Positions 1 to 64,000 of a stretch of 64,000 nucleotides of DNA are shown in pieces. The translations under genes were made by a program, and so were the position numbers. Positions within the stretch are counted from its first letter, which is position 1, and each line of letters starts with the position of its first letter. The notes under the pieces are model-generated. The model had not been told where the DNA came from. It saw only the letters and a list, made by a program, of their open reading frames with translations, and made no database searches. The DNA is taken from positions 124,001 through 188,000 of IMG/VR virus record IMGVR_UViG_3300035182_002586; one strand, given 5' to 3'.

Positions 1-1
1 C

Positions 2-274
2 AGGGACTCCAAGAAGAAGGCCACGCAGGCCCTCTCCAAAGACCCCGAGCTGATGAAGAGCTGGATCGCCACAATGTCGGCGGTCCCCGCTACGACCTCA
101 GAGGAAGAAGACGCGAAGGAACTGGTCCGCAAGGCCCGCGAGGACCGTCGACTAGCCTTCGAGAAAGCCCTCGTCGAGCACCCGGAGGCGTACGTCCTCT
201 ACCACATGGCGAACTACCTCGTCGGTCTTAGCGAGGCCGTCCGCAAGGAGCGGAGCGAGAGGGCTCGCAAGTGA
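2..274 (+). CDS. hypothetical protein, 5' end probably outside the window
   Basis: Frame open from the window start; GC3-rich codon usage. Confidence 0.6.
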   Translation, partial: RDSKKKATQALSKDPELMKSWIATMSAVPATTSEEEDAKELVRKAREDRRLAFEKALVEHPEAYVLYHMANYLVGLSEAVRKERSERARK

Positions 275-275
275 C

Positions 276-902
276 TCAGTGGTAGTCGTAGCGAAGACCG
301 AGCTGATCCCACTCGTGCGTCAGCTCTTGCATCGTCATGTTCGCGGCCTTGGAGATGTTGTCCTTGAGCCAGCCGTAGAACAGGATGCCGTCCTTCTTGC
401 TCACGGGTGAGTAGAGGGTGTCCTGACGGTAGCCGTGGGCCGCCTTGCCGGGCGCCTCGATGACGGTGCTGTTGGTCACGTGGAAGTCGTGCGGGCTCGC
501 CTGGATGCGGACGATGGTGCCGTCCGGGAACTTCTTCTCCAGCTTGATGGTGGTCCCCGGCGGCTCGACGTCGATCCCACGGAGTTCCCGCTCGTGGGTC
601 TCCATCAGCTCCGGGTGGTCCGCCTTGATCTTCTCCAGGTGTGACTTCGCCTGGTCGTAGTTCATGTGCAGGATGGAGGTGACCGCCTGCTTGAGGATCC
701 GGTCCGCCATCTCGTCGTTGAGCGTGTGCGGCATCACCGTCAGCTCACGGACCTTCTTGCCCCGCTTGCCGGCATTCGTCATGTCGGTGATCCGAACGCT
801 CCCGTGGAAGCGGTGGATCTTGAGGTGCTCGGTGAAGGCGTGTTGCCCCACGTCCAGGCTGGCGGCAAGGAACTTGGCAGCGACTCGGCGGGCGAGGTCC
901 AT
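276..902 (-). CDS. hypothetical phage protein with N-terminal RVAxKF motif
   Basis: ORF from ATG 902 (MDLARRVAAKF); strong codon bias. Confidence 0.75.
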   Translation of the reverse strand: MDLARRVAAKFLAASLDVGQHAFTEHLKIHRFHGSVRITDMTNAGKRGKKVRELTVMPHTLNDEMADRILKQAVTSILHMNYDQAKSHLEKIKADHPELMETHERELRGIDVEPPGTTIKLEKKFPDGTIVRIQASPHDFHVTNSTVIEAPGKAAHGYRQDTLYSPVSKKDGILFYGWLKDNISKAANMTMQELTHEWDQLGLRYDYH

Positions 903-925
903 GCCCACACCCCGTGATAAGACCT

Positions 926-1222
926 CTATCGCCCTACGCTGACCAGGGCGTCGTCGATCTGGTCCGGGTCCAAGCGGAAAGGACCCGGACCCCCTGCCCC
1001 GGGAGCCCAACCGGCCAGGACCCCTCGCCGGACCAGGGCCTCCACCTCGGTCGTTCCGATGGCGTCACATCGACGTACATCCACCGTGGCCACGAGGCAG
1101 CGCCCCGGGAACGCCTCCACCTCGATCGTCACGTTGAGACAGGGGGCCGCCCTCTTGGTGACCAGGAAGCGGTAGGAGGTGGTGTCGACGGTCAACCGCC
1201 GGCTGTGGTTAGGCAGGGTCAT
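926..1222 (-). CDS. hypothetical protein
   Basis: ORF preceded by GGTGTA motif 11 nt upstream. Confidence 0.55.
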   Translation of the reverse strand: MTLPNHSRRLTVDTTSYRFLVTKRAAPCLNVTIEVEAFPGRCLVATVDVRRCDAIGTTEVEALVRRGVLAGWAPGAGGPGPFRLDPDQIDDALVSVGR

Positions 1223-1261
1223 GCCCTAGCTACTACACCTTTTATCGCCCCCGCAGGGGTG

Positions 1262-1600
1262 ATGGCCTACTCCTACGACCACCGGACCCGCACCGCTGCC
1301 TTCAACATCTCGAAGGTGGTCATGGACATCGACGTTGACCTCTACCCCGAGAAGCTCTCCTGGACCTCAAGTGGGAAGGTCCTCATGACGGGGGTGGCCG
1401 AGTTCGTTCTCCCCAACCGCAAGCACAAGAGCAAGCCCTACGAGCTGGAGACCTCCGAAGACGGTACGGTCCAGCAGTGCAAGTGCGAAGACCCTATGCA
1501 TCGACAGATGATCTGGATCGCCGCAGACAAGCGCAAGCGCGAGCTGGCCGAGCTGATCGAGGACCAGAAGCAGCGGGGCGGGCTCCGTCGCAAGCCCTGA
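1262..1600 (+). CDS. hypothetical protein
   Basis: ORF from ATG 1262 (MAYSYDHR); codon bias. Confidence 0.7.
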   Translation: MAYSYDHRTRTAAFNISKVVMDIDVDLYPEKLSWTSSGKVLMTGVAEFVLPNRKHKSKPYELETSEDGTVQQCKCEDPMHRQMIWIAADKRKRELAELIEDQKQRGGLRRKP

Positions 1601-2635
1601 TCAAACCCGGTTGATGTAGCGGCTGACGACTCTGTGGGCGATCGTGGCGTTTTTCGGGCGCGTGCTGGCCTTGCCGAGCGCCTCTATCGCCTGCTGGAAG
1701 TCGTCCGGTACCTTCCACGCGTTCTCGTTGGGGAACCCGTGACCAACCCCGTACTGGTCTAGCAGGGCCCGGACTGTCTTCACGGAACGGTCGATCTGTG
1801 CGACTGCCTCCGCTTCGACTTTGCCCTTGAAGGGGGTGTAGAAGTCTTTGAACGAGATCACCTGCTGGTGGGCGTCGCTGTACTGCTCCGCGATGTCGAA
1901 GGGGATGGCCATCCCCTCGTTCGTGTAGAGGAGCGTCATGAGCTTCGCCGACTCGGCGTACAGCTTGATGAACATCGCCGTGTAGTCGTGGGCGGCTACG
2001 TGGACCGCCTTGATCGACTCGATCGACGAGTGTGCCGAGGCCACCTCAATCGCCTTCTTGAGGCCGTTGACGCGCGCCCCGAGGCGGAGCGCCATGGACG
2101 AGAGCACCGTGCAGAACGCCTCCACCTTCTTTGCCACGGTCTTGTCTGAGGGCTTCTCACTCGTCTGTGTCACGTGTTCGGCAGTCTTGTGAAGCGTGTC
2201 CACGGAGTGCGCGAACGTGTGAGTGAGGAACTCGTGCGCGTCCAGCCTCCACGGGGGGGTGAACGTGCCCTCGACCTCTCCCATGGCCCGCTCGAAGATG
2301 CGGGTACACGCCGACATCTCCCTCTGGATGATGGCAATGTTCGCCCGCAGTTCTTCTGCCCGCTTCTTCTCCTCAGGGTCGCCGACCCTCTCGGTGCGGT
2401 CGTTCGTGCGCTTGCCCTCTAGGACTTCCTTCGCGACGTTGACCTCCACCATCTTCCGGTGGTCACCGCCACGGTCCGGGTGGTGTTCGATCGACTTCGC
2501 ACGCCACGCCTTGTTGATCTCGGTGTCGGTGGGGTTGTAGTGCGGCGGGAACCCCAAGATCTCCTTGGCGTCCTCGACGGTCAACGCAATCCGAAGCCGG
2601 TGGGCGAGAAGGGTGCGGCGGTGGAGGTCCATCAC
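1601..2635 (-). CDS. J-domain (DnaJ-like) protein
   Basis: AKEILG...EINKAWR...HHPDRGG...EVNVAKEVL, a J-domain with HPD. Confidence 0.8.
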   Translation of the reverse strand: MMDLHRRTLLAHRLRIALTVEDAKEILGFPPHYNPTDTEINKAWRAKSIEHHPDRGGDHRKMVEVNVAKEVLEGKRTNDRTERVGDPEEKKRAEELRANIAIIQREMSACTRIFERAMGEVEGTFTPPWRLDAHEFLTHTFAHSVDTLHKTAEHVTQTSEKPSDKTVAKKVEAFCTVLSSMALRLGARVNGLKKAIEVASAHSSIESIKAVHVAAHDYTAMFIKLYAESAKLMTLLYTNEGMAIPFDIAEQYSDAHQQVISFKDFYTPFKGKVEAEAVAQIDRSVKTVRALLDQYGVGHGFPNENAWKVPDDFQQAIEALGKASTRPKNATIAHRVVSRYINRV

Positions 2636-2649
2636 TACCCCGGTCGGAT

Positions 2650-2694
2650 AAGAGGAACTATTGCAGAGCCCGGAAGAGGAACTATTGCAGAGCC
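2650..2694. repeat. direct duplication of aagaggaactattgcagagcc (21 bp, 24-bp period)
   Basis: Copies at 2650-2670 and 2674-2694. Confidence 0.9.
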
Positions 2695-3002
2695 AGGCTA
2701 AGCCCCCGGCACAACCGCTTAGCCTCCCTCCCCGGACCCAAAGCGATGGCTGTCAGCTCGTCTTGCCGATCGGGTTCATAGAAGGCTGCCACCGGGAGGC
2801 CGTATTGCAGAGCGCGCTCCAGGAGGTCGTCCAGAGACGCCTCATTCTGGACGGTGAGCATCGCCAGCGTGTTCGAGGTCTCGTACCAAACCTTGTCCTT
2901 GTCCGGGTGGGTAGCCGACCATTCACGCAATGCATGGGCCGCCTGCACCGCCTGGTGTTGAGGGGGGAGATCGGCACGGGTGATGAGTCTGAGCTTGTCC
3001 AC
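2682..3002 (-). CDS. Pth2-like peptidyl-tRNA hydrolase family protein
   Basis: LITRADL...QAVQAAHA...FYEPD...LTAIALGP pattern; GTG start inferred. Confidence 0.7.
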   Translation of the reverse strand: MDKLRLITRADLPPQHQAVQAAHALREWSATHPDKDKVWYETSNTLAMLTVQNEASLDDLLERALQYGLPVAAFYEPDRQDELTAIALGPGREAKRLCRGLSLALQ

Positions 3003-3376
3003 GACTATCCTTCGTACACGCCGGTGACCGGCGGGCGGTGGGCTGCGAAACGGTTCAGAGCCTTGGGGAGGGTGGTGGCCCAAGCCGCGAGCTTGAAGTG
3101 CTTGCCGCTCGGGTCCACGCAGTTGATGCGGATCCCCGCGATCGGGAGAACCCTACGGACCCAGTTGAATGGGCGGCCCGCACGCCGGGTCGCCGCATCT
3201 CGACACGCCTTGCAGGTGACGCCTGTGTGGCACCCCCAGCATGTGTCGAACCAGAGGTCCAACCCATGGACAGGGCAGTAGTTCGTATGCTCTTCTCCGC
3301 ACACGTTGATCTCCGCACACGTTGATCTCCGGCACGTGGTCACACCCACACGTGCTGGGGTACTTGAGTTCGGGCA

Positions 3377-3979
3377 TCACTGGTCTCCGTAGACTTCCTC
3401 GACCTGCTCCCGGGCCCTGGCCGCAGAGCGCTCGAAGTGCATCTGGACGGCCCCAATGATGGCCTCGGGGATGCCCGCCGAACGCATCTGCTCTTCCCAC
3501 CCCGCACTCGGGATGTCCCCGCCAAACATGGGGTCGGCCTCGCCCACCCAGAACATCGCCGGGTCGCTGTAGACGTTGCCGTTGGGCGTCTCCAGGTAGG
3601 GCCAGACCTCCAACGGGCTATCTCGACAACAGCCGCAATTACGGCGAAGATCGAACCGATCGACGCGACCGTTCACCTCCTTCGTGTAGAAGGCGATCTT
3701 CTTCCAGCGGCCTTCCTGACGGAGAAGCCCAGGGAACTCCGCGAAGAGAGCGGCGAGCTTGTCAGCTTCCTCCAGCTTGGTCGCAGCTTCCTTGCGAAGA
3801 CTCTCGATCTGCCGAGGAACTGCGAAGCGAACGGCGTCCTCCTGGTCCTTGCGGATCTTCTCCCACCGAGCCTTCTCCTCGGCTTCCTTCGCCTCGCGCG
3901 CAGCCGTCTCCTCGGGGGTTTCCTTCGGGAGGTTGTCCGTCAGCGCCTTCGCGAGACGGCGTACGAGCTTCTTGCTCAT
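3377..3979 (-). CDS. hypothetical protein (CGCC motif)
   Basis: ORF from MSKKLVRR; codon bias. Confidence 0.7.
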   Translation of the reverse strand: MSKKLVRRLAKALTDNLPKETPEETAAREAKEAEEKARWEKIRKDQEDAVRFAVPRQIESLRKEAATKLEEADKLAALFAEFPGLLRQEGRWKKIAFYTKEVNGRVDRFDLRRNCGCCRDSPLEVWPYLETPNGNVYSDPAMFWVGEADPMFGGDIPSAGWEEQMRSAGIPEAIIGAVQMHFERSAARAREQVEEVYGDQ

Positions 3980-3990
3980 GGGCTTGTCGG

Positions 3991-5187
3991 TCACGATGCA
4001 CCTCCGAGCCACGTACGTGCGTACGCGAATGCCTTCTCCATACCCTCGGCCGAGTGCTCGAAGAACTGGTTCTCGACCTTGCCGTCCCGGCGAAGGCACA
4101 ACTTGATCGGACCGACCTTCACACCCCACTCGACCTCGATGCTGTCCTTGCTCTTCCGAGCAATCTCCCGACACCAGCGGGTCTCGCTGACCGTCTCGTC
4201 CGGGCACCACCCCTTGTAGGTGAACCCGATCGAGTCGTGGGAGGCCGGGGTGAAGGGGGCTTCCTTCTCCAGCTTGGTGGTCGTGAGGTAGAGAGGGTCG
4301 GTGGTCTTGAACTCCGCCTTCCACGCCTCGTACTTGCGGTTCGACTCCTCGCGGCGAATCCGGCGGGCCTTCTCCTCTTCGGAGACCCACTCCTCGACCA
4401 GAACGAGCTGGAGCCCCTCGCGCTTGAACGCCTTCGTGGCGTTCACCGTGGCAGGTTTCTCCGTCTCGTCCTCGTCGTCATCATCGTCATCGCTGTGGTC
4501 CATCGTGTCGAAGCACTTGATGGAGCCGTCGGTCCCGAACTCCGGCCAGCGATCGTCGTCGTCGATGTAGGTCTCGTCCCCGTCGTCCCCGATGACCTTG
4601 AGCATCGGCCACCCGGCCATGGGGTCGGAGAAGTCGTAGAACTGGAACTCGTACGGGCAGGCCCACACGCACCCGGCGACGACCAGGAGCTTCGAGGCCG
4701 CGTCGTACCGGTGCTGGACCCAACAGAAGCCGACCCCCTGCCCGGCCTCCGTCGGAAGGTGGTCCCTGCGCGCCCCTGTGTCCAGCTCGATGACCGTCTG
4801 CCCTTGATAGTCCTCACCACAGACGAGGAAGTCCCCCTTCGGGTGATTCTCGACCCACGAGAACGGGAACGAGCCGTAGTTGCGCTGGACCTCGGCCATC
4901 GGGGTGTCGGACCCGATGGCGTAGACGAGCCCCTGAGAGTAGCTCCACGACCCCGGCGACGTGGCGAACGGGGTCACCACGAGCTTGTACTTCCCCGAAG
5001 GGGAGACGTGCTCCTTGCGAGCCTCGACGTTCGCGTTCTCCGGGACGAAGTACGCCGCCTTCCGCATCTTACGGTACGCGCTCTGAACCTCTTTCGGGAG
5101 GGCCTTGAACGCTTCGCTCAGAGCCTCCTTGGTGAGAGACGCCGCCTTCTCCACGAGCGCGTGGGCCTGGTCGAGCATGGTGGACAT
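3991..5187 (-). CDS. hypothetical protein (beta-rich)
   Basis: Long ORF, ggagg RBS, coupled to the upstream gene. Confidence 0.75.
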   Translation of the reverse strand: MSTMLDQAHALVEKAASLTKEALSEAFKALPKEVQSAYRKMRKAAYFVPENANVEARKEHVSPSGKYKLVVTPFATSPGSWSYSQGLVYAIGSDTPMAEVQRNYGSFPFSWVENHPKGDFLVCGEDYQGQTVIELDTGARRDHLPTEAGQGVGFCWVQHRYDAASKLLVVAGCVWACPYEFQFYDFSDPMAGWPMLKVIGDDGDETYIDDDDRWPEFGTDGSIKCFDTMDHSDDDDDDEDETEKPATVNATKAFKREGLQLVLVEEWVSEEEKARRIRREESNRKYEAWKAEFKTTDPLYLTTTKLEKEAPFTPASHDSIGFTYKGWCPDETVSETRWCREIARKSKDSIEVEWGVKVGPIKLCLRRDGKVENQFFEHSAEGMEKAFAYARTWLGGAS

Positions 5188-5621
5188 CACGCCACCTCCG
5201 CCCGAACGAAGGGCTTCTTCTCGCGCACCGGGACCGGGATCGCCCCCTCCGGGTCCGCGAGCCACGCCTCGATCCGGCTGCCCTTCTTGACCCGCCAACT
5301 ATCGAGCATGTCCCCTGCGAACTCGGGGATGTGCTTCGCGAGCACCTGCGTCAGCGTCACAGCGCTCGGCATGTTGTGTTCGTAGAACCGGCCCGCCTCG
5401 GTACGCGAGTAGCCGAGTTCGTCCGTCGGGCACCAGGCATCCGACGCGAGCTGCTGGATCTTGTGCGTGCGCTCGATCCGGCGGAACTTGAAGCCCCGCA
5501 CGAACCCCCACGCGAGGTTCCGGTAGCGATCCGAAATGCTCTGGTCCGAGCGGATCGCCTGATGAATCGCCTTCACGGACGCCTTCTCGGCGTCGCTCAT
5601 CTCCCTGTAATTCTCGAACAT
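5187..5621 (-). CDS. hypothetical protein
   Basis: ORF with purine-rich RBS (gaggaggcagga). Confidence 0.7.
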   Translation of the reverse strand: MFENYREMSDAEKASVKAIHQAIRSDQSISDRYRNLAWGFVRGFKFRRIERTHKIQQLASDAWCPTDELGYSRTEAGRFYEHNMPSAVTLTQVLAKHIPEFAGDMLDSWRVKKGSRIEAWLADPEGAIPVPVREKKPFVRAEVA

Positions 5622-5771
5622 GGTCCTGCCTCCTCGTTGTCTCGACGGTTGCGTTGCGCGAACCGGAGAACGGGGCGGACCACGGGGGAGGTGCAGTTAG
5701 TGGTGCATGGCCACTCCATCCTGAGGCGTACCCGGAAAGTTGTCAACTGCTCTTGGTGTACGTCCACCCCC

Positions 5772-6152
5772 ATGCCGCTGCCGCAGCTCGAATTGAAGCC
5801 CGGGTTCGACACCGCCACACGCTCGGGAAAGGGTCACGACGATCCGCTCGCGTTGCTGGAGGAGTTACACGAAGGCGTTCGGGAGGTAGGGGTAGGTGCT
5901 GTCGTCTACGTCAAAGACGAACCGAGCCGGCAGCCGCCGACGATCGGATTCGAGCTGCATCGGATCAAAGGGGACTTGGATCAGTGGTGGGAATTCTTCA
6001 TTGAGGTACCCAAGTTCAAGGCCACCAAAGAGAAGCTCCCTGCCGGGCTGTGGGGAGCCTTCCTGACCACCGGGGGACGAGCCGCGATCGCACGTCTCAT
6101 GGCCGAAGGAACGCCTCCAGGAGAGCTGGAAGCGAAGCTGTCCTCGGTGTAG
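5772..6152 (+). CDS. hypothetical protein
   Basis: ORF from ATG 5772, preceded by GGTGTA. Confidence 0.65.
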   Translation: MPLPQLELKPGFDTATRSGKGHDDPLALLEELHEGVREVGVGAVVYVKDEPSRQPPTIGFELHRIKGDLDQWWEFFIEVPKFKATKEKLPAGLWGAFLTTGGRAAIARLMAEGTPPGELEAKLSSV

Positions 6153-6162
6153 GGGCCTCACC

Positions 6163-6540
6163 ATGACCGAGTTCGCCGCAGGGGACATCGTTCGAGTCGT
6201 ATCCCAACCGCTCAACCAGAGGTTCGTCCACCTCATCAACGAGGTCGGGGTCCTGTCCGAGGTCAAGGACGGCCACGACCTCCTGGAGACCTTCGGGTCA
6301 GGGATCAACTCGTGCGGAGGTAGTGGCTGGGTGACGCTCGCGTCCCTCGTGCACGAGCACGACCCCGTGTACGTCGCGAAGAAGCAGGCGAAGGACGCAG
6401 CGCGAGAGAAGTACCTCCAAGAGGGCCGCGCGTTCAACGATCGCATCAACGGCATCGAGAAGGGGTTAGCGGAGAAGCACGGCATCCCCGTCGATGCCGT
6501 GAAGGACATCTACAACACGCTCGCCAACGCGTACCCGTAG
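6163..6540 (+). CDS. hypothetical protein
   Basis: ORF preceded by GGTGTA. Confidence 0.7.
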   Translation: MTEFAAGDIVRVVSQPLNQRFVHLINEVGVLSEVKDGHDLLETFGSGINSCGGSGWVTLASLVHEHDPVYVAKKQAKDAAREKYLQEGRAFNDRINGIEKGLAEKHGIPVDAVKDIYNTLANAYP

Positions 6541-6559
6541 CTCGGTGTAGTCGGAGGGT

Positions 6560-7474
6560 ATGAAGCCCTTCGACTTCCCGCTAGCAGACCTGCACCGACA
6601 CCTGGACGGATCGCTCCGGCCGGAGACGATCCTGGAGCTGGCGGAAGCACAGGGCTACCCGCCGCCGAGCCTCGACAAGCTCCGGTTCCAGCCTCGTATG
6701 GGGCTGGAAGACGCGCTCAACCGCTTCGGTTACATCCTGTGTCTCCTCCAGCACCCGGGGGACGTGCGCCGTGTCGCGTCGGAAATCTGTGAGGACGCCG
6801 CCGCCGACGGAGTGACGACCCTGGAGATCCGGTTCGCTCCGCAGCTCCACGGTGGGGCGCCGATCGAAGAGATCGTAGAGGCGGTTGTCGAGGGGGTGGC
6901 CGGGCGCGCCGGGGTCATCCTCTGCGCCCTCCATGGGGACCCTCCGGAAGTCGCGAAGAAGCTCGTCGAGGTCGCCATCCCGAGGAAAGGCGTCGTAGGC
7001 ATCGACCTCGCAGGGTGCTCTACGCCTCATCATAGCTTCACGATGAAGGACTACGTGACCGCCTTCCGGCGCGCTGAGGAGCACGGGATCGGGCGAACGG
7101 TGCACGCGAGTGAGGGTGGGCCCGCAACCGAGGTCCGGGACGCCATCGAGCTGCTCCACGCCCAACGGATCGGCCACGGGACCATGATGTCCTACGACAT
7201 GAGCGTCGTGGAGCTGGCCCGTGAGCGTGGGGTCGTCTTCGAGGTCTGCCTCACGTCGAACGTCCACACGGGCGTCATCTCCGAGCTGGTCTACCACCCG
7301 GTCAACGCCTGGCTCGCGTGTGGGATCCGCGCCGTCATCTGCCCGGACAACACGTTCTTCTCGAACGTCTCCTCGTCGCAGGAGCACCTGAACGCGCTCT
7401 CCATCCCCGCCATCAGCGAGGACACCTTGCGTACGATGGTCACGTGGGGGCACGAAGCCGCGTTCCGACGTTAG
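6560..7474 (+). CDS. add: adenosine deaminase family protein
   Basis: DLHRHLDGS, EIRFAP, VHASEG, RIGHG, EVCLTSN and PDN motifs. Confidence 0.9.
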   Translation: MKPFDFPLADLHRHLDGSLRPETILELAEAQGYPPPSLDKLRFQPRMGLEDALNRFGYILCLLQHPGDVRRVASEICEDAAADGVTTLEIRFAPQLHGGAPIEEIVEAVVEGVAGRAGVILCALHGDPPEVAKKLVEVAIPRKGVVGIDLAGCSTPHHSFTMKDYVTAFRRAEEHGIGRTVHASEGGPATEVRDAIELLHAQRIGHGTMMSYDMSVVELARERGVVFEVCLTSNVHTGVISELVYHPVNAWLACGIRAVICPDNTFFSNVSSSQEHLNALSIPAISEDTLRTMVTWGHEAAFRR

Positions 7475-7845
7475 GGGCCCGAAGCAGCGTACTCGGTGAC
7501 CACGGCCTCGACATCACGCAGCTCGGCCTCTGCGGAGGGGCTCAGGAACCGGTCGTTGAGCCGCCCCGGGATCGTTACGACGAAGTGCTTGAACTCGGGG
7601 GCTAGGAACGCCACGAGCCCCGCCGTGTACGCGGTCGTCATCAACTGGTGGAAGTCGTGGCACGACTTCCCGGTCATCCCGTCGTAGACCTGGAAGAGCT
7701 TTGCGTAGACGTTGCCGTCCTTCGCGAGCCGCTCCACGGTGAGCGCGAACGATCGCACGTCCATTCGCCAATGCTTCTCCGGGTACAGCTTCGCAGCCGT
7801 TCCGACGAACAGCTCTGCTGCCCGGAAGACTTCGTTGTCCTTCAT
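7471..7845 (-). CDS. hypothetical protein
   Basis: ORF with ATGA overlap to the upstream gene. Confidence 0.65.
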   Translation of the reverse strand: MKDNEVFRAAELFVGTAAKLYPEKHWRMDVRSFALTVERLAKDGNVYAKLFQVYDGMTGKSCHDFHQLMTTAYTAGLVAFLAPEFKHFVVTIPGRLNDRFLSPSAEAELRDVEAVVTEYAASGP

Positions 7846-8114
7846 CCCCAGGTCAGCTCGGTGCGCCGGGCCTTCTTGAGGTCCTGGCAGATGGCCGAGA
7901 GTTCGTCGAGGTACTGGAGGTCGTCCGCAGCGAGAGTCCCCTTCGCCTTCTCGACCCCGGCGATGGCTTCCTTGAGCGGCATCTTACCCGCCGTTTCCTC
8001 ACACGGAGGAAGCCCCATGGCTTGGAGGATGCGCCCCGCCAGACCGTTGTTGAGGTCGAGCGAGCGCGGGTACTTCATCCCACGCTTTTTGATGCCCGTG
8101 AAGCTGACCGACAT
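7842..8114 (-). CDS. hypothetical protein
   Basis: ORF preceded by GGTGTA on the minus strand. Confidence 0.65.
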   Translation of the reverse strand: MSVSFTGIKKRGMKYPRSLDLNNGLAGRILQAMGLPPCEETAGKMPLKEAIAGVEKAKGTLAADDLQYLDELSAICQDLKKARRTELTWG

Positions 8115-8124
8115 ACGTTCTTCC

Positions 8125-8139
8125 TACACCGCCGGTGTA
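8125..8139. promoter_or_regulatory. back-to-back divergent GGTGTA promoter motifs (tacacc-gcc-ggtgta)
   Basis: Inverted pair 10 and 9 nt from the divergent start codons at 8114 and 8149. Confidence 0.65.
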
Positions 8140-8148
8140 CATGAAGAC

Positions 8149-8724
8149 ATGACGGAACCGACGGACACCCGCACGCTCGCCGAACGCCATGCCTCCTGTG
8201 AGGATGAAGAGCGGTACTGGGGCGAGCCGATGACTCGGGAGCAGATCATCGAGGGCGCACGTCTAAACGAGGCTGCTGGCGACGAAGTGACTTCGGAGCT
8301 GGTCACGTGGCTCCTCACGCATCGCAAGAGGCTCATGGCCATCGTCACGGCGGCCACGAAGTTCGTGTACGTCGGGGACTACTTCAAGAACGGAAGCCAC
8401 AACAACTCCACGGCCCCCTTCGTCGGCGCCGAGCGGGAACTCACGCAGGCCGTCGGTCCGGCTCGTCTGGTGGGGCCGTGGGATCCGAAGGCAACCAGCG
8501 GGCTCACGTTCGACGTCAAACTCGCGCTGGAGAACTACGAGCTGCGCAAGACTCAGAACAAGGGAAAGCAGGTCGACAACTCTCGGCTCCCGGCAGGGTC
8601 CCCCATGCACTACTACTGCCGGTTCTGCGGGGAGCCGACCGAGACGCTGCCCGAGGGGCACATCGTCAAGCCGTCCACGTGCTGTGACCCCTGCCAGCTC
8701 CTCCACAACCACGGGGTCATCTAG
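8149..8724 (+). CDS. hypothetical protein with C-terminal zinc ribbon
   Basis: CRFC...CDPC; ATG 8149. Confidence 0.7.
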   Translation: MTEPTDTRTLAERHASCEDEERYWGEPMTREQIIEGARLNEAAGDEVTSELVTWLLTHRKRLMAIVTAATKFVYVGDYFKNGSHNNSTAPFVGAERELTQAVGPARLVGPWDPKATSGLTFDVKLALENYELRKTQNKGKQVDNSRLPAGSPMHYYCRFCGEPTETLPEGHIVKPSTCCDPCQLLHNHGVI

Positions 8725-8972
8725 CCCCGGATCAGGCGGTCCTTCGCCTCCCTCGTCAGCCGCTTGATCTCCAGCTCTCTACGGAGAGCCACTCCTTTCA
8801 GCATCGGCCCCTCCTGGTACGCAACGGTCCAAGGACGACCGGGCCGGGTGGCCTTCGCTCCCTTGCCGGCGTTGTGCGCCGCGAGTCGCCGTGCCATGTC
8901 GTTGGTGATCCCGGTGTAAAGCCTGGAACCGTCAACGTTTCGCAGGATGTAGACGAACCACGAGAGGCCCAT
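8721..8972 (-). CDS. GIY-YIG nuclease family protein
   Basis: WFVYIL...LYTGITND..RRL..HNAGKGAKAT...ALRRE..IK. Confidence 0.85.
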   Translation of the reverse strand: MGLSWFVYILRNVDGSRLYTGITNDMARRLAAHNAGKGAKATRPGRPWTVAYQEGPMLKGVALRRELEIKRLTREAKDRLIRG

Positions 8973-9552
8973 GTCCGACGTTGTAGAACGTCTTGCTGAT
9001 CTTGTCGCCCGCGCCGAAGACGAGCCGGAGTGGTGTCGCAACATCTTCTCCCTCACGGTCGGTCGCTCGAAGTGGACAGTCGCAACCGACCGCAAGTGGC
9101 TCGTGGCAGAACGGGGGAACTCGGTCGTCCCCGAGATCACGGACAAGGGCGGCTCGGAGTGGGCAAGGCAGCTCCTCCAGTTGAAGCCTCGGGGGGCACG
9201 TCCGACCTCCCTCTCGTCCCTCCGAGCGTGGGCTGGAGAGGCCCCCTCCCTGGATGACCCCTACCACATCGACGGCCAGCGCCCTGGTGGAGTCGCCTCC
9301 GTCATGCTCGACCGGCGACGACTCGCCAGGCTCCTCACGGCCGCCCCGGAAGACGGGGATGTCCTTCTGTGGGACGCCCGAAGCCAGACCGGAGGCGTCC
9401 CCGTCCTCTGCCTCCTCACGGTGGGCAACGAGTGGCGGGGGTGCCTGGCAGGCATCGACTGCGAAGTCGACGAGGGGGACGAACTCTACGGCTTCCCCGA
9501 GGAGATGAGCGGCATCGAGATGATCGAAGAGCTGGCCGCGCAGGACCCGTAG
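8971..9552 (+). CDS. hypothetical protein
   Basis: 193-aa ORF; codon bias. Confidence 0.65.
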   Translation: MSDVVERLADLVARAEDEPEWCRNIFSLTVGRSKWTVATDRKWLVAERGNSVVPEITDKGGSEWARQLLQLKPRGARPTSLSSLRAWAGEAPSLDDPYHIDGQRPGGVASVMLDRRRLARLLTAAPEDGDVLLWDARSQTGGVPVLCLLTVGNEWRGCLAGIDCEVDEGDELYGFPEEMSGIEMIEELAAQDP

Positions 9553-9555
9553 CCC

Positions 9556-11298
9556 TCACATCATCGTCGGGGCCGCCACGCCGATGACATCGAGGCCGGC
9601 TGCGAGCGTGACCTGAACCGCCTCGGTGAGGGCGAGTCGGGCGTTGAGCTGGCGCGGGTTGGTGCAGAGGATCCGCTTCTCCGCGTCGTCGTTTCCGGCC
9701 GCGTACCAACGGGCGAACGTCGACGCGACGAGGAGGAGCTGGCGCACGACGAGGGACACGTCGTACTCGTGCTGGATGATGGCGCGGGACATCGCCTCGG
9801 GGAACCCGGCGATAGCGTGGACGACGGCCTTCTCCTCAGCAGTACAGAGAGCCGTGGCGTCGTAGTCGGTGGTGCGTCCACCCTTTCGGAGGATGTTGCA
9901 CGCACGTGCGTGCGCGTACTGGACGTAGGGGCCCGTATCCCCCTCGAAGTCGAGGATGCGGTCCCAGTCAAACTCGTAGTCGGTCTCGCGACGGTTGCGC
10001 AGGTCGTTGAAGATGATGGCGCCGATGCCGACCGCCCGGGCGACCTCATCGAGGTCCCGCAGCTTCGCGATCTTGTCGGGGGTACGCTCCAGCGCCTTCT
10101 CCCGGGCACGGGCCACGGCCTCGTCGAGCACGTGTTCGAGAAGGATGGTCCGCCCGTACCGGGTGCTCATCCCATGGACGCGGCCGAAGCCGACATGATC
10201 GCAGTCCCCGACCCACGGCTTGCCCATCCGGAGGAGCGTGCCGAAGACCTGTGCGAAGTGGTGGTACTGGTCGAGAGCGACGACGTACAGGGAGCGGTCG
10301 AACTTGAACCGGTCGTACCGGTCGATCGCAGCCGCGATGTCCCGCGTCACGTAGAGCGAGGACCCATCCGTCTTCCGGAGCACGATCGGGGGGTTCGAGT
10401 GGATGTCTGCGATGAGAGCGCCCTGAGACTCCTTGACCCCCACGGTCCGAGCGATCTCGTCGATGGTCGCAGAGGTACGAGTCCTGTCGTACCTGCTCTC
10501 ACCCTCGTAGTGGTCGAAGCTGATCCCGAGCCTCGCGTAGACCCGCTTGAAGCTCTCGATGGAACGGTCGCGGATCGACCGCCAGAGGGCGAGGGCTCCC
10601 TCGTCTCCGTTCTCCATCCGAACGAAGAAGGCCCGTGCTCGGGGGAGGATGCTTCGTTCGTCGTCGTTCACCTCGGCAGCGCGCGCCGCCTTCACGTACG
10701 CCTCGACGAGCATCTCCACGCTGGCGTCACGGGCATCGAGTCCCGGCGTCAGCTCGACGCCCACGGCGACCATGCCGAACTGCGTCCCCCAATCTCCGAG
10801 GTAGTTGATCCCTTCGACCTTCCACCCGTGTGCTCGATGGAGGCGTGCGAGGGCGTTCCCGAGGACCGTGGAACGGATGTGGTGATAGGCGATGGGCTTC
10901 GCGATGTTGGGCGAGGAGTAGTCGATCACGACGGTCTTCCCCTCCCCCGTCGAGGTGGTCCCGTAGGCCGGGCCCTCCACCGTCGCCGCGTCGATGACCC
11001 CCCGTGCGAACGAGGGGAAGTCGAACCAGGCGTTGACGTACGCTCCCATCGCCTCGAACACCAGCCCGTCCGCCTTGGCCTCCGCCGCGAGCTTGGTCGC
11101 GATGAGGTTGGGGGCCGTCTGGCGGGACTTCGCGAGGTGGAAGGTCGGGAACGAGATGTCCCCCTTGTCACGCACGAGCTGCCCTGCCTCGGGCATGCAG
11201 ACGTACTTGGAGACCTCTTCCGGGGGCTCCCCGAGAGCGGTGGCGATGGCGGCGGTGAACGCAGCCCGGCATCGTTCGAGGGGCGTCTTCTTGGTCAT
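9556..11298 (-). CDS. argS: arginine--tRNA ligase
   Basis: DYSSPNIAKPIAYHHIRS (HIGH variant), NYLGDWGTQFG, GMSTRYG, GDTGPYVQYAHAR. Confidence 0.95.
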   Translation of the reverse strand: MTKKTPLERCRAAFTAAIATALGEPPEEVSKYVCMPEAGQLVRDKGDISFPTFHLAKSRQTAPNLIATKLAAEAKADGLVFEAMGAYVNAWFDFPSFARGVIDAATVEGPAYGTTSTGEGKTVVIDYSSPNIAKPIAYHHIRSTVLGNALARLHRAHGWKVEGINYLGDWGTQFGMVAVGVELTPGLDARDASVEMLVEAYVKAARAAEVNDDERSILPRARAFFVRMENGDEGALALWRSIRDRSIESFKRVYARLGISFDHYEGESRYDRTRTSATIDEIARTVGVKESQGALIADIHSNPPIVLRKTDGSSLYVTRDIAAAIDRYDRFKFDRSLYVVALDQYHHFAQVFGTLLRMGKPWVGDCDHVGFGRVHGMSTRYGRTILLEHVLDEAVARAREKALERTPDKIAKLRDLDEVARAVGIGAIIFNDLRNRRETDYEFDWDRILDFEGDTGPYVQYAHARACNILRKGGRTTDYDATALCTAEEKAVVHAIAGFPEAMSRAIIQHEYDVSLVVRQLLLVASTFARWYAAGNDDAEKRILCTNPRQLNARLALTEAVQVTLAAGLDVIGVAAPTMM

Positions 11299-11638
11299 GC
11301 TCCTAGATACACCGGGTGAAGATTTCGGATGGATCGGTCCCGGCGCCCCGTTGTAGATGGACCAACAAGGCTCTGGTGCGGTAGACCGGTGACCCGGATG
11401 CAGCACTAGAAACCCGGCGCCCCCACCCGAGGGTTATGAGAGCCGGACTGAGCAATCATCGGGAGCCGCTCGTCTACCCCAAACGCCACACCAACGTGTG
11501 CCAAGGGAGGAACGGGACCGGGAAGAAGGGCCGAAAAACGGCGTTCTGACGGGCGGTAAACACCATGAGCCCCACGGCGACTGTGAGGTCGACAGAGGCA
11601 GGTAGGGGGTCATCCTTACCTGCCTCGCGCGTTTCTCG

Positions 11639-12751
11639 TCATAGCTTGGCGAAGAGGTCCTCGAACTCTCGCGGCATCGACATCCCGAGGACGTGGTGGG
11701 CAAACGCCTCCGCGAAGTTCTCGGTCGGCTTCGTGGCCCCGTAGGGGGTCACCGCAAGCGGCCCGTGCAGCAGCTTGTCCGTCTGGATCTCGACGTCCTT
11801 GTGGCCCATCGCCTGGGTGATGAACGCCTCGTCGGTCAGCTTGCCGGCGAGGTAGGCGGAGGTCTCTTTCCGGATGTCGATCCCCGTCACGGGGGAGGAA
11901 GAGAACCAGAGCATCGCCTCGTTGGAGAGGGTCGGCATCTTCGTCCCGTTCTGGCGTGCCTTCACCATGGCGAGAGCTTCCTCCGCGACCTGCTTGCGGA
12001 GCGCCGCGTGGAAGACGACCTTCTCGAACTCCTTGCGTGTCGAGAGGCTCCAGAACTCCTTGCGAAGCGTGGCGTCCTTGAAGAACTTCGCGTCGTAGCG
12101 GTGCCCGAACTCGTGGATGATCGTGTACACGTCGGAGAACCGCTTCCGGGCGCGGACGCTCAGGTGAACGGTGTCGTCGGCGCCCACGTAGTGGGCGGCT
12201 GTCTTCGCACCCAAGTGCGTGGAGAAGTAGACCATTCCGTAGAGGACTTCGGGGAACCTCGACCGGATCTTGCCCGCAGCTTCCGCGAGGGCCTCCAACG
12301 CTGCGTCGGTCTCGGCCTTCGAGACTCCCGGCATCGGGGTGATGGTGAAGCCGTCTCGGTGAAGGACCCGCTCCTCGTCCTCAGCCTCCGAAGCGATCTC
12401 CAGGGTCCTGAGACGCTTGGCCCAGGCTTGAAGCTGCATGACCACGTAGCTTCGCCAGTTGGGGTTCCGCTCGTATCCCGGGTGTGTGGGGTCTAGGAGC
12501 TTGAGGATGCTCTCCCCGTCGTAGACGAGCTTCTTGAGGGCGTTGCGCTTCGCTGTGCCGAGGGCATTGAACCAGGGGGAGGGGATGTTGCCGCCTCCAG
12601 GCAAAATCGTGTCACACACCTGGTGGATGAGCGCCTTCATGGGCTTCTCGTCCCCGTGAGCTTCGTAGTCCTGGAGCGCCTTGGCGTACTCGGGGATGAA
12701 GCTCTTGGCGACGAGGAACCGGTGGGCTACCCGCTCGACCAGGCTCGTCAC
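11639..12751 (-). CDS. zincin-like metallopeptidase domain protein with N-terminal RVAHRF motif
   Basis: IIHEFGH and TPYGATKPTENFAEAF; GTGA overlap start. Confidence 0.75.
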   Translation of the reverse strand: MTSLVERVAHRFLVAKSFIPEYAKALQDYEAHGDEKPMKALIHQVCDTILPGGGNIPSPWFNALGTAKRNALKKLVYDGESILKLLDPTHPGYERNPNWRSYVVMQLQAWAKRLRTLEIASEAEDEERVLHRDGFTITPMPGVSKAETDAALEALAEAAGKIRSRFPEVLYGMVYFSTHLGAKTAAHYVGADDTVHLSVRARKRFSDVYTIIHEFGHRYDAKFFKDATLRKEFWSLSTRKEFEKVVFHAALRKQVAEEALAMVKARQNGTKMPTLSNEAMLWFSSSPVTGIDIRKETSAYLAGKLTDEAFITQAMGHKDVEIQTDKLLHGPLAVTPYGATKPTENFAEAFAHHVLGMSMPREFEDLFAKL

Positions 12752-13371
12752 CACGTGAAGTTCCCGTCGCCCTTCTTCATGCGCAGGCCCGAGAGGATGT
12801 AGGGCCCACGTGCAAGGGAGGCGAAGAGACCGCCGGCCCACCGCTTGCGCTCGTAGTCGGACATGTCGTGCAGTGCTCGGTCGCGACGGTGCGCGATGTT
12901 GTACGCTGCGGACTTGATCATGTCGTCGCGGAACTCGCCCCAGTACGGCGCGTGCGCGATGAGCCACGTCGTGTAGTCGACGAAGCCCTCCTCGTAGAAG
13001 GGGTCACCTTCCGGGAACTTCGAGAGACTACCGTGGGTGAACTCGTGCGTGAGCTTCTCCAACGTCTGCCCGGGCTTGCCCTCGACGCTCTTGCAGATAC
13101 GGGTCTGCCCCGAGAGCATGTCGAAGCTCGCCGTTGCGCCGGCCACGTGCATCCCCGGGGGAAGAGGGAGGATCTCCGAACGGGGCTCGGTGCCGTACTC
13201 CCCAAGCGCCTGCTCCACGAAGGCGTGGATGCGAGGAGCCCACGCCTCCACGAAGCTGTTCCACTCGGGGCCAAAGACCTTGCACGTGAACGCGCGGCGG
13301 GGCGCGGAGGCGGCGTCTTCGGACGCCTTCTTGAGCATCGCGTGCACGTGTGCCGGAAGTTCGTGGTCCAT
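12748..13371 (-). CDS. HExxH metallopeptidase-like protein
   Basis: LTHEFTH...FYEEGFVDY gluzincin-like pattern. Confidence 0.7.
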   Translation of the reverse strand: MDHELPAHVHAMLKKASEDAASAPRRAFTCKVFGPEWNSFVEAWAPRIHAFVEQALGEYGTEPRSEILPLPPGMHVAGATASFDMLSGQTRICKSVEGKPGQTLEKLTHEFTHGSLSKFPEGDPFYEEGFVDYTTWLIAHAPYWGEFRDDMIKSAAYNIAHRRDRALHDMSDYERKRWAGGLFASLARGPYILSGLRMKKGDGNFTW

Positions 13372-13440
13372 CACCACGAGGGAAGGGAAAAGAACTTCCG
13401 TGGGGAAAGAACTTGTCGGGGCTGGTCCGTGGAGGCCGTC

Positions 13441-14217
13441 ATGCCCGACACGTTCATCGTCGTACCGCAGAAGATCGTGACTTTCGGGGGGCCGTCCAAC
13501 CCTCTGCGTGGGTCGACGATGGGGGAGCCCTCGGTCACGGATGTGATCGGGAACGCGCAGCAGCTCACTGTCCGCGGGGGCGTGGGCATCTACCCGGTGC
13601 CCACAGGCATGACGAACGTTCGGGGGGTCCTGCGCGCGGTCGTCGTCACGGGGCCGCCGGACGGCATCACCTCCCTGTCCGTGGCCGCTTTGGTCACGAA
13701 CGACGACACGACTGGGGCCACGATGGCCACCCGCATCGAGATCGGACTGGACCCCTGGAACCGCCCCACGGCCCGCTTCACCAACGTCCTGGGGGCCACG
13801 CTCTACACTTCCCTCCCCGTGGGCTTCACGAACCCGGCGGGCACGCAGCTCGACATCTCCCTCGCGTACGACACGAAGGCCCCCATCTTCGCGGCCTCGG
13901 GCCGGTATGCACACCTCACGTGCAACGGCATCGCGATGCCGTGGGATCCTGCGCTCGATCCGAAGGCCACGTGGGTGGTGCAGCCCACGCCCTACGTCGC
14001 AGTGGGCATCAACGGCACGACGGACATGAGGGTCACCAGCGTCCAGTTCACGCAGTATGCACCCCCGATCCCCGGTGTAAACACGGAGGACTCGGCGTAC
14101 TCGGACTTGTCCTCGGACGCCGCGCTTGCAGTCGACGCCACGGTGGTGTACGGACCCGTGAAGCAGCTTTCAGGGACCGCCTCCGTGGGGGCCACCCTGA
14201 CCCTGGTTCACCCGTAG
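13441..14217 (+). CDS. beta-strand-rich protein, possibly a virion structural protein
   Basis: ggagg RBS; T/V/G/P-rich composition. Confidence 0.65.
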   Translation: MPDTFIVVPQKIVTFGGPSNPLRGSTMGEPSVTDVIGNAQQLTVRGGVGIYPVPTGMTNVRGVLRAVVVTGPPDGITSLSVAALVTNDDTTGATMATRIEIGLDPWNRPTARFTNVLGATLYTSLPVGFTNPAGTQLDISLAYDTKAPIFAASGRYAHLTCNGIAMPWDPALDPKATWVVQPTPYVAVGINGTTDMRVTSVQFTQYAPPIPGVNTEDSAYSDLSSDAALAVDATVVYGPVKQLSGTASVGATLTLVHP

Positions 14218-14308
14218 CCAGAGGGACCGAAAGGTCGATTCTTCGTCCGAAAAAACCCAGTGAAGTTAGGGGTTTACGAAAAATCGACATTGGCTCGAAA
14301 CTTTTTCC

Positions 14309-14337
14309 TTGCACGACCGTCCAAGGTCTCGTACGAC
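14309..14337 (+). promoter_or_regulatory. possible sigma70-type promoter upstream of the tRNA array
   Basis: TTGCAC-N17-TACGAC. Confidence 0.35.
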
Positions 14338-14388
14338 ACACAGGCCCGAGACTGGTCGTCTCGCCGCACCCAGAAACCCGACCTCGAC

Positions 14389-14562
14389 ATGGCAACCCTG
14401 ACGCTCACCACCAGCTTGACGACGAAAGCCGCAACCGCGGCCTGGTCGTCGTGCGTGCTGAGTGAGCAGGGCCTTACGGGCTACCCCATGCATGTCGAAG
14501 CGGGATCCTTTGCCGCCATCCGTCAGGAGAATGCGAAGGACCCGCGAAGGCGGCCAACGTAG
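14389..14562 (+). CDS. possible Thr-rich leader peptide
   Basis: MATLTLTTSLTTKAATAAW..., followed by a strong hairpin. Confidence 0.35.
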   Translation: MATLTLTTSLTTKAATAAWSSCVLSEQGLTGYPMHVEAGSFAAIRQENAKDPRRRPT

Positions 14563-14588
14563 AACACGAGCGAAAGCTCGATCGACTA

Positions 14589-14628
14589 CGAAGGCCGCCC
14601 AGGGAAACCTCGGCGGCCTTCGACGTTT
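14589..14628 (+). terminator. terminator or attenuator-like hairpin
   Basis: cgaaggccgcc/ggcggccttcg stem followed by acgttt. Confidence 0.5.
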
Positions 14629-14782
14629 CAGCCCAAATCGACTCCCCTGCCCGGTCCTCCCGACCGTTCGGCCTCGCGGCGAGTATTCCCTAGAGCCCAA
14701 GGCTCGACCAGTACAGGTGCGCCCGATGTCCAAGAAACCCTTCCGAGAGAGCTATCGACCCTGGCGCTTTCCCACCTCCTGC

Positions 14783-14864
14783 GGGGTGTGACCAGTGCCC
14801 GGGAGCACTAGCTGGCTGTAAACCAGTGGCCTTCAAGCGAGGGGTTCGACTCCCTCACGCCCCA
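14783..14864 (+). tRNA. tRNA-Tyr(GTA)
   Basis: ggggtgt/acgcccc acceptor, ctgtaaa loop, T arm; atypical D arm. Confidence 0.8.
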
Positions 14865-14938
14865 CCGAAGAACGAGAGAAGAAGAGGTCAGACGATGAAA
14901 CAGAAGCGAAAGCCCGCGAAATGCGGGCGGAAAGTCGA

Positions 14939-15013
14939 GGGACGTTAGCTCCAGGGCGGAGCAGCGGGCTTTTAACCCGTCAGGGCAGGGTTCGATCCCC
15001 TGGCGTCCCACCA
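14939..15013 (+). tRNA. tRNA-Lys(TTT)
   Basis: Cloverleaf, cttttaa loop, CCA. Confidence 0.9.
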
Positions 15014-15018
15014 ACCTT

Positions 15019-15094
15019 CGGGGGTTGGCGTCAAGGTGACGCAGCAGACTCTTAATCTGATAGAAGGCGGGTTCGATTCCCGTGCCCCCGACCA
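15019..15094 (+). tRNA. tRNA-Lys(CTT)
   Basis: Cloverleaf, ctcttaa loop, CCA. Confidence 0.88.
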
Positions 15095-15119
15095 GGCTCT
15101 TCGGAGCCGTAGTACGCAC

Positions 15120-15196
15120 GGGTCCGTGATGTTCAACGGCCAGCATAACCGGTTCTTACCCGGCTAGTGGGGGTTCGACTCCCCCCGGACCCACCA
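15120..15196 (+). tRNA. tRNA-Lys(CTT), second copy with a different body
   Basis: gggtccg/cggaccc acceptor, ttcttac loop, CCA. Confidence 0.8.
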
Positions 15197-15270
15197 ACTC
15201 TCTTCCGAATCTCAGCGACGTTCAAACCCGACACTTACCTTGCCTTCAAACGTAGTAATCAAACACACAT

Positions 15271-15345
15271 TCTGGGATCGGCTAATTGGCAGGCCACTAG
15301 GTTCTGACCCTAGAAATGCAGGTTCGACCCCTGCCCCCAGAACCA
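15271..15345 (+). tRNA. tRNA-Gln(CTG)
   Basis: ttctgac loop, CCA. Confidence 0.88.
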
Positions 15346-15375
15346 CTCGAACACGCCCCGCAAGGGACCGTTCGA

Positions 15376-15388
15376 TGCTCTTTGACAA
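15376..15388 (+). promoter_or_regulatory. rrn-type boxA antitermination element
   Basis: TGCTCTTTGACAA versus the consensus TGCTCTTTAACA; preceded by a GNRA hairpin. Confidence 0.6.
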
Positions 15389-15394
15389 GCTGAC

Positions 15395-15640
15395 AGGAGA
15401 CAGGAGCGTGTGCCGCCGCACGCGGGTGACTTGCTCGGTACGCCGAGACAGACCCTCGTGCGCGGAGCAGCCGGACCGTGATCGACCCCCGACAGTACTG
15501 GGGGGCTACAGCGCCGGGCCTGCGGGCACAGCCACCCTTTCCTGCTTCGATTGTGTGAACGGGAGGAGGGGGCAACCCTTCTTCCCCGACACGCACGGGG
15601 GACCCCCACCTTCGCGGGCTGGTGGTCCTTCGTGCGTCGT
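15395..15640 (+). ncRNA. unclassified structured RNA candidate
   Basis: About 250 nt without a convincing ORF, with serial hairpins, between tRNAs. Confidence 0.4.
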
Positions 15641-15646
15641 CGTTTT

Positions 15647-15727
15647 TCCGGGATAGCCTAATGGCAAGGCACACGGCTGTTAACCGTGCGGGGAAACCCA
15701 TTCTAGGTTCGAGTCCTAGTCCCGGAG
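15647..15727 (+). tRNA. tRNA-Asn(GTT) with long variable arm
   Basis: ctgttaa loop; ggg-aaa-ccc hairpin in the variable region. Confidence 0.85.
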
Positions 15728-15732
15728 CTACT

Positions 15733-15805
15733 GTGCCCGAAGCTCAAATGGTCGAGCACGCGCCTGTTAAGCGCGGCGAAGCAGGTTCGATCCCTGCCGG
15801 GTACG
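15733..15805 (+). tRNA. tRNA-Asn(GTT)
   Basis: Cloverleaf, ctgttaa loop. Confidence 0.85.
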
Positions 15806-15851
15806 CCGATGCCGGGCCCCTTTCTCCGGAGGGGGTGTCCTGGCGTCCCAT

Positions 15852-15924
15852 GCCGGTGAGGCTCCTGTGGAGGGGCGCCTGATTCGTATCCAGGACCTAG
15901 TGGGTTCGACTCCCATCGCCGGCT
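15852..15924 (+). tRNA. tRNA-Thr(CGT)
   Basis: gccggtg/cgccggc acceptor, ttcgtat loop. Confidence 0.78.
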
Positions 15925-15974
15925 CTGAGTTTCTCGTCAACTTTGATCTACTTGTGGTGTACGTGGTAGGTAAC

Positions 15975-16055
15975 GCCGGGGTCGCTCAGTGGTAGAGCAG
16001 CAGTTTTGTAAACTGCCGTGGAGACACATCGCGGGTTCGATCCCCGCCCTCGGCT
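15975..16055 (+). tRNA. tRNA-Thr(TGT) with long variable arm
   Basis: tttgtaa loop; gtg-gaga-cac variable hairpin. Confidence 0.85.
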
Positions 16056-16097
16056 CTAGCTCGGCGCTCCCCCCTTGGGGTGGGAGCATCGGGGAAC

Positions 16098-16169
16098 GCG
16101 GGTGCGGTGTGAAGGTCGCACACAGGTCTTCCAAACCTTGAGGTACGGGTTCGAGTCCCGTCACCCGCT
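16098..16169 (+). tRNA. tRNA-Gly(TCC)
   Basis: gcgggtg acceptor, cttccaa loop, U73. Confidence 0.88.
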
Positions 16170-16205
16170 CTAGGGTCACGTGCACCCTAAGCACGGACAC
16201 GACAT

Positions 16206-16278
16206 GCCCTTGCAGCACGATGGATCGTGCAACCGGCTACGAACCGGCAGGTTGGAGGTTCAAGTCCTCCCAAGGGCG
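16206..16278 (+). tRNA. tRNA-Arg(ACG)
   Basis: ctacgaa loop. Confidence 0.88.
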
Positions 16279-16279
16279 C

Positions 16280-16367
16280 TGCGGGGATGCTAGCAACGGC
16301 TGCTGGTCGGGCTCATAACCCGATGCCTCCAGGTCAAGTAGGGTTCGACTCCCTTCCCCCGCTACCA
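16280..16367 (+). tRNA. tRNA-fMet(CAT)-like with enlarged variable region
   Basis: 1:72 mismatch, GGG/CCC anticodon stem, ctcataa loop, CCA. Confidence 0.75.
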
Positions 16368-16369
16368 AT

Positions 16370-16444
16370 GCCCTCGTCCTGGCGGATTCCAGGCACCAGT
16401 TTGCGGAACTGGTTGTAGGTCGGGTTCGACTCCCCCCGAGGGCG
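16370..16444 (+). tRNA. tRNA-Arg(GCG)
   Basis: gccctcg/cgagggc acceptor, ttgcgga loop. Confidence 0.75.
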
Positions 16445-16483
16445 CTGCTGACTGTGGGTTCATAATTGTGCTACTGTCTTACG

Positions 16484-17155
16484 ATGCCGATCAAAGATCC
16501 GGTCAAGCGTGCGGAGTATCACAAGCAGTACATGAAGGATCGGTACCGCAATGATGCGGTGTTCCGTGCGGCCCATCAGACTCGTGTACGACGGGTGGCC
16601 GTTCGTCGCGTGGCAGAGATCCGAGACGAGATCGCAGAGTTCAAGAAGACGGGCTGCCTACTCTGCCCGGAAAATGAGCCTTGCTGTCTGGTGGCTCACC
16701 ACACCGACCCCAAACAGAAAGACTTCGACATCGCGCAGGCGGCGACGCACCAGTATGGCCGTGCCCGCTTCACGAGGGAGCTGGCGAAGTGTGTCTGCCT
16801 CTGCGAGAACTGTCACCGTAAGGTGCATGCAGGCAAGAAGAAGCTATCTGCACGTGTTCGGAACACTACAACCGTACGTGAGCAACATGCCCCCGAGGAT
16901 GACGAGGTACCCACCCTCAAACATCTCGGCCTTGACCGGGCCTCGATGGACGAGACGTGGGAGAGAGCGAAGCAGCACATGCGCGACCGGGGTGAAGACC
17001 CCGATGCGATCCTTGCACAGGCGGCGGCGAACCTGGCCGCCTGGAGGGCGCTCCCTGAGGAGGAGCGTCAACGACAGCAGCAGCAAGCCACCGAAGAGTG
17101 GCTCAAGTGGGAAGCCACCGTCGACGACGCTGGCAACCCTATCAAGGTCGGGTAG
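16484..17155 (+). CDS. HNH endonuclease with unrelated C-terminal extension
   Basis: CLLC...HHTDP..K...ELAKCVCLCENCHRKVH; stop codon lies inside tRNA-Phe. Confidence 0.8.
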   Translation: MPIKDPVKRAEYHKQYMKDRYRNDAVFRAAHQTRVRRVAVRRVAEIRDEIAEFKKTGCLLCPENEPCCLVAHHTDPKQKDFDIAQAATHQYGRARFTRELAKCVCLCENCHRKVHAGKKKLSARVRNTTTVREQHAPEDDEVPTLKHLGLDRASMDETWERAKQHMRDRGEDPDAILAQAAANLAAWRALPEEERQRQQQQATEEWLKWEATVDDAGNPIKVG

Positions 17156-17221
17156 CTCAATCGGTAGAGCAGCGGTCTGAAAAGCCGCGTGTAGTCAGTT
17201 CGATCCTGACCCTGACCACCA
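17146..17221 (+). tRNA. tRNA-Phe(GAA)
   Basis: Canonical cloverleaf, CCA. Confidence 0.93.
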
Positions 17222-17222
17222 T

Positions 17223-17299
17223 GTCCCCATCGTCTAGCTGGCCTAGGACGCTGGCCTCTCACGCCGGCAACGGGGGTTCGAATCCCCCTGGGGACGCCA
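17223..17299 (+). tRNA. tRNA-Glu(CTC)
   Basis: Canonical cloverleaf, CCA. Confidence 0.93.
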
Positions 17300-17302
17300 C
17301 TC

Positions 17303-17376
17303 GGGGTCGTAGTACAACGGAAGTACACTGCGTTCGCATCGCAGGGATGGGGGTTCGATTCCCCCTGACTCCACCA
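17303..17376 (+). tRNA. tRNA-Ala(CGC)
   Basis: G3:U70, ttcgcat loop, CCA. Confidence 0.9.
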
Positions 17377-17379
17377 CGT

Positions 17380-17455
17380 GCCTCGTAAGTCCACCGGGTG
17401 GACGCTGGCTTGTCACGCCAGGTCGAGACGGGTCCGACTCCCGTACGAGGCGCCA
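17380..17455 (+). tRNA. tRNA-Asp(GTC)
   Basis: ttgtcac loop, GCCA; T loop reads TCC. Confidence 0.83.
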
Positions 17456-17495
17456 ATAGGAGAGGACGCTAGACTTCATATATACCCTCTCCATC

Positions 17496-17960
17496 ATGGA
17501 GAAGTACACGAAAGAGATCCTCCAAGCAGTCGTTGTACGCAGCACATCGGTCTCGGGTGTGCTTCGACTACTCGGGTTCCAGTCCTACTCCGGGAGCATG
17601 AGTGCGCACATCCAGAAGCGCATTGCTAAACACGGGATAGACACGAGCCACTTCAAAGGGCTGCACCACAACCTAGGCGTGGTGTCTAAAAGGCGAAAGA
17701 AGGCCGGAGAGATTCTGGGGCACGCGTCTTCGACGCGAGTGAAAACTCTCCAACTGCGACGCGCGCTCATCGAGCTGGGCGTCGCCTACTCGTGCGTCTT
17801 GTGTGAGCAAGGCCCCGAGTGGAGAGGCGGGACCTTGGTTCTCGTAGTCGATCACAAGGACGGCGACTGGGCCAATAACACGAAAGAGAACCTTAGGTTC
17901 TTGTGTCCTAACTGCCACTCGCAGACACCTACATTCGGCAGTCGTAACAGACGGAAGTGA
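17496..17960 (+). CDS. HNH endonuclease
   Basis: CVLC...LVVDHKDGDWANN..ENLRFLCPNCHSQT. Confidence 0.9.
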   Translation: MEKYTKEILQAVVVRSTSVSGVLRLLGFQSYSGSMSAHIQKRIAKHGIDTSHFKGLHHNLGVVSKRRKKAGEILGHASSTRVKTLQLRRALIELGVAYSCVLCEQGPEWRGGTLVLVVDHKDGDWANNTKENLRFLCPNCHSQTPTFGSRNRRK

Positions 17961-17961
17961 C

Positions 17962-18033
17962 GGGGACATAGCTCAACTGGTAGAGCAATCGCATGGCATG
18001 CGATCGACCCAGGTTCAACTCCCGGTGTCTCCA
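17962..18033 (+). tRNA. tRNA-Ala(GGC)
   Basis: G3:U70, atggcat loop. Confidence 0.88.
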
Positions 18034-18057
18034 CTAGGGGTCACACGACCTCGACAC

Positions 18058-18138
18058 GCAGGGATGGCGGAATGGCAGACGCACTAGCTTGAGGTGCTAG
18101 CGAGTAAATTCGTGAGGGTTCAAGTCCCTCTCCCTGCA
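18058..18138 (+). tRNA. tRNA-Leu(GAG)
   Basis: Class II variable arm, ttgaggt loop. Confidence 0.9.
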
Positions 18139-18153
18139 CGAAGTCACGGTTAC

Positions 18154-18230
18154 GGGCGTATAGTCTAGTGGTTCCTGGATGCCTGTCTGATACACAGGAG
18201 GTGGAGGTTCAATTCCTCCTGCGCCCACCA
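18154..18230 (+). tRNA. tRNA-Ile(GAT)
   Basis: ctgatac loop, CCA. Confidence 0.88.
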
Positions 18231-18235
18231 TCCAT

Positions 18236-18304
18236 CGCTACGACCTGAGGCAGGAGGCGCTCCTCATAAGGGCGGCCGAGAGGGTTCGATTCCCTCCGTA
18301 GCGA
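18236..18304 (+). tRNA. tRNA-Met/Ile2(CAT) with short D arm
   Basis: cgctacg/cgtagcg acceptor, ctcataa loop. Confidence 0.72.
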
Positions 18305-18335
18305 CCCCGTATTCTTCTTGTGGGTCTTGGACAGT

Positions 18336-18521
18336 ATGCCGATCCAAGACCCCGTTGAGCGTCGTGCTTACGCTCAACGCTACAACTTGAGTCATCTCGC
18401 TCGAAACACAGCCTCTTGGGAGACCATACGAGAAGAGATCGCCAAGTGTGATGTCGTAACTGCCATGCACAGAGGACACACGACAGAGCGGTGGAGATCT
18501 AGGGGTATCGTTCAATGGTAG
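18336..18521 (+). pseudogene. internally deleted HNH endonuclease remnant
   Basis: MPIQDPVERRAY resembles the start of the 16484 HNH; EEIAKCDVV resembles HNH C-termini; core missing. Confidence 0.65.
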
Positions 18522-18571
18522 GACGGCCGCCTCCAAAACGGCCTATGGGAGTTCGATTCTCTCTACCCCTG
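18501..18571 (+). tRNA. tRNA-Trp(CCA)
   Basis: aggggta acceptor, ctccaaa loop. Confidence 0.9.
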
Positions 18572-18575
18572 CTAC

Positions 18576-18646
18576 GCGCGGTGACGGCTTGGAGCCTGGC
18601 TTCCCTGACGCGGAGGCCGCATGGGGTTCGATTCCCCAACCGCGCA
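18576..18646 (+). tRNA. tRNA-Val(GAC)
   Basis: ctgacgc loop; short D arm. Confidence 0.8.
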
Positions 18647-18647
18647 C

Positions 18648-18772
18648 TGAGTGCACTGGTCTGCGTGAACCCCGGGCAACCGGGCATGACACGCGTTGCG
18701 ACGGTGATCCCTTCACTGGGGGAACCCTCAGCCTAGCCCGCGTAAGCGGAGGATGACTGATGTGTGCACTCA
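18648..18772 (+). ncRNA. unclassified ~125-nt structured RNA candidate
   Basis: 9-bp terminal stem tgagtgcac/gtgcactca enclosing hairpins, between two tRNAs. Confidence 0.5.
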
Positions 18773-18776
18773 CTAC

Positions 18777-18850
18777 GCCTGGGTAGCCCAACTGGCAGAG
18801 GCAACGCGTTCAGGACGCGTAAAGCGGTGGTTCAAATCCACTCCCAGGTA
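18777..18850 (+). tRNA. tRNA-Leu(CAG), short variable loop
   Basis: ttcagga loop, 5-nt variable loop. Confidence 0.85.
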
Positions 18851-18856
18851 CTACAT

Positions 18857-18933
18857 GCAGCGGTAGCCCAACTAGCAGAGGCAACAGCCCGAGGCGCTGT
18901 CCAGTGCAGGTGCAACTCCTGTCCGCTGTACCA
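18857..18933 (+). tRNA. tRNA-Leu(GAG)-like, short variable loop, non-canonical loops
   Basis: ccgaggc loop (C33), T loop tgcaact, CCA. Confidence 0.7.
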
Positions 18934-18954
18934 CTTGTACGTCGTGTGTATCAC

Positions 18955-19031
18955 GCCCCCGTAGCCCAACTGGCAGAGGCAGCGGTTTCAAGCTCCGCTT
19001 AGCGTCGGTTCGAATCCGACCGGGGGTACCA
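18955..19031 (+). tRNA. tRNA-Leu(CAA), short variable loop
   Basis: ttcaagc loop, CCA. Confidence 0.85.
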
Positions 19032-19032
19032 A

Positions 19033-19106
19033 CGGAGTGTCGCACAGCCTGGTCGTGCACGAGCTTTGGGTGCTCGCCTGCGCGGGTTCGAATCCCGCCA
19101 CTCCGA
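19033..19106 (+). tRNA. tRNA-Pro(TGG)
   Basis: cggagtg acceptor, tttgggt loop. Confidence 0.9.
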
Positions 19107-19114
19107 CTACGTTT

Positions 19115-19186
19115 GCCCGCATCGACCACCAGCTAAGTCGCCAGGCCCTCGACCTGGAGAACCCGGGTCAGCACCGGGTGCGGGCG
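19115..19186 (+). tRNA. tRNA-Glu(CTC)-like with non-canonical T loop
   Basis: All four stems pair; ccctcga loop; T loop gtcagca. Confidence 0.65.
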
Positions 19187-19359
19187 CAAGGAATGAACCT
19201 GGACAAGGCCGTCCACTAGCCATTTACAAGGACCGTTGTTGCAGTCTCCTCGGCTAGCAAACGTCTGCGTCAGACGTTGAAGTATGGGACATGTAAGGTT
19301 CGTGCTGGTAACACCCGTTTGTTGATCAAGATCCTACGTTGGACGGATCTTGCCCTAGA

Positions 19360-19434
19360 GGCCCCATACACTAACGGTTAGGTGGGCGGCTTTTCACGCC
19401 GCATGTCGGGGTTCGAGTCCCCGTGGGGTCACCA
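19360..19434 (+). tRNA. tRNA-Glu(TTC)
   Basis: ttttcac loop, CCA. Confidence 0.9.
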
Positions 19435-19508
19435 AGTCTACTGTGTGAGTAGGATCGCAGCCGCAACCAGCAGGAAGAGCGCCGCTGTGATGTAGTACGG
19501 GTTGTCCA

Positions 19509-20126
19509 TCACGCCTTCGCCTTCGCCTTCTTGGCGGTGACCTTCGGGGGCTTGACGGCGATGGTCGTGTCCGTCTCGAAGCGCGGTACACCGATCTGGT
19601 CGATGATCCCGTGCCTCTTGGCCTCGCGAGCGTTCATGAACCAGTTCACGTTCTTGCGCTTGTCCAGCTCCTTGCGGAAGTAGCCCTTGGTCTTGCCGCA
19701 GTTGTCGTCGAGGCGGGCGAAGCACTTGTCGTCGTCGTTCAGGTCACTGGTGAGCGCCGCGGAGTTCTCCCGGAGCTTGTCCGTTGGGATCGACGAGATG
19801 GACTCGTGTACCATGATCTTCGCCCCGGGGGCTGCCCACCGCATCCCCTTGGTGCCGGATGCGAGCAGGTCGGCTCCCGCAGAGAGGGCCTGGCCCAAGC
19901 AGATGGTGGCGACCTTGATGTCGCTCTCCTCTGCCGACCTAATGAGATCCTGCATCGCGAGCAGGTGGGCCACGGAGCCCCCCTCACTCATGATGTACAG
20001 GGGGAGGACGCCCTGGGCCTCTTCGAGACAACGCTCGATGCGACGATGAAGCCGTCGCACCGTGTCATCGTCGAACTCGTAGACCCAGACGTCGAGCAGC
20101 TTGGGCGACCACGCGGGGGCTTTCAT
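19509..20126 (-). CDS. clpP: ClpP-like protease proteolytic subunit
   Basis: YIMSEGGSV, GQALSAG (catalytic Ser), IMVHE (His), WFMNAREAKRHGIIDQI. Confidence 0.85.
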   Translation of the reverse strand: MKAPAWSPKLLDVWVYEFDDDTVRRLHRRIERCLEEAQGVLPLYIMSEGGSVAHLLAMQDLIRSAEESDIKVATICLGQALSAGADLLASGTKGMRWAAPGAKIMVHESISSIPTDKLRENSAALTSDLNDDDKCFARLDDNCGKTKGYFRKELDKRKNVNWFMNAREAKRHGIIDQIGVPRFETDTTIAVKPPKVTAKKAKAKA

Positions 20127-20152
20127 GGGCGTCCTCCCATCCTCCAAGAGGG

Positions 20153-21400
20153 TTAGCGAGAACGCTTGCGGGCGCCGCCGCTGATCGGGATCTCCTCGCG
20201 GGTCTCCTCGATCATGCGGGGCTTCTCGACCTCGAAGTACGAGCGCTTCTCCAGGTTGAACGACCGGAGGGTGCCGTCCGAGGTCAGGTCCCACGAAAGA
20301 ATGAGGCCGCCGATGGCCGGCGCGCCACCGAGGCTCTTGGAGAACGCAGATCCTCCGCCCTGGAAGGTCGGGCACGCGATGCCGTGCACTGCACGCTCTT
20401 CGACGTAACAGAACACGTGCCAGTGACCGCAGAGGAGGATGTTGGGCTTCTCCCCCGAGCTGTACTTCTCGATGTGCTTCTGGATGGCGTACGACCGTGC
20501 GTAGCTCACGCCCGAGCGCGGGTGCCAGAGGTGGACGACCGCGCCGCGGATCTTGAGGAAGGCGCCACGGTTGCCGTAGAAGTGCAGGTCCTTGCGGCCG
20601 CGCTCCTCGAAGTAGTTCGAGAGGTACTGGCCGACGTCGACCCCGACCTGCTCCGTGAAGGTGAAGTCGTGGTTGCCCGTGATGGCGTGGTAGTGGAGCC
20701 CCGGGAGCTGCGGCAGCGTCTCGAAGAGGTCCCGAGCCTGCTCGTCGAGGCCGCTGTGAGAGACCTCCCACATGCCGTGCCGGTAGCAACCGTCGATCAC
20801 GTCGCCAGGGTGAAGGATCTCGCGAACGCCCTGCGAGTAGGCGTAGTGGATGAACTCCTTGAGCTGCTCACGCAGGCAGTACTTGCTCCCAAGGTGCGTG
20901 TCCGAGATGACCGCCACCTTCTGACGTTCGCCCACGACCGGGGGGACGCCGATGGACTGGAGCCGATCGTCCGGTTCGGGGAACCTGATGCCCACGTGGT
21001 TGTGCTCGACGTGGACCTTCACCCCGAGCTTGAGTGCGTCGTCGATGACCTTCTGTGCCTTGCTCGGAGGGAGATCGAGCTTGTCGCACAGGTTGTGGAA
21101 GTTGATCGGGCCCTTCTTGGCGATGCGGATGAACTCCGCGAGCAGAGGGGACGGCTGGAGGATCGACTCGGAAGCACCCTCGTCTTCACCCTCGTTCGAT
21201 GTGTCGACCGTCGGCGGACGCATGTGGCTCGTCGGCGGGCCGAGGCTCTCACGAAGGAAGACCGAGCGCAGGGCCGCCTCGGTGACTTCTCGGCCGACAC
21301 GGTTGGAGATCTCCTCGACCGCCTTCCGGTACTCGTTCTTCGAGAACTGGCGCAGGACCGCTTTCGCCGCCGCAAGCTGCTTCTTCGTCCACATCGACAT
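20153..21400 (-). CDS. calcineurin-like metallophosphoesterase with N-terminal HTH-like region
   Basis: SDTH, GDVIDG, GNHD, HP and GHWH motifs. Confidence 0.88.
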   Translation of the reverse strand: MSMWTKKQLAAAKAVLRQFSKNEYRKAVEEISNRVGREVTEAALRSVFLRESLGPPTSHMRPPTVDTSNEGEDEGASESILQPSPLLAEFIRIAKKGPINFHNLCDKLDLPPSKAQKVIDDALKLGVKVHVEHNHVGIRFPEPDDRLQSIGVPPVVGERQKVAVISDTHLGSKYCLREQLKEFIHYAYSQGVREILHPGDVIDGCYRHGMWEVSHSGLDEQARDLFETLPQLPGLHYHAITGNHDFTFTEQVGVDVGQYLSNYFEERGRKDLHFYGNRGAFLKIRGAVVHLWHPRSGVSYARSYAIQKHIEKYSSGEKPNILLCGHWHVFCYVEERAVHGIACPTFQGGGSAFSKSLGGAPAIGGLILSWDLTSDGTLRSFNLEKRSYFEVEKPRMIEETREEIPISGGARKRSR

Positions 21401-21967
21401 TACAGACCTCGCCCTACGCCGACACCTGTTCAGGGTGCTTGGCTAGAAAGGTGTTCCGATCCGGTCTGATTCGATCTGGGTTCGGCCTAACGAAACAACG
21501 CACCTAGGATCAATGCGACAATGAGGACTAGGCCGAGCAGTGCCTTCTCGATTTCGATACGGTCATCTTGGTCTTGGTGTGGTCCCGTCATCGGAGAAGG
21601 CGTCGTAGAGGCTCACGGTGTTGCCTGTTTGCTTCCTGAGGGTTCTACACAAGTGGACCCTCACAGCGGAGCTGCTTGAAGCCTGTGCTTGTGCGATGCG
21701 GTGTGTGCGGTCAGGATGAAATGCAGATCCTCCTTATCGGTCCGCCTAGCGGGCGCGAACCGTCCCACCGTGCGCTGCAACAACTCGGCGAACACCAGGT
21801 TCCCGGCTCTTGTCGACGTGGACGGTGATCTGCGTCTCCGAGAGGAGGCACGCGATCCCCAAATACACGACGACCTCACGCAGACAAGCGCGTGCGGACG
21901 CTTCGTCGGGGAAGTCGAGTTCGAGTGTGCGGCTCCCCATAACTTGGGGGGAGCACAAGATGAATTC

Positions 21968-22041
21968 ACGGTTCCAGCACGATGGTCGTGCGCGCGGTTG
22001 AAGTCCGCGAGGTGAGGTTTCGATTACCTCCCGGATCACCA
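21968..22041 (+). pseudogene. tRNA-Phe(GAA)-like with unpaired 5' acceptor strand
   Basis: D, anticodon (ttgaagt) and T arms plus CCA present; 5' strand does not pair with ccggatc. Confidence 0.6.
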
Positions 22042-22043
22042 AC

Positions 22044-22119
22044 CCCCTCGTCCTGACGGATAACAGGCGCAGCCCTCCGAAGGCTGACGTTGCAGGTTCG
22101 ACTCCTGCCGAGGGGACCA
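22044..22119 (+). tRNA. tRNA-Arg(CCG)
   Basis: ctccgaa loop, CCA. Confidence 0.85.
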
Positions 22120-22125
22120 CAGTAC

Positions 22126-22198
22126 GCAGAGTGAGCAAGCCTGGTGGTTGCATCGGTCTGAAAAGCCGACCAACTTGGTTCGATCCCAAGACTCTGCA
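22126..22198 (+). tRNA. tRNA-Phe(GAA)
   Basis: ctgaaaa loop. Confidence 0.87.
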
Positions 22199-22223
22199 CC
22201 GACGGCCGTGAGACCGTCTTCAT

Positions 22224-22298
22224 CAGGGTGTGGCTCAGCCTGGCTAGAGCGCCTGTCTGGGGGACAGGAGACCGCGGGTTCGAATCCCGCCACCCTGA
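22224..22298 (+). tRNA. tRNA-Pro(GGG)
   Basis: ctggggg loop. Confidence 0.9.
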
Positions 22299-22305
22299 CT
22301 ACTTT

Positions 22306-22378
22306 GCCTCGTGAGGCTGCTGGGGAGGCCAGGTGATTGTCGATCACCCGCTGGCGGGTTCGATTCCCGTACGAGGCG
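22306..22378 (+). tRNA. tRNA-Asp(GTC)
   Basis: ttgtcga loop, G73. Confidence 0.85.
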
Positions 22379-22385
22379 CTGAGAA

Positions 22386-22460
22386 CGGAGTGTCGCCTAG
22401 CCTGGTAGGGCACCTGCTTCGGGAGCAGGCACAACGCCGGTTCGAATCCGGCCACTCCGA
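22386..22460 (+). tRNA. tRNA-Pro(CGG)
   Basis: ttcggga loop. Confidence 0.9.
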
Positions 22461-22464
22461 CCGC

Positions 22465-22535
22465 GACGCGAACTGACGGGTTCAGCGGTCGGTCTGCAAA
22501 ACCGACTTGCGAGGGTTCGAGTCCCTCTCGCGTCT
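22465..22535 (+). tRNA. tRNA-Cys(GCA)
   Basis: ctgcaaa loop, U73. Confidence 0.85.
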
Positions 22536-22571
22536 CCGGATTGCAATCTCTACTTATTGCAATCCCCTAGC

Positions 22572-23000
22572 ATGACGAAGGTGTGCGTCTCCTGTGCGGA
22601 AAGCAAACCCCTCTCTTGTTTCAACAGGAAGGGAGCGAAGTACTACAACTCCCGCTGTAAAGATTGTCAGAAGGTGTACTGGCAGTCCTACTACGCCGAC
22701 CCACAGAAACGGGCCAGGCACATAGAGACTAGTAAGACACATGCTAAAGCCCGAAGAGAGCGGCTAAAACAGCTAATCAGAGAGGGGAAAGACAAACCGT
22801 GTGCGGATTGTGGGGTAACCTACCCTTACTGGGTGATGCAGTTTGATCACCTGCCTGAGCACACGAAAACGAAACAACTTTCACTCATGCATGGTGGGTC
22901 CGAAGAGGACATCTTGAGAGAGATGTCTAAGTGTGCGGTGGTCTGCGCCAACTGTCACTGTGAGAGGACACACAAGAGGCGGTCCTTGCGACGAGGGTAG
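22572..23000 (+). CDS. HNH endonuclease with N-terminal zinc finger
   Basis: CVSC..CKDC; CADCG...MQFDH...KCAVVCANCH. Confidence 0.9.
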   Translation: MTKVCVSCAESKPLSCFNRKGAKYYNSRCKDCQKVYWQSYYADPQKRARHIETSKTHAKARRERLKQLIREGKDKPCADCGVTYPYWVMQFDHLPEHTKTKQLSLMHGGSEEDILREMSKCAVVCANCHCERTHKRRSLRRG

Positions 23001-23020
23001 CTACGGCCCCTCCAACCCAT

Positions 23021-23095
23021 GCGGGTGTCCGATCGGTAATCGGCGCTTCCTTGCCAAGGAAGATGTGTGGGGTCCGACTCCCCTCACCCGCTCCA
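23021..23095 (+). tRNA. tRNA-Gly(GCC)
   Basis: ttgccaa loop, TCCA. Confidence 0.82.
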
Positions 23096-23096
23096 T

Positions 23097-23185
23097 GCGT
23101 CCGGATGCCTCGAAAGGCGCGGGGGAGGCTGTGCGTAGCAGCACTACGACCCCCCGAGGAGCGGGTTTGACTCCCGCCTGGACGC
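23097..23185 (+). tRNA. tRNA-like element (His- or Arg-like) with an insertion in the anticodon loop
   Basis: gcgtccgg/ctggacgc acceptor, T arm, ~25-nt anticodon loop. Confidence 0.55.
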
Positions 23186-23232
23186 AGGTGTTCACGATGG
23201 ATCGACCCAAGCCTCACTGTGTACAGGGGGGC

Positions 23233-23729
23233 ATGGGAAGAGACTCTGAGGAGAACAAGGGCCGGAACTACCTGGCCAAGACGTTCCAAGCGATCTTCGT
23301 CATCGCCATCGTCAGGTGGGTCTGGCCGTGGGCACTTCCGTACGAGGTCTTCTCGTTCTGGAGCTTCAAGACGCCGCTCATCGACGGGATCCTTGCAGCG
23401 TGGCCCTGCCTCGCGTGGGCGGTCGTCATCCAGACGCTCCTGGAGCTACTGCGGGGCCAGGGCTCGCTCTTCGAACGCTTCTACCGCCCCTCGGGCCACG
23501 AGATCCTGGTCAAGGGGTTCTGGATCAGCCTGTGGGCGGGCATCTCCGAGGAGATCTGCTTCCGCTGACTCCTCTTCCTCGAAGCCATCATCAGCGTGAA
23601 GGTCGCCAACTTCCTGCTCTTCGACTGGTTGGGGTGGGGCTTCTTCCGCTGGCTTCAGACTGGCTGCACGGACACTTCCTGGTCGAAGATCGCAAGGTCT
23701 TCGAGTACACACGGAAGCTGGCGAAGTAG
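23233..23729 (+). pseudogene. CPBP/Abi-type intramembrane metalloprotease pseudogene
   Basis: TM segments, AGISEEICFR, in-frame TGA at 23566, then apparent frameshift or truncation. Confidence 0.65.
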
Positions 23730-23732
23730 GGT

Positions 23733-24212
23733 CTACAGCTTGTCGGCCTTGTCGATCACGTCCGACCACTTGGGCGGGGGGGCGGCCGTCAGAGTCGGGG
23801 CCGGAACCGCGCTGACCGTGGGGGCAGGCTGGAGCTTCTTGATCGCGACCTTGTGCGTCAAGGGTGACGCGGGTGACGCCGACAGCTTCGGGGCAACGGA
23901 CACAGAGACCGAAGACGCCGGCACGGGGCAGGCGATGGGCTCCTCGACATCGACAACCCCATCGCCGTCACGGTCACGAGCGGCTGCGATGTCGGACCGG
24001 AGCGCGAGAAGCTGCACGTGAAGGGAGGCTTGGTCCTTCTGGAGGTCGGTGATCGACTTGGAGAGCGCTTCGTAGCTCGCCTGTTCGAGCCTCTTGTCGA
24101 GCGCCTTCACGAGCGACGTCGCCGCCGTGACCAGGGCCGTGATGGCCATGACGAGCGAGATGAGCGGTCGCATGCTGGAGAACAGGGAGGGCTTCGTCGT
24201 CGGTTCCGCCAT
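23733..24212 (-). CDS. membrane-anchored coiled-coil protein
   Basis: N-terminal TM segment, coiled coil, DRDGDG, Pro/Ala-rich tail. Confidence 0.65.
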   Translation of the reverse strand: MAEPTTKPSLFSSMRPLISLVMAITALVTAATSLVKALDKRLEQASYEALSKSITDLQKDQASLHVQLLALRSDIAAARDRDGDGVVDVEEPIACPVPASSVSVSVAPKLSASPASPLTHKVAIKKLQPAPTVSAVPAPTLTAAPPPKWSDVIDKADKL

Positions 24213-24245
24213 GTTCTCCAACGGGGCGTAGAAGAAGATTCACCG

Positions 24246-24740
24246 CTACGGGCGGTACGTACCGAACACCCGGTCCCACCCGAACCAGATGATGCCCATG
24301 TTCTTGCGCATGTCCCCGGCATGGTGGATGAAGTGCAGGGCACGGAGACGCTGGAACCAGCGGTAGCGGAGCAGCCAGTGGCACTGGATGTGCGACGCGA
24401 TGTGGATCCAGTCATGCAGGGCGCCTACGAGGATTGCCTCAACCAGGATGACCGGGAAGACGATCCAGGGTACGCCGAGCTGCCACAGCAAGGCGCCATA
24501 CAGCAGGAAGAAGAGGGTGATCGGCGGGATGAAGATGATGGTCGTGTCATCCTTCCCGGCCCACCGGTACTTCTCCGAGAGCAGGTCGTTGGGCGGGTAC
24601 TGCTTGAGGTGGTGATTCATGTGCGAGCGGTAGAGCCGCCCGGCCCACCGCTGATGGACGACCCAATGGGCGACCCACCCTGCAAGCGTGCCGTACAGGA
24701 ACGTACCAAGGATGGCGAGAAGGACTGCAACAACCACCAT
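24246..24740 (-). CDS. fatty-acid hydroxylase / sterol desaturase family protein
   Basis: HWVVH, HMNHH, HDWIH and HFIHH His boxes with TM segments. Confidence 0.85.
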   Translation of the reverse strand: MVVVAVLLAILGTFLYGTLAGWVAHWVVHQRWAGRLYRSHMNHHLKQYPPNDLLSEKYRWAGKDDTTIIFIPPITLFFLLYGALLWQLGVPWIVFPVILVEAILVGALHDWIHIASHIQCHWLLRYRWFQRLRALHFIHHAGDMRKNMGIIWFGWDRVFGTYRP

Positions 24741-24784
24741 GCCCAAGGAGGTCGAAAAGAGCTTCCTTGGGTCGACTGAAACAC

Positions 24785-24856
24785 GCGGGTGATGCCGACT
24801 GGTAAGGCCCCTCGTTGCCAACGAGGTTCATGTGGGTTCGATTCCCATCACCCGCT
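24785..24856 (+). tRNA. tRNA-Gly(GCC)
   Basis: ttgccaa loop, U73. Confidence 0.88.
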
Positions 24857-24884
24857 CTAGTCCTCTTGTCCGTCGGCGCACAGT

Positions 24885-25289
24885 ATGCCGACCGCAGCTA
24901 CCACCTACGAGTATTCCGCTACCGTGTCCCGTGTCGTCGACGGGGACACGGTGCACATGGCCCTCACGAAGAACTTCTCCCTCAACATCGACTTCGGGTT
25001 CTTCATCAAGGACACGGTGGTGCTCCAGAAGTCCGCCGACCTGGACTTCCGGCTCGCGGGGATCAACGCCCCGGAGATGCACGGGGCCACGGCCGCTGCG
25101 GGTCTCGCAGCGAAGAACGAGCTGACCCGTCTCCTCGGCCTCGGGCCGCTGCGGGTCGTTACCGGGAAGGCCGACAAGTACGGCCGGTGGCTCGCGACCA
25201 TCTACGTCACCGTCGCGGACGGGACGGAGCTGTGCGTCAACGATGCCATGATCAAGGGCGGGTTCGCTCAGCCCTACATGACAGCTTGA
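24885..25289 (+). CDS. thermonuclease (SNase) family protein
   Basis: RVVDGDT, RLAGINAPE, DKYGRWLA. Confidence 0.9.
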   Translation: MPTAATTYEYSATVSRVVDGDTVHMALTKNFSLNIDFGFFIKDTVVLQKSADLDFRLAGINAPEMHGATAAAGLAAKNELTRLLGLGPLRVVTGKADKYGRWLATIYVTVADGTELCVNDAMIKGGFAQPYMTA

Positions 25290-25307
25290 GGGCTCCGGGC
25301 CCTCCAT

Positions 25308-25381
25308 CCCCTCGTAGCCTAGTGGAACGAGGCACCCGCCTTCGAAGCGGTTCAACGCTGGTTCGATTCCAGCCGAGGGGA
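25308..25381 (+). tRNA. tRNA-Arg(TCG)
   Basis: cttcgaa loop. Confidence 0.87.
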
Positions 25382-25413
25382 CCGGGCTCTGTTCCTCACG
25401 GGACACCCCTTAT

Positions 25414-25490
25414 CTGGGTGTGGCTCAACCTGGTAGAGCACTCGCTTCGGGAGCGAGGGATTGTGGGTTCAAATCCCGCCACCCAGACCA
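25414..25490 (+). tRNA. tRNA-Pro(CGG)
   Basis: ttcggga loop, CCA. Confidence 0.9.
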
Positions 25491-25548
25491 TAAGCACAGC
25501 GGTGATTATCACCGGCCATCACTGATTATCAGTGATGGGATTGATAAC

Positions 25549-25619
25549 GGGGTCATCGTCTAAAGGGAAGACACTAGCCTTGCAAGCTGGGAATGGGGGT
25601 TCGATTCCCCCTGACTCCA
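25549..25619 (+). tRNA. tRNA-Ala(TGC)
   Basis: G3:U70, cttgcaa loop. Confidence 0.88.
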
Positions 25620-25627
25620 CTACGTTC

Positions 25628-25700
25628 GCCGTTGAGGCTCCTTAGGAGGGGCGCGACCATGGTAAGGTCGACTCAGTGGGTTCGAATCCCATCAACGGCT
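25628..25700 (+). tRNA. tRNA-Thr(GGT)
   Basis: atggtaa loop. Confidence 0.85.
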
Positions 25701-25724
25701 CTAGGCGTCCCTCGACGCCTTCAT

Positions 25725-25809
25725 GGAAGGGGAACCGGCAAGGCGTCGGACTCGCTTGGAAAGCGATGTGGTCGCGCAAGCGGCTGGGATTCGAGTTCTC
25801 CCTCTTCCG
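25725..25809 (+). tRNA. tRNA-Ser(GGA), 8/4 fold
   Basis: 8-bp acceptor ggaagggg/cctcttcc, 4-bp T stem, long variable arm. Confidence 0.8.
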
Positions 25810-25822
25810 CCGTGGAAACTTT

Positions 25823-25907
25823 GGAGAGTGAACCAGTCGGTGGGACTGGCCCCGGTTGCTACCCGGTGGGTACCGCAAGGTATGGTGATCGTGCCGCCCT
25901 CTCTCCG
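25823..25907 (+). tRNA. tRNA-Ser(GCT), 8/4 fold
   Basis: ggagagtg/ctctctcc acceptor, T arm ggtg-atcgtgc-cgcc. Confidence 0.75.
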
Positions 25908-25934
25908 CTACTCCTTTGATACCTACAGGGTTCT

Positions 25935-26456
25935 GTGAAGACCTGTACAAAATGCGGGGACTCTAAATCTCCTACCATGTTCTACGCGCGGCGCGCCTCT
26001 TGTAAGGAGTGCGACAAGGCCGCTTCCAGAGAACGCTCGAAGTCAGGTCCTCCTAGAACTCGGTCTGCACAAACCAAAGAGAAGAGTAACTGTCGTCTTA
26101 AGCAACGGCGACGCGATCCCAAAGAACGTGCCACTTTCATCTTGAAGGATACTCGTTCTGCCGATCGTCGCAAGGGACTGGAGAACGACCTGACTCGATC
26201 GTTCATCGAGTCAGCGATCTCAAGTGGGTGTGTATACTGCGGTGAGAACGAGCTGAAGATGACTCTCGATCGGATTGACAACACAATCGGACACGTTCAA
26301 ACGAACGTGGTCGCTGCGTGCGTCCGGTGTAACTACATGCGACGAGACATGCCTTACGCAGCGTGGACCCGACTCGTCCCGCTCATCAAACAGCTCCGAG
26401 AAGAGGGGTTGTTTGGCGCTTGGGTGTGCGACTGCGTGACGCGCGGTGGTGTATGA
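25935..26456 (+). CDS. HNH-type endonuclease
   Basis: CTKC..CKEC; CVYCG...LDRIDN..GH...NVV.AC..CN; paralog of the 31950 gene. Confidence 0.88.
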   Translation: MKTCTKCGDSKSPTMFYARRASCKECDKAASRERSKSGPPRTRSAQTKEKSNCRLKQRRRDPKERATFILKDTRSADRRKGLENDLTRSFIESAISSGCVYCGENELKMTLDRIDNTIGHVQTNVVAACVRCNYMRRDMPYAAWTRLVPLIKQLREEGLFGAWVCDCVTRGGV

Positions 26457-26468
26457 ACAGGTAACGTT

Positions 26469-26556
26469 GGAAGCGTGGCCGAGTGGTTCATGGCTTCGGT
26501 TTTGAAAACCGACGACGGTAACACGTCCGGGGGTTCGAATCCCTCCGCTTCCGCCA
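26469..26556 (+). tRNA. tRNA-Ser(TGA)
   Basis: Canonical class II tRNA, GCCA. Confidence 0.92.
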
Positions 26557-26569
26557 GGTAGACGACAAC

Positions 26570-26643
26570 GCGAGGTGACGGCTTGGAGCCTGGTCTCTCT
26601 CACACGGAGACCGTACGGGGTTCGATCCCCCGACCTCGCACCA
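26570..26643 (+). tRNA. tRNA-Val(CAC)
   Basis: ctcacac loop, CCA; paralog of the 18576 tRNA. Confidence 0.83.
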
Positions 26644-26644
26644 T

Positions 26645-26727
26645 GGAAGGTGACGCCTCAGTGGTGGGGCACCGGCTTCGAACACCGGAGGTCTGAAAGG
26701 GCAGTGGTTCGACTCCACCTCCTTCCA
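26645..26727 (+). tRNA. tRNA-Ser(CGA), 8/4 fold
   Basis: ggaaggtg/ctccttcc acceptor, 4-bp T stem gtgg/ccac. Confidence 0.78.
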
Positions 26728-26807
26728 CTACGACCCCATTTTCATCTTGGGGTCTCTCTCGCCGGTGTACACAGTACCGGCCGACACGACGCAGTGGACC
26801 CCCAACA

Positions 26808-26847
26808 GGCACCCCCCTCGGACGCGCAAGCGCCCATCCAAGGTGCC
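26808..26847 (+). promoter_or_regulatory. 5'-leader copy of the ncRNA module (candidate autoregulatory protein-binding site)
   Basis: ggcacc-ccCTCGGA-cgc-GCAA-gcg-CCCATCCaa-ggtgcc, ending 7 nt before ATG 26855. Confidence 0.75.
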
Positions 26848-26854
26848 GGGACGA

Positions 26855-28873
26855 ATGAACATGAACGCGAACAACCCCAACGAGAAGCTCGGTCCCGCCG
26901 AGAGGATCATCCAGACGGTCCTCGCCTACTCCGACCACATGGTCCACAACCGCCCGGGCGTCCTCACGAAGGACCCGGGTTCCGCGATCGGCGTCAAGTG
27001 GACGTACGTGACGCACAAGGTCGAGCCGAAGCCGGGCGCTGCTCCGGTCGCGGCCGCGCCGGCTGCCCCGAGGGTCAAGCGTGAGAAGGGCGCCAAGCGC
27101 GACCCGAACGCGCCCAAGGTCCCGAAGGTCAAGCGTCCGCCGATCCCGGACGGCATCAAGGTCGTCTACCAGCTCACGAAGGCGGGCAAGAAGACCATCC
27201 GCACGCGTCTCGGCGTCCTCCAGGACGACGGCAAGACGGTGAAGGCCGACAACGGCGTCACTATCGGCGAGTACCGTCCGGCGGGGCTCTTCCCGGAGGT
27301 CGCGGCCTGGATGTACAAGCAGGTCGCGGACGTCTGGAAGATCGACAACGAGTTCGCGGCGCGGTGGGCAAGCTACGCGTTCGGCCAGGAGCACCGTGAC
27401 CTCAAGGTCATCCTGGCGGCGTTCATGCTCGTCCAGAGCCGCAAGGGCGATCCGGTCCTCGACGGAGGCAAGGTCGCGTTCCTCGACGAGGACTACCGCG
27501 ACGTGGGTGAGGCGATGATGCTCATCCGCGAGAAGGGGCAGAAGGACCTCAACCCGAAGCTCCTGCTCCGCATCCGTGACCTGCTCACGATCCCGGCCGT
27601 CGCCGAGGTCAACCGCGAGCTGGGTTTCGGCCGCAGCGCCCGCAAGCCGTTCTACGGCCGGTGGGAGAAGGCGGTCGAGAAGTGGCTGCGGCACCGCGAG
27701 GAGAACCCGAAGCTCCTCCAGGGCCTCGTGAAGGCGGGCTTCCGCTCGACCGTCATGGAGCTGGCGTGCGCCATCGGTTACAAGCCGGAGACCCCGAAGT
27801 TCTTCGAGATCCTCCGGTGGAAGCAGGCGCAGGCGAAGGATGGGCGCCGGGCCCTCGACATCGGCAAGGCCGTCACGGCTGCCGAGACGTGGGAGGGGTT
27901 CACCGAGCAGCAGATCTGCGAGACGATCGTTCGTACCAAGCCCAACTACAAGCGCGTCATCGGGCTCATCCCGAAGGCCGTGGGGCTCACGCGGGCCATC
28001 GTCGCGGCGACCATCGAGGCTGGCGGGTTCTCGAACAAGGACCTGATCCAGTTCACGCCGACCCTGGAGGAGCTGGGCCTCCTCAACGTGCAGGACGTGC
28101 GTGAGCGGTGGGAGAAGGCGATGCGCGAGGCCGACGACATGCGTGCAGCGAACATCGCGCTGCGCGTCAAGTCCAAGGCGGTCGCGGAGAAGCTCCAGGA
28201 CGCGGCCGATACCGCCATCAAGGCGGCGGTGGCCGAGGTCGTGAAGGGCCTCCGGATCTACGTCGTCGTCGACCGTTCGGGCTCCATGGATGGTGCGATC
28301 GAGGCGGCCAAGAGCCACATCGGACGCTTCCTCCAGGGCTTCCCGGCAGACAAGCTGCACGTCTCCATCTTCAACACCGTGGGCCGCGAGGTGCAGATCA
28401 AGCACGCCTCGGCTGCGGGCGTCGAGAACGCCTTCCGGGGCATCCAGGCGGAGGGTGGGACGAACCATGCGGATGGCGTCAAGGTGCTCTCGAAGTACAA
28501 GCCGGCCGACGACGAGGACGTGCTGATGATCTTCATCGGCGACGAGGAGGACTCGCACCAGCACTTCGTGCCGACGGTCCAGGCTTCTGGACTCCGGCCG
28601 ATGGCCTTCGGCCTCGTGCGTGTCCTCGGTCGGCAGAGTCACGGGCGTGGCATGGCGGTGCGCAACACCGCGCAACTCCTCGGCATCCCGTGCTTCCAGA
28701 TCGACGAGAAGACGTTTGCGGACCCGTACGCGATCCCGCGCACGATCCGCAACCTCGTCGCGGCGACCCCGGTGGGGGCCGTCACGACCGCTGCTCCGCA
28801 GCGTGTCCGTGAGACCCTCGTGGACACGATCCTCAAGACGGACGTGCTCAAGAAGCCGGCCTGGGCCGCCTAG
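26855..28873 (+). CDS. Ro60-like protein (TROVE-like helical region plus C-terminal vWA)
   Basis: vWA MIDAS motifs DRSGSM, GGT and GDEED are clear; the TROVE-like assignment of the basic helical N-terminal region is inferred from architecture. Confidence 0.75.
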   Translation: MNMNANNPNEKLGPAERIIQTVLAYSDHMVHNRPGVLTKDPGSAIGVKWTYVTHKVEPKPGAAPVAAAPAAPRVKREKGAKRDPNAPKVPKVKRPPIPDGIKVVYQLTKAGKKTIRTRLGVLQDDGKTVKADNGVTIGEYRPAGLFPEVAAWMYKQVADVWKIDNEFAARWASYAFGQEHRDLKVILAAFMLVQSRKGDPVLDGGKVAFLDEDYRDVGEAMMLIREKGQKDLNPKLLLRIRDLLTIPAVAEVNRELGFGRSARKPFYGRWEKAVEKWLRHREENPKLLQGLVKAGFRSTVMELACAIGYKPETPKFFEILRWKQAQAKDGRRALDIGKAVTAAETWEGFTEQQICETIVRTKPNYKRVIGLIPKAVGLTRAIVAATIEAGGFSNKDLIQFTPTLEELGLLNVQDVRERWEKAMREADDMRAANIALRVKSKAVAEKLQDAADTAIKAAVAEVVKGLRIYVVVDRSGSMDGAIEAAKSHIGRFLQGFPADKLHVSIFNTVGREVQIKHASAAGVENAFRGIQAEGGTNHADGVKVLSKYKPADDEDVLMIFIGDEEDSHQHFVPTVQASGLRPMAFGLVRVLGRQSHGRGMAVRNTAQLLGIPCFQIDEKTFADPYAIPRTIRNLVAATPVGAVTTAAPQRVRETLVDTILKTDVLKKPAWAA

Positions 28874-28890
28874 TGGTGTAGTCATCGGGC

Positions 28891-29211
28891 ATGGCGCCCA
28901 CCATGCCCGATGATCCCCACATCTCGTTCTCGTTCGTGAGAATCGACGAAGACCTCGTTCGTCGCGTGGCCGAGCGCTGCGGGGCGAACGAGGCCGACGT
29001 TTGGGCCTACCTCAGGTCCGAATTTCAGCAGGACGACACGCTCCTGCACGCCTTCGAGTACTTCGGGGTCTTCCCCACGGGGAAGCACTACTACGAGCCG
29101 GGGAAACCCCGCCCCGATGATCCGCTTTCGCTGTCGTCGATGGGCTGCCGTGTCGTACACGCGGGCTACCCCAACAGCCTCGACTGCCGGCACACGAAAC
29201 CCACGAGGTAG
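28891..29211 (+). CDS. hypothetical protein
   Basis: ORF preceded by GGTGTA. Confidence 0.55.
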   Translation: MAPTMPDDPHISFSFVRIDEDLVRRVAERCGANEADVWAYLRSEFQQDDTLLHAFEYFGVFPTGKHYYEPGKPRPDDPLSLSSMGCRVVHAGYPNSLDCRHTKPTR

Positions 29212-29215
29212 GACC

Positions 29216-30214
29216 ATGAGCTGGAAGGACTTGCTACAGACGGAGGGTGAGACCGTCATCGCCCCTTGGGTCGAGGGCAAAGTTCTTCGCTCGGTCGATC
29301 GCACGTGGATGATCGAGGGGCGCCGTCCCCCGGAGCCCGGTTGGCACCGCTTCACCATCACGGCCCGCAAGGCCCGGTGGGAGAAGGCGGTCGACCCGCA
29401 GCCGGAGCTGCTCGTCGATGTCCAGCGTGGCTACCTGGTCGGTGACCGCCTCGTCCGGAACGACGCTCGTGTGGACCCGGACCCCGCGCTCATCACCGAG
29501 CAGTCGGAGCCCATCCATCTCGTCGAGCCCGGACTCGACCGCTTCGTACCCATCATCGCGGGCCGTGGCTTCGAGGACGGGCCCCTGATCTACCAGGGCC
29601 AGGACATGCCCTCGGGCCCCGAGGAGAGCGTCCTCCAGGCGTTCCTGGAGCGCCACATCAGCGTCAACGGCATTCCCGGCGTCACCCCCGCCCTCGACGC
29701 GGCTTTCCGCATGGAGAGCTGGCAGAGGTTGGAGGCCGACCGTCGAAGGGCTGAGATCGAGCGTCGACTCCGCGAGGAGGAAGAGAAGCGGCAGCGCGAA
29801 GAGCGCCGGCAGCAGCTCGTCCAGCAGCTCGGGGACGGTGCGGGACGCCGCCAAATGGCTCTCGTCGACTTCGCGGCCGCTGCTACGGCAGCTCTCGCGG
29901 TTGGAGGCGCGACGTACCTCGACCACCGGCGCTCTGCCGTCCGGGGGGAGATGGTGGTTCGGTTCCGGGTTCAGAACCGGAGCTTCGAGTGCACCTGCGA
30001 GGAGAAGACGCTCGCCATCGTCGACGCGGGTATCTGCCTCATCAACCACAACACCGGCGAGAAGGGCGACACCTACTTCACGCTGGAGTCGCTGCCTGCT
30101 GTCATCGCTGAGGCGGTCCGCAAGCACAAGCTCGTCGTCTTCCGTCATGTCGGGGGTGGTGATCAGCACCACGACGACCACGACGATCGGGATGACGAAG
30201 ACGAGTTCGACTGA
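29216..30214 (+). CDS. coiled-coil protein with a possible E2 (UBC)-like C-terminal domain
   Basis: DAGICL...FTLESLPAVIAEA resembles the E2 GxICL active-site segment; lies within the E1/Ubl/JAB cluster. Confidence 0.55.
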   Translation: MSWKDLLQTEGETVIAPWVEGKVLRSVDRTWMIEGRRPPEPGWHRFTITARKARWEKAVDPQPELLVDVQRGYLVGDRLVRNDARVDPDPALITEQSEPIHLVEPGLDRFVPIIAGRGFEDGPLIYQGQDMPSGPEESVLQAFLERHISVNGIPGVTPALDAAFRMESWQRLEADRRRAEIERRLREEEEKRQREERRQQLVQQLGDGAGRRQMALVDFAAAATAALAVGGATYLDHRRSAVRGEMVVRFRVQNRSFECTCEEKTLAIVDAGICLINHNTGEKGDTYFTLESLPAVIAEAVRKHKLVVFRHVGGGDQHHDDHDDRDDEDEFD

Positions 30215-30240
30215 CTCTTCGGTGTAGAAGGAAGCTCGTC

Positions 30241-30648
30241 ATGATGGAAGCAGGCGTCGTCGTCGACATCCACGGAGAGGCCCTCCACTGGCACTTGCCG
30301 GAGGGTCGATCCGGGGGGTCGCTCCCGGACCACGTGGCCAAGCTCCCCGCGTCCGAGGAAGCGTTCCGCAAGGCGAACCTCTGGTACGTCTTCTGGGACA
30401 ACCGGGACAGCATCAAGGGGTTCGCCCACAGCCATCCCGGCGGTGGGGTCCCGGGCCCCTCGTACACGGACGTGACGACCTTCGCCGCTATCGAGGATGC
30501 CCTCGGGCAGCGCCTCGACTGGTGGATCACGAGCGACCAGGCGGTCGTCGTGTGCAGGTGGGCGGGCCCTCATCGGCTCACCTACCAGGTGGAGCGCCTC
30601 GCGGAAGACCCCTCGTGGGTTGCCGAGCTGAGACGCCTCAGCAAGTGA
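30241..30648 (+). CDS. JAB/MPN+ metalloprotease
   Basis: N-terminal E, then GFAHSHPGGGVPGPSYTD (HxH-x7-S-x2-D). Confidence 0.88.
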   Translation: MMEAGVVVDIHGEALHWHLPEGRSGGSLPDHVAKLPASEEAFRKANLWYVFWDNRDSIKGFAHSHPGGGVPGPSYTDVTTFAAIEDALGQRLDWWITSDQAVVVCRWAGPHRLTYQVERLAEDPSWVAELRRLSK

Positions 30649-30696
30649 CTGGCCTCCGGGCCCAACGAATCAAAGTGGAAGGGAGGGCTAACGCCC

Positions 30697-30957
30697 ATGA
30701 TCAACGCGAACGAAGCAATGGTGAACGTGACGTGGAACCGGCAGAATGGGAACCTCGTGGACCCGGTGCCGCTCGACTCGGCGGATGGCGACGTCCGCCA
30801 GTGGATCACGGAGGCGGTGCGCGCGGGTAGCGTGCCCGGTATCCCGGCCGACGGGGCTGCGGACTTCCACGACTACGTGATCGACCGGTTCGCGCCGACC
30901 GACGCGCGCCCGTACAACCTCATCTCGGTCCGCCCGAAGACCCCCTTCGGCGCGTGA
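30697..30957 (+). CDS. ubiquitin-like (beta-grasp) protein
   Basis: 86 aa, beta-beta-alpha-beta pattern, C-terminus RPKTPFGA with a penultimate Gly; lies between JAB and E1. Confidence 0.7.
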   Translation: MINANEAMVNVTWNRQNGNLVDPVPLDSADGDVRQWITEAVRAGSVPGIPADGAADFHDYVIDRFAPTDARPYNLISVRPKTPFGA

Positions 30958-30969
30958 GAAGGGAGGCTC

Positions 30970-31311
30970 ATGCTCAACGAGAACGTGCATGAGCCTCCGC
31001 TCCACGTCCGGCACGCGACCTTGGAGCGCCTGTCTTCGGACAGCGAGTTCAAGGTCCACTGCCCTGCGTGTACGGACGGCCTACTCATCGTGAGCCGTAA
31101 CCTCGATCGCGTCATCTCGTCGCTGGATCGCTGCATCTCTTGTGGGCAGGTCATCGTCTACGAAGACGAGACGATCGCGCACGAGAAGGTGCGTCGAATG
31201 CCCGAAGAGGCTGTGCGGGAGTACGCCGAGGGGTACGCAAAGGTCCTCGAAGGGAAGGCCCCCAAGAAGACCTCCCTGTGGGACCGTCTGCTGGGAGACG
31301 AAGACCTCTAG
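30970..31311 (+). CDS. zinc-ribbon protein
   Basis: CPAC...CISC; ggagg RBS. Confidence 0.65.
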   Translation: MLNENVHEPPLHVRHATLERLSSDSEFKVHCPACTDGLLIVSRNLDRVISSLDRCISCGQVIVYEDETIAHEKVRRMPEEAVREYAEGYAKVLEGKAPKKTSLWDRLLGDEDL

Positions 31312-31328
31312 CCGGTGTACAGGGGAAC

Positions 31329-31904
31329 ATGAAGAACATCGTCGTCATCGGCGTCGGAGCCCTCGGGTCTCACGTCGTCCAGTTCCTCCGCAGCGCGGGC
31401 GCGACGATCAAGGTCATCGACTTCGATCGCGTCGAGCAGAAAAACGTCCTCTCGCAGTTCCACGGCAAGCCGAACGTCGGCAAGTCCAAGGTCATGGCCC
31501 TCCAGCAGACGATGCAGTTCCTCTGGGGGGTGAAGATCGAGGTCGTGCCGCACAAGCTCGTCACCGACAACGCCGAGAACGTCATCGGCAAGCCGGACCT
31601 CATCATTGACTGCCTCGACAACGGGGCCGCCCGCCGCGTCGTGCAGACGTACGCTCGGGCCAAGAACATCCCGTGTCTCCACGGGGCGCTCGCGGCCGAC
31701 GGTGGCTTCGCCCGCGTCGTGTGGGACGAGAAGTTCGTCATCGACGACGAGGGCACCGGAGCCGGCGCGACCTGCGAGGACGGCGAGCATCTCCCCTTCA
31801 TCAGCCTCGCGTCCGCGCACATCGCGCGCGCCGCACAGTCCTTCCTCAAGGACGGCAAGAAGGGCGGCTTCGAAATCAACCCCGGCGGTTCGACCGGGAC
31901 TTGA
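31329..31904 (+). CDS. ThiF/E1-like adenylyltransferase
   Basis: GVGALGS, IDFDRVEQKN, GKSK, DCLDN, candidate catalytic Cys in ATCED. Confidence 0.9.
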   Translation: MKNIVVIGVGALGSHVVQFLRSAGATIKVIDFDRVEQKNVLSQFHGKPNVGKSKVMALQQTMQFLWGVKIEVVPHKLVTDNAENVIGKPDLIIDCLDNGAARRVVQTYARAKNIPCLHGALAADGGFARVVWDEKFVIDDEGTGAGATCEDGEHLPFISLASAHIARAAQSFLKDGKKGGFEINPGGSTGT

Positions 31905-31949
31905 CGGCTAGGTGAAGGCTCGCTAAGCTCCTGACGAGCCTTCACCCGT

Positions 31950-32459
31950 ATGCTGCGAACTTGTACGAAGTGTCTGGGTTCGAAGCCTGAGAAGTCTTTC
32001 GCAAAGACCTCCTCTGGGTACCGTCGTAGGGTCTGCCACACGTGCCAGAGCCGCGTAAAACGTGGTCAAGCCGATCCGACTCTTCGACGGGACTACCAAC
32101 GCAAACACCGCGAAGAGAACCCCCACATCTACGTCCTTGTTGATTGTCGGATGTCCGATCGTCGCAACAAGAGAACGGGTAACGACCTAGACACACTCTT
32201 CGTTGAGGCAGCCCTCAGCAACGGGTGTCAGTACTGTGGGGATACATCGCTCCGTATGACCCTGGACCGTATCGACAACACTCGTGCCCACGCGAAAGAC
32301 AACGTGGTTCCGTGTTGCCTCCGGTGTAACTACATCCGTGGGTCGATGCCCTACGAAGCCTGGCTTCATATGGTCCCAACGGTACGCGAGGCGAGAGAAC
32401 AGGGACTCTTTGGGGACTGGCGCTCGCAGCCTCTCAACAAGAGGCCGAAAGACCCTTGA
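31950..32459 (+). CDS. HNH-type endonuclease
   Basis: CQYCG...LDRIDN..AH...NVVPCC..CN; paralog of the 25935 gene. Confidence 0.88.
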   Translation: MLRTCTKCLGSKPEKSFAKTSSGYRRRVCHTCQSRVKRGQADPTLRRDYQRKHREENPHIYVLVDCRMSDRRNKRTGNDLDTLFVEAALSNGCQYCGDTSLRMTLDRIDNTRAHAKDNVVPCCLRCNYIRGSMPYEAWLHMVPTVREAREQGLFGDWRSQPLNKRPKDP

Positions 32460-32562
32460 CAAGCTCATCAGTCGAGTCCATGGTTGCTCCCGAGCTGGTG
32501 GGGCGAACCTCCGAAAGAAAAGGCACCGAGTCGGCAGCGAGTCGGTGTACAACCAGCAACAC

Positions 32563-32699
32563 GGGGAATACTGAGGGATGGTCCCTCACCGGAACGTAAA
32601 TCTGGCGCTAACGCACCTCGGCATCGCACCTCGCACCCGCAAGGGCGCACATCGCGGTTCCTACACGCTTTCTTGGTTCGAATCCAAGGTTCCCCACCA
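32563..32699 (+). ncRNA. tRNA-mimic RNA A1 (Tyr-like GTA) with module in the variable loop
   Basis: ggggaat/gttcccc+ACCA, D arm, ccgga-acgtaaa-tctgg, module 32629-32650, T arm. Confidence 0.8.
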
Positions 32700-32841
32700 C
32701 TCGCGACCATTAGACTGACCTCACACGCATATATGGGTTCGAGTCCCATTCCGCCCCCTCGGGGCAGATCGCCCAACTGGTAGGGCACTCGTCAGAAAAA
32801 CGAGCTTGCAAAAGCAACCAGGTCTGTCACTCGGACGCGAG
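32700..32841 (+). ncRNA. YrlA-like circularly permuted tRNA-mimic RNA B1 (GAA loop)
   Basis: Terminal stem ctcgcg/cgcgag; order is T arm, looped acceptor, D arm, anticodon arm. Confidence 0.8.
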
Positions 32842-32879
32842 TAACTTTTTTCTCTCAGCCACGACTCAGGACACGTTAC

Positions 32880-33021
32880 GCCCGTTCACAGAGGATCGGT
32901 TCCTCGCCTCCCTTCCACGGAGGAGCGAAAGCTCTAACTCCAGATCTGCCCCTCGCATCCGCAAGGACGCACCCCGCAGTTCTCACAAGACATCTCGGTT
33001 CGACTCCGAGGACGGGCTCCA
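32880..33021 (+). ncRNA. tRNA-mimic RNA A2 (Gly-like TCC)
   Basis: gcccgtt/gacgggc+TCCA, cctcc-cttccac-ggagg, module 32951-32972. Confidence 0.8.
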
Positions 33022-33057
33022 CACTCTCTCGCTCTTTGCAGCTCTCTCGACACTTTC

Positions 33058-33182
33058 GGCGGATCGGGGCTAGGGCCCCCACTTTCCCTCATACGGAACG
33101 ATCCGGCTCGTCTCCTCGCACCCGCAAGGGCGCACCCCCGACGAGCCCACAAGCCTGCCTGGTTCGAATCCAGGATCCGCCT
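33058..33182 (+). ncRNA. tRNA-mimic RNA A3 (Met-like CAT)
   Basis: ggcggat/atccgcc, ttcc-ctcatac-ggaa, module 33114-33135. Confidence 0.78.
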
Positions 33183-33184
33183 CT

Positions 33185-33312
33185 GGGGCGACCATCACGC
33201 ACTGCTCACACGCAATATCGTCCAATGGTAGGACGGTGGCCTTAAAAGCCGCTTGTACAGGTTCGAGTCCTGTTACTGCAACCAAAGTCCAGCAGTGCAC
33301 CTCGGACGCCCC
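33185..33312 (+). ncRNA. RNA C1: module strands clamping a complete tRNA-like unit (TAA, 33211-33284)
   Basis: ggggcg/cgcccc and gcactgct/agcagtgc stems around a cloverleaf ending ACCA. Confidence 0.78.
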
Positions 33313-33337
33313 TAACTTCTCTCGTCACGTCACTCTT

Positions 33338-33471
33338 GGAGGATCATAGAGGGTCGGTCCCTCACCTGCCATTTCAAGCAGGAGCCTAACAGCTCCCAGG
33401 ACTGCACCTCGCATCCGCAAGGACGCACCAAGCAGTTCTCACACGCCCCGGTTCGACTCCGGAATCCTCCG
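33338..33471 (+). ncRNA. tRNA-mimic RNA A4 (8-nt loop catttcaa)
   Basis: ggaggat/atcctcc, module 33407-33428, T arm. Confidence 0.78.
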
Positions 33472-33504
33472 CCGCCCCGCAAGGGGTTGTTACTGACACG
33501 AATG

Positions 33505-33644
33505 TGGCCGTCACAGGGGATCGGTTCCCCACCTGCTTGCAACGCAGGAGCCTAACAGCTCTTCCAGGATCGCACCTCGCACCCGCAAGGGAGCACTCAG
33601 CGGTTCTCACACGCCAACCGGTTCGACTCCGGGACGGCCAGCCA
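33505..33644 (+). ncRNA. tRNA-mimic RNA A5 (Cys-like GCA)
   Basis: tggccgt/acggcca+GCCA, cctgc-ttgcaac-gcagg, module 33575-33596. Confidence 0.8.
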
Positions 33645-33677
33645 CACTAGTTGCAGGGTTTGCTCTCGTCACGCATA

Positions 33678-33816
33678 TGCCCGTCACAGGGGATCGGTTC
33701 CCCACCTGCAATTGGAGCAGGAGCCTAAACAGCTCCCAGGATCACACCTCGCACCCGCAAGGGCGCATCCCGTGGTTCTCACACGCAAATCCGGTTCGAC
33801 TCCGGGACGGGCGACC
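33678..33816 (+). ncRNA. tRNA-mimic RNA A6 (Gln-like TTG)
   Basis: tgcccgt/acgggcg, cctgc-aattgga-gcagg, module 33747-33768. Confidence 0.8.
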
Positions 33817-33960
33817 GCTTCGCGACCATCAGACCGACCTCACAAGCAATGTTGGTTCGAATCCAACCTCCCCCTCCATTTACGGGGGAGTAGCCTAACT
33901 GGCAAAGGCACTCGTCAAATAAACGAGCAATCAACCAGGTCTGTCACTCGGACGCGAAGC
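33817..33960 (+). ncRNA. YrlA-like circularly permuted tRNA-mimic RNA B2 (AAT loop)
   Basis: gcttcgcg/cgcgaagc terminal stem; same order as B1. Confidence 0.8.
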
Positions 33961-33999
33961 TACTACTCCAGCCGGACCCCCACATAGGGTCCGGCTCAT

Positions 34000-34074
34000 G
34001 GTGACCATAGCCTAAAGGTAAGGCACTGGATTGTGGCTCCAGCTATACGGGTTCGATTCCCGTTGGTCACCCCA
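34000..34074 (+). tRNA. tRNA-His(GTG)
   Basis: G-1:C73, ttgtggc loop, CCA. Confidence 0.92.
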
Positions 34075-34154
34075 CGGACTCTCCATCGTGCGCCGGACAG
34101 TGCGCAGGGCGGCAGGGACCGACCAATCACACAGAACGGAACGGAGAAGAGGTC

Positions 34155-34667
34155 ATGAAGGTCACGGGCTACGCCTTCCGAGAGGCGATCAGGCAGCACG
34201 AGCTGCGGGCCAAGGCGGCAGCGGACACGTTCGACGGAACCCTCAAGAAGTTCCCGGATGAGAAGAAGCCGAGCCCGCAGGCCGTCATCGAGCAGTTCGC
34301 GACCTCGGAGCGCGCCGTCGCGCGGCTCCAGTCGGCGCAGGCGCAGTACAACCTCAAGGTATCCGTGGACGTGCTCGGCGAGCACATGACGCTCTCCGAA
34401 GCGGTCAAGCTGGTCGGCGGCGTCGGTCGCATCGAGAAGATGTGGCGGAACGCTGCGGGCGGGAAGAAGGACCGCTACGGCTACGGGAACGCGCAGGACG
34501 AGCGCGACCCGTCGAAAGTCTTCGCCGTCGAGACCGTCTCGACCGACGAGGCCGTCAAGCTCGCCTCCGTGGCGGCCAAGCGTGCCGGGGCCTTCCGCTC
34601 CGCCATCGCGACGGCCAACGCCCGCGAGGTCGAGATCGAGAACTTGGACCCGGCGCTCTTCGAGTAG
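34155..34667 (+). CDS. helical protein resembling the DIP1984/septicolysin-like family
   Basis: RLQSAQAQYNLKV...MTLSEAV...AIATANA pattern, recognised from memory. Confidence 0.5.
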   Translation: MKVTGYAFREAIRQHELRAKAAADTFDGTLKKFPDEKKPSPQAVIEQFATSERAVARLQSAQAQYNLKVSVDVLGEHMTLSEAVKLVGGVGRIEKMWRNAAGGKKDRYGYGNAQDERDPSKVFAVETVSTDEAVKLASVAAKRAGAFRSAIATANAREVEIENLDPALFE

Positions 34668-34669
34668 CC

Positions 34670-35030
34670 TGGTCCCGAGCACCTAGAGCGTTCCCCGCTG
34701 TATCGCCGCTTCCTGGGGGCGCATGGGTGAAGAGCTTCGGAGAAGCTGGTTCGAGTCTAGCAGGCGGCTAGTGGTGGGATGGGTACCCACGCCGAAGCTC
34801 AACCAAACTTGGACCCGGCGCGAGTCGGGTCGAAGGGGGTGTACGGGGGCCGGACCGAGAGGTCAGGCCCCCGTCACCTCGAATGAGGGTCCACAACCAG
34901 TTGGCGGAGAGATCCGCTGGAACGGAACCCGACCCCGTTGACGATACACTTAGGCGCTAATTGCCTTGGCAGGGTCCGCCCTCGACCTCAGGCTGTGCCC
35001 TTCTCTATCGTTGCGGACGGGAGCCACACC
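34670..35030 (+). ncRNA. large structured RNA candidate
   Basis: Multiple long stems and a T-loop hairpin at 34745-34761; pairs with the 34080-34120 leader. Confidence 0.5.
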
Positions 35031-35054
35031 TTGCTCCTGAGCCCCTCATTCCTT

Positions 35055-35127
35055 GCCCCTGTAGTTCAGCGGACAGAACGTCTCTTTCCTAAAGAGAATG
35101 CCGGGAGTTCGATTCTCTCCGGGGGCG
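35055..35127 (+). tRNA. tRNA-Arg(CCT)
   Basis: ttcctaa loop. Confidence 0.9.
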
Positions 35128-35153
35128 CTACTCTTCTTATAGGAAGCTCTATC

Positions 35154-35594
35154 GTGGGCTCCCTAAGCTGTGTGTCTTGTAAAAAGGGGGATCTGTCTGC
35201 CGGAGACTTCGACATCAAGTGTCGGGCTACGGGCGAACGGCAGAACTTCTGTAAACGATGTAGGTGTGGGTACCAGAGGGCGTACTACTTACGTACGCGC
35301 GCACAGAAGATCCCAAAGAGCGTAGCCAGAGCAAGGACCAAACGGGGTCGTCTTCGGGGCTTCCTTGACGAACAGAAACGAAAGCCTTGTATGGATTGTG
35401 GTAACCCCTACCACCCGTTTGTGATGGACTTCGACCATCGTATAGGGGAGGAAAAAAGGGGTGACTTGTCGAGCCTTGTGTCCAAGGGGCTCTCTGAGGC
35501 TGAGTTGCTAGCCGAGATCGCAAAGTGCGACCTTGTTTGCTCCAACTGCCATCGGATCCGTACAGGGAAAAGGCTGGGGTTGATCCCCTCCTAG
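35154..35594 (+). CDS. HNH endonuclease
   Basis: CMDCG...MDFDH...EIAKCDLVCSNCH; paralog of the 22572 gene; start uncertain. Confidence 0.85.
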   Translation: MGSLSCVSCKKGDLSAGDFDIKCRATGERQNFCKRCRCGYQRAYYLRTRAQKIPKSVARARTKRGRLRGFLDEQKRKPCMDCGNPYHPFVMDFDHRIGEEKRGDLSSLVSKGLSEAELLAEIAKCDLVCSNCHRIRTGKRLGLIPS

Positions 35595-35681
35595 GTGTAC
35601 GTTGCGCGTCATGGGCGCAGACAACGGGACACCAAGCACACGGGTCGAAGCACTCATCAACGCCTGTTGGTGCCCCCGCTG

Positions 35682-36389
35682 ATGGCCATCCTCCCCCTCG
35701 ACACCGCAGAGTGGCCGTCGCGTCGCTACAAGGTCGTCTATGCAGATCCTTGTTGGAAGTACTACGGGGACCCTGATAAGGACCAGGCGGCGGGCAAACA
35801 CTACAACGGCATGACCCTCGATGAACTGTCAGCTCTTCCGGTGGGCCGCCTCTTGGCGCCTCCCGCTGTGGTCTTCATGTGGACCACCTCGCCCAAGTTG
35901 AGTGAGAGTCTCGACCTCATCAAGAGGTGGGGGCTGCACTACATCGGCGTCGCCTTCGTGTGGGTCAAGACCACCAACGATGGACGCGTCATCCACGGGC
36001 AAGGGGTCCGCCCTTCCATCACGAAGTCCACGACGGAGTACGTGCTGGCCGCCTCCACGGTGAAGCAAGGGCGCCCTCTGCCGCTCCTCACGGAAGCGCA
36101 GCCACAGGTCATCCTCGCGCCTCGCCCCGGCGGGCTGCACTCCAGCAAGCCTGTGGAGGTCCGAGAGGGCATCGAGGCTCTCTACGGGCCCATGCCGAGG
36201 GTCGAGTTGTTCTGCCGTGGTGAGCCCGCCCCCGGGTGGGACGGGTGGGGTAACGAAGCTGGAGACCTGACGGTCCAGCCGGAGCTGGCGCAGTCTCCCG
36301 CCTTGCGAGAGAAGCTCGTGAAGCAAGCCGAGGAGGGATCGATGCGAGAGGTATTCGACCTCGCGATGTCCCTCGACGACGAAGAGTAG
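35682..36389 (+). CDS. MT-A70 family adenine methyltransferase
   Basis: VVYADPCW (DPPW variant), FMWTT, FVWVK, HSSKP, VELFCR...GWDGWGNE. Confidence 0.88.
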   Translation: MAILPLDTAEWPSRRYKVVYADPCWKYYGDPDKDQAAGKHYNGMTLDELSALPVGRLLAPPAVVFMWTTSPKLSESLDLIKRWGLHYIGVAFVWVKTTNDGRVIHGQGVRPSITKSTTEYVLAASTVKQGRPLPLLTEAQPQVILAPRPGGLHSSKPVEVREGIEALYGPMPRVELFCRGEPAPGWDGWGNEAGDLTVQPELAQSPALREKLVKQAEEGSMREVFDLAMSLDDEE

Positions 36390-36409
36390 CCCCCGGTGTA
36401 GAAGGGGGC

Positions 36410-37264
36410 ATGGCCAGATCTCCGATGGGAGCCGCAAAGGATGCGGCGAGAGAAGCTCGTGCGCGCACGAAGCTCCGGAAAGAGGTCCGGGAAGAGCTGT
36501 ACGAAGAGATCGAGGCGAAGGTCCGCGTCGAGGTGCGAGAGCAGCTCGAACGAGAAGTGCGGGACGAGATCGCCACCAAGATCCGGGACGAGCAGGCGTC
36601 GGGCCCCGTGGTTCAGGCTCACCTGGACAACGCCAACGAGCTGCTCCAGGGGATCCAGCTCGACGCAGAGGCGCACGTGGTGGCGTCCACGCGAGAGGCT
36701 CAGGCCCTCGTGGTCCCTCTGCGATCGTCGAAGCGGGTGCGGAACTTCCTGGAGGTGTTCCTCTACCTGACGGGGATCCCGCTCTCCATCACCCTTCTCG
36801 TGGTCCTGCATACGGGCTTCCTGAGCATCGCTTTCCTCGTCCCCATGGTCATCTGGTACTACGGGGTGCAGGCTGTCTCGGAGTCGAACGAGAAGCACTT
36901 TGCAGCCATGCAGCAGGACATCGAGCACGCAGAGGAGGTAGCTCGAAGCTACCGAGCCCTCTCGAATCGCGCGGCTGCGATCCGGGCCGAGTTGCCGAGC
37001 CTTCCGAACACGGCGCGGCTCAAAGCGCGGCTGCGAACGGTGACCTCTGAGAGGGCGAGGATCACGCAGTGGGCGAACGCAGGTCTTCGTGGGCTCGACC
37101 AAGCCAGGTCCGAGGTGCGGGATCGGATGCTCGGGGAGGCCGACCTAGACCGCATCCTGGCCATCCCCACGGACCACCGGCAGCGTGTAGCCCCTCTCCC
37201 CAACTACGACGAGCAGGCTGAGGCGGAAGCCGAAGTGGAAGAGGCCCTACGAGGGCGCGCATGA
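36410..37264 (+). CDS. coiled-coil membrane protein (2 TM)
   Basis: ORF preceded by GGTGTA; two hydrophobic segments. Confidence 0.7.
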   Translation: MARSPMGAAKDAAREARARTKLRKEVREELYEEIEAKVRVEVREQLEREVRDEIATKIRDEQASGPVVQAHLDNANELLQGIQLDAEAHVVASTREAQALVVPLRSSKRVRNFLEVFLYLTGIPLSITLLVVLHTGFLSIAFLVPMVIWYYGVQAVSESNEKHFAAMQQDIEHAEEVARSYRALSNRAAAIRAELPSLPNTARLKARLRTVTSERARITQWANAGLRGLDQARSEVRDRMLGEADLDRILAIPTDHRQRVAPLPNYDEQAEAEAEVEEALRGRA

Positions 37265-37887
37265 AGGACTTCCCGACCATCCCCACCGTGAGGGAGTTCC
37301 TCCCAAGCGACCTCACCTGGCACGTCTTCGACAAGATCGACGGCTCGAACATCCGCGCCGAGTGGAACCGCAAGCAGGGCTTCTACAAGTTCGGTTCCCG
37401 CAAGCAGCTCCTCGCAACGGACTCGGGGCTCCTCAACGAGTCCCGCGAGCTGGTGCTCAACAAGTACGGCGACCCTCTCTCGGCCATCTTCCGCGCACAG
37501 AGGTACGAGAGTGCGGTCGCGTTCTTCGAGTTCTACGGCCCGAGTTCGGCGTTCGGGGCGCACGTCATGGACGAACCCCACAAGGTGACCCTGATCGACG
37601 TGAGCCCGTACAAGCGGGGCATCCTCCCGCCCACGGAGTTCCTCCGTCACTACGGCCACCTTGAAGTACCGGCGCTCATCCACCAAGGCCCCATCGACGA
37701 GGAGTTCGTCGAGAACGTCCACGAGGGGCGCCTGGAGGGGGTGACGGACGAAGGGGTGATCTGCAAGGCCAAGGCTGACCGGAAGACCGAGGTTCCCGTC
37801 ATGTGCAAGATCAAGAGCCGTGTGTGGCTCGACCGGTTGCGCACCTACTGCAAGGACGACCAGGCCCTCTTCGATCGCCTCAAGTAG
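37261..37887 (+). CDS. ATP-dependent RNA ligase-like nucleotidyltransferase
   Basis: DKIDGSN (KxDG), FGSR, FEFYG, EGVICK and KIK motifs; no OB domain. Confidence 0.8.
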   Translation: MKDFPTIPTVREFLPSDLTWHVFDKIDGSNIRAEWNRKQGFYKFGSRKQLLATDSGLLNESRELVLNKYGDPLSAIFRAQRYESAVAFFEFYGPSSAFGAHVMDEPHKVTLIDVSPYKRGILPPTEFLRHYGHLEVPALIHQGPIDEEFVENVHEGRLEGVTDEGVICKAKADRKTEVPVMCKIKSRVWLDRLRTYCKDDQALFDRLK

Positions 37888-37893
37888 GACCCC

Positions 37894-38166
37894 ATGCTCA
37901 TTCAAACCGGCGTCACCCCTGAGGGGAAGCGAGTCGTCTCCGGGGTCTACCGATGTTTCGAGACCATCGGGGTCCCCCTCGACGTGCTCTTCTCCATTCT
38001 CGCGGACCGCGATGCGATCCCTGACTGGCTCTCGTTCTACGACGAGGCCCTGAAAGCGGGGATGAAGAGGGATCGGATCCTGGCGAAGCTCGAAGAAGCC
38101 ATCTCCGATGCCTACGGGGCGGACTTCCGGGACCAGGTGATGCTTCGACTCAAGAGGTTCCGGTGA
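37894..38166 (+). CDS. small protein resembling an AlaRS helical subdomain
   Basis: VYRCFETIGVPLDV resembles FxLYDTYGFPLD. Confidence 0.45.
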   Translation: MLIQTGVTPEGKRVVSGVYRCFETIGVPLDVLFSILADRDAIPDWLSFYDEALKAGMKRDRILAKLEEAISDAYGADFRDQVMLRLKRFR

Positions 38167-38357
38167 ACCATCAGCCCGGCTGCTGCGTGGACAAGAAGTG
38201 CGACGAGCACTCGTGCATGACGTTGCCGGAAGGCTCCTCGTGCGGAACCTGTGGGCATCTTCGACACTGCAAGGCGTTCGGGTTCACCAGCTCGCCCGCC
38301 AACACTCGGTGCGACTTCTACCCTCGTCGCTACCTACCGATGGAGCCGTCGCCGTGA
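38163..38357 (+). CDS. small Cys-rich protein
   Basis: GTGA-coupled ORF with multiple Cys. Confidence 0.55.
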   Translation: MNHQPGCCVDKKCDEHSCMTLPEGSSCGTCGHLRHCKAFGFTSSPANTRCDFYPRRYLPMEPSP

Positions 38358-38593
38358 AGCACAAGGACGAGGAAGACGAACAGACCCGCCGGCTCCGACT
38401 CTTTCTGGAGCAGATCGGATCGGAGGCCAGTGGCGATCCAGAGAAGGACGTGTTCCGAGCCCTGATGGCTCACCCGGCGGCCATCGCGCCGATCTACCGC
38501 GCCTTCATCGACCCCGATCCGGTGGTAGGGCGGCTACCCATGCTCGGTGAGATCGCACTCCGCGTACGCAAGGCTCACGGCTCGAAGCGCTAG
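38354..38593 (+). CDS. hypothetical protein
   Basis: GTGA-coupled ORF. Confidence 0.5.
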   Translation: MKHKDEEDEQTRRLRLFLEQIGSEASGDPEKDVFRALMAHPAAIAPIYRAFIDPDPVVGRLPMLGEIALRVRKAHGSKR

Positions 38594-38611
38594 TCGGTGT
38601 AGGGCGCGGTC

Positions 38612-38953
38612 ATGATCGACGGTCCCGTCCAGAAGACCCTTCCGCAGCCTCCGCACTCGAACGTCGACATGACGGATCGGGTCGACCATGCGATCGCCGT
38701 CCTGAACGAGCTGGTCGCCCTCGACCGGGAAGCCGTCGAGCAGCTCGTCGAGTACCGCGTGGCGTGCGGGAGCGGGATCGCCGACCACCCCACGGCGCAG
38801 GTGACAGGGGACAGCGAAAGCGGGCCCCACATCGGGATGCTCGGGGTCATCAACGGCATCTTCGGCGTGAACGCCCGGGGGTGGGGGTACATCACCGCCG
38901 AGTTCGACGACGCCAAGCACCTGATCCGGTTCGTTCGGACGGAGAAGGCGTGA
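38612..38953 (+). CDS. hypothetical phage protein
   Basis: GGTGTA upstream; ADHPT..V...IGMLGVINGIFG. Confidence 0.7.
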   Translation: MIDGPVQKTLPQPPHSNVDMTDRVDHAIAVLNELVALDREAVEQLVEYRVACGSGIADHPTAQVTGDSESGPHIGMLGVINGIFGVNARGWGYITAEFDDAKHLIRFVRTEKA

Positions 38954-39023
38954 CGAGGTAGGGCGCAAATCCTCTTGTGGTTCCCGTCCCATAGCGGTGC
39001 GCCGCTCCAGGAGCCACAAGACC

Positions 39024-39827
39024 ATGGACCACGCCACCCTCACTCGCCGTGTCGCCCACCGCTACGTCTCTGAGGTGCGCTCGAAGATGGCCTTCATCTC
39101 GGTGGATCCCAACAACGGGAAGCACGACATCGAAGCCGAGCTGAAAAAGGGCGAGGCTGGTGTCATCAAGGCACTCGCGACGGCCAAGAAGGCCGTGGGC
39201 GAGGTCAACAAGTTCGAGCACGAGGCTCGCAAGCTCCACGACGAGGCTGCGGCCGCCCTCACCGAGATCGCCAACAAGCTCGACACGCTCCCCGGCAAGA
39301 ACATCCCGGCCATCGCGGCCGAGACCCGGAAGCATCTCGCTGAGCTACACGGGCAGGACTGGAAGGCCGCCCTTGGCACCGAGTCGGGCGTCGTCCAGTG
39401 GGTCATCCGCGTCTTCGGGGACCTGAAAAAGGCCGCCGTTCGTCAGAAGGGCAACCCCGGGTACATCGAGCTAGGGCAGATCATCCAGGGCAAGCTCGGA
39501 CCCGTCAACGCACAGCTCCGGGCGATGTCGGACAAGTTCGAGGCGGAGTTCGAGGCGTACGGTAGCTCGATTGTGGGTGACCTCACCTACGCCGAGATCC
39601 TGATCCCGTCCGGGCCCTACGGTCACCCGGAGATGGTCGGTACCCTGGATGGGCACACGCACTACAACGACCTCCACGACAGCGTGACGCGCGAGGCTCG
39701 CTACCTCCTCAACCAGCCGAGCAAGATCGATGTGACGCTCGCGAAGGTGGAGCACGAACTCGGGGCCATGCTCGCCCACTTGAAGCAGACGCAGGCGGAG
39801 TTTCAGAAGCACATGTACGGGAAGTGA
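39024..39827 (+). CDS. helical protein with N-terminal RVAHRY motif
   Basis: MDHATLTRRVAHRY; aggag RBS. Confidence 0.75.
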   Translation: MDHATLTRRVAHRYVSEVRSKMAFISVDPNNGKHDIEAELKKGEAGVIKALATAKKAVGEVNKFEHEARKLHDEAAAALTEIANKLDTLPGKNIPAIAAETRKHLAELHGQDWKAALGTESGVVQWVIRVFGDLKKAAVRQKGNPGYIELGQIIQGKLGPVNAQLRAMSDKFEAEFEAYGSSIVGDLTYAEILIPSGPYGHPEMVGTLDGHTHYNDLHDSVTREARYLLNQPSKIDVTLAKVEHELGAMLAHLKQTQAEFQKHMYGK

Positions 39828-39878
39828 TCCGACGGCCCTTGACGGCCGAGCCCAAGCTCGGCAAGATAGGGTCATCGT

Positions 39879-39952
39879 TGGGGGCTCGTTCAACGGTAGG
39901 ACAACGATTTCTGGTGTCGTTTATCAGGGTTCGATTCCCTGGCCCCCTACCA
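39879..39952 (+). tRNA. tRNA-Gln(CTG)
   Basis: ttctggt loop, CCA. Confidence 0.87.
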
Positions 39953-40027
39953 AGCAAAGCACGCCATGACCCGCCTACACGCCGCCGCACACTTCAAGCA
40001 ACAACGCCTCTCGGCGTAGGTTTCTGC

Positions 40028-40101
40028 TCGGGCGTCGTCTAATGGCAGGACGCGGGATTTTGGTTCCCGCTATGCAGGTTCGAATCCTGCCGCCCGAACC
40101 A
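40028..40101 (+). tRNA. tRNA-Gln(TTG)
   Basis: ttttggt loop, CCA. Confidence 0.9.
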
Positions 40102-40186
40102 CTCGTGCGCGAAGGAACTCCCACATGTTGAAGGACTCACACCCGCCGTAGGACCGCCTCCGTCATAAAGGAGGTGATGTCTTACC

Positions 40187-40294
40187 ATGTGTCCTTTCTG
40201 TAGGAAGGCGACCGAGATGCTCGGTCGTCCGTACATGTGCCGTGTCTGCTGGCGGCGCACGTACAAGAACGGGAAGAAGGCGAAGAAGAAGTGA
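40187..40294 (+). CDS. 35-aa basic zinc-finger peptide
   Basis: Extended SD aaaggaggtgat; MCPFC...CRVC...KKAKKK. Confidence 0.5.
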   Translation: MCPFCRKATEMLGRPYMCRVCWRRTYKNGKKAKKK

Positions 40295-40384
40295 TGGTGC
40301 CGGGGCCAGCCCGGCCCCGAGCCATCGCGAGAGACGGTGTATTAGGTCAACGGCGGGCCTCCTGGCCGACATCAGGGGGCGCAC

Positions 40385-40457
40385 GGGGTTGTAGCTCAGT
40401 TGGGAGAGCGCCAGCTTTGCAAGCTGGAAGTCGCCGGTTCGATCCCGGTCAACTCCA
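40385..40457 (+). tRNA. tRNA-Ala(TGC)
   Basis: Canonical cloverleaf. Confidence 0.93.
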
Positions 40458-40466
40458 CGAATCCTT

Positions 40467-40538
40467 GGGGCTGTAGCTCAATGGTAGAGCGCTGGCCTTA
40501 CACGCCGGACGTTGCAGGTTCGAGCCCTGTCGGCCCCA
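40467..40538 (+). tRNA. tRNA-Val(TAC)
   Basis: cttacac loop. Confidence 0.9.
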
Positions 40539-40548
40539 CTATGACGAT

Positions 40549-41583
40549 TCAACCCGCGGACGGCTCCATCCACGCCTTGCGAGCCTTCTCCAGACGCTTG
40601 GTGACACGTCCCGCCTTCGACCACCGGGTTGCGGCCTGGTTGATGACGTGGCCAACGGTCCCAGCGAAGTCGAGGCCGTGCTCCTTGGTCATCACGTAGA
40701 GCGACGCACCCGGCTCCATGGTGGGGTTGCCGTTGGCCTCCACGAAGAAGATGGTCCCGTCGTCTCTGACGCGGAAGTCGAGACGCGCGCAGTTGCGCAG
40801 GTTCAGGGCCTTGATGGCCTTCTTCGCGAAGAGCTTCAACTCCTGGATGGTCTTCGCCGGGAGTCGCGGAGGGCAGGCGCAGACCATCGGGTCGGCGACC
40901 TCGTGCTTCAAGCGGAAGTCGTAGAGACGGTACTTGGACGCCAGCTCGGGCTTGATCTCGTAGGCACACGGGGTGAGGACCTCCGGGCCCAACCCCTCGA
41001 CGAACCCGACGACGACATCGATCCCCGGGATGTACTCCTCGACGAGGATGCCTTCGGGGTAGGCCCGCAGGGCCTTTGAGACCGTCGCGTTGAGCTGCGT
41101 CGAGTCGGTGACGACGCTGGCGTCGGTGATGCCTTTCGAGGACCCCTCGAAGTTCGGCTTCACGAGGCAGGGGAGCGGGCAGTACCCGTCGTTGTTGTCC
41201 CCGGCGGTCCGGAACAGGCCGCGCGGGATGCGGACCCCTGCCTTCTCGACGACGAGGTTCGAGAGGAACTTGTCCAGGGTGACGGTCAGCGCGTGGGCAT
41301 CGCTCCCCGTATACGGGATCCCCAGCTCATCGAAGACGGCGGGGTAGAGCGCTTCACGGGTACGACCTCTGACTCCCTCGGCCGTGTTGAACACGATGTC
41401 CGGCTCGGCGCTGCGTAGCTTCTCGATCAGGTCCGGCAGCGTCCCCGTCACGTTGATCGGGATGCACTCGTGCCCGTTCTTCTCGATGGCCTCGATGATC
41501 GCGGCGACCGTGTGAGGTGAGTCGAACTCGGCTTCGGCTTCGCTGGCGTTCGTCTTGACGTTGTGCGTGAACGCGACCTTCAC
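40549..41583 (-). CDS. D-Ala-D-Ala ligase-like ATP-grasp protein
   Basis: PDIVFNTAEG, GIPYTGS, VKPNFEGSSKGI, LVEEYIPG, ARLDFR, EANGNP. Confidence 0.88.
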   Translation of the reverse strand: MKVAFTHNVKTNASEAEAEFDSPHTVAAIIEAIEKNGHECIPINVTGTLPDLIEKLRSAEPDIVFNTAEGVRGRTREALYPAVFDELGIPYTGSDAHALTVTLDKFLSNLVVEKAGVRIPRGLFRTAGDNNDGYCPLPCLVKPNFEGSSKGITDASVVTDSTQLNATVSKALRAYPEGILVEEYIPGIDVVVGFVEGLGPEVLTPCAYEIKPELASKYRLYDFRLKHEVADPMVCACPPRLPAKTIQELKLFAKKAIKALNLRNCARLDFRVRDDGTIFFVEANGNPTMEPGASLYVMTKEHGLDFAGTVGHVINQAATRWSKAGRVTKRLEKARKAWMEPSAG

Positions 41584-41684
41584 TTTGGGTGCCTCGCAGG
41601 AGGTGCTCGGGGCGTCAGGCTGGCGCCCACGATTCGATCTAGTATGAGGAAATCAACGAGCCTCCACGGTGTAGAACATGCCTC

Positions 41685-41975
41685 ATGGCGGCCATGAGGA
41701 AACGAGTCAGAGCGTCCGCCGACCTGGAGAAGGACGCGAAGAAGTACAAGAAGGCCCTTGAGACTCTGACAGAGCAGGTCAGGGCTGTCCTCGTACATCT
41801 GGACGAGCTGATGCAGCAGCCCTCCACGCGCGAGCGTGGGGTCAAGGTCGCCAAGCTCCTGAACAAGCTGAACATGGCGAACGACCTCGTGCGGTACAGT
41901 ACGCTCCGGATCGACTTCCAGAACGACCTTCCGATGGATCGGGACCAAGCCCTCGCTGTAGTACCCCTGCCATGA
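41685..41975 (+). CDS. hypothetical protein
   Basis: GGTGTA 11 nt upstream. Confidence 0.65.
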   Translation: MAAMRKRVRASADLEKDAKKYKKALETLTEQVRAVLVHLDELMQQPSTRERGVKVAKLLNKLNMANDLVRYSTLRIDFQNDLPMDRDQALAVVPLP

Positions 41976-42148
41976 AACTCTACGGATCGCGTGCGCGTGA
42001 CATGCAGACCTGCCGCTACGGCTGCTGCGGATCCTCGCCTCTCAGCCTCGCCCGGTGTCGTGGCGGCAAGCCCGAGCGCGCCTGCCGCAAGGCGGCCAAG
42101 CACCGTGCTCGTCGCGAGGGGCGCAAGGTCGAGGCGGCGGAGTAGAGG

Positions 42149-42529
42149 TCAATCGCTGATGTACGCATCGTGTCGCTCCGCCTGACGGTAGTACACGGGC
42201 TGTAGGACTGGCTTCGCCTTCACGCGCCAGAGCCCATCGACCTTCTCGACGTACTTTGCGCAGATGTGGCAGAGCCCCCCATCAGGGTCCTTGCACCAAG
42301 GGACCGGGCCCGTGGTCGGGTCCTCTCCGCAGAACCCGACCCGGTGAACCGACCACGGGCCGTCCAGCACCTTCACGGTGGCGTGGCACGGCAACGTGGC
42401 CCCGTCGTCGTAGATGAAGATGACGGGCGAGCCCGCGTTCGCCTTGACGAACTCGTGCATCACCTTGGTGGCAGCTTCTTGGGCAGCTTTTCGGGTCGCC
42501 TTGCTGAGAAGATCGCCGAGGGTGCTCAC
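42149..42529 (-). CDS. hypothetical protein
   Basis: GGTGTA upstream on the minus strand; GTG start inferred. Confidence 0.55.
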   Translation of the reverse strand: MSTLGDLLSKATRKAAQEAATKVMHEFVKANAGSPVIFIYDDGATLPCHATVKVLDGPWSVHRVGFCGEDPTTGPVPWCKDPDGGLCHICAKYVEKVDGLWRVKAKPVLQPVYYRQAERHDAYISD

Positions 42530-42615
42530 GACCTCTATGTACACCGCTGAAACCCGGCACAGCGCCACGGTCTCCAAGCGGGTGCCAACCCTATGTGAGC
42601 AACGGTGTAAGATCT

Positions 42616-43212
42616 ATGGAAGGGAGGACCTCGATGTCCAAAATGAGTGACATCCACGAGGAGCGCTCTGACGAGTGGGTCCGCGTGGACGCACGCATGA
42701 CGGACCTCGTGGGTGGTCCGGCGATGACGCCGGGTGTGCTGCTCTGGCTCGACAACGGAAAGCGTCTCCTCGTAGGGGACGTGAACAACACGTTCGGGAC
42801 CAACGGTCACTGCCCGGCCCCGGCGCTTCCCATCGTCCGCGCTTGGCGCGCCTTCGTGGACATGTCGCACGTGCGTGCGACACCTCCGAAGGTGTGGGCG
42901 GCGGGGTTCGACCTCGACGAGGTGCCGTTCGAGTACTGCGAGGAGGACGAGTACCCCGCTGTCGCTGAACTGGCGATGGCGATGAACCGGGTCGCGGACC
43001 TCGACTTCGAGGCGATGCTTCGTCCTGGCCTCGTCGTGGGGATGGAAGACGGGCGAGTCCTCCTCGTGGGGCACGTGAACACGCTCGCCGGCACGTGTGA
43101 CGCACAGATCGACGGTGCTCCCCCCGCCGAGGGGAAGAACCATCGGGTGGTGCGCTACTTCCGCGCCGTGCCTGACCTGGTGTTCAGCCGTCGTTCCTAC
43201 CACCAGGGCTAG
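42616..43212 (+). CDS. hypothetical protein with an internal domain duplication
   Basis: PGVLL..DNGKRLLVGDVN and PGLVV..EDGRVLLVGHVN. Confidence 0.7.
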   Translation: MEGRTSMSKMSDIHEERSDEWVRVDARMTDLVGGPAMTPGVLLWLDNGKRLLVGDVNNTFGTNGHCPAPALPIVRAWRAFVDMSHVRATPPKVWAAGFDLDEVPFEYCEEDEYPAVAELAMAMNRVADLDFEAMLRPGLVVGMEDGRVLLVGHVNTLAGTCDAQIDGAPPAEGKNHRVVRYFRAVPDLVFSRRSYHQG

Positions 43213-43406
43213 TCGCCGAGGTGTACGAGGCCGAGCACGAGCAAGCCCACAGCAACAGTGAGGACTCCGAACACAACCCACCGGATGACAACGGTTTTCA
43301 CGTCCATCCCCCAGAAGCGGGACAAGGACTTCACTACCGGGACCGCACGGAGAACAGAGAACCGTGTGTCTGACTGGTAAGGCACTTATACCCCACGTAG
43401 GGTGCC

Positions 43407-43877
43407 ATGCCAGTCAAGTACACCAAGGAAATCCTCGAAGAAGCTGTGCGTGCGAGCCGTTCAATCTCGGAGGTTCTTCGTAAGCTCGGGGTCACCTCAA
43501 TTTCCGGGGGTCAGCACGCACACATCAAAGCGAGGATCAAAGCCTACGGTATCGACGCGAGACACCTTCCCGCAGGTCAGGGGTGGTCGAGAGGTCGAGA
43601 GGTGGGTAGAACAAAAACCCCCGAGCAGATTCTCATTCGAGGCCCTAATCGAAGGGGGCGACCAAAGCTACTACGTCGCGCGCTCATCGCATCGGGCGTC
43701 CCTCATACCTGTGCTGTGTGCAGACAGGGGGCCGAGTGGAATGGTAAGCCCTTGGTACTACAGATTGACCACCGTGATGGCGACCGAGCCAACGACGAGC
43801 AGACGAACTTGCGATTTCTATGCCCGAACTGTCACTCTCAAACGGGCAACTACGGAAGAAAGAACAAGCGGGTGTAG
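43407..43877 (+). CDS. HNH endonuclease
   Basis: Paralog of the 17496 gene; LQIDHRDGD..N....NLRFLCPNCHSQT; stop inside tRNA-Gly. Confidence 0.9.
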   Translation: MPVKYTKEILEEAVRASRSISEVLRKLGVTSISGGQHAHIKARIKAYGIDARHLPAGQGWSRGREVGRTKTPEQILIRGPNRRGRPKLLRRALIASGVPHTCAVCRQGAEWNGKPLVLQIDHRDGDRANDEQTNLRFLCPNCHSQTGNYGRKNKRV

Positions 43878-43941
43878 CTGGAAGGTCTAGCAGAACGTTC
43901 CCAATGTTCAGATGGGGGTTCAATTCCCCTCACCCGCTCCA
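43868..43941 (+). tRNA. tRNA-Gly(CCC)
   Basis: ttcccaa loop, TCCA. Confidence 0.85.
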
Positions 43942-44170
43942 AACTGGTGTACAAGCTCCAACCCATCAATACGGAGGACTTCCATGAAGATGACCGCTGC
44001 CGCCTGCGCGTGACGCCATCACGCGGAGGTGCCGTCACGCGCTCCGTCGAGCTAGGCCCGTGTTGCGGGCGTGCTCGGGGGTAGAACAACCAGACCTGTA
44101 GGACTGGAAGCCGCTGGTTCATCCCCGGCCGCCCGCTCCGCCATCGACAGATGCGGCGTTGGGTGGTCCC

Positions 44171-44446
44171 ATGAGTAAGAAGGCGAAGTCCGAGTCGAAG
44201 GCTCTCCGTCGGTCGAAGAAGCGCGCTCGCAAGGCAGCGCAGAAGGCCCTCTACGAAAGCCGGAAGCTCTCCGGGCAGAACACCAAGAGCAAGCGCGCGA
44301 GGAAGCAGGTACAGCGCAAGACCGTCAGGAGCATGCGCCACCGCCTGGGTCCGTGTGGAAACATCGGCTGTAAGAAGTGCAACCCCATCGAGGCCAATCT
44401 TCTCACGCCGATGCAGCTCGCTCAGAAGTCGATGCTGCTGCACTGA
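44171..44446 (+). CDS. highly basic small protein with CGNIGCKKC
   Basis: K/R-rich ORF. Confidence 0.6.
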   Translation: MSKKAKSESKALRRSKKRARKAAQKALYESRKLSGQNTKSKRARKQVQRKTVRSMRHRLGPCGNIGCKKCNPIEANLLTPMQLAQKSMLLH

Positions 44447-44491
44447 TACGGAGGGAGGGCGCCTTGTTGGGCGCTCTCCCTTAAGATCCCC

Positions 44492-44791
44492 TTGTCGGCT
44501 CGCTTCGGTATGGTGGTGTGCCGTACGAGCGAGCCGACAGCGGAGGTCTGCTACTACGTGGCGCCGATGCGAGACCCCGTGCTCGTGAACATCGAGGCGC
44601 TGCTTCGCGTCCCGCCACCTCCCTACATGAAGGCGTGGTCGTGGGCGGACTACATGCATGTGGGCGTGGGCAAGCCGTTCTGGCTCACCAGAACCAAGCT
44701 CACGGTCCGCGTGGGGCTCACGCCCCGCTTCGTGCTGATCTTCGCCCCCGAGGAGAACGGTGGGGGCGCAGCGATCAAGATCCGGTTCTGA
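44492..44791 (+). CDS. hypothetical protein
   Basis: ORF; start uncertain. Confidence 0.5.
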   Translation: MSARFGMVVCRTSEPTAEVCYYVAPMRDPVLVNIEALLRVPPPPYMKAWSWADYMHVGVGKPFWLTRTKLTVRVGLTPRFVLIFAPEENGGGAAIKIRF

Positions 44792-44796
44792 TTCTT

Positions 44797-44873
44797 GCCC
44801 CCGTAGCCTAGTGGATCAGGCGGCGGCCTTCTAAGCCGCGTCAACGCAGGTTCGAGTCCTGCCGGGGGTGCCA
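44797..44873 (+). tRNA. tRNA-Arg(TCT)
   Basis: cttctaa loop, GCCA. Confidence 0.92.
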
Positions 44874-44897
44874 CTCCACGGTGTAGTTGCGCGCGCG

Positions 44898-45236
44898 ATG
44901 ATCAAGCGCCTCCACGCCGCTTCCGCAAGGTCCTACGCGGAAGCCCTCACAGACCACGAGCACCAGGCGTGGGTTGCTGCGGACATTGTGGTGGAGCGGG
45001 CTTACGGCTTCGTCTGCCTCGTCTGCGAGCTACACGTCACGATCCCTCGGAACGTGATCCTCGATACGCGGAACAACGCGTTCGCCAGGATCCTCTACGA
45101 CAGGTATCGGACCATGGCGAGTCGAGAGGGGTTGCTCGGTTGCCTCCGTGCAGCAGTAGAAGCCACTCGACCGCCCCCAGATGTGCCCCCTTCGAGAGAC
45201 CTGTACTCCAGACTACTCGACGACGATGCGCTCTAG
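44898..45236 (+). CDS. hypothetical protein
   Basis: GGTGTA upstream. Confidence 0.6.
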   Translation: MIKRLHAASARSYAEALTDHEHQAWVAADIVVERAYGFVCLVCELHVTIPRNVILDTRNNAFARILYDRYRTMASREGLLGCLRAAVEATRPPPDVPPSRDLYSRLLDDDAL

Positions 45237-45427
45237 TGGGGCTCCTCTTCGGTGATGTCTTCGGGTAGCACATCCTCGAAGAAGAGGGCCAGGTTCTCGA
45301 TGACCCGCCGTCGCGCTTCTTCTCGTGTTGGACCCTCCGCGTGGCAGCCGGGGACCGCGTAGATGCTCGCCAGAACGCCTGCGTCTTCACCAGGTCGATA
45401 GGAGATGCGGAACTTGCGGTCGCCCAT
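45233..45427 (-). CDS. HicB-like antitoxin (solo)
   Basis: VPGCHAEGPTREEARRRVIENLALF. Confidence 0.75.
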   Translation of the reverse strand: MGDRKFRISYRPGEDAGVLASIYAVPGCHAEGPTREEARRRVIENLALFFEDVLPEDITEEEPH

Positions 45428-45489
45428 GGCGAGGACCCTCCGTTCAACCGCACTACGGAGATAAGAGGATCGTCTCGCAACAGCTCAGC

Positions 45490-46401
45490 TCAGTCGTGTA
45501 CGCAGCGGAGCTGCATCACCTTGTCCGTCGATTCGACCCACTCTCCCACGGAGACATCAATCGCGACTCCGAGCCCGGCGGGCGTGTGGTCGCTCGTCCA
45601 GTATTGAGTGCTCGCGGTCGCGTACGTAGTCGGGAGCTTGAGAACCGCATCGGCATCCGGCGCGTAGCACGAGGTCTGCTTGTAGCTGGTCCCCCACGGC
45701 CCCGGCCCCGCGACTTGCGCGACGATCGCCGACCACTCGGCCTTCGTAGGTACACGCCACCCACCCGTCCCGTACTTCCCCGAGCAAGCACTCGCCGCGT
45801 TCGCTTGCGTGGACCCGTAGGTCGAGAGGTACTTGAAGTCACTGTTCGCCCACGTGATGCCGGTCTTCGTGTCCTTGACAGCGAACCCGTCCGGCGACTT
45901 GGTGTCCGTCACGCTCATGAAGCGGCCCGACGCCGTACACGAGCACGTCGCCTTCGCCGTACCACCGTCCGGCGTCGTATCGAGGCAAGCGTAGTTGCAA
46001 ACGCCCCCCTTGGTCACCCACGAGGTGGTCCCCGTCGTGCTGTCTCCAACGCACTGCTCCAACTGCGTGCCCGTACAGCGACTCGCCCCGGGCGTGCAGG
46101 CGACGGAGCCCGCGTCTCCCGTGCCGGTGTCGACCGTGCCCGTATCGGTCCCGGTGTCGACCGTCCCCGTATCGGTCCCGGTGTCGACCGTGCCCGTATC
46201 GGTCCCGGTGTCGACCGTCCCCGTATCGGTCCCGGTGTCGACCGTGCCCGTGTCCCCCACCTCGGTGGTGCCCGTGTCGACCGCCCCCGACTCCTGACTG
46301 TCGGCGTCGCTCACAGGGTCCGCGAGGTTGAAGTCCGCACTGGAGCAACCCAGGGCGGTCAAAGTCAGCACACACAGGATGTAGGTCAACTGCTTGGGCA
46401 T
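45490..46401 (-). CDS. lipoprotein with DTGT repeats and a C-terminal DUF1566-like domain
   Basis: Lipobox ALGC; VKDTKTGITW...WRVPTKAEW...YWTS...LRCV. Confidence 0.8.
   Translation of the reverse strand: MPKQLTYILCVLTLTALGCSSADFNLADPVSDADSQESGAVDTGTTEVGDTGTVDTGTDTGTVDTGTDTGTVDTGTDTGTVDTGTDTGTVDTGTGDAGSVACTPGASRCTGTQLEQCVGDSTTGTTSWVTKGGVCNYACLDTTPDGGTAKATCSCTASGRFMSVTDTKSPDGFAVKDTKTGITWANSDFKYLSTYGSTQANAASACSGKYGTGGWRVPTKAEWSAIVAQVAGPGPWGTSYKQTSCYAPDADAVLKLPTTYATASTQYWTSDHTPAGLGVAIDVSVGEWVESTDKVMQLRCVHD
46124..46251. repeat. 30-bp tandem coding repeat (DTGTVDTGT)
   Basis: About four copies of ccggtgtcgaccgtNcccgtatcggt. Confidence 0.9.
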
Positions 46402-46570
46402 GGGGGTCTCCTCATGCCTTCTACAATCGTGCCAAGACGCTGATCCATCGGGCATTCCTTGTCTGAGGGTCTAATTCCAGTTCATCCCGGCGCAAGGACT
46501 CGTTCTCACTAGGTTTTTGACCGAGAGGGCCCCCCAACTTCGCGGATCCTTCTTTCAGCCGTCGAGAGGC

Positions 46571-46843
46571 ATGAGCGCCGATCGCGTTGCCGCCCGCTTC
46601 CGCACCGCCAAGTTCGATGCCGTCACCTACAAGGCGGGCGAGGCTGAGGAGTTCCTCCGCAAGGCGTACCTCGCACTGCACTCGTTCAAGTTCGGCCTCG
46701 ACGAGATGGAGGAGATCCCCTCCCACCTCAAGCCGATCTACGACCAGATGATGAAGGTGCTCGGCCACATGCACCCGGTGCAGCAAGAGGCCCACCAGCT
46801 CACGCAGATGACCTCGAAGATGCTTCGGAACATGGGTCGCTGA
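46571..46843 (+). CDS. small helical protein with N-terminal RVAARF motif
   Basis: MSADRVAARFRTAK. Confidence 0.72.
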   Translation: MSADRVAARFRTAKFDAVTYKAGEAEEFLRKAYLALHSFKFGLDEMEEIPSHLKPIYDQMMKVLGHMHPVQQEAHQLTQMTSKMLRNMGR

Positions 46844-46866
46844 TCCGGCTCCGGGTGTAGAAGTGC

Positions 46867-47607
46867 GTGGTGACCCACGCACGCAGGGCCTATCTCCAGA
46901 AGCGGGACGACGGCGAGTTCATCACCGAGAGCACATACGCAGCGTGGGACGGCTTCCGTCTCATGGGGCTCGAAACGATCCCCTTCGTGAGGATGGAGGA
47001 GCTGGACACCCTAGGTCTTGCCCCGGACACGATCGTCCAGGGGTGGATAGGGTCGGTTCGCTACGCCCTCTCCCGCCTCGGGGTCCCGGACCCGCATGTG
47101 CCAACCATGCCGGACGAGATCCTGCCCTTCGCGGGCCGGAGGATCTGGACGACGACCCTCGGAGAGTTCCGGGCCGGTGACCGGAAGGCGTTCATCAAAC
47201 CGCTCACGAAGCACAAGCTCTTCACGGGGCACGTGTCGAGCGGTGACCTGAACGACCTCATCCAGACTGCTAACTTCGAGGACGACGTGGTGCTCCTGGC
47301 TTCCGATCCGGTCGATTTCGTCGTCGAGTACCGGACGTTCTGGAGCCGTCGCAAGTGTGTGGGTTCCCGGTTCTACCGGGGAGACTGGCGCAAGAGCATC
47401 GACTACGAGATCGTCGAGCGGGTCGGTGCGGCGTTCACTTCGGCTCCCGTCTCGTGCTCGATCGACTTCGGGCTCACCTCCGACGGCCGGACCTTGCCTG
47501 TGGAGGTCAACGACTTCTTCGCCCTCGGAAGCTACGGCTTCTCGCATGTCCCCTACGCGCAGATGATCGAGGACCGTTGGCTGGAAATGGTCGGGGCTTC
47601 GGTGTAG
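46867..47607 (+). CDS. ATP-grasp domain protein (DUF4343-like)
   Basis: FIKP...KLFTG, EYR, IDFG.....T..VEVND. Confidence 0.8.
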   Translation: MVTHARRAYLQKRDDGEFITESTYAAWDGFRLMGLETIPFVRMEELDTLGLAPDTIVQGWIGSVRYALSRLGVPDPHVPTMPDEILPFAGRRIWTTTLGEFRAGDRKAFIKPLTKHKLFTGHVSSGDLNDLIQTANFEDDVVLLASDPVDFVVEYRTFWSRRKCVGSRFYRGDWRKSIDYEIVERVGAAFTSAPVSCSIDFGLTSDGRTLPVEVNDFFALGSYGFSHVPYAQMIEDRWLEMVGASV

Positions 47608-47615
47608 GAGGGGTT

Positions 47616-47882
47616 GTGACCGACAAGGAAAAACTGGACCGGGCCGAGGCGGCAGCCGCTCATGCAGCCATCGAGGCGTTCACGACCACCTTCGCCAAGG
47701 CTCTGGAAGTACAGGGGGTTGAGAACCCTCTGTCGCTGATGGCGGGAACCACGCACGTGCACCACAGCCTCGCTCTGGAGGCCGGGGACCACATTGTCGT
47801 GCAGTTCGTCGTGCGGTTCACCAAGGACCCGGATCTCGTCGAGAAGATCCTCGCCACCACGCGTAAAGCGGGTACTGCGTAG
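47616..47882 (+). CDS. hypothetical protein
   Basis: GGTGTA/ggagg upstream of a GTG start. Confidence 0.6.
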   Translation: MTDKEKLDRAEAAAAHAAIEAFTTTFAKALEVQGVENPLSLMAGTTHVHHSLALEAGDHIVVQFVVRFTKDPDLVEKILATTRKAGTA

Positions 47883-47910
47883 CGCCCACAGGTGTAGTAG
47901 ACGGAGCCCC

Positions 47911-48903
47911 ATGAAGCTCCGTGTTCTCCTGTGTCTGGCTCTTGTTGGGTGTTCGACTCCCTCGGCACCGGCTGCCTCCGTGGACGCCTCCGCTGGAGAG
48001 GCCGGCTTCGACGCGACTCCAGCGGACACAGGCCAAGACACTGCGAAAGCGGAGGTCGCCCCACCCCCCGAGGACTTCTCCAAGGTGTTGGGGTGGTTCG
48101 AGTCTGTCTACGGGGCGGGGGGCAACAGAGCCAAGAACGTGGAGCGAGCTGCGACCCTCCTCGACGGGACCCATATCGGTCCCGGAGAGACGTTCTCGTT
48201 CAACGCCACCGTGGGCCCGAGGACGACCGCGCGAGGGTTCTTCGTCGCCCCTGTCATCCAAGACGGTGAGATGGTTGAGGGCCTCGGTGGGGGCGTCTGC
48301 CAGGCAAGCTCGACGACCCATGCGGCTGCGTTGATGGCCGGACTCGACATCGTGGCCAGGACCCCGCACTCACGCCCTTCGGCGTATATGCCTCTCGGCC
48401 TTGATGCGACGGTGAACTTCCCACCGGAGTGTGGCGGGGATCCCAACAGCACCGCAAAGGGGTGCTACGCCCTCGATCTTCGCGTCAAGAACAGCTCAGA
48501 CAAGGCGGTGGTGATTCACACCACCACGACAGTGGACCCCAAGATCAAGTCACGAGCGACCTTGCGCGTCGAGATCCTCGGCAGCGTCGAGGTCGCCCGA
48601 CCGACGTATACGTACGGCGCTCAGACGAACGGCTCGTACGAGCGACGCTTCAAGAAGGTCGACGGCAAGCCTGAGGGGTACCACAAGCGATCGCAGAAGG
48701 GCTCGGACGGCCTCACGGTCTTCTCCACTCTCACCTCACCTGCGTCTGACGGGGGTGTGGCAGCAGTTCGACGGTACTCCTCGAAGTACCCGCCGACGGA
48801 TGAAGTGTGGGAGGTGTCGAACGACTGGCCTGAGGACACGCTCCCGTGGGAAGCGGCGCAGGACGCAGGCGTGGATGCGGCGACGGACGCCGCGCACGAC
48901 TAG
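47911..48903 (+). CDS. VanW family lipoprotein
   Basis: PGETFSFNATVGPRT, GLGGGVCQASST, HS.PSAYMPLGLDATV. Confidence 0.9.
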   Translation: MKLRVLLCLALVGCSTPSAPAASVDASAGEAGFDATPADTGQDTAKAEVAPPPEDFSKVLGWFESVYGAGGNRAKNVERAATLLDGTHIGPGETFSFNATVGPRTTARGFFVAPVIQDGEMVEGLGGGVCQASSTTHAAALMAGLDIVARTPHSRPSAYMPLGLDATVNFPPECGGDPNSTAKGCYALDLRVKNSSDKAVVIHTTTTVDPKIKSRATLRVEILGSVEVARPTYTYGAQTNGSYERRFKKVDGKPEGYHKRSQKGSDGLTVFSTLTSPASDGGVAAVRRYSSKYPPTDEVWEVSNDWPEDTLPWEAAQDAGVDAATDAAHD

Positions 48904-49184
48904 ACGACGGGCTTGAAGTCGGCCATCCAGCGCGTGATGTTCTCGCGTTGGAACTCGAACTCCGGAACCCACAGCGTCTTCCGGGCGACCTCCAAGAGCG
49001 ACGGCTCCGTGTCCGCCACGTGTTGCAGGAAGCCCCCGAAGAAGCACGCGATGAGCATTGCTGGGGGTAGGTTGAGCTTGACGTCTTCGCCGAGACACTC
49101 GCGACGCAGAAGAGCTTCGGCGAGTGCACGCCCAGCATCGGGCGGTGAAGTGTTCGTGTTGACGAACCGACTAGCTACGTGCAT
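48900..49184 (-). CDS. small STAS-like protein
   Basis: GGTGTA upstream; fold assignment tentative. Confidence 0.5.
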   Translation of the reverse strand: MHVASRFVNTNTSPPDAGRALAEALLRRECLGEDVKLNLPPAMLIACFFGGFLQHVADTEPSLLEVARKTLWVPEFEFQRENITRWMADFKPVV

Positions 49185-49244
49185 GTGTGCAGAGTACACC
49201 GCACACGCGAATCCCAATCGACTTCTTGTAAGACCCTAAGGTTG

Positions 49245-49487
49245 ATGGGAACTCGACCCCTTCGGTCCACCAAGCAACCCCACCGTCCCGCCGCGAAGCA
49301 GCCTCCCGAGGAGAGGGAGCCGAAGAAGCCGAAGAAGCAGCTCGAAGAAGTGTGCAAGGAGATGCGGAACACTCTTTGGGAGGAGCGCAGGAAGCGCGAG
49401 GCCAAAGAGGAGGAAGCCCGCCAACGCGTGCTGGAAGATGCGGTGATGGAGCAGATCTACGGACCGACCTGGCGTAGCACCGGCTGA
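49245..49487 (+). CDS. hypothetical protein
   Basis: Charged ORF. Confidence 0.5.
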   Translation: MGTRPLRSTKQPHRPAAKQPPEEREPKKPKKQLEEVCKEMRNTLWEERRKREAKEEEARQRVLEDAVMEQIYGPTWRSTG

Positions 49488-49508
49488 TCACGGTGTGCGT
49501 ACCGGGGC

Positions 49509-49886
49509 ATGACCCCGAGCGAAGCGAAGGTAGTCTGTGACCGAGCGCTCACGATCGTGAGCGCTCTCACCCCTCCTGTCTCTTCAGAGCGCGAGGCACT
49601 ACGCCAGCTCTTCCGAGAGGCGCGTGAGACTGCCAAGAGCGAGAACGTACCCATGTACCGATGGGCGTTCGGGCTCCTCTACGACTCGCTCACGTGGACA
49701 ACGACGCCGCTCGATGCTCGGGCCCTTGATGGCCTTACGGCGGCGCTCACCCTCATCGGGTCGGAGACGTACAACAACTACTTGGCGGGGGTCACCGAGA
49801 TCCTCCGCAAGCACGAGATGGAGACCATGCACCGGGCCCTCGCGGATGCCATCCTGGCAACCGCAGAGGAAGTGCAGGACGACTAG
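49509..49886 (+). CDS. hypothetical protein
   Basis: ORF; codon bias. Confidence 0.65.
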   Translation: MTPSEAKVVCDRALTIVSALTPPVSSEREALRQLFREARETAKSENVPMYRWAFGLLYDSLTWTTTPLDARALDGLTAALTLIGSETYNNYLAGVTEILRKHEMETMHRALADAILATAEEVQDD

Positions 49887-49933
49887 GAGGGTGGGATGGC
49901 GAAGTTGAGCATACGCGCGGGACGCAACATCTC

Positions 49934-50005
49934 CCGCGCGTGGGGCTGGTAGGCCCCAGGAATTCTTATCAATTTCCGGACCGGGTTCGATTCCTGGCGC
50001 GCGGA
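49934..50005 (+). tRNA. tRNA-Ile(TAT)-like
   Basis: ccgcgcg/cgcgcgg acceptor, D and T arms, weak anticodon stem with cttatca loop. Confidence 0.6.
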
Positions 50006-50006
50006 C

Positions 50007-50336
50007 TCAAGGGAGGCGGTGGATCGGGTAGGGGTCCCCCCGACGCGGGTGTGGATCCGCGAGCAATGGGTAGATCTCTTCGTCGGGGTACAAACTGCTC
50101 ACCCTATCCGTCCTCTTGACGGGCGGCTCGTCCTCCGGTGAGGGTGCCAGCGCCGCGTGCAGAACCATCTCGATGCCGTAGGCGAGCAAGCTCAGGATGA
50201 CGGCGTAGAGGGTGACTTTCCACAGGGTCCCCCAGAGCGGGAATCGGCCCTGCCTCTTGTGCCACGTCACTCTGAGGAGAGGGATCGTCAGCAAGAGGGT
50301 GGCACCAACCTGGGAGAGGAGCCCTAGGAACTGCAT
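50007..50336 (-). CDS. small membrane protein
   Basis: Two hydrophobic segments. Confidence 0.55.
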   Translation of the reverse strand: MQFLGLLSQVGATLLLTIPLLRVTWHKRQGRFPLWGTLWKVTLYAVILSLLAYGIEMVLHAALAPSPEDEPPVKRTDRVSSLYPDEEIYPLLADPHPRRGDPYPIHRLP

Positions 50337-50437
50337 AGGCTCACCCTAAGGTGACTCACAAGGGCTTTGACGTGTAAGGGTTGGTTGTACAGCCCACCCT
50401 CATGTATTCGAGGTTCTTCCTTTCAGGGGTCGTAGCC

Positions 50438-51013
50438 GTGATCAAGCGCCTCTGCGTTTTCGACTTCGATGGGACTCTGTTCCGCAGCCCCGAACGCCCC
50501 TCTTGGTGGCCCCACGCTGGTTGGTGGACACACCCCGGGTCGTTGAACCCGCCCTGCGTGCCCGAGACCCCCGGAGACGACTGGTGGGTTGCTCCCACGC
50601 TCCAGGCGGCGCAGCAGGCTCTCGCGGACGATGAGACGTACACGGTCATGCTGACCGGCCGCCTTGGGGAGCGGTTCGACGGCCGCGTGCGGGCCCTGGT
50701 GAAGCAGACCGGGCTGGAGTTCGACGAGTTCCACCTCTGCGACTCCGACGACTCCATCGCGTGGAAGACCGGGCAGCTCCGCGCCCTCCTCAAGGCCCAT
50801 CCGGACGTCGAGGTTGTCGAGGTGTGGGAAGACCGCACCGAGCAGCTCCGCACGTTCCGTGCGGTCGTGGGGGAGGCCGGGCTGGAGTTCCGCCCCCATC
50901 AGGTGGATGTCGAGCCTCACGCCCTGGTCTGCAAGGGCGATGAGGACGGCAGGCCGGCTGAGAAGTCTGCGGCTGAACGCGTCCTCGAACGGTTCCTTGC
51001 GCGCAACGGGTAA
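50438..51013 (+). CDS. HAD phosphatase, Swiss-Army-Knife RNA-repair-like
   Basis: VFDFDGTLFRSP, WW...SL, VMLTGR, K, WEDR. Confidence 0.82.
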   Translation: MIKRLCVFDFDGTLFRSPERPSWWPHAGWWTHPGSLNPPCVPETPGDDWWVAPTLQAAQQALADDETYTVMLTGRLGERFDGRVRALVKQTGLEFDEFHLCDSDDSIAWKTGQLRALLKAHPDVEVVEVWEDRTEQLRTFRAVVGEAGLEFRPHQVDVEPHALVCKGDEDGRPAEKSAAERVLERFLARNG

Positions 51014-51159
51014 TAACCTGTTGGACGGGGCCTCGGCTCCGGTGTACATTGATCTCGCAGGCGGCGAAAGCCGTCGGCTGGTGGAGGGTGACCCGGGCAA
51101 CCGGTTCGCCCCTTGGGTCCGGTTCCTGTCCCAGTCGCAAGACAAAACGGGAACTTAAT

Positions 51160-51515
51160 GGGAGCGCCCCGGTTTCGACGGGGGAAGGAAGTTTTCGCTA
51201 GCGTGTAGGCCCGCGCTCGTAGGGCCTCAAAAGATTCGAGCCGAAACAAACGCCAACGACAACGGCACCGTCATCACCGCTCTCAAGGCGGCTGCGTGAC
51301 CGATCCCGCCCCAAGGTAGTCCTCGTAGGGGCATATGGGATCGTCAAACACTAGGGCTGGCCAAAGCCTCGGGCTCCCGGGGGTCAGGCGAGACAAGCAG
51401 GGAAGCTAGGTCGCGGCCAAATCTGCGAACCCCGTCGAGGGGGCAAGCTCGAATACGCACGTAGAAAGCGACGACAGAGATCTCTCGGACGCGGGTTCGA
51501 CTCCCGCCGCTTCCA
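51160..51515 (+). ncRNA. ssrA: tmRNA; tag (A)ANDNGTVITALKAAA* at 51252-51299
   Basis: gggagcg/cgcttcc acceptor with G3:U70, GGTTTCGAC, GGAC-GCGGGTTCGACTCCCGC, ANDN...AAA tag. Confidence 0.95.
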
Positions 51516-51521
51516 CCCATC

Positions 51522-51803
51522 ATGAAAGAACCGTCTTGGGATTCCGTCTACCTGCTCGGGTGGGTCGACCACGAGCGTCGGAACTACCTCACCTCCTGGA
51601 ACGGTAACCAGAAGGTCGTCGACTTCGTGATCACCGGGGTGACCCCCGCGAACATGCCCCTGTGGTCTGCTCCGGTCCCCCAAGGCGCGGCCGTGCTTGC
51701 GGTCCCCGAGGGTCGGAAGCCTCACGACTTCGCGTGCGAGGTTGGGGGCTTCCACGCCATCGGGGTGGAGTACGAACCCGGGAGCGTCGTTCGCACCTTG
51801 TGA
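51522..51803 (+). CDS. hypothetical protein
   Basis: ORF immediately after tmRNA. Confidence 0.55.
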   Translation: MKEPSWDSVYLLGWVDHERRNYLTSWNGNQKVVDFVITGVTPANMPLWSAPVPQGAAVLAVPEGRKPHDFACEVGGFHAIGVEYEPGSVVRTL

Positions 51804-51843
51804 CAGATTTGCCGTACCCGGGCTCAGGTGTTAGGGTACGAGG

Positions 51844-52428
51844 ATGGGTGCAGACTCGATTACAGGGTTGGTCGGCGCAAGGTTTGGGCGCTGGATCATA
51901 CAGGGGATCACAGGCAAGAGCCACGGCACGCACTTGTGTGCCTGCCTTTGTGATTGTGGTGCAGTCGCAAACGTGCGCCTCGATGTACTAAGACGTGGGG
52001 CTAGCAAGAGCTGTGGGTGTCTACGGGACGACTTGGCTCGTACTCGAAATGCAGTGCTATTCACGCTTCCTGGTGGTCTAGGGGCAAAGAGGAGGCACTA
52101 TCGATCCTACGTAACTGGTGCGCGAACGCGTGGACTACGCTTCGAGTTGAGTCCTGCGCAATTCTGCGCTCTCGTGGAGAAGCCTTGCTACTACTGCGGT
52201 GTTGTCGGCAGCATGTTGAAAGACTCATCAGGGGGACAGAATGCTGACCTACCTAAGCATGCTGTGAACGGTGTGGATCGCCTTGACCCAAAGGAGGGGT
52301 ACACACCGGAGAACTGCGTCCCTGCTTGTGACAAGTGCAACAGGGCCAAGAATGACTGGACCCTAGAGGAGTTCAAAAAGTGGGTCCGACAGGTTTACCT
52401 GTCACTACACACTGTAGACGAAGGCTGA
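51844..52428 (+). CDS. HNH-type homing endonuclease
   Basis: GARFGRW, CLCDCG, SCGC, CYYCG, GVDRLD...GY...NCVPAC..CN..K. Confidence 0.88.
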   Translation: MGADSITGLVGARFGRWIIQGITGKSHGTHLCACLCDCGAVANVRLDVLRRGASKSCGCLRDDLARTRNAVLFTLPGGLGAKRRHYRSYVTGARTRGLRFELSPAQFCALVEKPCYYCGVVGSMLKDSSGGQNADLPKHAVNGVDRLDPKEGYTPENCVPACDKCNRAKNDWTLEEFKKWVRQVYLSLHTVDEG

Positions 52429-52443
52429 CAGCAAGACGTGTAC

Positions 52444-52526
52444 GCGAGGATGGCGGAATGGCAAACGCCCCGGGTTTAGGTTCCGGCGACCGAAAGGTCT
52501 TGGGGGTTCAAGTCCCCCTCCTCGCA
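52444..52526 (+). tRNA. tRNA-Leu(TAG)
   Basis: Class II tRNA, tttaggt loop. Confidence 0.9.
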
Positions 52527-52617
52527 CCGCGGTAGCACCCCCTCGATGGGCGAGGGCTGCTAACATTCACCCTTGGAAAGACCATGAAGAAGAAGCGAAG
52601 AAGGTAGGGTTACTCCC

Positions 52618-53157
52618 ATGTGCACACGGAACACGCTCTTGCTCACGCCCTGGATGGCCCCCCACAGGATCGTCGATTGGTACACGGCGATCTGCATGCA
52701 GATCCTCGGGAAGATCGACATCCTGGAGATCTACGACGAGACCGTCAGCTCCCCTTCGACGACGATGAACGTCCCGGCCGTCGCACGGTTGAAGAAGCCC
52801 GTCTCGGTCAACAAGAAGGGCGTGAAGTTCAGCCGCATCAACGTGCTGACGCGTGACGGCTTCCAGTGCTGCTACTGCGGTACGGCGAAGCCAATGCGGG
52901 AGCTGAACTACGACCACGTAGTTCCGAGGCACAAGGGCGGCAAGACCGTGTGGGAGAACATCGTGACCTCCTGCTACCCGTGCAACGCCAGAAAGGCGAA
53001 CAAGACGCCGGAGCAGGCGGGCATGAAGCTCCTCAAGAAGCCCTACCGGCCAAAGACCCTCCCGATGAACACGCCCCTCATAGGGATGCGTGATCTCCCC
53101 GAGGAGTGGAGGCCGTACGTCCGCTCGGAGGACGTGAACATCCACGCAGTGGGGTAG
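52618..53157 (+). CDS. HNH endonuclease (McrA-like)
   Basis: SRINVLTRD..CCYCG...DHVVPR.KGG...WENIVTSC..CN..K. Confidence 0.9.
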   Translation: MCTRNTLLLTPWMAPHRIVDWYTAICMQILGKIDILEIYDETVSSPSTTMNVPAVARLKKPVSVNKKGVKFSRINVLTRDGFQCCYCGTAKPMRELNYDHVVPRHKGGKTVWENIVTSCYPCNARKANKTPEQAGMKLLKKPYRPKTLPMNTPLIGMRDLPEEWRPYVRSEDVNIHAVG

Positions 53158-53168
53158 TCACCCCGACC

Positions 53169-53213
53169 ACAGAAACGGGGCTCTTCTCACGGAAGAGCCC
53201 CGTTTCTGTTTTT
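53169..53213 (+). terminator. intrinsic terminator
   Basis: cagaaacggggctctt/aagagccccgtttctg stem followed by a T run. Confidence 0.8.
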
Positions 53214-53269
53214 GCTGTCAGATCAGCGGCTTGCCGAAGATCTCTTCATCCTCGGTGTAGATCCAGAGC

Positions 53270-53695
53270 ATGGACGCGATGTCGTGGAGGCGCCTGGAGA
53301 AGCTGACGATCAAGCTCTGCAAGGAGGTCTTGATCGACCCTACTTCGGCCACGGTTCTCACGCTTCTGTCGGAGGCGAACGCTTGCGATTCTCGGTTCTA
53401 CCTGTGGGTGTGGCTCCTGCCCGACGGCCATGGGCGTCTCTGTCTGCGGGCCTCGACCCCCCGCCTCCCCGCCCTCAACACGACCAAGTACTGCGACCTC
53501 GTGGAGGTTGTGCGGGACGGCTGCGTGACGGTGATCAAGGATCGAGACGAGACGGGCGGGTCGAGCTTTGCCGCCCACGAGGACATCCCCCTCGTCTACG
53601 AAGAGGCCCCCACCCTGTGGGCTCGACTGGCTCTTGAGGTCGGAGTCCCGGACGACCGACGCTCTCTCGCCGACATCCTCGAACTCGCGGTGTAA
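53270..53695 (+). CDS. hypothetical protein
   Basis: GGTGTA 10 nt upstream. Confidence 0.6.
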   Translation: MDAMSWRRLEKLTIKLCKEVLIDPTSATVLTLLSEANACDSRFYLWVWLLPDGHGRLCLRASTPRLPALNTTKYCDLVEVVRDGCVTVIKDRDETGGSSFAAHEDIPLVYEEAPTLWARLALEVGVPDDRRSLADILELAV

Positions 53696-53706
53696 CGGGC
53701 AGCGGC

Positions 53707-53976
53707 ATGACGCCGCAGCAAGTTCTGGACGCTCTCGACCGATACGAAGCCAAGTGCACGCCTATTGCCGGGCAGCCTGAGAGGTTCACCTCCAAGGGCT
53801 TGCTCCCGCGGCGTCACCAGGCCGTCGCGCACGTCCTTTGGATGTGCGGGAGCATCCGCGAGCTGCTCAACGAGGGACGCATCGAGAAGTCCATGCGCTG
53901 GCTCGGGTTCGTGCAGGCCGTTCTCTGGTGCTTCGGGCTCGCCACCATCGACGAGCTGAAGGACGACAACCGCTAG
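53707..53976 (+). CDS. hypothetical phage protein
   Basis: HVLWMC...KSMRWLGFVQAVLW...TIDELKDDN. Confidence 0.7.
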   Translation: MTPQQVLDALDRYEAKCTPIAGQPERFTSKGLLPRRHQAVAHVLWMCGSIRELLNEGRIEKSMRWLGFVQAVLWCFGLATIDELKDDNR

Positions 53977-54221
53977 CTCGGACAGCGCCCGTTCGCCTTC
54001 GCGTGACCTGCGATGCGCATCCAACGACGGAACTTCGCGTGGATGTCCTTCGTGACGCCCGTGACGCCGCCACACCACTTGCAGGGCACGAGACGGTAGC
54101 TCCGGGTGCCCTCCAGCATGACCTTGCCGTTCCCTTTGCACGCGGGGCACGTGACAAGGGTGTCCCGCTCAGAGGATTCCTCTTCTCGCCACTGCTTCAT
54201 GCGTTGCTGGGAGTCCGCCAT
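53973..54221 (-). CDS. small DnaJ-type zinc-finger protein
   Basis: CPACKGNG...CKWCGG. Confidence 0.6.
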   Translation of the reverse strand: MADSQQRMKQWREEESSERDTLVTCPACKGNGKVMLEGTRSYRLVPCKWCGGVTGVTKDIHAKFRRWMRIAGHAKANGRCPS

Positions 54222-54252
54222 GCTACTCTGGCGAACATACAAGTAGGAAGTC

Positions 54253-54705
54253 ATGGACACAGCCCTGCCGTACGAAGCTCTCCAGCTCCGCTACCACCCG
54301 GATCCGATCCTCCGTGCTGCGTGCGAGACTGTCACTTCCGTAGACGAAGGAATCCGCGAGCTTGCACGCGAGATGCTGGCGTCCTTGCCGCGCTTTCATG
54401 GGTGCGGGTTAGCGGCCCCGCAGATCGGCCGGGCCCTCCAGTTGTTCGTCGTCAACGTCGGGGGCGAGCGCGTCTTCATCAACCCTCGGATCGTCTCCGC
54501 GAGTGACGTTCGTGTGGAGCGTCTCGAAGGCTGTCTCTCGTTCCCGGACCTGCGGACCGCAGTGTCCCGCCCCTCCTCCGTCGTCATCGAGGCCATCGGG
54601 CTCGACGGCAACCCGTTCACCATCGAAGCACGAGGGTTCAGGGCCGTCGCCGTCCAGCACGAGTACGACCACTTGCAGGGGATCCTCATGATCGACCCGC
54701 ACTAG
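54253..54705 (+). CDS. def: peptide deformylase
   Basis: GCGLAAPQIG, EGCLSFP, QHEYDHLQG. Confidence 0.95.
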   Translation: MDTALPYEALQLRYHPDPILRAACETVTSVDEGIRELAREMLASLPRFHGCGLAAPQIGRALQLFVVNVGGERVFINPRIVSASDVRVERLEGCLSFPDLRTAVSRPSSVVIEAIGLDGNPFTIEARGFRAVAVQHEYDHLQGILMIDPH

Positions 54706-54722
54706 TTGGTGTACGGGAGGGC

Positions 54723-55016
54723 ATGGCCAAGCAAGTTCTCCTGTGCTCCACGATCGGCGAAGCGGGTGACGAAGTGGAGCGTGCTCTCGTAGTCGCGAGG
54801 AACGAGAAGCGTGGGGTGACGATCACCTGCCTCCCCGATGCCACTTCCGAGAGCTGGCTCGTCGAGATCGACCGCTACCGCTCGTGGGACAACGTGTCGA
54901 AGGCCGTGAAGAAGGCGATCGCCACCTTCGAGAAGGTCTCGTTCCGCACGATCCGTCTGATGGTGGCGGAGATGGAGGCGGTGAAGCAGGCCCTCACCGA
55001 GTTCGAGCGCGACTAG
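54723..55016 (+). CDS. hypothetical protein
   Basis: GGTGTA 9 nt upstream. Confidence 0.65.
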   Translation: MAKQVLLCSTIGEAGDEVERALVVARNEKRGVTITCLPDATSESWLVEIDRYRSWDNVSKAVKKAIATFEKVSFRTIRLMVAEMEAVKQALTEFERD

Positions 55017-55468
55017 AGGATCCCCTCGCTCCGAAGGATCTCGCTCACGTACTGGATGCCCACGTCGTAGGCACTGTAGAAGTTGCCCGCTTCCCGCTCG
55101 CTGATGTTGCGGACGGTGCCTCCCTCGAAGACGTGGAGGTGTTCGTACACGTCTTGCGCCGACGTGAAGCCGAGGCAGTCGATCGCAGGGCTATCGACCG
55201 TGGTGAGCCACCACTGTCCGCCGAGATCCGCGATGTGGTCGAGCCACTGGTGGATCAGCCCACGACGGGCCCCAACCCCGAAGCTGATGGGGAGCAACCG
55301 GGACGCGAGAAGGTCCCTACCCTTCGCGTAGAGGAAGTCGTCCATCAGCCCATGCGCCTGGATCACCGCGTGCGGGTTCCGGCACAGGATGAGGTTCACG
55401 TGTGGTCCGAAGACCGTGGGTCCCATCTTGGGTACCATCTCGGGCTTGGGTTTGGGCTTGTCGGTCAC
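55013..55468 (-). CDS. hypothetical protein
   Basis: ORF; codon bias. Confidence 0.65.
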   Translation of the reverse strand: MTDKPKPKPEMVPKMGPTVFGPHVNLILCRNPHAVIQAHGLMDDFLYAKGRDLLASRLLPISFGVGARRGLIHQWLDHIADLGGQWWLTTVDSPAIDCLGFTSAQDVYEHLHVFEGGTVRNISEREAGNFYSAYDVGIQYVSEILRSEGIL

Positions 55469-55477
55469 GGGACTGCC

Positions 55478-55729
55478 TCAGGAGAGAGGTTTCGAGTTGG
55501 TGAGGAGCTGCACGGAGAACTCCGGCCCGAGAACGGCCCGCAGCTTGATGGCGTTTGCCTCCGAGGCGAGGACCTCGATGCTGACGGGCGTGCCGGAGCA
55601 CTGCACCCTCGGGCCCCGGGGGCGAACTACGATTCCGGGTACGTCGGCGATCGTTCGGGGCCAGCTCGGCTTCACGCTGTGTCTTGCGTCCCTGTGGACG
55701 CCCACGAGCCACTCGCGGATGGTACTCAT
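55478..55729 (-). CDS. hypothetical protein
   Basis: GGTGTA 11 nt upstream. Confidence 0.6.
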   Translation of the reverse strand: MSTIREWLVGVHRDARHSVKPSWPRTIADVPGIVVRPRGPRVQCSGTPVSIEVLASEANAIKLRAVLGPEFSVQLLTNSKPLS

Positions 55730-56310
55730 ACCCTTGCTTCTACACCATGCGTGATCGCATCCGAGCCGTGCTACTCGACATCCTTCGGGAGCGGCACCCC
55801 ATCGGCATCCCCGAGAGCGCCCTCATCAGGCTTTGCCCCAAATTAGCGGCCGGGGCCCGCAATCTGAGGCGGCCGTCGGCATTCAGGATCGTGCCAGCGC
55901 CGCAGCGCGGCGGACGTAGATCGTCCGGAATCGGCTACGTCGAGCAGTTGCCAACCGGGATGGGAAAGCCGATGTCGAGCACGGTCTCGTGGACCACGAC
56001 TTCTCTATCGTTCGACAGGTGCGGTAGGAGCTGTAGGTGCAGCCCTTCGAGGTGGCGGCCGGCGCGTGCCGTGAGTTGGGCGTGTATCTCCCCGGCATGA
56101 TCTCGCACGAAGACCTCGACGCTCTGCGCAAGGTCGAGCAGCCGGTCGGCGCGAGACACCACCCGACTTGAGACGCCAGCCGTCGACGACCCACCCCCGG
56201 CGAGAAGTAGACCGTTCCGTCATCCGCGTAGAATGGGAGCACCAGGCGCGTTCAAGCGTTGTAGGTCCATGTGAGTCACGACGGGAGTTTCGCCAGCCCC
56301 GTTCAGCAGT

Positions 56311-56664
56311 CTACGGGTCGACTAGGCTGCCTTGGTTGAGTGCGACCACTTCGACGAGCTTCCCCTTCTCGGTGCGGCCGTAGATCTTCACGAGCTGACG
56401 CTGGTTGCACGCATCCTCGAACGGGCCGTCGTTCACGATGAAGTCCATGACCGCCGGGGTGACACCGAGCTGGTGGGCCTTGTTGTCGAGGCCGCCTCGG
56501 GCGAACCAGAGGGCGTCTTTCGTGACCGAGTGCAGCAGCCCGATCTCCACGAAGCCCTTGTGCTTGAGCGTCACGAAGGTGCCGATCTGCGAACGGTGCT
56601 CGAACTTGGGGAAGTCCTTCGTGAGCGCCGTCACGTCTTCCTTCGTCCGATAGTAGCGGTTCAT
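56311..56664 (-). CDS. hypothetical protein
   Basis: ggagg RBS before MNRYYR. Confidence 0.65.
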   Translation of the reverse strand: MNRYYRTKEDVTALTKDFPKFEHRSQIGTFVTLKHKGFVEIGLLHSVTKDALWFARGGLDNKAHQLGVTPAVMDFIVNDGPFEDACNQRQLVKIYGRTEKGKLVEVVALNQGSLVDP

Positions 56665-56754
56665 CGTCTCGCGCCTCCCACGTCGAGGGCATCGCTCTGA
56701 ACGCAGCGCGCGGCAACGGACTTCCGGTGTACCGCGACTTCGGAGGTGATCGAG

Positions 56755-56970
56755 ATGGAGTTCGCGAAGGGCGAGACGGTGACGTTGAAGTCGGGCGGGC
56801 CGACGATGACGGTGAGCGATCCGAAGATGGAGATCGGCGGGCTCGTCGAGGTGGTCTGGTTCTCGAAGGCGGGCTTTCTTCGACGGGAGACGTTCGACGA
56901 GGCGCTGCTCGCCGCAGTCCTCCCGCGCCCGGTACCGGAAGACAAGGCCGCCGTGGCGCGCAAGCTCTGA
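56755..56970 (+). CDS. YodC/DUF2158-like protein
   Basis: F.KGETVTLKSGGPTMTV...VWF. Confidence 0.8.
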   Translation: MEFAKGETVTLKSGGPTMTVSDPKMEIGGLVEVVWFSKAGFLRRETFDEALLAAVLPRPVPEDKAAVARKL

Positions 56971-56981
56971 CGAATCGAGCC

Positions 56982-57281
56982 TCACTCGTCCCCTGCGAGC
57001 CGGATGGGTTCACCGTCGGGCCCACGGCCGCAGTGGGGGCACGTGCCCGGCGAAGGGAACCGCCCCGAAGTCACGTCCTCGACCGTCACGGCCCCGAGTC
57101 GGGCGATCTTGAACGCCAACATCGGCGTCACCGTCCGGCCGTTCGCCACGTTCGTGAGCGACCTCTCTTTCATCCGCAGCACCTTCGAGAGGGTCTTCCA
57201 CGTGCCGAGCCGGTGCCGCAGGAAGGCCAGCGCCGCACGCACGTGCTTCTGCTCTTCCGGCGTGAGGTCGAAGTTGATCAC
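56982..57281 (-). CDS. HTH transcriptional regulator with C-terminal CPHC
   Basis: LTPEEQKHVRAALAFLR...WKTLSKVL; coupled to the transposase stop. Confidence 0.7.
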   Translation of the reverse strand: MINFDLTPEEQKHVRAALAFLRHRLGTWKTLSKVLRMKERSLTNVANGRTVTPMLAFKIARLGAVTVEDVTSGRFPSPGTCPHCGRGPDGEPIRLAGDE

Positions 57282-58537
57282 GAGAGACCCCCATTCGACG
57301 CCATCGGGAAGTGCGGCTCGAAGTTCATCTTGTACATCGCGTGCACGAGCTGGATGACGTTGTGCACAACGGCCGCTGCGAGCGCCTCGTTCACCTGCGC
57401 GTCTGCCGACCTTGAACGGAGCGTGTCGGTCACGACGCGCTTGAACGAGCTGAATGTCGCCTCGACGTTTTGCCGCTTGCCGTACTTCGACAGGAAGGCC
57501 GGGCGGTTGAACTGGAAGTAGTGGTACGCCTGCCGGTAGCTCTCCGGCGCGTCCGCGCCGTAGCCACGACCAATCGGGAACGGGACCAAGGGCTCGGCGC
57601 CGAGGTCCACGACGCACTGGATGTTCTCGTGCGACGCGTACGCCGCGTCAGCCGAGATGCGCGCGGGCTTGAAGCCGTTCTTGACGGTCTGCTCAACGAG
57701 GGGCTTGAACTCGGGCGCATCGCCGCTGCTCCCGTGCTTCACGACGACCGACGTGATCACGTGGCTCGTCGTGTCCACGATGGCGTGGAGCTTCACCCAC
57801 CCGTGTTGCTTCGGCACCGGCACGCCGTACTTCTCGTTCCGATAGCCCGGCGCGTAGGTCCGGAGCGAGATCCCCGTCGAGTCCACGGCGAAGTCCGTCT
57901 GTCCGCCGAGTCCCACGAGCGGCATCGCGGCCCGCTGCACGAGTGAGACGAGGATCGGCGTGAGCGCCGGGTTCTCCATGTACCGGAACACGCTGTTGTA
58001 CGACGGTACCTTGTCGAGCAGGCCCTTCGACCCGAGGTCGCGCATCTCGCTCATCGAGCGACGCCCGCTCCAGCCGATGTAAACCTTCGCCATCGCCGAC
58101 ATGAGCACGTCGGCAATCGGGAGCGGCTTCCGGCCGGGCCCCGGCTTGCGCGGAAGCTCGGGTACGGTCGAGACCAGCTCACGGAGAAGAGCAACGACCT
58201 TCTCTTTCTCGTTGACCTGCGCGGCGTTGTAGCTCGTCCAGTCCTGCGTGTAGGTGACGCGCAGGCGATCCGCCATCGGCGTGCCATCGGGCGTGATCTG
58301 CGCGCGCACGATCTCGACGGCGACGATGTGCTTGCACGGCATGACCACGCCGCGCTCCGCGAAGTCCGGGCACGTGCACGTCCACGCGCCCTTCTCGTCG
58401 CGCGAGACGAGGTACCGCCCACCGTGCGTCTGCGACGGCACGAGGAAGTTCCCGCCGATGGACGAGACGCGCTTCGTCTTCGCAAGCAGAGCACCACGAA
58501 CCCGGCGAGCCTCGATCTCCGTGTTCAGGTCGATCAT
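57278..58537 (-). mobile_element. DDE transposase (IS4/IS5-like) with N-terminal SWIM zinc finger
   Basis: CTCPD...CKH; AVDSTG, WVKLH, ADAAY, Y.KRQNVEATFS..KR. Confidence 0.88.
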
Positions 58538-58602
58538 GTTTGGTATATTACCAACGAGGTACATACCTGTCAAGGTCACCCCGCGCGGTGTATTATCAGA
58601 GC

Positions 58603-58902
58603 ATGACGCTCGTGAAGATCACCGATTGGGGCTACATCTGCTTGCGGTGTGGGCATCGGTGGGTGCCACGCGGGCTCGTCCTTCCGCCGTTGCCGGAGCA
58701 CCGGAAGTCGGACGTGCAGACGCGGAAGCGCCCCACGGACCCCGAGGACCCCGGCCCGAAGCCGAAGGAACCTGTCGAGGAGCCGCGTGTGTGCCCGAAC
58801 TGCAAGTCGCCGTACTGGAACAAGCCGCGAGCGCAGGACGCCGCAGACGAGGGCGTGGCTTCCGTCGAGGCTCCGAAAGGCAAGCCCCGGCGGAAGCGCT
58901 AG
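58603..58902 (+). CDS. zinc-ribbon protein divergent from the transposase
   Basis: CLRCGHRWVPR...PRVCPNCKSPYWN. Confidence 0.75.
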   Translation: MTLVKITDWGYICLRCGHRWVPRGLVLPPLPEHRKSDVQTRKRPTDPEDPGPKPKEPVEEPRVCPNCKSPYWNKPRAQDAADEGVASVEAPKGKPRRKR

Positions 58903-59178
58903 GCAACGTCAGACCCGAGCCCACCAGCGGCGGAGCCGCAGGCAGACAGGGGCGACGAAGCCCACGCACAAGTGCGCGGATTTCATGCGCATCTCCGTTA
59001 GTTGGAGAAGTGACTTGCGCGAGTCGCCGTTCGGTGTAGTAGAAGGGCTGTCGGACGCGCGGGGCGACCCGCTACGCTATCTCCCGGTGAAGGAAGGCGC
59101 GGCCAACAACAAGGGGCACTCGGCGGCAACCGAGTGCTCTCTGCTTTTTGTCGCCAGCAGAGCGGCGGGGCTCTACGG

Positions 59179-59664
59179 CTACATGGCGGGCGTCACCTCC
59201 GGCAGCTCATGCGAGAGCAGCAGCGGTCCGGCGCGGTAGCCGAGCGTCGAACGCTCGACGACCTTCTCGGCCTTCAAGCCGACGATGTTCGCCTGCTTGA
59301 GCACGCCGGTGAGCACCCCACCGAGCTTGTTCGCGCCGCCCACGGGGTTGAGGCCGAGCGCAGCGACCAACTCGTCGCGCGAGATGTACTTGCTGCCCTG
59401 CGACTTGAGCACGCGGAGCAGGGTGAGCTGGCGGTGGCGTTCGGGGCGCGTGACGTACTCGATCAACTGCTCCCACGGCGACTGCGCGACGGTCGGGGAG
59501 GGCATTGTCGTGGATGCCTCCGAAGTGGTCGAACGCTTCACGAGGCCGCGTCGGGATGCTTCGAGGGCGAGTTCGATGGCGGTGGTGATCGAGTCCGTCG
59601 TGATCGCGATGCCTGCGACCTCGACGACCATCGTGGACGGCATGGCTGTAGTGGACTGACCCAT
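59179..59664 (-). CDS. putative winged-HTH protein
   Basis: LLRVLKS...ISRDELVAALG...LGGVL. Confidence 0.55.
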   Translation of the reverse strand: MGQSTTAMPSTMVVEVAGIAITTDSITTAIELALEASRRGLVKRSTTSEASTTMPSPTVAQSPWEQLIEYVTRPERHRQLTLLRVLKSQGSKYISRDELVAALGLNPVGGANKLGGVLTGVLKQANIVGLKAEKVVERSTLGYRAGPLLLSHELPEVTPAM

Positions 59665-59877
59665 GAGGCGGCTCGGGTTAGCACCCGTCCGTCATGCTGC
59701 CCAGCACATTTCGCCAACGATTTCCGCGACTTGAGGGTCGCATAAGACCCTCAAGATGCAGGCAGTTGATTCGATTGGCGATTCGGTCGGGCCCCTCTCC
59801 GAAAAATCGACACACAGGGCGTGTTGACCTCCGATCCAGCCTCTTTCAAGCCTGATCGTGAAAGGGCCCGTAGAGGG

Positions 59878-60144
59878 TCACTCCGACTTGAGGGACTCGC
59901 TGCCCGCCTTTCGTGGCACGAGATCGATCACCACGTCGGCGCCGAGCGCGTTGGCGATCTTCACGAGCGTCTCGATCCCGATGTTGAGCTGGCCCTTCTC
60001 GTACTTGCGGATGTTCGCCCGGTCGATCTTGGTCAGGTGCTCCACGTCGGCCTGTGAGAGCCCACGTGCCTTGCGTGCAGCAAGGAGCTTCTGACCGATG
60101 ACGAGCGCGTACGCGGCGACGGGTTCTTCGAGAGGCTTGGCCAC
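59878..60144 (-). CDS. XRE-family HTH regulator
   Basis: ARKARGLSQADV...IRKYEKGQ.N...TLVKIANALG. Confidence 0.85.
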   Translation of the reverse strand: MAKPLEEPVAAYALVIGQKLLAARKARGLSQADVEHLTKIDRANIRKYEKGQLNIGIETLVKIANALGADVVIDLVPRKAGSESLKSE

Positions 60145-60226
60145 CCGTCGCAGTGCGCCGGCTTGCCACCCGACCACGGAAGGGGCGATATATGCCCCGG
60201 GGCGTTTGTGACCCCTGGAGGCGTCG

Positions 60227-61069
60227 ATGAAGAAGGTGCTCGTCGTGGCGCTCGTGGTGGCTGCGCTGCTCGGCTGCAAGGGGAAGAGCGGCGGCGGGGA
60301 CGACCCGAAGGACGAAGCGAAGCCCTCCGGCCCGGCGAAGGCGAATCCTCCGAAGCAGCCCGCAAGCTCGCTCGGGATGACGACCAAGCAGTTCAGAGAG
60401 CGGTGGAACGCTCAGGTCGAGAAGCTGACGGAGGGCAACCTCGCGAACATGAAGCTGCCGGAGCCCCGCTACTCGAAGCCCAACGAGTGGTCAGCGACCC
60501 TCGATGGCGTCGTGGTGGCCGTGCGGGAGGTACCAGAGACGAAAGAGCTTCGGAGGGTCGCGCTCGTGCAAGACAAGGAGGGGAGCCCGTTGGGGATGGC
60601 ACTTGCGAGCAACATCCTCGTCGAGGTGATCAAGCCCGGCACGCCCTTCCAAGAAGTCACGAAAGACCTCGGGATGGTGAAGGGTACGGTGGTCTCCACG
60701 ACGAGAGGGGACGTGCGCTTCACGTTCGCCCAAACGGCGGAGACGAACGACGACGAGATGATCGTCGCGACTCTTGTTGCCGATCCTCCCCCTGCCTCCG
60801 CCCCGGCTCAGGCAACGGCGGCCGTGACCGCGCCGCCTCCCCCTGTTGAGGCACCAGGGCCGTCTGTGGCGGACCTCAGGAAGAAGGTCAGGTTCGAGGA
60901 AGCTGGCGAACACGAGGATGACTCGTGCACGGCGATGGGGGCGCCCGGGTACGCTCTGCGCTTCAAAGGTGGGACGTACGACGAGATGAACTCGGTAGCG
61001 AGCGCGATGCACTGCACGCCCCGGTACAACTCGGGGGTGAACCGGGTCTTCTGCTGCCCCCCGAAGTAG
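60227..61069 (+). CDS. lipoprotein
   Basis: MKK...LLGC lipobox; ggagg RBS. Confidence 0.78.
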   Translation: MKKVLVVALVVAALLGCKGKSGGGDDPKDEAKPSGPAKANPPKQPASSLGMTTKQFRERWNAQVEKLTEGNLANMKLPEPRYSKPNEWSATLDGVVVAVREVPETKELRRVALVQDKEGSPLGMALASNILVEVIKPGTPFQEVTKDLGMVKGTVVSTTRGDVRFTFAQTAETNDDEMIVATLVADPPPASAPAQATAAVTAPPPPVEAPGPSVADLRKKVRFEEAGEHEDDSCTAMGAPGYALRFKGGTYDEMNSVASAMHCTPRYNSGVNRVFCCPPK

Positions 61070-61145
61070 AGCGGGCTGGACATCGGCTCAGTACATGGCA
61101 GACCTTCGAGCACGGACGCAGTGCGCCGTGGAACGGAGGTTCTTG

Positions 61146-61397
61146 ATGTCGAAGAACGAGAAGCACACGAGTCCCAGCGTTGCAACGGTTGCGTCCGAGG
61201 TCCTGCGGGATCAGAACGCAAGCGAGATCGCTCGATCACTCGCCGCGTCCGCGCTTGCGCAGGTCCAAAAGGGCTCCGAGACGAGCCCCGAGATGGCCGC
61301 CCGAGCCGCTCGGGCCCTCGAAGACGGAAGGTCGAGCGAGACGACCAAGCGGATCGCCGCTACCGTCGTCAGCCAGGCTCACGGCAAGCGCAAGTAG
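61146..61397 (+). CDS. small protein with duplicated TSP..A..A...L.D..S repeat
   Basis: ggagg RBS; internal repeat. Confidence 0.7.
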   Translation: MSKNEKHTSPSVATVASEVLRDQNASEIARSLAASALAQVQKGSETSPEMAARAARALEDGRSSETTKRIAATVVSQAHGKRK

Positions 61398-61558
61398 AAC
61401 CACCACCAGCCTTCGGTGTTCGCCAACAGCATCGAGTGGCCGGGGAACATCGAAGGCCGCCGAGGGGATCGACGGCCTTCTGCTTGTCCGTGGCGACGAG
61501 CGCAACAGCGCAAGGCCACGTTTGAGAAGCTGTCGCCCCTATGCGCAGACCCGGTTGC

Positions 61559-61765
61559 CTACCCAGCCTCGGTGACGGAGACCGTCTCCCCCAGCTTCGA
61601 CGAGAGGTGCCGTTCAACTTCCGCGACCTCGGTGAAATGGATCCCCTGATCGACGAGATGCGTCACGTCGAGTCTAGCCTCGACCAGCTCGATGATCTGG
61701 AACGTCCCACCAGCACCAGCTCGCGTTGAGGTTTCCCTGTCCACGTACACGTTGAACTCACGCAT
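61559..61765 (-). CDS. hypothetical protein
   Basis: ggaggga RBS before MREFNV. Confidence 0.55.
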   Translation of the reverse strand: MREFNVYVDRETSTRAGAGGTFQIIELVEARLDVTHLVDQGIHFTEVAEVERHLSSKLGETVSVTEAG

Positions 61766-61960
61766 GACCGTCTCCCTCCGGGGCGTTGGTTCGCCCCGAG
61801 GCAGGAATGCCGCGCGGTCTCCAACAGTACGCGCGAGTTCTGTCCGCATCGGAAGGCGCGGCTAGTGGAGGTCGGACCATGCCGATCGGCCGCAGCTTCC
61901 TTGCCCGAACTCATTGGGCCGGTATACGCGTGGCGAGCGCTGTTATCGCGCGGCGTTTGT

Positions 61961-62224
61961 ATGGTGCACCTCGTCCAGCTAAAGGCGCCGCCCGTCGTGC
62001 TCGGGAACATCGTCACGGCGCTGCGGAACGCGTCGATGGGGTTCTACACGCTTCAAGAAGGCGTCTACCTCGTCGTGACGAACACCGACTGCGCGGCGCT
62101 ACGAGACTGGCTCGGCGTTCTCGGCGGCACCGTGGTCCTTGTCACGCGGCTGACAGGTGCATGGGCAACGCGCGGGGACGCGGCCCTCACGCAGTGGATT
62201 CAGTCGGCTGGGCCGTACTTCTAA
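61961..62224 (+). CDS. small alpha/beta protein (ferredoxin-fold-like)
   Basis: 87-aa ORF; fold assignment tentative. Confidence 0.5.
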   Translation: MVHLVQLKAPPVVLGNIVTALRNASMGFYTLQEGVYLVVTNTDCAALRDWLGVLGGTVVLVTRLTGAWATRGDAALTQWIQSAGPYF

Positions 62225-62249
62225 GGTCGTGTAGCCTGTCGTCGTCTCC

Positions 62250-63035
62250 ATGGACGAGCCCGCGCCGACACCTGCTCCGAAGAAGCCGACAGAACCCGAA
62301 CCGAAGCCACCGGGCGACGACGCAGAACTAAGGACGGAGGTTGACAAACTCGCGGATCTGAGCCGGAAGGATGCGTCACCCAAGGAGACGGCAGCCGAAG
62401 TCCGGGAGACCCTCGCCTCGCTCGAAACGCTCTCGTGGAAGGCGGCGAGCAACCGCACGCTGAATCTCCAGGTTGTCCTTCGGCGCAGCTACGAAGATGC
62501 CGTCACAGCGGCGGGCGCAGCAACCGGGAGCACGGCCGGGGTCACGAAGACGGCTTCGGCCACGCTCATTGCCGCCGTGTGCATCGCCGTCCTTGGCTGG
62601 CTTACCACGGTCACGTGCGTCATCGCGCACACGGTCTTCCCGAACGCGGGAGCACCCTCGATCAGGGAGCTGTGGCCAGCTCTCGCAGCGACCTCTGGAG
62701 CAGTTCTTCTGCTCGTTGGGATCGCAACGTTGGCGTACCGGTTCGCCTCTCGAACACACGGGCGCGCGATGAGCCACTTCGCGGATGCCCGCGAGACCCG
62801 CAGGACCGAAGCCGCCGTCGGGCTCATGCTGATGATCGAGAGCGAGATCAAGCCTGAAAACGCCGATGGGCTGAGGGCATTTGCAGCGAAGCTGCTGGAA
62901 CAGCGGCCTGTCAGCGCGCCGCCCATTGACCCGATCTCTGCGGTTCCGGCCGAGGCCACCAAGCTCGCCGAGAAGGCTCTCGACACGGTGCAGGCCACGG
63001 CGGAGAAGGTTCTGGCGGTGGTGAAGGCGAAGTAA
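62250..63035 (+). CDS. membrane protein (2 TM)
   Basis: Two hydrophobic segments. Confidence 0.65.
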   Translation: MDEPAPTPAPKKPTEPEPKPPGDDAELRTEVDKLADLSRKDASPKETAAEVRETLASLETLSWKAASNRTLNLQVVLRRSYEDAVTAAGAATGSTAGVTKTASATLIAAVCIAVLGWLTTVTCVIAHTVFPNAGAPSIRELWPALAATSGAVLLLVGIATLAYRFASRTHGRAMSHFADARETRRTEAAVGLMLMIESEIKPENADGLRAFAAKLLEQRPVSAPPIDPISAVPAEATKLAEKALDTVQATAEKVLAVVKAK

Positions 63036-63071
63036 CGCCGCCGACGGGTCCACCAGTCGCTTGTCTTGGGA

Positions 63072-63269
63072 CTAGCGCAGCGTGCCCATCGGCAACCCGC
63101 GCTTGAGAGTCAGCGCGGCCTGCATCTCAGGCGAGAGTTTCACCTCCCGCTCACGGACGCCGCCAACGAACCCGGTGGGGGCCGGAGTACGAACCTCGGG
63201 AACCTTCGGGCTCTCGCTGGTACCAACCTTCGGCGCGTCTTGGTCCGGCATCGTGCTCACCCCTCTCAT
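63072..63269 (-). CDS. hypothetical protein
   Basis: Coupled to the upstream gene. Confidence 0.45.
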   Translation of the reverse strand: MRGVSTMPDQDAPKVGTSESPKVPEVRTPAPTGFVGGVREREVKLSPEMQAALTLKRGLPMGTLR

Positions 63270-64000
63270 TTATACTTCTCGTTCGCATAAGTGGAAAGGC
63301 CAGCACAACCTTCGAGAACGAGCGCTACCGTTGCATCGTCGAAGAAGCCGCTTTCCGTCGCGTCGAAGTACACCACGGCATCAACCTTGCCGGAGGTCAT
63401 CAGCGGCACCCCCATGAACGCGAAGCGGCTCGGGTTCGTCTTCCTTGCGTCGGCATCCTTCATGCCGAGGTGTTCGACCAGATGGCGAACCCAGTCGTCG
63501 AACGACTGGTCTTGCAGGCGGTCGAGGATACGGGGCACGCACATCCTTGCGACCCGTCCGATGATGCCGCTGTGAATCAGGAACTTCCTTCGAGCCGTTC
63601 GGCCATGCTTGCCGTCATCGTCGGCGTCGCCGCCAACGTAATCGAGAAGTTGTACGAGATTGTCGCCGTCGACTTTGTGTAGCGTGATCCGAAGTTTCGT
63701 CACGTCTGATGGATCGAATCCCTTCGCCTTGTAGATCATGCGGTGCAACACGTGGAGGCACCCTGCAAGCTCGGCGGGGCTCGCAGACTCCATGTCCTTC
63801 TTATCCTTGTAGTAGGCCGCCACAACCCGAACGATGACGCACAGGGCTGCGATAGCGAGCGCACACCAGGCGGCCCAGACGAAGAGCATGTCGGGAGTCG
63901 CTTGCGACTTCTCCTTACAGAGTGCGACGACACCCGCGACAACTGGAAGCAAGGCTTGAAGCGTCGCCGATGCCAGCTCACGCGCAAGAAACGGCTTCTG
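63266..64000 (-). CDS. membrane protein with GAF-like domain, partial
   Basis: TM segments, then GIIGRVA...FMGVPL...VVYFDA...FFD. Confidence 0.65.
   Translation of the reverse strand, partial: QKPFLARELASATLQALLPVVAGVVALCKEKSQATPDMLFVWAAWCALAIAALCVIVRVVAAYYKDKKDMESASPAELAGCLHVLHRMIYKAKGFDPSDVTKLRITLHKVDGDNLVQLLDYVGGDADDDGKHGRTARRKFLIHSGIIGRVARMCVPRILDRLQDQSFDDWVRHLVEHLGMKDADARKTNPSRFAFMGVPLMTSGKVDAVVYFDATESGFFDDATVALVLEGCAGLSTYANEKYK

What the first reader, a model, noticed from the sequence alone, without database searches (positions are those of the whole stretch)
29216..30214. Possible highly divergent E2 enzyme
The C-terminal ~110 aa has beta-strands followed by IVDAGICL and a helix (LESLPAVIAEA), reminiscent of the UBC GxICL catalytic Cys segment. 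It is fused to a coiled coil and an unknown N-terminal domain. The E1 keeps a free Cys (ATCED) and lacks CxxC zinc motifs, and no sulfur-transfer genes are nearby, which favours protein conjugation over cofactor biosynthesis.
Basis: inference. Interest (0 to 1): 0.6.

Follow-up and report, generated by a model that had tools for sequence, protein, structure and literature searches.

The report
Cys-protein partner of megaphage ubiquitin-like module
The gene encodes a conserved protein with one invariant cysteine that always sits with a ubiquitin-like protein, its E1 activating enzyme, a JAB protease and a vWA protein in huge phages (and, without the protease, in cyanobacteria), so it is the likely E2-like carrier of an undescribed conjugation system, although no test showed it to be a true UBC-fold E2.

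Summary
Window 29216-30214 (+) is a real 332-aa gene (P1). It has two N-terminal beta-barrels, a long helix (158-205) and a C-terminal alpha-beta4-loop-alpha domain carrying IVDAGICL (C274).

In 65 diverse homologues only G272 and C274 are invariant among candidate catalytic residues. C261 (29/65) and H278 (33/65) are not conserved, so this is not a zinc site.

P1 belongs to a fixed module: vWA, P1, JAB, Ubl, short E1.
- All five genes are present, in the same order, in 59 of 68 non-identical IMG/VR loci, mostly from contigs of 100-620 kb.
- The Ubl ends in RPKTPFG followed by 0-60 variable residues, which looks like a precursor tail.
- The E1 has an invariant Cys aligned with MoeB Cys187 and no CxxC.
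- A cellular version (Ubl, vWA, P1-like, E1; no JAB found) occurs in two cyanobacterial loci (Kovacikia, Nostocales).

Best reading, at confidence 0.45: a non-canonical, E2-analogous thioester carrier. I found no description of the module in the literature I searched.

The parts
26747..28873 (+). vWA protein, 708 aa from the first TTG. An ATG at 26855 gives 672 aa and the true start is uncertain. It has a large N-terminal domain of unknown fold and a C-terminal vWA domain with a complete MIDAS motif.
   Evidence: Pfam VWA_2 E 1.4e-7. DxSxS, GGT and GD are invariant in 37 homologues. PDB profile hits are only BatB-type vWA domains. No TROVE hit. It lies immediately upstream of P1 in 77 of 79 loci.
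28891..29211 (+). 106-aa ORF between the vWA gene and P1. It is specific to this phage.
   Evidence: Coding-like GC3 of 0.85. No family hit. No tblastn match in any of 79 related loci.
29216..30214 (+). P1, the finding. It has two N-terminal beta-barrels (about 11-137), a long helix 158-205, a C-terminal alpha-alpha-beta4-loop-alpha domain (205-312) with invariant G272 and C274, and an acidic tail (313-332).
30241..30648 (+). JAB/MPN+ (JAMM) metalloprotease, 135 aa.
   Evidence: Weak Prok-JAB hit. E3, H63, H65, S74 and D77 are invariant in 46 homologues. Weak Rpn11 matches around the motif.
30697..30957 (+). Ubiquitin-like protein precursor, 86 aa, ending ...RPKTPFG-A. The predicted mature C-terminus is Gly85.
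   Evidence: Translation. The family ends in conserved RPKTPFG followed by 0-60 variable residues. No sequence match to solved Ubls. The beta-grasp fold was not modelled.
30970..31311 (+). 113-aa CPxC...CxxC zinc-ribbon-like ORF. It is specific to this phage.
   Evidence: Translation. No tblastn match in related loci.
31329..31904 (+). Minimal E1-like adenylyltransferase (ThiF/MoeB family), 191 aa. It has GxGxxG, DCxDN and an invariant Cys149, and no CxxC zinc motifs.
   Evidence: Pfam ThiF E 3e-26. NCBIfam and PADLOC E1 hits. Conservation. Alignment to MoeB 1JW9.
25935..26456 (+). HNH/endonuclease VII-like gene flanking the module. It is a paralogue of 31950-32459.
   Evidence: PHROG 1035 E 1e-20.
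31950..32459 (+). Second HNH/endonuclease VII-like gene, directly after the E1.
   Evidence: PHROG 1035 E 2e-19.

Best explanation
P1 is the cysteine-bearing core partner of a conserved ubiquitin-like protein module: Ubl, minimal E1, P1 and a vWA protein, plus a JAB protease in phages. It most likely acts as a non-canonical, E2-analogous carrier or ligase.

Proposed sequence of events, all chemistry inferred:
1. The JAB protease trims the variable tail of the Ubl precursor and exposes Gly85 of RPKTPFG.
2. The 191-aa E1 adenylates that glycine and takes it as a thioester on Cys149.
3. The Ubl passes to Cys274 in the G-I-C-L loop of the P1 C-terminal domain.
4. The two N-terminal beta-barrels and the long helix of P1, together with the MIDAS site of the vWA protein, select the target. 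The target is unknown.
5. The JAB protease can also reverse the conjugation.

Shown here: the gene set and its fixed order, the catalytic motifs of E1, JAB and vWA, the precursor-like Ubl C-terminus, the single invariant Cys of P1, and the absence of any recognisable E2 or sulfur-relay gene in the genome.

Not shown: any thioester, any conjugate, any target. Whether the C-terminal domain is an extremely derived UBC fold or an unrelated fold is unresolved. The tests run here favour 'not demonstrably UBC'.
For: Synteny: 59 of 68 non-identical IMG/VR loci hold all five genes within +-8 kb, and all 59 have the order vWA, P1, JAB, Ubl, E1, despite variable insertions between the genes.

Cellular version: the Kovacikia megaplasmid has Ubl (...RPEAVYG-stop), vWA, P1-like and E1, with the P1-like stop and E1 start 4 nt apart. 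hhalign gives P1 96% (E 4.6e-9) and vWA 99% (E 3e-18); hmmsearch gives E1 E 2.5e-37. A Nostocales chromosome has the same Ubl, vWA, P1-like and E1 cassette. The P1-like family has 1736 members, the named ones in the listed top 120 all being cyanobacterial.

P1: C274 and G272 are 65/65. There is no invariant His, so a Cys-His protease is unlikely. C261 and H278 are variable, so a zinc site is unlikely. The order of elements, alpha-beta4-Cys loop-alpha, matches that of E2 cores.

E1: the invariant Cys149 aligns with MoeB Cys187, the crossover-loop position.

Ubl: a conserved terminal Gly followed by variable tails. JAB: a complete JAMM motif.

Genome: no UQ_con or Prok-E2_A/B/D/E in 529 kb. No rhodanese, PP-loop ATPase or cysteine desulfurase.
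Against: No sequence or profile similarity to any E2 family was found.

There is no HPN-like Asn at -8 from the Cys, which sits only 4 residues after strand 4.

Archaeal SAMP and Thermus TtuB systems conjugate without any E2 (my own knowledge), so an E2 is not obligatory.

No JAB was found in the Kovacikia locus and none is among the called genes of the Nostocales locus. The conserved Arg cluster (R211, R212, R256, R310) would also fit a phosphate- or RNA-binding site.
Confidence: 0.45

Rival explanations
1. Conjugation without an E2, as in archaeal SAMP/UbaA or Thermus TtuB/TtuC. The E1 alone activates the Ubl and passes it to targets. P1 is then an adaptor, regulator or the main substrate working with the vWA protein, and its conserved Cys has a structural or redox role.
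For: P1 matches no E2 family or fold. The E1 is closest to MoeB, ThiF and Uba4. P1 has large non-catalytic parts, the barrels and the long helix. vWA-P1 adjacency is about as frequent in the loci as adjacency to the E1.
Against: A strictly invariant G-x-C in an exposed loop, with no partner Cys or His, is unusual for a purely structural residue. No Lys is invariant in P1, which argues against P1 as a fixed acceptor. P1-like and E1 are separated by 4 nt (Kovacikia) and 21 nt (Nostocales).
Confidence: 0.25
2. Sulfur-carrier pathway. The Ubl is converted to a thiocarboxylate by the E1, and P1 Cys274 serves as a persulfide relay or acceptor, possibly for an RNA or tRNA modification. This reading takes note of the surrounding tRNA and translation gene island.
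For: The E1 is most similar to MoeB and ThiF, and its Cys149 aligns with MoeB Cys187, which to my knowledge also corresponds to ThiF Cys184. JAB, Ubl and E1 without an E2 is a known sulfur-carrier arrangement (Iyer 2006, PMC1779556, read). P1 has OB/S1-like barrels and a conserved Arg cluster. The module sits among 54 tRNA genes, an ArgRS, an RNA ligase and a tmRNA. The Kovacikia cassette includes a CCA-adding/poly(A) polymerase-type enzyme.
Against: No rhodanese, cysteine desulfurase or PP-loop ATPase occurs in the 529-kb genome, and none in the cyanobacterial cassettes. The Ubl ends in FG or YG, not the GG that, to my knowledge, is typical of ThiS, MoaD and TtuB. The invariant vWA MIDAS protein has no place in known sulfur relays.
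Confidence: 0.15
3. One reading: the C-terminal domain is a true but extremely divergent member of the UBC/E2 superfamily.
Confidence: 0.15
4. P1 and the vWA protein form a separate RNA- or protein-binding complex, for example a Ro-like particle, that merely travels with the Ubl, E1 and JAB genes.
Against: No TROVE signal in 37 members or in the PDB profile search. Co-linearity with E1 and Ubl is kept from phages of probable Myxococcota hosts to two cyanobacterial loci.
Confidence: 0.07

Closest known systems
Bil system (BilA Ubl, BilB E2, BilC JAB-type DUB, BilD E1) and type II CBASS Cap2/Cap3
   Same: A small operon with a Ubl (or Ubl-like C-terminus), a minimal bacterial E1 with a catalytic Cys, a JAB peptidase and one further Cys protein. 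The phage E1 hits PADLOC Cap2 'E1-E2' models at E 1e-16 over the E1 part only, and Cap2 chains in the PDB.
   Different: Those systems have recognisable UBC-fold E2 proteins or domains, and P1 matches none. They are host anti-phage defences, whereas this module is carried by huge phages and by cyanobacteria. They have no vWA protein. How those systems work is my own knowledge of the published studies.
PRTRC cassette / Iyer-Burroughs-Aravind classes 6b-6d (Prok_Ub, Prok-E2_D, Prok-JAB, ThiF, alpha-helical protein)
   Same: The same kinds of components in one operon. The PRTRC ThiF model hits the phage E1 at E 4e-10. The cassette was verified on the Aromatoleum plasmid.
   Different: PRTRC protein B is a clear Prok-E2_D (E 7e-64) with PxxN-x7-C and a downstream His. 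hhalign of P1 against it gives probability 0.3-0.4%. PRTRC has no vWA protein.
MoeB/MoaD, ThiF/ThiS, Uba4/Urm1 and archaeal UbaA/SAMP systems
   Same: The E1 is most similar to these. MoeB 1JW9 matches at E 2e-16 over residues 3-173, including the crossover-loop Cys. A JAB enzyme trimming a Ubl precursor is known in sulfur-carrier pathways (PMC1779556).
   Different: The phage E1 lacks the CxxC zinc site and any rhodanese domain. The Ubl ends in FG or YG. No sulfur-relay partners are present. Two extra conserved proteins, vWA and P1, are present.
FtsH-ternary vWA-MoxR conflict systems with an embedded Ubl tri-ligase set (Kaur et al. 2020, PMC7159879)
   Same: A precedent for a vWA protein genetically coupled to Ubl, E1 and JAB genes.
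   Different: Those systems have MoxR and FtsH ATPases, a canonical E2 fused to the Ubl, a RING E3 and caspase-like effectors. None of these was seen here.
UFM1 system (UBA5 minimal E1, UFC1 atypical E2 without HPN)
   Same: A minimal homodimeric-type E1 (UBA5 chains hit at E 6e-10). From my own knowledge: the Ubl has a single terminal Gly exposed by removal of a short tail, and the E2 lacks the HPN motif.
   Different: UFC1 is still a clear UBC fold. There is no homology signal to P1. This is an analogy only.

Membership tests
UBC/E2 superfamily (UQ_con, Prok-E2_A to E) | Significant match to a family HMM | tested here: not met
   No E2 model matched any of 42 C-domain sequences at E<=10. None matched full-length P1. 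PADLOC E1-E2 models do not hit P1.
UBC/E2 superfamily (UQ_con, Prok-E2_A to E) | Profile-profile similarity to a bona fide prokaryotic E2 family | tested here: not met
   hhalign of A2 and A3 against Prok-E2_D (7 PRTRC-B proteins) gives probability 0.4% and 0.3%. Only one E2 family could be tested.
UBC/E2 superfamily (UQ_con, Prok-E2_A to E) | UBC fold recovered by structure comparison | tested here: inconclusive
UBC/E2 superfamily (UQ_con, Prok-E2_A to E) | Catalytic Cys in the loop after strand 4, invariant in the family | tested here: met
   C274 is 65/65 and lies 4 residues after strand 267-270.
UBC/E2 superfamily (UQ_con, Prok-E2_A to E) | HPN or PxxN motif about 8 residues before the Cys (oxyanion Asn) | tested here: not met
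   The sequence before C274 is L-x-I-[IV]-D-[AS]-G-I, with no Asn or His-Pro. Prok-E2_D keeps N148...C156.
UBC/E2 superfamily (UQ_con, Prok-E2_A to E) | Forms a thioester with the Ubl received from the E1 | not testable with these tools
   This needs biochemistry. The complex prediction gave no verdict.
Ubl conjugation-type operon (E1 + Ubl + JAB + carrier) | ThiF-family E1 with nucleotide-binding motifs and a crossover-loop Cys | tested here: met
Ubl conjugation-type operon (E1 + Ubl + JAB + carrier) | Small protein with a conserved C-terminal Gly, optionally followed by a removable tail | tested here: met
   RPKTPFG plus 0-60 residues in 75 loci. The cyanobacterial form ends exactly at ...AVYG. 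The beta-grasp fold itself was not modelled.
Ubl conjugation-type operon (E1 + Ubl + JAB + carrier) | JAMM motif E...HxH...S..D intact | tested here: met
   E3, H63, H65, S74 and D77 are invariant in 46 sequences.
Sulfur-carrier (ThiS/MoaD-type) pathway | Linked sulfur donors or acceptors (rhodanese, cysteine desulfurase, PP-loop or synthase enzymes) | tested here: not met
   None in the 529-kb genome, with positive controls. None in the neighbours scanned. Host enzymes cannot be excluded.
SWIM or other zinc-finger domain (CxC...C...H) | All four ligands conserved | tested here: not met
   C261 is 29/65, H278 33/65 and C259 61/65. The cyanobacterial P1-like proteins keep only C274.
Ro60/TROVE-vWA proteins (for the neighbouring vWA gene) | TROVE domain N-terminal to the vWA domain | tested here: not met
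   No TROVE hit in 37 members at E<=1 or in the PDB profile search. The vWA MIDAS motif itself is complete.

The most novel reading that the evidence does not exclude
The P1 C-terminal domain is a new, non-UBC class of Ubl-conjugating enzyme, a convergent 'E2'. It works with a minimal E1 and a vWA/MIDAS specificity factor. Huge phages use the system during infection to tag host or phage proteins, possibly translation components given the surrounding tRNA, aaRS and tmRNA island. Filamentous cyanobacteria keep a chromosomal version.
Probability: 0.3. Interest if true: 0.85.

Novelty: new variant of a known kind. Interest (0 to 1): 0.68.

Why it matters
To my knowledge, every bacterial ubiquitin-like conjugation system characterised so far (type II CBASS, Bil, Bub) is a host defence built on recognisable E1 and E2 folds.

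This module differs in three ways:
- It is carried by the virus, in dozens of huge-phage lineages with genomes up to about 620 kb.
- It has a conserved chromosomal counterpart in cyanobacteria.
- The slot where an E2 would be expected is filled by a protein that no E2 model or fold search recognises, always paired with a vWA/MIDAS protein.

If P1 forms a thioester, it would add a new enzyme class to ubiquitin-like chemistry. It would also give a handle on what megaphages modify in their hosts. If it does not, the module is a compact E2-free conjugation or carrier system with two unexplained obligatory partners. Either outcome can be tested with four or five small soluble proteins.

Tried and rejected
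- Zinc-finger/SWIM reading of C259-x-C261...C274...H278. It looked plausible in close homologues but was rejected with diverse ones, where C261 is 29/65 and H278 is 33/65.
- Cys-His peptidase. Rejected because no His is invariant.
- Complex prediction of E1 + Ubl + P1 C-domain. No verdict (score 0.00, controls not run). This is not evidence either way.
- vWA protein as a Ro60/TROVE homologue. No support.
- Weak single hits judged spurious: EACC1 over the coiled coil (E 0.088); PADLOC RmrT (E 0.0026); enterotoxin B and designed 'Pizza' propellers; a 2168-aa Ig-repeat protein P0247 with 13 weak stretches.
- ESM Atlas feature searches gave nothing, and the Atlas's own model is poor at pLDDT 0.48. 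The Atlas fold search returned only DsbC_N-like rows. BFVD gave nothing.
- Fetching other E2 families for hhalign failed. Prok-E2_B and Cap2 models found nothing in 301 genomes of the phylum of one MAG. Only Prok-E2_D could be compared.
- Promoter and terminator scan was uninformative.
- Literature searches found no description of this module.
- The reads tools were not used.

Full report
**What the window is.** The window is bases 124001-188000 of a 528,957-bp IMG/VR virus record. The record is classed as a provirus, with a CheckV completeness of 100. The contig carrying it is 620,031 bp. The window holds 54 tRNA genes and a tmRNA, an arginyl-tRNA synthetase and an adenosine deaminase, an MT-A70 methylase, an RNA-ligase-like gene and HNH endonucleases. 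The only relative among deposited phages is Virus Rctr197k, a 197-kb partial genome. This is a huge phage. P1 homologues in GTDB MAGs are mostly binned with Myxococcota, which hints at the host.

**The observation.** ORF 29216-30214 (+) gives a 332-aa protein, P1. A GAGG lies 9 nt upstream of the ATG, and the codon-position GC is coding-like. Homologues begin at the same residues. AlphaFold2 with 42 homologues (mean pLDDT 83) gives three parts:
- Residues 158-205 form one long Arg/Glu-rich helix.
- Residues 205-312 form a compact domain. Modelled alone it reaches pLDDT 84. Its elements are helix, helix, four-stranded meander, a loop carrying IVDAGICL (C274), a short turn and helix 293-302 (LESLPAVIAEA).

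**Conservation.** The family is large. More than 1442 sequences at 90% clustering are all 'hypothetical' with no Pfam domain. There are 409 clusters at 50% identity, almost all about 300-330 aa with the domain at the C-terminus.

Among close homologues C259, C261, C274, H278 and H311 all look conserved, which suggested a CxC...C...H zinc site. With 65 diverse members this collapses. C274 and G272 are 65/65, C259 is 61/65 (otherwise Ser or Thr), C261 is 29/65 and H278 is 33/65. The divergent phage copy in L080 and the cyanobacterial proteins keep only C274.

P1 therefore has one invariant cysteine in a G-x-C-L loop and no invariant histidine. Other near-invariant residues are R211, R212, D218, E245, R256, D270, D285, the T-L-E-S-L-P stretch and R310.

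**Genomic context.** tblastn of the window's proteins against 79 related loci shows a fixed module of vWA, P1, JAB, Ubl and E1. Of 68 non-identical IMG/VR loci, 59 hold all five genes within +-8 kb, and all 59 have the same order. The gaps vary widely, so other genes are often inserted between them. JAB-Ubl is the tightest pair, with a median gap of 18 nt. The 106-aa ORF (28891-29211) and the 113-aa zinc-ribbon ORF (30970-31311) occur only in this phage.

The components:
- **E1** (31329-31904, 191 aa). It is ThiF family. GxGxxG, D94-C-x-D97-N, R102 and T148-C149 are invariant. It aligns with E. coli MoeB over residues 3-173. Cys149 lies on the Cys of MoeB's 'ALTC' (Cys187 by chain numbering), and non-Cys residues stand where MoeB has its CYRC zinc motif.
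- **Ubl** (30697-30957). The family ends in RPKTPFG. This is followed directly by a stop in many phages, or by 1-60 unrelated residues in others. Some tails are acidic and some have CxxC. This is the pattern of a precursor trimmed to a C-terminal glycine.
- **JAB** (30241-30648). E3, H63, H65, S74 and D77 are invariant.
- **vWA protein** (26747-28873). DxSxS, GGT and GD of the MIDAS site are invariant. The roughly 430-aa N-terminal part matches nothing, and there is no TROVE signal.

**A cellular version.** The best plasmid hit of the phage E1 is an unannotated 1.2-Mb replicon of the cyanobacterium Kovacikia minuta. Its locus (L107) encodes, on one strand:
- a 66-aa protein ending ...IRPEAVYG-stop (hhalign to the phage Ubl C-terminus E 0.0013, aligned end to end);
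- a 498-aa vWA protein (hhalign to the phage vWA family 99%, E 3e-18);
- a CCA-adding/poly(A)-polymerase-type nucleotidyltransferase;
- an unknown 290-aa protein;
- a 285-aa protein ending ...VVSSGICLSGRDRDFDLQSL... (hhalign to the P1 family 96%, E 4.6e-9 over 240 columns);
- 4 nt later, a 212-aa E1 (E 2.5e-37).

No JAB was found there by HMM. This P1-like family has 1736 members; the named ones among the top 120 listed are all cyanobacterial, at 75-89% identity to the query. In a Nostocales chromosome the cassette is Ubl (66 aa, ending AVYG), a small CPCGSGR-motif ORF, vWA, P1-like and E1. In one Cyanothece contig the P1-like gene lies away from any E1. The evolutionary core is therefore Ubl, vWA, P1 and E1. 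The JAB protease accompanies the phage Ubls, many of which carry tails.

**Is P1 an E2?** The tests for membership were these:
1. Pfam, PHROG, NCBIfam and PADLOC find nothing for P1. No E2 model hits any of 42 C-domains at E<=10.
2. I assembled a genuine prokaryotic E2 family from plasmid PRTRC cassettes. Protein B is Prok-E2_D at E 7e-64, sitting next to Prok_Ub, Prok-JAB and ThiF. hhalign against P1 gives probability 0.3-0.4%.
4. The HPN/PxxN motif eight residues before the Cys, still present in Prok-E2_D (N148...C156), is absent. C274 follows strand 4 by four residues.

In favour are the invariant loop Cys, the G-x-[IV]-C-L signature and the alpha-beta4-loop-alpha order. Membership in the UBC superfamily is therefore not established, and two defining features tested negative.

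**Is it still E2-like in function?** The 529-kb genome has no UQ_con or Prok-E2_A/B/D/E match. Prok-E2_C was not tested. The genome also has no rhodanese, PP-loop ATPase or cysteine desulfurase, while the control genomes score.

P1 is the only module member with an unexplained invariant nucleophile. It keeps its place next to the E1 from phages of probable Myxococcota hosts to two cyanobacterial loci. I therefore rank 'E2-analogous thioester carrier or ligase' first, at 0.45. The N-terminal barrels, the long helix and the vWA MIDAS protein would be the target-selecting parts.

The main rivals are:
- E2-free conjugation with P1 as adaptor or substrate (0.25).
- A thiocarboxylate or sulfur-carrier route with C274 as relay (0.15). 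The RNA-rich neighbourhood, the OB-like barrels, the Arg cluster and the Kovacikia nucleotidyltransferase make this one worth keeping.
- A true but unrecognisable UBC domain is a sub-case (0.15).

The complex prediction gave no verdict and is not used as evidence.

**Comparison with known systems and novelty.** By parts list, the nearest systems are Bil, type II CBASS Cap2/Cap3, the PRTRC/6b-6d operons of Iyer et al. 2006 (PMC1779556), and MoeB, ThiF and SAMP-type E1-Ubl pairs. A vWA-Ubl genetic link has a precedent in the FtsH-ternary systems of Kaur et al. 2020 (PMC7159879). Those carry MoxR, FtsH, a canonical E2 and a RING E3.

None of the papers I searched describes this five-gene phage module or the cyanobacterial cassette. 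That includes the jumbo-phage survey of Iyer et al. 2021 (PMC7824862). The library is incomplete, so 'undescribed' is provisional.

I class the finding as a new variant of a known kind: a Ubl-E1 system whose carrier slot is filled by a non-UBC-looking protein together with an obligatory vWA partner.

**Limits.**
- All mechanism steps are inferred.
- The Ubl fold was not modelled.
- Only one E2 family was compared by profile.
- The target and the biological role in infection are unknown.

Noticed in passing
L107 (Kovacikia minuta plasmid NZ_CP083583.1) 2661-8570; L108 (Nostocales chromosome) 3757-8494: A chromosomal or megaplasmid cyanobacterial cassette: Ubl (66 aa, ends AVYG), a small CPCGSGR-motif ORF, vWA, P1-like and a short E1. 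No JAB was found. Kovacikia additionally has a PolyA_pol/CCA-type nucleotidyltransferase and an unknown 290-aa gene. The P1-like family has 1736 members; the top 120 listed share 75-89% identity with the Kovacikia protein.
   Followed up: partly
window 14785-26728 and scattered to 52528; tmRNA 51160-51517: 54 tRNA genes and a tmRNA lie in 64 kb. Nearby are an ArgRS (9556-11406, -), an adenosine deaminase (6560-7474), an RNA-ligase-like gene (37261-37887), an MT-A70 methylase (35595-36389) and two ATP-grasp genes (40549-41583, 46867-47607). This is a translation and RNA island around the module. Some tRNAs (Asn, Thr, Met) are called at 82-83 nt, which is unusually long.
   Followed up: no
window 25935-26456 and 31950-32459: Two paralogous HNH/endonuclease VII-like genes bracket the module. 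In other phages the gaps between module genes vary from overlap to 5.5 kb. This suggests repeated insertion of mobile or accessory genes without loss of gene order.
   Followed up: partly
related loci L048, L054, L055, L065 (Ubl genes); window 30970-31311: Several phage Ubl precursors carry CxxC-containing tails after the conserved Gly. This window instead has a separate CPxC...CxxC zinc-ribbon ORF between the Ubl and the E1. The cyanobacterial cassettes have a small SEC-C-like CPCGSGR ORF. This may be a recurring zinc-binding accessory.
   Followed up: no
L001 (Virus Rctr197k KX853510.1) 6001-6939: The P1 homologue (54% identity) is not annotated in the GenBank record. A CDS on the opposite strand (Rctr197k_234) is annotated over it instead, and the vWA gene is only a misc_feature.
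   Followed up: yes
L083-L098 (GTDB MAG contigs): P1 homologues in species-representative MAGs are mostly binned with Myxococcota (Polyangiaceae, Sandaracinaceae, 'Deltaproteobacteria'), including one 1.03-Mb contig. This gives a possible host range or points to integrated copies of these huge phages.
   Followed up: no
L079 7911-8795: In this most divergent phage locus the P1 reading frame stops shortly after ...DSGICLRAEYHSEE. The rest of the domain is not in the same frame. The cause may be a frameshift, an assembly error or a truncated gene.
   Followed up: no
window 57278-58579 (-): A DDE transposase with an N-terminal SWIM zinc finger lies inside the phage genome.
   Followed up: no
window 28891-29211: A coding-like 106-aa ORF is inserted between the vWA gene and P1. 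It has no homologue in 79 related loci and no family match.
   Followed up: partly

What the first reader, a model, noticed from the sequence alone, without database searches (positions are those of the whole stretch)
32591..33925. The mimic RNAs display a panel of different anticodon loops, many non-decoding
The loops are acGTAaa, caGAAaa, ctTCCac, ctCATac, ctTAAaa, catttcaa (8 nt), ttGCAac, aaTTGga and caAATaa. Four 7-nt loops lack U33, one loop has 8 nt, and type B has no free acceptor end. A conserved scaffold with a variable anticodon loop looks like a decoy or sensor library rather than translational tRNAs. Some copies keep matching identity elements (A2: Gly-type acceptor with U73-CCA), so they might still be aminoacylated.
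Basis: partly seen in the sequence, partly recalled or inferred. Interest (0 to 1): 0.7.

Follow-up and report, generated by a model that had tools for sequence, protein, structure and literature searches.

The report
tRNA-shaped Y-RNA-like array beside phage Ro60
Nine tRNA-shaped RNAs in this huge phage belong to a widespread, unannotated family that carries one conserved extra arm and sits next to a divergent Ro60-like gene, so they look like Y-RNA-type tRNA mimics rather than ordinary tRNAs, each with its own anticodon loop.

Summary
Window 32563-33960 (+) holds nine contiguous tRNA-like genes with exactly the listed loops: four 7-nt loops lack U33 and one loop has 8 nt.

They come in two circularly permuted topologies. 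Type A has a free acceptor end and an extra arm capped by GCAA. Type B has a capped acceptor, and its ends lie in that arm, as in YrlA.

Covariance models found 94 type A and 40 type B copies in about 40 huge-phage loci, with strong covariation. They found none in 883 kb of unrelated viral DNA.

The clusters usually start 40-300 nt after a conserved module: vWA protein, orf365, JAB, ThiF. The vWA protein is a structure-level Ro60 homologue. Its helical domain alone finds only the three Ro60 structures at Z 8.7-9.6; the next hit is 5.9. Pfam TROVE misses it.

Loop behaviour across the family:
- Only 57% of 7-nt type A loops have U33, against 95% in neighbouring true tRNAs.
- About 20% of type A loops have 8-9 nt.
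- Loops are conserved by class: GUA never has U33, and UCC always has U33 and U73.
- The discriminator base tracks the anticodon.

Best reading: Y-RNA-like tRNA mimics whose extra arm is the protein handle. Binding, processing and charging are untested, and no RNA-seq run was listed. The decoy idea is neither excluded nor shown.

The parts
26855..28873 (+). Divergent Ro60-like protein (672 aa, P0001): N-terminal beta region, helical-repeat domain at residues 147-462, vWA domain at 466-640.
   Evidence: Pfam finds only VWA_2. Foldseek on the full AF2 model ranks Ro60/TROVE structures first. The helical domain alone, aligned against 48,161 PDB chains, has Rsr, Ro60 and phage phiLo Ro60 as its top three, Z 9.6, 9.2 and 8.7, with the next hit at 5.9. 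ESM features of the helical part point to TROVE/DUF2828.
29117..30214 (+). orf365, the conserved second gene of the module; function unknown.
   Evidence: Syntenic in nearly all related loci. No family match was found.
30241..30648 (+). JAB/JAMM-like protein, third gene of the module.
   Evidence: Weak Prok-JAB match, phrog_5556 match, conserved synteny.
31140..31904 (+). ThiF/MoeB-type E1-like adenylyltransferase, the last gene before the RNA array in relatives.
   Evidence: Pfam ThiF E 5e-26, NCBIfam ThiF/MoeB/UbaA matches, synteny. The true start is uncertain.
31950..32459 (+). HNH / endonuclease VII-like gene inserted between ThiF and the array; probably a mobile insertion.
   Evidence: PHROG endonuclease families. 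It is absent at this position in most relatives.
32563..32699 (+). A1. Type A, loop ACGTAAA (GUA, C33), A73, CCA encoded.
   Evidence: 131.8 bits. Orthologues keep GUA without U33.
32700..32841 (+). B1. Type B (ends in the extra arm, acceptor capped), loop CAGAAAA (GAA, A33), followed by a T-run at 32845-32851.
   Evidence: Rfam YrlA partial match, 26.5 bits. R2 142.4 bits. Fold. Terminator-like site.
32880..33021 (+). A2. Type A, loop CTTCCAC (UCC, U33), U73, CCA.
   Evidence: 138.5 bits. The UCC class has U33 and U73 in 4 of 4 members.
33058..33184 (+). A3. Type A without the small V1 hairpin, loop CTCATAC (CAU), U73.
   Evidence: 101.1 bits.
33185..33312 (+). B2. Aberrant type B: a tRNA-ordered body (D arm, anticodon arm, T arm; ARAGORN tRNA-Leu-UAA at 33211-33284) nested inside the arm helix, loop CTTAAAA.
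   Evidence: tRNA 58.7 bits, two acceptor mismatches; R2 32.8 bits. The anticodon reads UGA in related strains (33244 A>G).
33338..33474 (+). A4. Type A, 8-nt loop CATTTCAA, G73.
   Evidence: 138.1 bits. The L002 relative has the 7-nt loop CTTTCAA.
33506..33643 (+). A5. Type A, loop TTGCAAC (GCA), A73.
   Evidence: 138.2 bits.
33679..33816 (+). A6. Type A, loop AATTGGA (UUG, A33), G73.
   Evidence: 140.3 bits. It is 89% identical to A5 outside the loop and 0 of 7 identical in the loop.
33817..33960 (+). B3. Type B, loop CAAATAA (AAU, A33). The acceptor-capping loop reads T-CCA-TTTAC.
   Evidence: (150.8 bits).
34001..34074 (+). Ordinary tRNA-His(GUG) that closes the array.
   Evidence: 67.9 bits.
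37261..37887 (+). RNA ligase (Rnl-type). A homologue lies directly after the array in locus L145.
   Evidence: Pfam RNA_ligase, weak. phrog_548 RNA ligase. tblastn places the L145 homologue at 11050-11310.

Best explanation
The nine elements belong to a conserved, so far unannotated family of tRNA-shaped non-coding RNAs of huge phages.

**Architecture.** All share an acceptor stem, a D arm, a T arm with the canonical GGTTCGAnTCC loop, and usually an anticodon arm. In the variable region they also carry:
- a small hairpin (V1);
- a long arm (V2) with an invariant CUCG internal loop;
- a conserved ACAAGCA-type linker.

**Two topologies.** The family exists as two circular permutations. Type A has tRNA-like free ends and a GNRA-capped V2. 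Type B has its ends in V2 and a capped acceptor, which is the layout of bacterial YrlA Y RNAs.

**Most likely mechanism.** These are the Y-RNA-type partners of the divergent Ro60-like (helical ring plus vWA) protein encoded just upstream. V2 would be the protein handle. The tRNA-like body, with its own anticodon loop and matching discriminator base, would be the effector module. That module would engage proteins that read tRNA identity, such as aminoacyl-tRNA synthetases, modification enzymes or anticodon nucleases, and tether or sequester them.

**Shown here:** the structures, the family, the permutation, the synteny, the loop statistics and the Ro60-like fold.

**Inferred:** that Ro60-like binds V2, that the arm stays in the mature RNA, what the effectors are, and whether the RNAs are charged.
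For: 1. **Structure.** MFE folds and consensus folds with compensatory changes agree. On 94 type A and 40 type B homologues, 95% of cells are paired, with covariation scores of 0.89 and 0.80 against 0.21 for shuffles. A close strain shows compensatory pairs at 32674/32686, 32958/32967 and 33069/33076.
2. **YrlA layout.** B1 matches Rfam YrlA over the T arm, capped acceptor and D arm (model consensus).
3. **Linkage.** Loci fetched through the vWA protein hold 94 type A and 40 type B copies, usually 40-300 nt after ThiF in the order vWA, orf365, JAB, ThiF. There were 0 hits in 883 kb of unrelated viral loci. In the phage's own 529-kb genome, only this array matches the type A model strongly.
4. 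**Ro60-like fold.**
5. **V2 is the constant part.** Some members keep V2 and the tRNA elbow but lack the anticodon arm (L137:973, L145:10784, L002:6458, L163:18802). One type B member is reduced to the stem alone (L002 6387-6458).
6. **Loops carry identity.** There are class-specific loops, the discriminator matches the anticodon in 32 of 63 cases (shuffle p 0.005), and U33 is deficient compared with 95% in true tRNAs.
7. **Precedent.** Y RNAs are encoded next to Ro60 in bacteria and phages and mimic tRNA (PMC4201824, 10.1101/312249). Phage phiLo Ro60 binds phage Y-like RNAs (PMC12135203).
Against: - Pfam TROVE does not detect the protein, and sequence searches against PDB see only the vWA domain.
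- The fold evidence is of middling strength. Z is about 9, in the range that helical repeats can reach by chance, and Foldseek on the helical domain alone gave only generic ARM/HEAT hits.
- The YrlA stem part of the Rfam model does not match. The V2 motif (CUCG opposite CGCAC/CCA) is not the CGAA-type Ro60 site.
- In YrlA the stem replaces the anticodon loop. Here it leaves from the variable region.
- In the phage of L002 the array is not next to the module (L162 had no hit).
- Three other conserved genes lie between the Ro60-like gene and the array, and any of them could be the real partner.
- There is no expression or binding data.
Confidence: 0.5

Rival explanations
1. These are real tRNA genes with odd gene structures. 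In type A, V1 and V2 would be an intervening sequence in the variable region that is cut out and religated. Type B genes would be permuted tRNA genes, joined at the V2 helix and opened at the acceptor loop. Both routes would yield ordinary tRNAs.
For: - G1, 7-bp acceptor stems, and position 74-76 reading C[C/T][A/G] in most copies, with CCA encoded in 29 of 94.
- The discriminator base tracks the anticodon.
- 15 of 40 type B acceptor caps start with N-CCA followed by a spacer, as in permuted tRNA genes.
- RNA ligase genes lie nearby: adjacent in L145, 3.3 kb away in the window, and there is an RtcB match in the genome.
Against: - Some members keep V2 but have no anticodon arm, and one is a stem-only member.
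- 43% of 7-nt loops lack U33 and 20% of loops have 8-9 nt, so many products could not decode normally.
- In the window, seven of the nine anticodons are already covered by canonical phage tRNAs.
- V2 is conserved and covaries along its whole length, including a GNRA cap.
- No bulge-helix-bulge motif is visible by eye, and no phage or bacterial endonuclease for such splicing is known (my own knowledge).
Confidence: 0.15
2. These are arm-bearing tRNAs that are charged and used as tRNAs, either in translation or in another aminoacyl-tRNA-dependent reaction. The extra arm would be an accessory element unrelated to the Ro60-like protein.
For: - Canonical loop and identity set in the UCC/U73 class, 4 of 4 members.
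- Anticodon-discriminator match with p 0.005.
- Purine at position 37 in 64 of 70 loops.
- tRNA-type T loop invariant in 94 of 94 copies.
- Some ordinary class I tRNAs of this phage also carry short extra variable hairpins.
Against: - The GUA class never has U33 (0 of 10), and 8-9-nt loops are common.
- Type B genes have capped acceptors, and arm-only variants exist.
- The array is redundant with canonical tRNAs.
- The tight linkage to the protein module would be unexplained.
Confidence: 0.15
3. These are free-standing decoys or sponges for host anticodon nucleases or other tRNA-targeting defences, with no role for the Ro60-like protein.
For: - A diversified panel of anticodon loops on one scaffold.
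- Non-U33 is conserved in the GUA class, and G33 occurs in half of the GUU class. Both belong to the queuosine family of tRNAs, which is attacked by known anticodon nucleases (my own knowledge).
- An RNA-repair context (RNA ligase, RtcB).
- Phage tRNAs are known to counter tRNA-cleaving defences (my own knowledge).
Against: - No nuclease, cleavage or host is known here.
- It does not explain the conserved V2 arm and linker, the arm-only variants, or the synteny with the module.
- Changing position 33 might equally abolish recognition by a nuclease.
Confidence: 0.12
4. These are decaying tRNA pseudogenes or tRNA-derived repeats without function.
For: Tandem repeats, odd loops, and most copies missed by ARAGORN and by the Rfam tRNA model.
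Against: - Strong covariation across about 40 phage genomes.
- Class-specific loop conservation.
- Conserved position in the genome.
- In a close strain the spacers vary much more than the RNAs do.
Confidence: 0.01

Closest known systems
YrlA (Rfam RF02553), the tRNA-like bacterial and phage Y RNAs that partner with Ro60/Rsr
   Same: - Type B has the same gene order: 5' stem strand, T arm, capped acceptor stem, D arm, 3' stem strand.
- It shares the tRNA-type T and D loops.
- It has a long terminal stem with a conserved internal loop.
- It is encoded near a Ro60-type protein, and several copies can lie side by side.
- M. smegmatis YrlA is cut by RNase P and receives CCA. That matches the N-CCA motif in many type B caps.
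   Different: - Here a complete anticodon arm is kept, and the terminal stem leaves from the variable region rather than replacing the anticodon loop.
- The stem motif differs: CUCG loop and ACAAGCA linker, not the CGAA-type site.
- The Rfam score is far below threshold (26.5 against 69 bits).
- The protein partner is so divergent that Pfam TROVE misses it.
- Type A, with a free acceptor and a capped arm, has no described YrlA counterpart.
Class II tRNAs and other tRNAs with long variable arms
   Same: Type A is a cloverleaf with a free, often CCA-ended 7-bp acceptor stem. Its extra structure sits exactly where the long variable arm of Leu, Ser and Tyr tRNAs sits.
   Different: - The insertion is about 60 nt with two hairpins and a conserved internal loop. 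It occurs on Gly-, Met-, Glu-, Gln-, Cys- and Asn-type bodies.
- Many loops lack U33 or have 8-9 nt.
- The D arm is compact, with three nucleotides between it and the acceptor stem.
Circularly permuted tRNA genes (Cyanidioschyzon merolae), split tRNAs (Nanoarchaeum) and two-piece permuted tmRNA
   Same: Types A and B are circular permutations of one fold. Many type B genes carry 3' half, N73, CCA, spacer, then 5' half. A helix holds the two ends together.
   Different: No bulge-helix-bulge motif is evident. The junction lies in the variable region. The joining helix is itself the most conserved element, and it persists in type A, where no joining is needed.
Phage phiLo Ro60 with its Yrl1 and Yrl2 RNAs, and the Ro60-Y RNA-PNPase (RYPER) machine
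   Same: A phage-encoded Ro60-fold protein with phage-encoded structured RNAs next to it. Neither phage encodes PNPase, so a host effector would have to be recruited (PMC12135203).
   Different: The phiLo RNAs are simple stem-bulge-stem Y RNAs, not tRNA-shaped. Here there are up to nine tRNA-shaped RNAs with distinct anticodon loops, plus an extra JAB/ThiF gene context.

Membership tests
YrlA (Rfam RF02553) | Reaches the family's gathering score (69 bits). | tested here: not met
   The best match is B1 at 26.5 bits, E 0.005, covering model positions 30-81 only.
YrlA (Rfam RF02553) | tRNA-like module in the order T arm, capped acceptor stem, D arm, with tRNA-type T and D loops. | tested here: met
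   Met by B1 and B3 and by the other matches to the type B model in relatives (40 hits in all). B2 is an exception: its body is in tRNA order.
YrlA (Rfam RF02553) | The 5' and 3' ends pair into a long stem with a conserved internal loop (the Ro60-binding module). | tested here: inconclusive
   The stem and a conserved loop are present and covary. The motif differs from the YrlA consensus, and binding was not testable.
YrlA (Rfam RF02553) | The stem continues from the anticodon stem, with no anticodon loop. | tested here: not met
   A full 5-bp anticodon stem with a 7-nt loop is present. The stem leaves from the variable region.
YrlA / Y RNA | Encoded near a Ro60 (TROVE plus vWA) gene. | tested here: inconclusive
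   Pfam TROVE is absent from the genome. A protein 3.7 kb upstream has a Ro60-like fold, and the linkage is conserved in about 38 loci.
YrlA / Y RNA | Bound by Ro60 in vivo or in vitro. | not testable with these tools
   The complex prediction was not run for a protein with RNA.
tRNA (Rfam RF00005) | Detected by the tRNA covariance model or by ARAGORN. | tested here: not met
   Only the body nested in B2 (33211-33284) is detected. The six type A genes, B1 and B3 are not.
tRNA (functional decoder) | A 7-nt anticodon loop with U33 and a purine at position 37. | tested here: not met
   Five of the nine window loops fail. Across the family, U33 occurs in 40 of 70 seven-nt loops and 19 of 94 loops have 8-9 nt. 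Neighbouring tRNAs have U33 in 701 of 737. A2, A3, A5 and B2 do meet the feature.
tRNA (functional decoder) | Free 7-bp acceptor stem with a discriminator and a CCA end, and aminoacylation. | tested here: inconclusive
   Type A has the stem, G1, an N73 that matches the anticodon class, and CCA-like ends. Charging is not testable here.
Permuted or intron-containing tRNA genes | A bulge-helix-bulge or other known splice motif at the junction, and a spliced product. | tested here: inconclusive
   No BHB motif was seen when the V2 consensus was inspected. No RNA runs were listed, so a spliced product could not be looked for.
Ro60 / TROVE protein family | Match to Pfam TROVE (PF05731). | tested here: not met
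   also absent from the L002 record.
Ro60 / TROVE protein family | Helical-repeat ring followed by a C-terminal vWA domain, with structural similarity to solved Ro60. | tested here: met
   The domain order is seen in the AF2 model. Full-length Foldseek top hits are Ro60. The helical domain alone has Rsr, Ro60 and phiLo Ro60 as its top three, at Z 9.6, 9.2 and 8.7, with the next hit at 5.9. The Z values are moderate.

The most novel reading that the evidence does not exclude
Huge phages would encode a programmable set of tRNA/Y-RNA chimeras. A common arm docks each RNA on a Ro60-like ring. Each RNA's anticodon loop and discriminator select one tRNA-identity reader, such as a given synthetase, modification enzyme or anticodon nuclease. 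The phage would then tether, sequester or monitor specific branches of the host's tRNA machinery. Some members would be charged, and type B members would be opened by RNase P into two-piece CCA-ended molecules.
Probability: 0.25. Interest if true: 0.9.

Novelty: new variant of a known kind. Interest (0 to 1): 0.8.

Why it matters
- What the tRNA-like module of bacterial Y RNAs binds has been an open question since 2014. This family offers natural variation to address it: dozens of phages, two topologies, and anticodon loops and discriminators that vary by class on a constant scaffold. Those features point to readers of tRNA identity and can be tested directly.
- It reveals a large clade of Ro60-like proteins that profile searches miss. 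More than 1,400 relatives were found in metagenomic databases, together with a conserved Ro60-like/orf365/JAB/ThiF gene module of unknown role.
- Annotation pipelines currently miss these RNAs. ARAGORN and Rfam call only one of the nine here, and the one related GenBank record found in the phage collection leaves them unannotated.

Tried and rejected
**Searches that found nothing useful**
- DNA search of GenBank phages with the region: only tRNA-sized chance hits.
- A degenerate motif scan of viral contigs: more than 116 mostly chance hits, later reused as a negative control.
- The metagenome scan with the arm apex gave 36 loci, of which only L125, L137, L145 and L146 were true relatives.
- RNA-seq: none was listed. 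All holders are DNA metagenomes.

**The Ro60-like protein by sequence**
- Pfam TROVE was negative in the phage's own genome, in the L002 record and in 26 homologues.
- phmmer and hmmsearch against PDB found only the vWA domain.
- Foldseek with the helical domain alone gave only generic ARM/HEAT repeats.
- VIA re-ranking of the full model put vWA-only hits level with Ro60.

**Other attempts**
- Complex prediction of the protein with B1 RNA was not folded. It is no evidence either way.
- orf365 and the 113-aa ORF at 30970-31311 remained unexplained. The 113-aa ORF has no C-terminal GG, so it is not an obvious ubiquitin-like partner for ThiF/JAB.
- The genome shows no CCA-adding enzyme and no PNPase.

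**Ideas considered and dropped**
- K-turn: there are no tandem G·A pairs.
- Group I intron: the insert is too short.
- tmRNA relative: a normal tmRNA lies elsewhere in the window.
- Hypermutation of the loops: a close strain shows only 1 of 45 changes in a loop.
- Weak YrlA hits elsewhere in the genome are artefacts of adjacent tRNA genes.
Full report
**Context**

The window is bases 124001-188000 of a 528,957-bp IMG/VR virus record. It carries 53 ARAGORN tRNA calls and a tmRNA. In the region of the finding, only one element (33211-33284) and the flanking tRNA-His are recognised as tRNAs.

**1. The observation**

Reading the sequence and folding each unit without constraints shows nine contiguous units on the + strand.

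| Unit | Coordinates |
|---|---|
| A1 | 32563-32699 |
| B1 | 32700-32841 |
| A2 | 32880-33021 |
| A3 | 33058-33184 |
| B2 | 33185-33312 |
| A4 | 33338-33474 |
| A5 | 33506-33643 |
| A6 | 33679-33816 |
| B3 | 33817-33960 |

- Four 7-nt loops lack U33 (A1, B1, A6, B3), and A4 has 8 nt.
- A2 has U73 followed by CCA.

**2. Anatomy**

Type A (six copies) is a cloverleaf with a free 7-bp acceptor stem. Between the anticodon arm and the T arm it carries:
- a small hairpin (V1);
- a long arm (V2), built as a 7-8-bp helix, a 5x5 internal loop, two base pairs, an A·C mismatch, a 3-bp helix and a GCAA loop;
- a conserved single-stranded linker, TCACACGC.

Type B (B1, B3) has the same parts in a circularly permuted order. 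The RNA starts and ends in the V2 helix. Going 5' to 3' it runs through the linker, T arm, an acceptor stem closed by a loop, D arm, anticodon arm and V1.

The sequence motifs on the two strands of V2 are shared by types A and B. The two types are therefore one architecture, opened at different places.

B2 is aberrant. A body in normal tRNA order is nested in the V2 helix, with two mismatches in its acceptor stem.

Each type B gene directly abuts the 3' end of a type A gene (32699/32700, 33184/33185, 33816/33817).

RNAalifold finds compensatory changes in 21 of 33 type A pairs and 18 of 37 type B pairs, even with few sequences.

**3. Link to Y RNAs**

With relaxed thresholds, Rfam matches B1 to YrlA over the T arm, capped acceptor and D arm. 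The score is 26.5 bits, E 0.005, well under the 69-bit threshold.

The YrlA consensus shows the one large difference. In YrlA the terminal stem continues from the anticodon stem and there is no anticodon loop (also stated in 10.1101/312249). Here the anticodon arm is complete and the terminal stem leaves from the variable region.

**4. The family**

- Motif scans found true relatives in a 133-kb viral contig (L002) and in metagenome contigs (L125, L137, L145, L146).
- A covariance model of type A (R1) finds only the six local copies strongly in the 529-kb genome.
- Fifty-six huge-phage loci were fetched through the upstream vWA protein. Together with the earlier loci they yielded 94 type A matches and 40 type B matches (R2).
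- One hundred unrelated viral loci (883 kb) gave none.
- On these alignments 95% of cells are paired. Covariation scores are 0.89 (A) and 0.80 (B), against about 0.21 in shuffles and about 0.1 with slid partners.
- These alignments are fitted to the models, which inflates pairing somewhat. The margin is nevertheless very large.
- A strain about 95% identical, found in a wastewater metagenome, shows compensatory changes in stems and fast-changing spacers.

**5. Genomic context**

tblastn with the window's proteins shows a conserved order: vWA protein, orf365, JAB-like, ThiF-like, then the RNA array.

- In about 30 loci the array starts 40-300 nt after ThiF.
- In the window an HNH endonuclease gene is inserted between ThiF and the array.
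- About 38 of about 46 searchable distinct loci hold at least one type A or B copy.
- In the L002 phage the array lies elsewhere.
- The only related GenBank record found, Virus Rctr197k, has the same order and unannotated type B RNAs after ThiF.

**6. The vWA protein is Ro60-like**

Sequence methods see only the vWA domain, and Pfam TROVE finds nothing in the genome.

| Test | Result |
|---|---|
| AF2 model (pLDDT 77.7) | Helical-repeat domain at 147-462, then vWA |
| Foldseek against PDB, full model | Best hits are Ro60/TROVE structures over about 550 columns |
| Helical domain modelled alone, aligned to 48,161 PDB chains | The only three hits with Z at or above 8 are D. radiodurans Rsr (9.6), Xenopus Ro60 (9.2) and Thermus phage phiLo Ro60 (8.7). 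Each covers 241-265 of 326 residues. The next hit is 5.9. |
| ESM-feature search with the helical part alone | Nearest neighbours are TROVE and DUF2828 clusters (score 0.85-0.87, a lead only) |
| Foldseek on the helical domain alone | Only generic ARM/HEAT hits |

I put the chance that this is a true, very divergent Ro60 homologue at about 0.75.

The protein family is large. At least 1,482 relatives were found among the scored candidates, on contigs of up to 660 kb.

**7. Loops and identity across the family**

Type A loops:
- 70 of 94 loops have 7 nt and 19 have 8-9 nt.
- U33 occurs in 40 of 70 seven-nt loops. It occurs in 701 of 737 canonical tRNAs of the same loci.
- Positions 37 and 38 stay tRNA-like, with a purine at position 37 in 64 of 70.

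Loops are class-specific:

| Class | n | Position 33 | Discriminator |
|---|---|---|---|
| GUA | 10 | never U | A73 in 8 |
| UCC | 4 | always U | always U73 |
| GUU | 6 | G33 in 3 | G73 in 5 |
| UUC | 4 | U in 3 | G73 in 3 |
| CAU | 6 | A33 in 4 | A73 in 4 |

- The discriminator equals the E. coli-type discriminator for the anticodon in 32 of 63 cases (shuffle p 0.005). The identity table comes from established knowledge, for example PMC9976931.
- Paralogues within a genome share scaffolds but not loops. A5 and A6 are 89% identical outside the loop and 0 of 7 identical inside it.
- A scaffold tree groups paralogues by genome more than by anticodon: 64 label changes against 76 in shuffles. This fits scaffold homogenisation with retention of loop and discriminator, but the tree rests on only 123 columns.
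- In the close strain only one of 45 substitutions lies in a loop (B2, UAA to UGA). There is therefore no hypermutation.

Type B loops:
- 31 of 40 loops have 7 nt, and U33 occurs in 19 of those 31.
- 15 of 40 acceptor caps begin with N-CCA, where about 0.6 would be expected by chance. B3 is one of them.
- This suggests that many type B RNAs are opened at the acceptor, as reported for M. smegmatis YrlA (RNase P cleavage followed by CCA addition; 10.1101/312249).

**8. What is constant and what is optional**

Several members keep the acceptor, D arm, T arm, V2 and linker but have no anticodon arm (L137:973, L145:10784, L002:6458, L163:18802). One type B member is only the V2 stem with a small loop (L002 6387-6458).

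The most conserved unpaired nucleotides are the CUCG of the V2 internal loop and the ACAAGCA linker. The extra arm and the tRNA elbow therefore form the core, and the anticodon arm is a variable add-on.

**9. Interpretation**

The best-supported reading is a Y-RNA-type system. V2 is the handle for the Ro60-like protein, and the tRNA-like body is the effector module.

The new feature is that the effector module carries individual anticodon loops and matching discriminators. In type A it also has a free acceptor end. This points to effectors that read tRNA identity.

Still inferred:
- which protein binds V2 (orf365, JAB and ThiF are equally linked to the array);
- whether the arm stays in the mature RNA;
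- whether any member is charged;
- whether the RNAs act as tethers, gates, decoys or sensors.

The main rival is that V1 and V2 are removed to give ordinary tRNAs. The tRNA-like ends, the N-CCA caps and the nearby RNA ligases favour it. The arm-only variants, the non-decoding loops and the redundancy with canonical tRNAs argue against it. No RNA data were available to decide.

**10. Novelty**

Y RNAs that mimic tRNA and sit next to Ro60 are known in bacteria and phages (PMC4201824, PMC12135203, PMC7824862). I found no description of the following in the held literature:
- the type A topology;
- the variable-region exit of the stem;
- arrays with diversified, class-conserved anticodon loops;
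- this divergent Ro60 clade with its JAB/ThiF module.

I file it as a new variant of a known kind.

Noticed in passing
window 15647-15728, 15975-16056, 16281-16363: Otherwise canonical phage tRNA-Asn(GUU), tRNA-Thr(UGU) and tRNA-Met(CAU) are 82-83 nt long. Each folds with a short extra hairpin (3 bp plus a 4-nt loop, GAAA or GAGA in the Asn and Thr genes) in the variable region, which is unusual for class I tRNAs.
   Followed up: partly
window 51160-51517; L002 3560-3916: The phage encodes a tmRNA with tag ANDNGTVITALKAAA. The relative in L002 has a tmRNA with tag ANDNGFAVAA.
   Followed up: no
window 29117-31904 and about 45 related loci: A conserved gene string, orf365, JAB-like and ThiF-like E1, always follows the Ro60-like gene. 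No ubiquitin-like partner or function was identified. The 113-aa ORF at 30970-31311 has no C-terminal GG.
   Followed up: partly
window 31950-32459: An HNH / endonuclease VII-like gene sits between ThiF and the RNA array here but not in most relatives. It is probably a mobile insertion.
   Followed up: partly
window 33244: In related strains from four other metagenomes, the middle anticodon base of B2 is G instead of A (UAA becomes UGA).
   Followed up: partly
window 33475-33490: A small GCAA-capped hairpin (CCCC GCAA GGGG) lies in the spacer between A4 and A5. Its role is unknown.
   Followed up: no
G000:C1:116020-116316 (outside the window): The genome's only RtcB match covers just the C-terminal part of the family model (positions 338-426) in a 138-aa open frame. 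It may be a fragment or a split gene.
   Followed up: no
L156 (KX853510.1) 11129-13078, 21630-21835, 21969-22100: In Virus Rctr197k the Ro60-like gene is annotated only as a misc_feature, 'similar to conserved hypothetical protein'. Two type B-like RNAs after ThiF are unannotated, and the second directly follows a normal tRNA-Met.
   Followed up: partly
window 35595-36389: An MT-A70 family methyltransferase gene lies 1.6 kb downstream of the array. A homologue also lies near the array in L145.
   Followed up: no

What the first reader, a model, noticed from the sequence alone, without database searches (positions are those of the whole stretch)
32563..33960. One RNA module with covariation, in three topologies including exact circular permutants
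Type A (6 copies) is a full cloverleaf whose variable loop holds helix-CUC-GC-A-[CCC/UCC GCAA GGG/GGA]-C/A-GC-AY-helix-(C/U)ACA(C/A)G, followed by the T arm. Type B (32700, 33817) is the same molecule opened at the GCAA loop and closed at the acceptor end. Its order is GCG-A-CC-AU-helix-CACA(C/A)GC, T arm, looped acceptor, D arm, anticodon arm, CCAG-helix-CUC-GG-A-CGC. The 2-bp pair covaries (GC:GC in A, GG:CC in B and C), the cap stem covaries (CCC:GGG, UCC:GGA, CGC:GCG), and the flanking helix differs per copy yet stays paired. The type B order matches YrlA Y RNAs. Seeing permuted and unpermuted forms side by side suggests how Y RNAs could arise from tRNAs (inference).
Basis: seen in the sequence. 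Interest (0 to 1): 0.9.

Follow-up and report, generated by a model that had tools for sequence, protein, structure and literature searches.

The report
Portable RNA module on phage tRNA-like RNAs
A huge phage encodes a cluster of nine tRNA-shaped RNAs that all carry the same small, undescribed structured module wired in at different points, including circularly permuted versions. They resemble Y RNAs in design but belong to no described family.

Summary
Window 32563-33960 contains nine co-oriented structured RNAs (not ten). Six are tRNA-like cloverleaves with a ~50-nt module in the variable region. Two are circularly permuted tRNA-like RNAs whose ends lie in the module. In one, the module halves flank a real tRNA.

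The module is an 8-bp helix, an internal loop with an invariant CUC, and a variable cap or terminal stem. A 3' ACA(A/C)G junction follows. Covariation across 33 copies from 12 phage contigs supports it strongly. It recurs in about 45 further IMG/VR contigs and in two MAG contigs. A fourth form with no tRNA body occurs in relatives.

No Rfam family reaches threshold. YrlA matches only the T / closed-acceptor / D part, and its defining motif is absent.

In 39 of 52 protein-anchored relatives the RNAs lie next to, and co-oriented with, one conserved gene cassette. The cassette's VWA protein has Ro60 as its best fold match but shows no TROVE sequence signal.

My best reading, at moderate confidence, is a Y-RNA-like design: a shared protein-binding handle on tRNA-mimic domains. 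Transcripts, RNA ends and the binding partner are all untested.

The parts
32563..32699 (+). Type A1. tRNA-like RNA with a 7-bp acceptor and encoded ACCA. Anticodon-like loop ACGUAAA. Module in the variable region (R1 hit 32611-32688).
   Evidence: (75.7 bits)
32700..32842 (+). Type B1. Circularly permuted tRNA-like RNA: module 3' half, T arm, acceptor closed by a CUC loop, canonical D arm, anticodon-like arm, small hairpin, module 5' half. The ends pair as a terminal stem, which is followed by a U-run.
   Evidence: (YrlA partial hit, 26.5 bits)
32880..33021 (+). Type A2. tRNA-like with a UCC anticodon loop and encoded UCCA. Module at 32933-33010.
   Evidence: (82.7 bits)
33059..33184 (+). Type A3. 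tRNA-like with a CAU anticodon loop and no extra hairpin. Module at 33096-33174.
   Evidence: 79 bits; tRNA-Met in 71 of 72 deletion variants
33185..33312 (+). Type C. Module halves (terminal stem, internal loop, 8-bp helix) enclose a tRNA with anticodon UAA at 33211-33284. The ACACGC junction runs into the acceptor 5' strand.
   Evidence: (58.7 bits tRNA)
33338..33474 (+). Type A4. tRNA-like with an 8-nt anticodon-like loop. Module at 33389-33463.
   Evidence: z -4.3; 74.1 bits; no tRNA call
33506..33644 (+). Type A5. tRNA-like with a GCA anticodon loop. Module at 33557-33633.
   Evidence: 74.2 bits; tRNA-Cys in 63 of 72 variants
33679..33816 (+). Type A6. tRNA-like with the non-canonical loop AAUUGGA. 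Module at 33729-33806.
   Evidence: (79.6 bits)
33819..33959 (+). Type B2. Permuted tRNA-like RNA. The acceptor loop reads 3' strand, U, CCA, UUUAC, 5' strand.
   Evidence: (1800 of 2016 variants)
26855..28873 (+). 672-aa protein: N-terminal beta domain, helical repeats, and a VWA domain with an intact MIDAS motif (DxSxS). Candidate RNA partner. Best fold matches are Ro60/TROVE structures.
   Evidence: synteny
29216..30214 (+). 332-aa conserved cassette protein of unknown fold (beta-rich N-terminal domain, long helix, Cys/His-bearing C-terminal domain).
   Evidence: no significant fold match
30241..30648 (+). JAB/JAMM-like peptidase (HSH...S..D motif).
30697..30957 (+). 86-aa conserved protein ending in FGA. 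A ubiquitin-like or sulfur-carrier role is inferred only from its neighbours.
31140..31904 (+). ThiF/MoeB-type E1-like adenylyltransferase. In most relatives the RNA cluster starts 90-180 nt after it.
31950..32459 (+). HNH / endonuclease VII-like gene inserted between ThiF and the RNA cluster. Present in this position in only some relatives.

Best explanation
The region is an operon-like cluster of phage non-coding RNAs built from two kinds of parts.

Part one is a portable module of about 45-50 nt. It has a helix H of 8 bp. At one end of H is a junction, CC-R on the 5' strand and N-ACA(A/C)G-C on the 3' strand. At the other end is an asymmetric internal loop, NN-CUC opposite A-NNN(N). A second helix follows, always starting with a G:C pair. 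That second helix is either a capped hairpin (type A) or the paired 5' and 3' ends of the RNA (types B, C and 'mini').

Part two is a tRNA-shaped domain, or in the 'mini' forms of relatives just a loop.

I propose that the module is a shared recognition handle for one protein and that the tRNA-like domain recruits or mimics a tRNA-binding partner. This is the design logic of Y RNAs. The best candidate for the handle-binding protein is the conserved neighbouring VWA protein with a Ro60-like fold.

Shown: the RNA structures, the four connectivities, covariation, conservation and the gene neighbourhood. Inferred: transcription and processing, protein binding, and the identity and role of the partner.
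For: Module structure and covariation: for type A, and for 23 split forms (own-partner pairing 6.48 of 7 against 3.53 of 7 for cross-partners). Types B and C are conserved as classes across phages, with 24 of 31 and 25 of 31 predicted pairs showing compensatory changes.

The invariant nucleotides sit in single-stranded segments (CUC, ACA(A/C)G), while both helices vary freely. That pattern suits protein recognition.

The module attaches to the tRNA body at non-equivalent places: the variable region in A and B, the acceptor ends in C, and no body at all in 'mini'. Module and body therefore behave as independent units.

Many bodies cannot decode. Loops are 8 nt or lack U33 in A1, A4, A6, B1 and B2. 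Type B acceptors are sealed by GAAA, UUCG or CUC loops in most phages.

Neighbourhood:
- In all 11 first relatives the cluster directly follows the cassette VWA / 332-aa protein / JAB / 86-aa protein / ThiF.
- In 39 of 52 protein-anchored loci R1 hits lie within 10 kb, and 91 of 91 hits are on the gene strand.
- In diverged lineages the cluster sits immediately upstream of the VWA gene instead.

The VWA protein's top Foldseek hits are Ro60/TROVE structures (E 6e-7 to 1e-5, 508-570 aligned columns). A diverged profile hits the phage phiLo TROVE protein collinearly across its helical and VWA parts at E 0.07.

Known phage and bacterial Ro60 genes have Y RNAs encoded beside them, with a stem / bulge / stem binding site and often a tRNA-like domain (PMC4201824, PMC12135203).
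Against: - No TROVE signal at sequence level in 30 close and 10 distant homologues.
- Foldseek TM-scores are only 0.2-0.28, on a model with pTM 0.45. VWA-only proteins score almost as well.
- The YrlA motif GNCGAAN0-1G is absent, and the conserved CUC-G lies on the opposite strand relative to YrlA's motif.
- Adjacency could be inherited synteny within one phage clade. In some phages a cluster lies more than 10 kb from the cassette (L003/L263, L028).
- There is no expression, end-mapping or binding data.
Confidence: 0.45

Rival explanations
1. The module is an RNA processing signal, functionally analogous to the archaeal bulge-helix-bulge motif or to T7-type RNase III hairpins. It marks where a nuclease, possibly followed by a ligase, cuts. 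On this reading interrupted (A), permuted (B) and leader/trailer-embedded (C) precursors all mature into working or two-piece tRNAs.
For: The same motif appears in the three contexts where BHB is used in archaea: inside a tRNA, at the ends of a permuted tRNA, and flanking an RNA. Units abut with no spacers. About half of type A copies encode N-CCA, and three of ten type B acceptor loops hold N-CCA followed by a spacer, as in permuted tmRNA genes. L007 type B gives a sub-threshold tmRNA_permuted hit of 31.3 bits. A3 and A5 become good tRNAs once the module is removed. An RNA ligase-like gene lies 3.3 kb downstream.
Against: 'Mini' forms have no tRNA to mature. Most type B acceptors are sealed by stable tetraloops without CCA. 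Many anticodon loops are non-canonical. Removing only the hairpin would leave about 15-20 extra nucleotides (CC-R and ACA(A/C)GC plus flanks) in the variable region. The geometry is not BHB: an 8-bp helix and 5 x 4-5 loops rather than 3-4-3. The ligase gene is not conserved next to the cluster.
Confidence: 0.2
2. The RNAs are substrates or cofactors of the adjacent ubiquitin-like / E1 / JAB cassette. One possibility is a sulfur-relay tRNA thiolation system of the Urm1-Uba4 or TtuB-TtuC kind, with the module directing the enzymes to these tRNA-like RNAs.
For: A ThiF/MoeB-type E1, a JAMM peptidase and an 86-aa protein ending in FGA lie directly upstream in every relative examined. The closest solved relatives of the E1 include MoeB, Uba4 and ThiF. 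All type A and B copies keep a canonical T loop.
Against: No PP-loop thiolase or other tRNA-modifying domain was detected in the cassette. The 332-aa protein has no family or fold match. Type C and 'mini' place the module away from any T arm. The role of the VWA protein is unexplained.
Confidence: 0.1
3. The RNAs are tRNA decoys or sponges against host tRNA-targeting defences (anticodon nucleases, tRNA-sensing systems). On this reading the module only stabilises or marks them.
For: The phage invests heavily in tRNAs, with 53 tRNA genes and a tmRNA in 64 kb. The bodies keep tRNA shape but often have degenerate anticodon loops.
Against: This does not explain the invariant module nucleotides, the 'mini' forms, or the link to the cassette. 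It overlaps with the best explanation rather than excluding it.
Confidence: 0.12
4. The module is a small self-cleaving ribozyme. Like hammerhead and twister, it would occur naturally in permuted forms depending on which stem is open.
For: The module occurs with either stem open or closed, its invariant nucleotides are in loops, and it sits between tightly packed RNA units.
Against: No match to any ribozyme family in Rfam 15 at E <= 10. No conserved pseudoknot or third stem was found. The conserved core is very small.
Confidence: 0.05

Closest known systems
YrlA / bacterial and phage Y RNAs (Rfam RF02553; Chen et al. 2014, PMC4201824; phage phiLo Yrl1/2, PMC12135203)
   Same: Modular design: a stem / internal loop / stem formed by the RNA ends, plus a tRNA-like domain. 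Type B has the same order (T arm, closed acceptor-like stem-loop, D arm). Several different RNAs share one stem module, and 'mini' resembles the YrlB type. The RNAs are encoded beside a helical-repeat + VWA protein.
   Different: Sub-threshold Rfam scores (24-26.5 bits against 69). No GNCGAAN0-1G / CGAA motif. The conserved CUC-G lies on the other strand. Type B keeps an anticodon arm. Types A and C have no Y RNA counterpart. The neighbouring protein has no TROVE sequence signature.
Circularly permuted tRNA genes (Cyanidioschyzon merolae) and two-piece (permuted) tmRNA genes
   Same: The gene order places the 3' half (T arm, acceptor 3' strand, sometimes CCA) before the 5' half. L007 type B gives a partial tmRNA_permuted hit.
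   Different: There is no BHB motif. The break point lies in a large variable-region module. Most acceptor loops are sealed tetraloops without CCA. There is no mRNA-like domain. The setting is a bacteriophage.
Class II tRNAs and tRNA-Sec (long variable arm)
   Same: Type A is a cloverleaf with an oversized variable region. L014 type A copies give sub-threshold tRNA-Sec hits of 32.6 and 20.4 bits. Ordinary tRNAs of this phage also carry short variable-arm hairpins.
   Different: The variable region is 55-70 nt and has its own conserved internal-loop motif. D arms are atypical. Several anticodon loops are non-canonical. tRNA detectors do not call the intact RNAs.
Phage T7-type RNase III processing hairpins
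   Same: Two short helices separated by an asymmetric internal loop, sited between units of a polycistronic phage transcript.
   Different: The stems are shorter (8 and 5-7 bp). The loop nucleotides are invariant, which RNase III sites do not require. The module occurs inside tRNA-like bodies. Not tested here.

Membership tests
YrlA (RF02553) | Reaches the Rfam gathering score (69 bits) | tested here: not met
   26.5 bits (window B1), 25 bits (L007 B) and 23.9 bits (L014 B, full model)
YrlA (RF02553) | Order T arm, acceptor-like closed stem-loop, D arm, with the 5' and 3' ends forming a stem / loop / stem | tested here: met
   Type B folds and cross-phage consensus. Rfam aligns model positions 30-81.
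YrlA (RF02553) | GNCGAAN0-1G motif near the 5' end (proposed Rsr contact; PMC4201824) | tested here: not met
   Absent from all nine RNAs. Some relatives have CUCGAACG, but on the 3' strand.
YrlA (RF02553) | Encoded next to a Ro60 / TROVE gene | tested here: inconclusive
   No Pfam TROVE hit. The neighbouring VWA protein has Ro60 as its top fold hits at low TM, and a profile hit to the phiLo TROVE protein at E 0.07.
YrlA (RF02553) | Bound by Ro60/Rsr in vivo | not testable with these tools
   Needs immunoprecipitation or EMSA
tRNA (RF00005) | Recognised as a tRNA by ARAGORN or the Rfam model | tested here: not met
   Intact types A and B are not called. After in-silico module removal A3, A5, partly A2, and rotated B1 and B2 are called. 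The tRNA inside type C is called.
tRNA (RF00005) | 7-nt anticodon loop with U33 and a purine at position 37 | tested here: inconclusive
   Met in A2, A3, A5 and the type C tRNA. Not met in A1, A4 (8 nt), A6, B1 or B2 (read from the sequences).
Permuted tRNA / two-piece tmRNA genes | 3' half upstream of 5' half, with CCA and an intervening segment between them | tested here: inconclusive
   The order is met in all type B. N-CCA plus spacer is present only in B2, L007 B and L017 B. The others have GAAA, UUCG or CUC closing loops.
Permuted tRNA / tRNA introns (archaeal/eukaryotic type) | Bulge-helix-bulge (3-4-3) motif at the junction | tested here: not met
   The module has an 8-bp helix and 5 x 4-5-nt loops.
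Small self-cleaving ribozymes (hammerhead, twister, HDV-like, pistol, hatchet) | Match to a family covariance model | tested here: not met
   No such hit at E <= 10 in 32400-34150
Ro60 / TROVE proteins (for the neighbouring 672-aa protein) | TROVE (HEAT-repeat ring) domain followed by a VWA domain with MIDAS | tested here: inconclusive
   VWA with DxSxS is present. A helical-repeat region precedes it. Ro60 structures are the top Foldseek hits but with TM 0.2-0.28. There is no TROVE HMM hit.

The most novel reading that the evidence does not exclude
Huge phages carry a highly diverged Ro60-like ribonucleoprotein system. Its RNA partners share a new binding module that has been grafted onto tRNA scaffolds in four connectivities: internal, circularly permuted, flanking, and stand-alone. 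On this reading the co-transcribed forms are living intermediates on the path from tRNA to Y RNA. They would also show that a protein-binding RNA module can be moved around a scaffold by natural circular permutation.
Probability: 0.3. Interest if true: 0.9.

Novelty: new variant of a known kind. Interest (0 to 1): 0.78.

Why it matters
If these RNAs are expressed, they form a widespread, undescribed class of structured RNA in very large phages. R1 finds 115 hits in the pattern-found IMG/VR loci (about 45 contigs) and 91 more in the protein-anchored loci, with some contigs in both sets. Covariation support is unusually clean.

One genome holding the same module in unpermuted, permuted, flanking and (in relatives) stand-alone forms is a rare natural experiment in RNA modularity. 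It makes a long-standing proposal directly testable: that Y RNAs derive from tRNAs. It also points to a conserved five-gene cassette (VWA/Ro-like protein, unknown protein, JAB, small protein, E1) as a candidate RNA-linked system in phage-host conflict or RNA quality control.

Tried and rejected
- **Exact-core scan.** Scanning IMG/VR for the exact core returned three chance hits inside a coding sequence (L001, L004, L005), which I discarded.
- **Loose helix descriptor.** A descriptor accepting 6 of 7 pairs was too noisy, so I replaced it with covariance model R1.
- **Phage database.** The INPHARED search found no related DNA beyond tRNA fragments. The only protein relative was Virus Rctr197k.
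- **TROVE link by sequence.** Pfam on the protein, on 30 homologues at E <= 10 and on 10 distant representatives all gave no TROVE hit. phmmer and hmmsearch against PDB gave VWA hits only, apart from E 0.07 to the phiLo TROVE protein.
- **The 332-aa cassette protein.** No family, PDB-sequence or fold match was significant. A possible E2-like C-terminal domain is my reading of the secondary structure only, and I make no claim for it.
- **Alignment A4.** It was too diverse for the search for related loci.
- **Genome-collection scan.** Only two MAG contigs (L163, L190) held real copies.
- **Weak Rfam hits.** Minus-strand 'freshwater-1' and Plastid-ycf2 hits look like chance or tRNA reverse complements.
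- **CTCGGACGC at 51484.** This is simply the tmRNA T arm.
- **Mobile repeat idea.** I considered a repeat inserted into tRNA genes and rejected it, because each copy has its own compensated helix sequences and the family is conserved across phages with 50-65% protein identity.
- **Literature.** Searches found no prior description of this family.
Full report
**Setting.** The window is a 63% GC stretch of IMG/VR contig IMGVR_UViG_3300035182_002586 (529 kb). Loci L002 and L006 are identical to it. It carries 53 tRNA genes and a tmRNA, all on the + strand. The finding lies in a 1.7-kb stretch that I read as non-coding, between an HNH/endonuclease VII-like gene (31950-32459) and a predicted gene at 34155-34667. 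A tRNA-His sits at 34001-34074.

**Observation.** The 20-nt core of the type A module occurs exactly six times and nowhere else in the window.
- Type A (six copies): acceptor stem, a D-like hairpin (5-bp stem, 5-nt loop containing GG), an anticodon-like arm, usually a small extra hairpin, the module, then a canonical T arm and the acceptor 3' strand.
- Type B (two copies): closed by a terminal stem. The order is module 3' half, T arm, looped acceptor, canonical D arm, anticodon-like arm, module 5' half.
- Type C (one copy): the module halves enclose the tRNA that ARAGORN and Rfam call at 33211-33284.

I count nine copies, not ten.

Deleting the module in silico turns A3 and A5 (and partly A2) into sequences that ARAGORN calls tRNAs. 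Rotating B1 and B2 to tRNA order and deleting the module does the same. The bodies are therefore tRNA-derived, and type B is genuinely permuted. Types A and B share architecture, not sequence.

**The family elsewhere.**
- Contig L003 carries the same RNAs, including a fourth form ('mini') in which the module halves close a short loop with no tRNA body.
- Loci fetched through the neighbouring VWA protein all carry a cluster on the same strand, with mixtures of A, B, C and mini.
- In L007, L008 and L009 I read a TTGACA-N17-TAnnnT promoter-like sequence just upstream of the cluster. In L008 and L009 I read a hairpin plus U-run just downstream (sequences; no scan was run on these loci).

An alignment of 33 type A modules plus T arms defines the module. 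The order is CC-R, helix H (8 bp), NN-CUC, a cap hairpin opening with G:C, A-NNN(N), the return strand of H, then N-ACA(A/C)G-C and the T arm.
- CUC is invariant. The first G of the cap and the ACA(A/C)G junction are conserved in at least 90% of copies.
- 86.9% of cells pair, against 62.4% in shuffles.
- 18 of 19 pairs show double changes, and 165 cells carry them.
- Slid controls stay at or below 50.5%.
- The bulged 2+3-bp GCAA cap seen in the window is a local variant. Most relatives have a plain 5-7-bp hairpin.

For 23 split forms, each helix strand pairs with its own partner at 6.48 of 7 positions, against 3.53 of 7 with other copies' partners. I chose the registers, so the bias favours 'own'. 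Types B and C are conserved as classes, with 24 of 31 and 25 of 31 predicted pairs showing compensatory changes.

Covariance model R1 finds:
- only the six type A copies as full hits in the window, plus 38 more in the first relatives;
- 115 hits at E < 1e-6 in about 45 further IMG/VR contigs, mostly 70-540 kb;
- real copies in two MAG contigs, binned as Methylobacter and Sorangium.

**Known families.**
- No Rfam 15 family reaches threshold.
- YrlA aligns to the T arm / closed acceptor / D arm part of type B at 24-26.5 bits, against a gathering score of 69.
- L007 type B also touches tmRNA_permuted (31.3 bits against 47), and L014 type A touches tRNA-Sec (32.6 bits against 47). These hits describe the shapes well but are not memberships.
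- The YrlA motif GNCGAAN0-1G (PMC4201824) is absent.
- The YrlA consensus printed shows a stem / internal loop / stem made by the RNA ends, as in types B, C and mini. However, its conserved motif lies on the 5' strand at the P1/loop boundary. Here the conserved CUC-G lies on the 3' strand.

**Neighbourhood.** Immediately upstream lies a five-gene cassette, conserved in all 11 first relatives while the downstream genes are not. Its genes are:
- a 672-aa VWA protein;
- a 332-aa protein of unknown fold;
- a JAMM-motif peptidase;
- an 86-aa protein ending in FGA;
- a ThiF/MoeB-type E1.

Anchoring on the VWA protein alone, 39 of 52 further loci have R1 hits within 10 kb. At least six of the 13 negatives are truncated contigs. 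All 91 hits are on the gene strand. In diverged lineages the cluster sits just upstream of the VWA gene rather than after ThiF. Some phages have a cluster elsewhere (L003/L263, L028).

The VWA protein model (pLDDT 78.5, pTM 0.45) has a beta domain, helical repeats and a VWA domain. Its best PDB fold hits are Ro60/TROVE structures, including the phage phiLo Ro60. The E-values run from 6e-7 to 1e-5 with more than 500 aligned columns, but TM is only 0.2-0.28. A diverged profile reaches the phiLo TROVE protein at E 0.07 across the helical plus VWA parts. Pfam finds no TROVE domain in any close or distant homologue. I treat 'Ro60-like' as a lead with roughly even odds.

**Mechanism.** Five observations argue that the module is an independent recognition handle and that most bodies are tRNA mimics rather than decoders:
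- The invariant nucleotides are single-stranded, while the helices vary freely.
- The module joins the tRNA body at non-equivalent sites.
- 'Mini' forms lack a body.
- Many anticodon loops are degenerate.
- Most type B acceptors are sealed by stable tetraloops.

This is how Y RNAs are built and used (PMC4201824, PMC12135203), and a candidate Ro-like protein is the conserved neighbour.

The main rival is a processing signal, analogous in use to the archaeal BHB motif. It accounts for the three contexts, the tight packing and the CCA-containing loops of some type B copies. It does not account for the mini forms, the sealed acceptors or the nucleotides that would be left in the variable region. 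A link to the adjacent Ubl/E1/JAB genes, a decoy role and a ribozyme remain possible at lower weight. Nothing here shows transcription, ends or binding.

**Verdict.** The Y RNA interpretation is partly supported as 'works like', not as 'is a member'. I found no prior description in Rfam 15 or in the paper library.

Noticed in passing
window 30241-31904: A JAMM-motif peptidase, an 86-aa protein ending in FGA and a ThiF/MoeB-type E1 form a conserved ubiquitin-like or sulfur-carrier-like set. They lie beside a VWA protein and a 332-aa protein with conserved Cys/His residues and no detectable fold relatives.
   Followed up: partly
window 15647-15728, 15975-16056, 16281-16363: Ordinary class I tRNAs of this phage (Asn GUU, Thr UGU, Met CAU) are 82-83 nt long because they carry a short 3-bp hairpin in the variable region. 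Variable-region insertions therefore seem a general habit of this genome's tRNAs.
   Followed up: partly
window 25935-26456 and 31950-32459: Two related HNH/endonuclease VII-like genes. The second sits between ThiF and the RNA cluster only in the window and a few relatives, which suggests a mobile homing-type insertion.
   Followed up: partly
window 32843-32852 and 33970-33996: A U-run directly follows the terminal stem of B1 (terminator-like). A strong 10-bp hairpin (z -5.6) lies between B2 and tRNA-His. U-rich tracts also follow several split-form RNAs in L007-L009.
   Followed up: partly
L163 (Methylobacter MAG contig, 16.8 kb) 3940-4489; L190 (Sorangium MAG contig) 6805-6883: Real copies of the module occur on short contigs binned into bacterial MAGs. 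These are either mis-binned phage fragments or host hints.
   Followed up: no
L028 3144-4343 (same 436-kb contig as L008): A second cluster of at least five type A modules lies elsewhere in the same phage, with no cassette gene inside the fetched locus.
   Followed up: no
window 35595-36389 and 37261-37887: An MT-A70-type methyltransferase and an RNA ligase-like gene lie downstream of the cluster. Neither has a homologue inside any of the 11 fetched relative loci.
   Followed up: partly
window 51160-51517: A phage-encoded tmRNA (tag ANDNGTVITALKAAA). L003 has one too, with a different tag.
   Followed up: no
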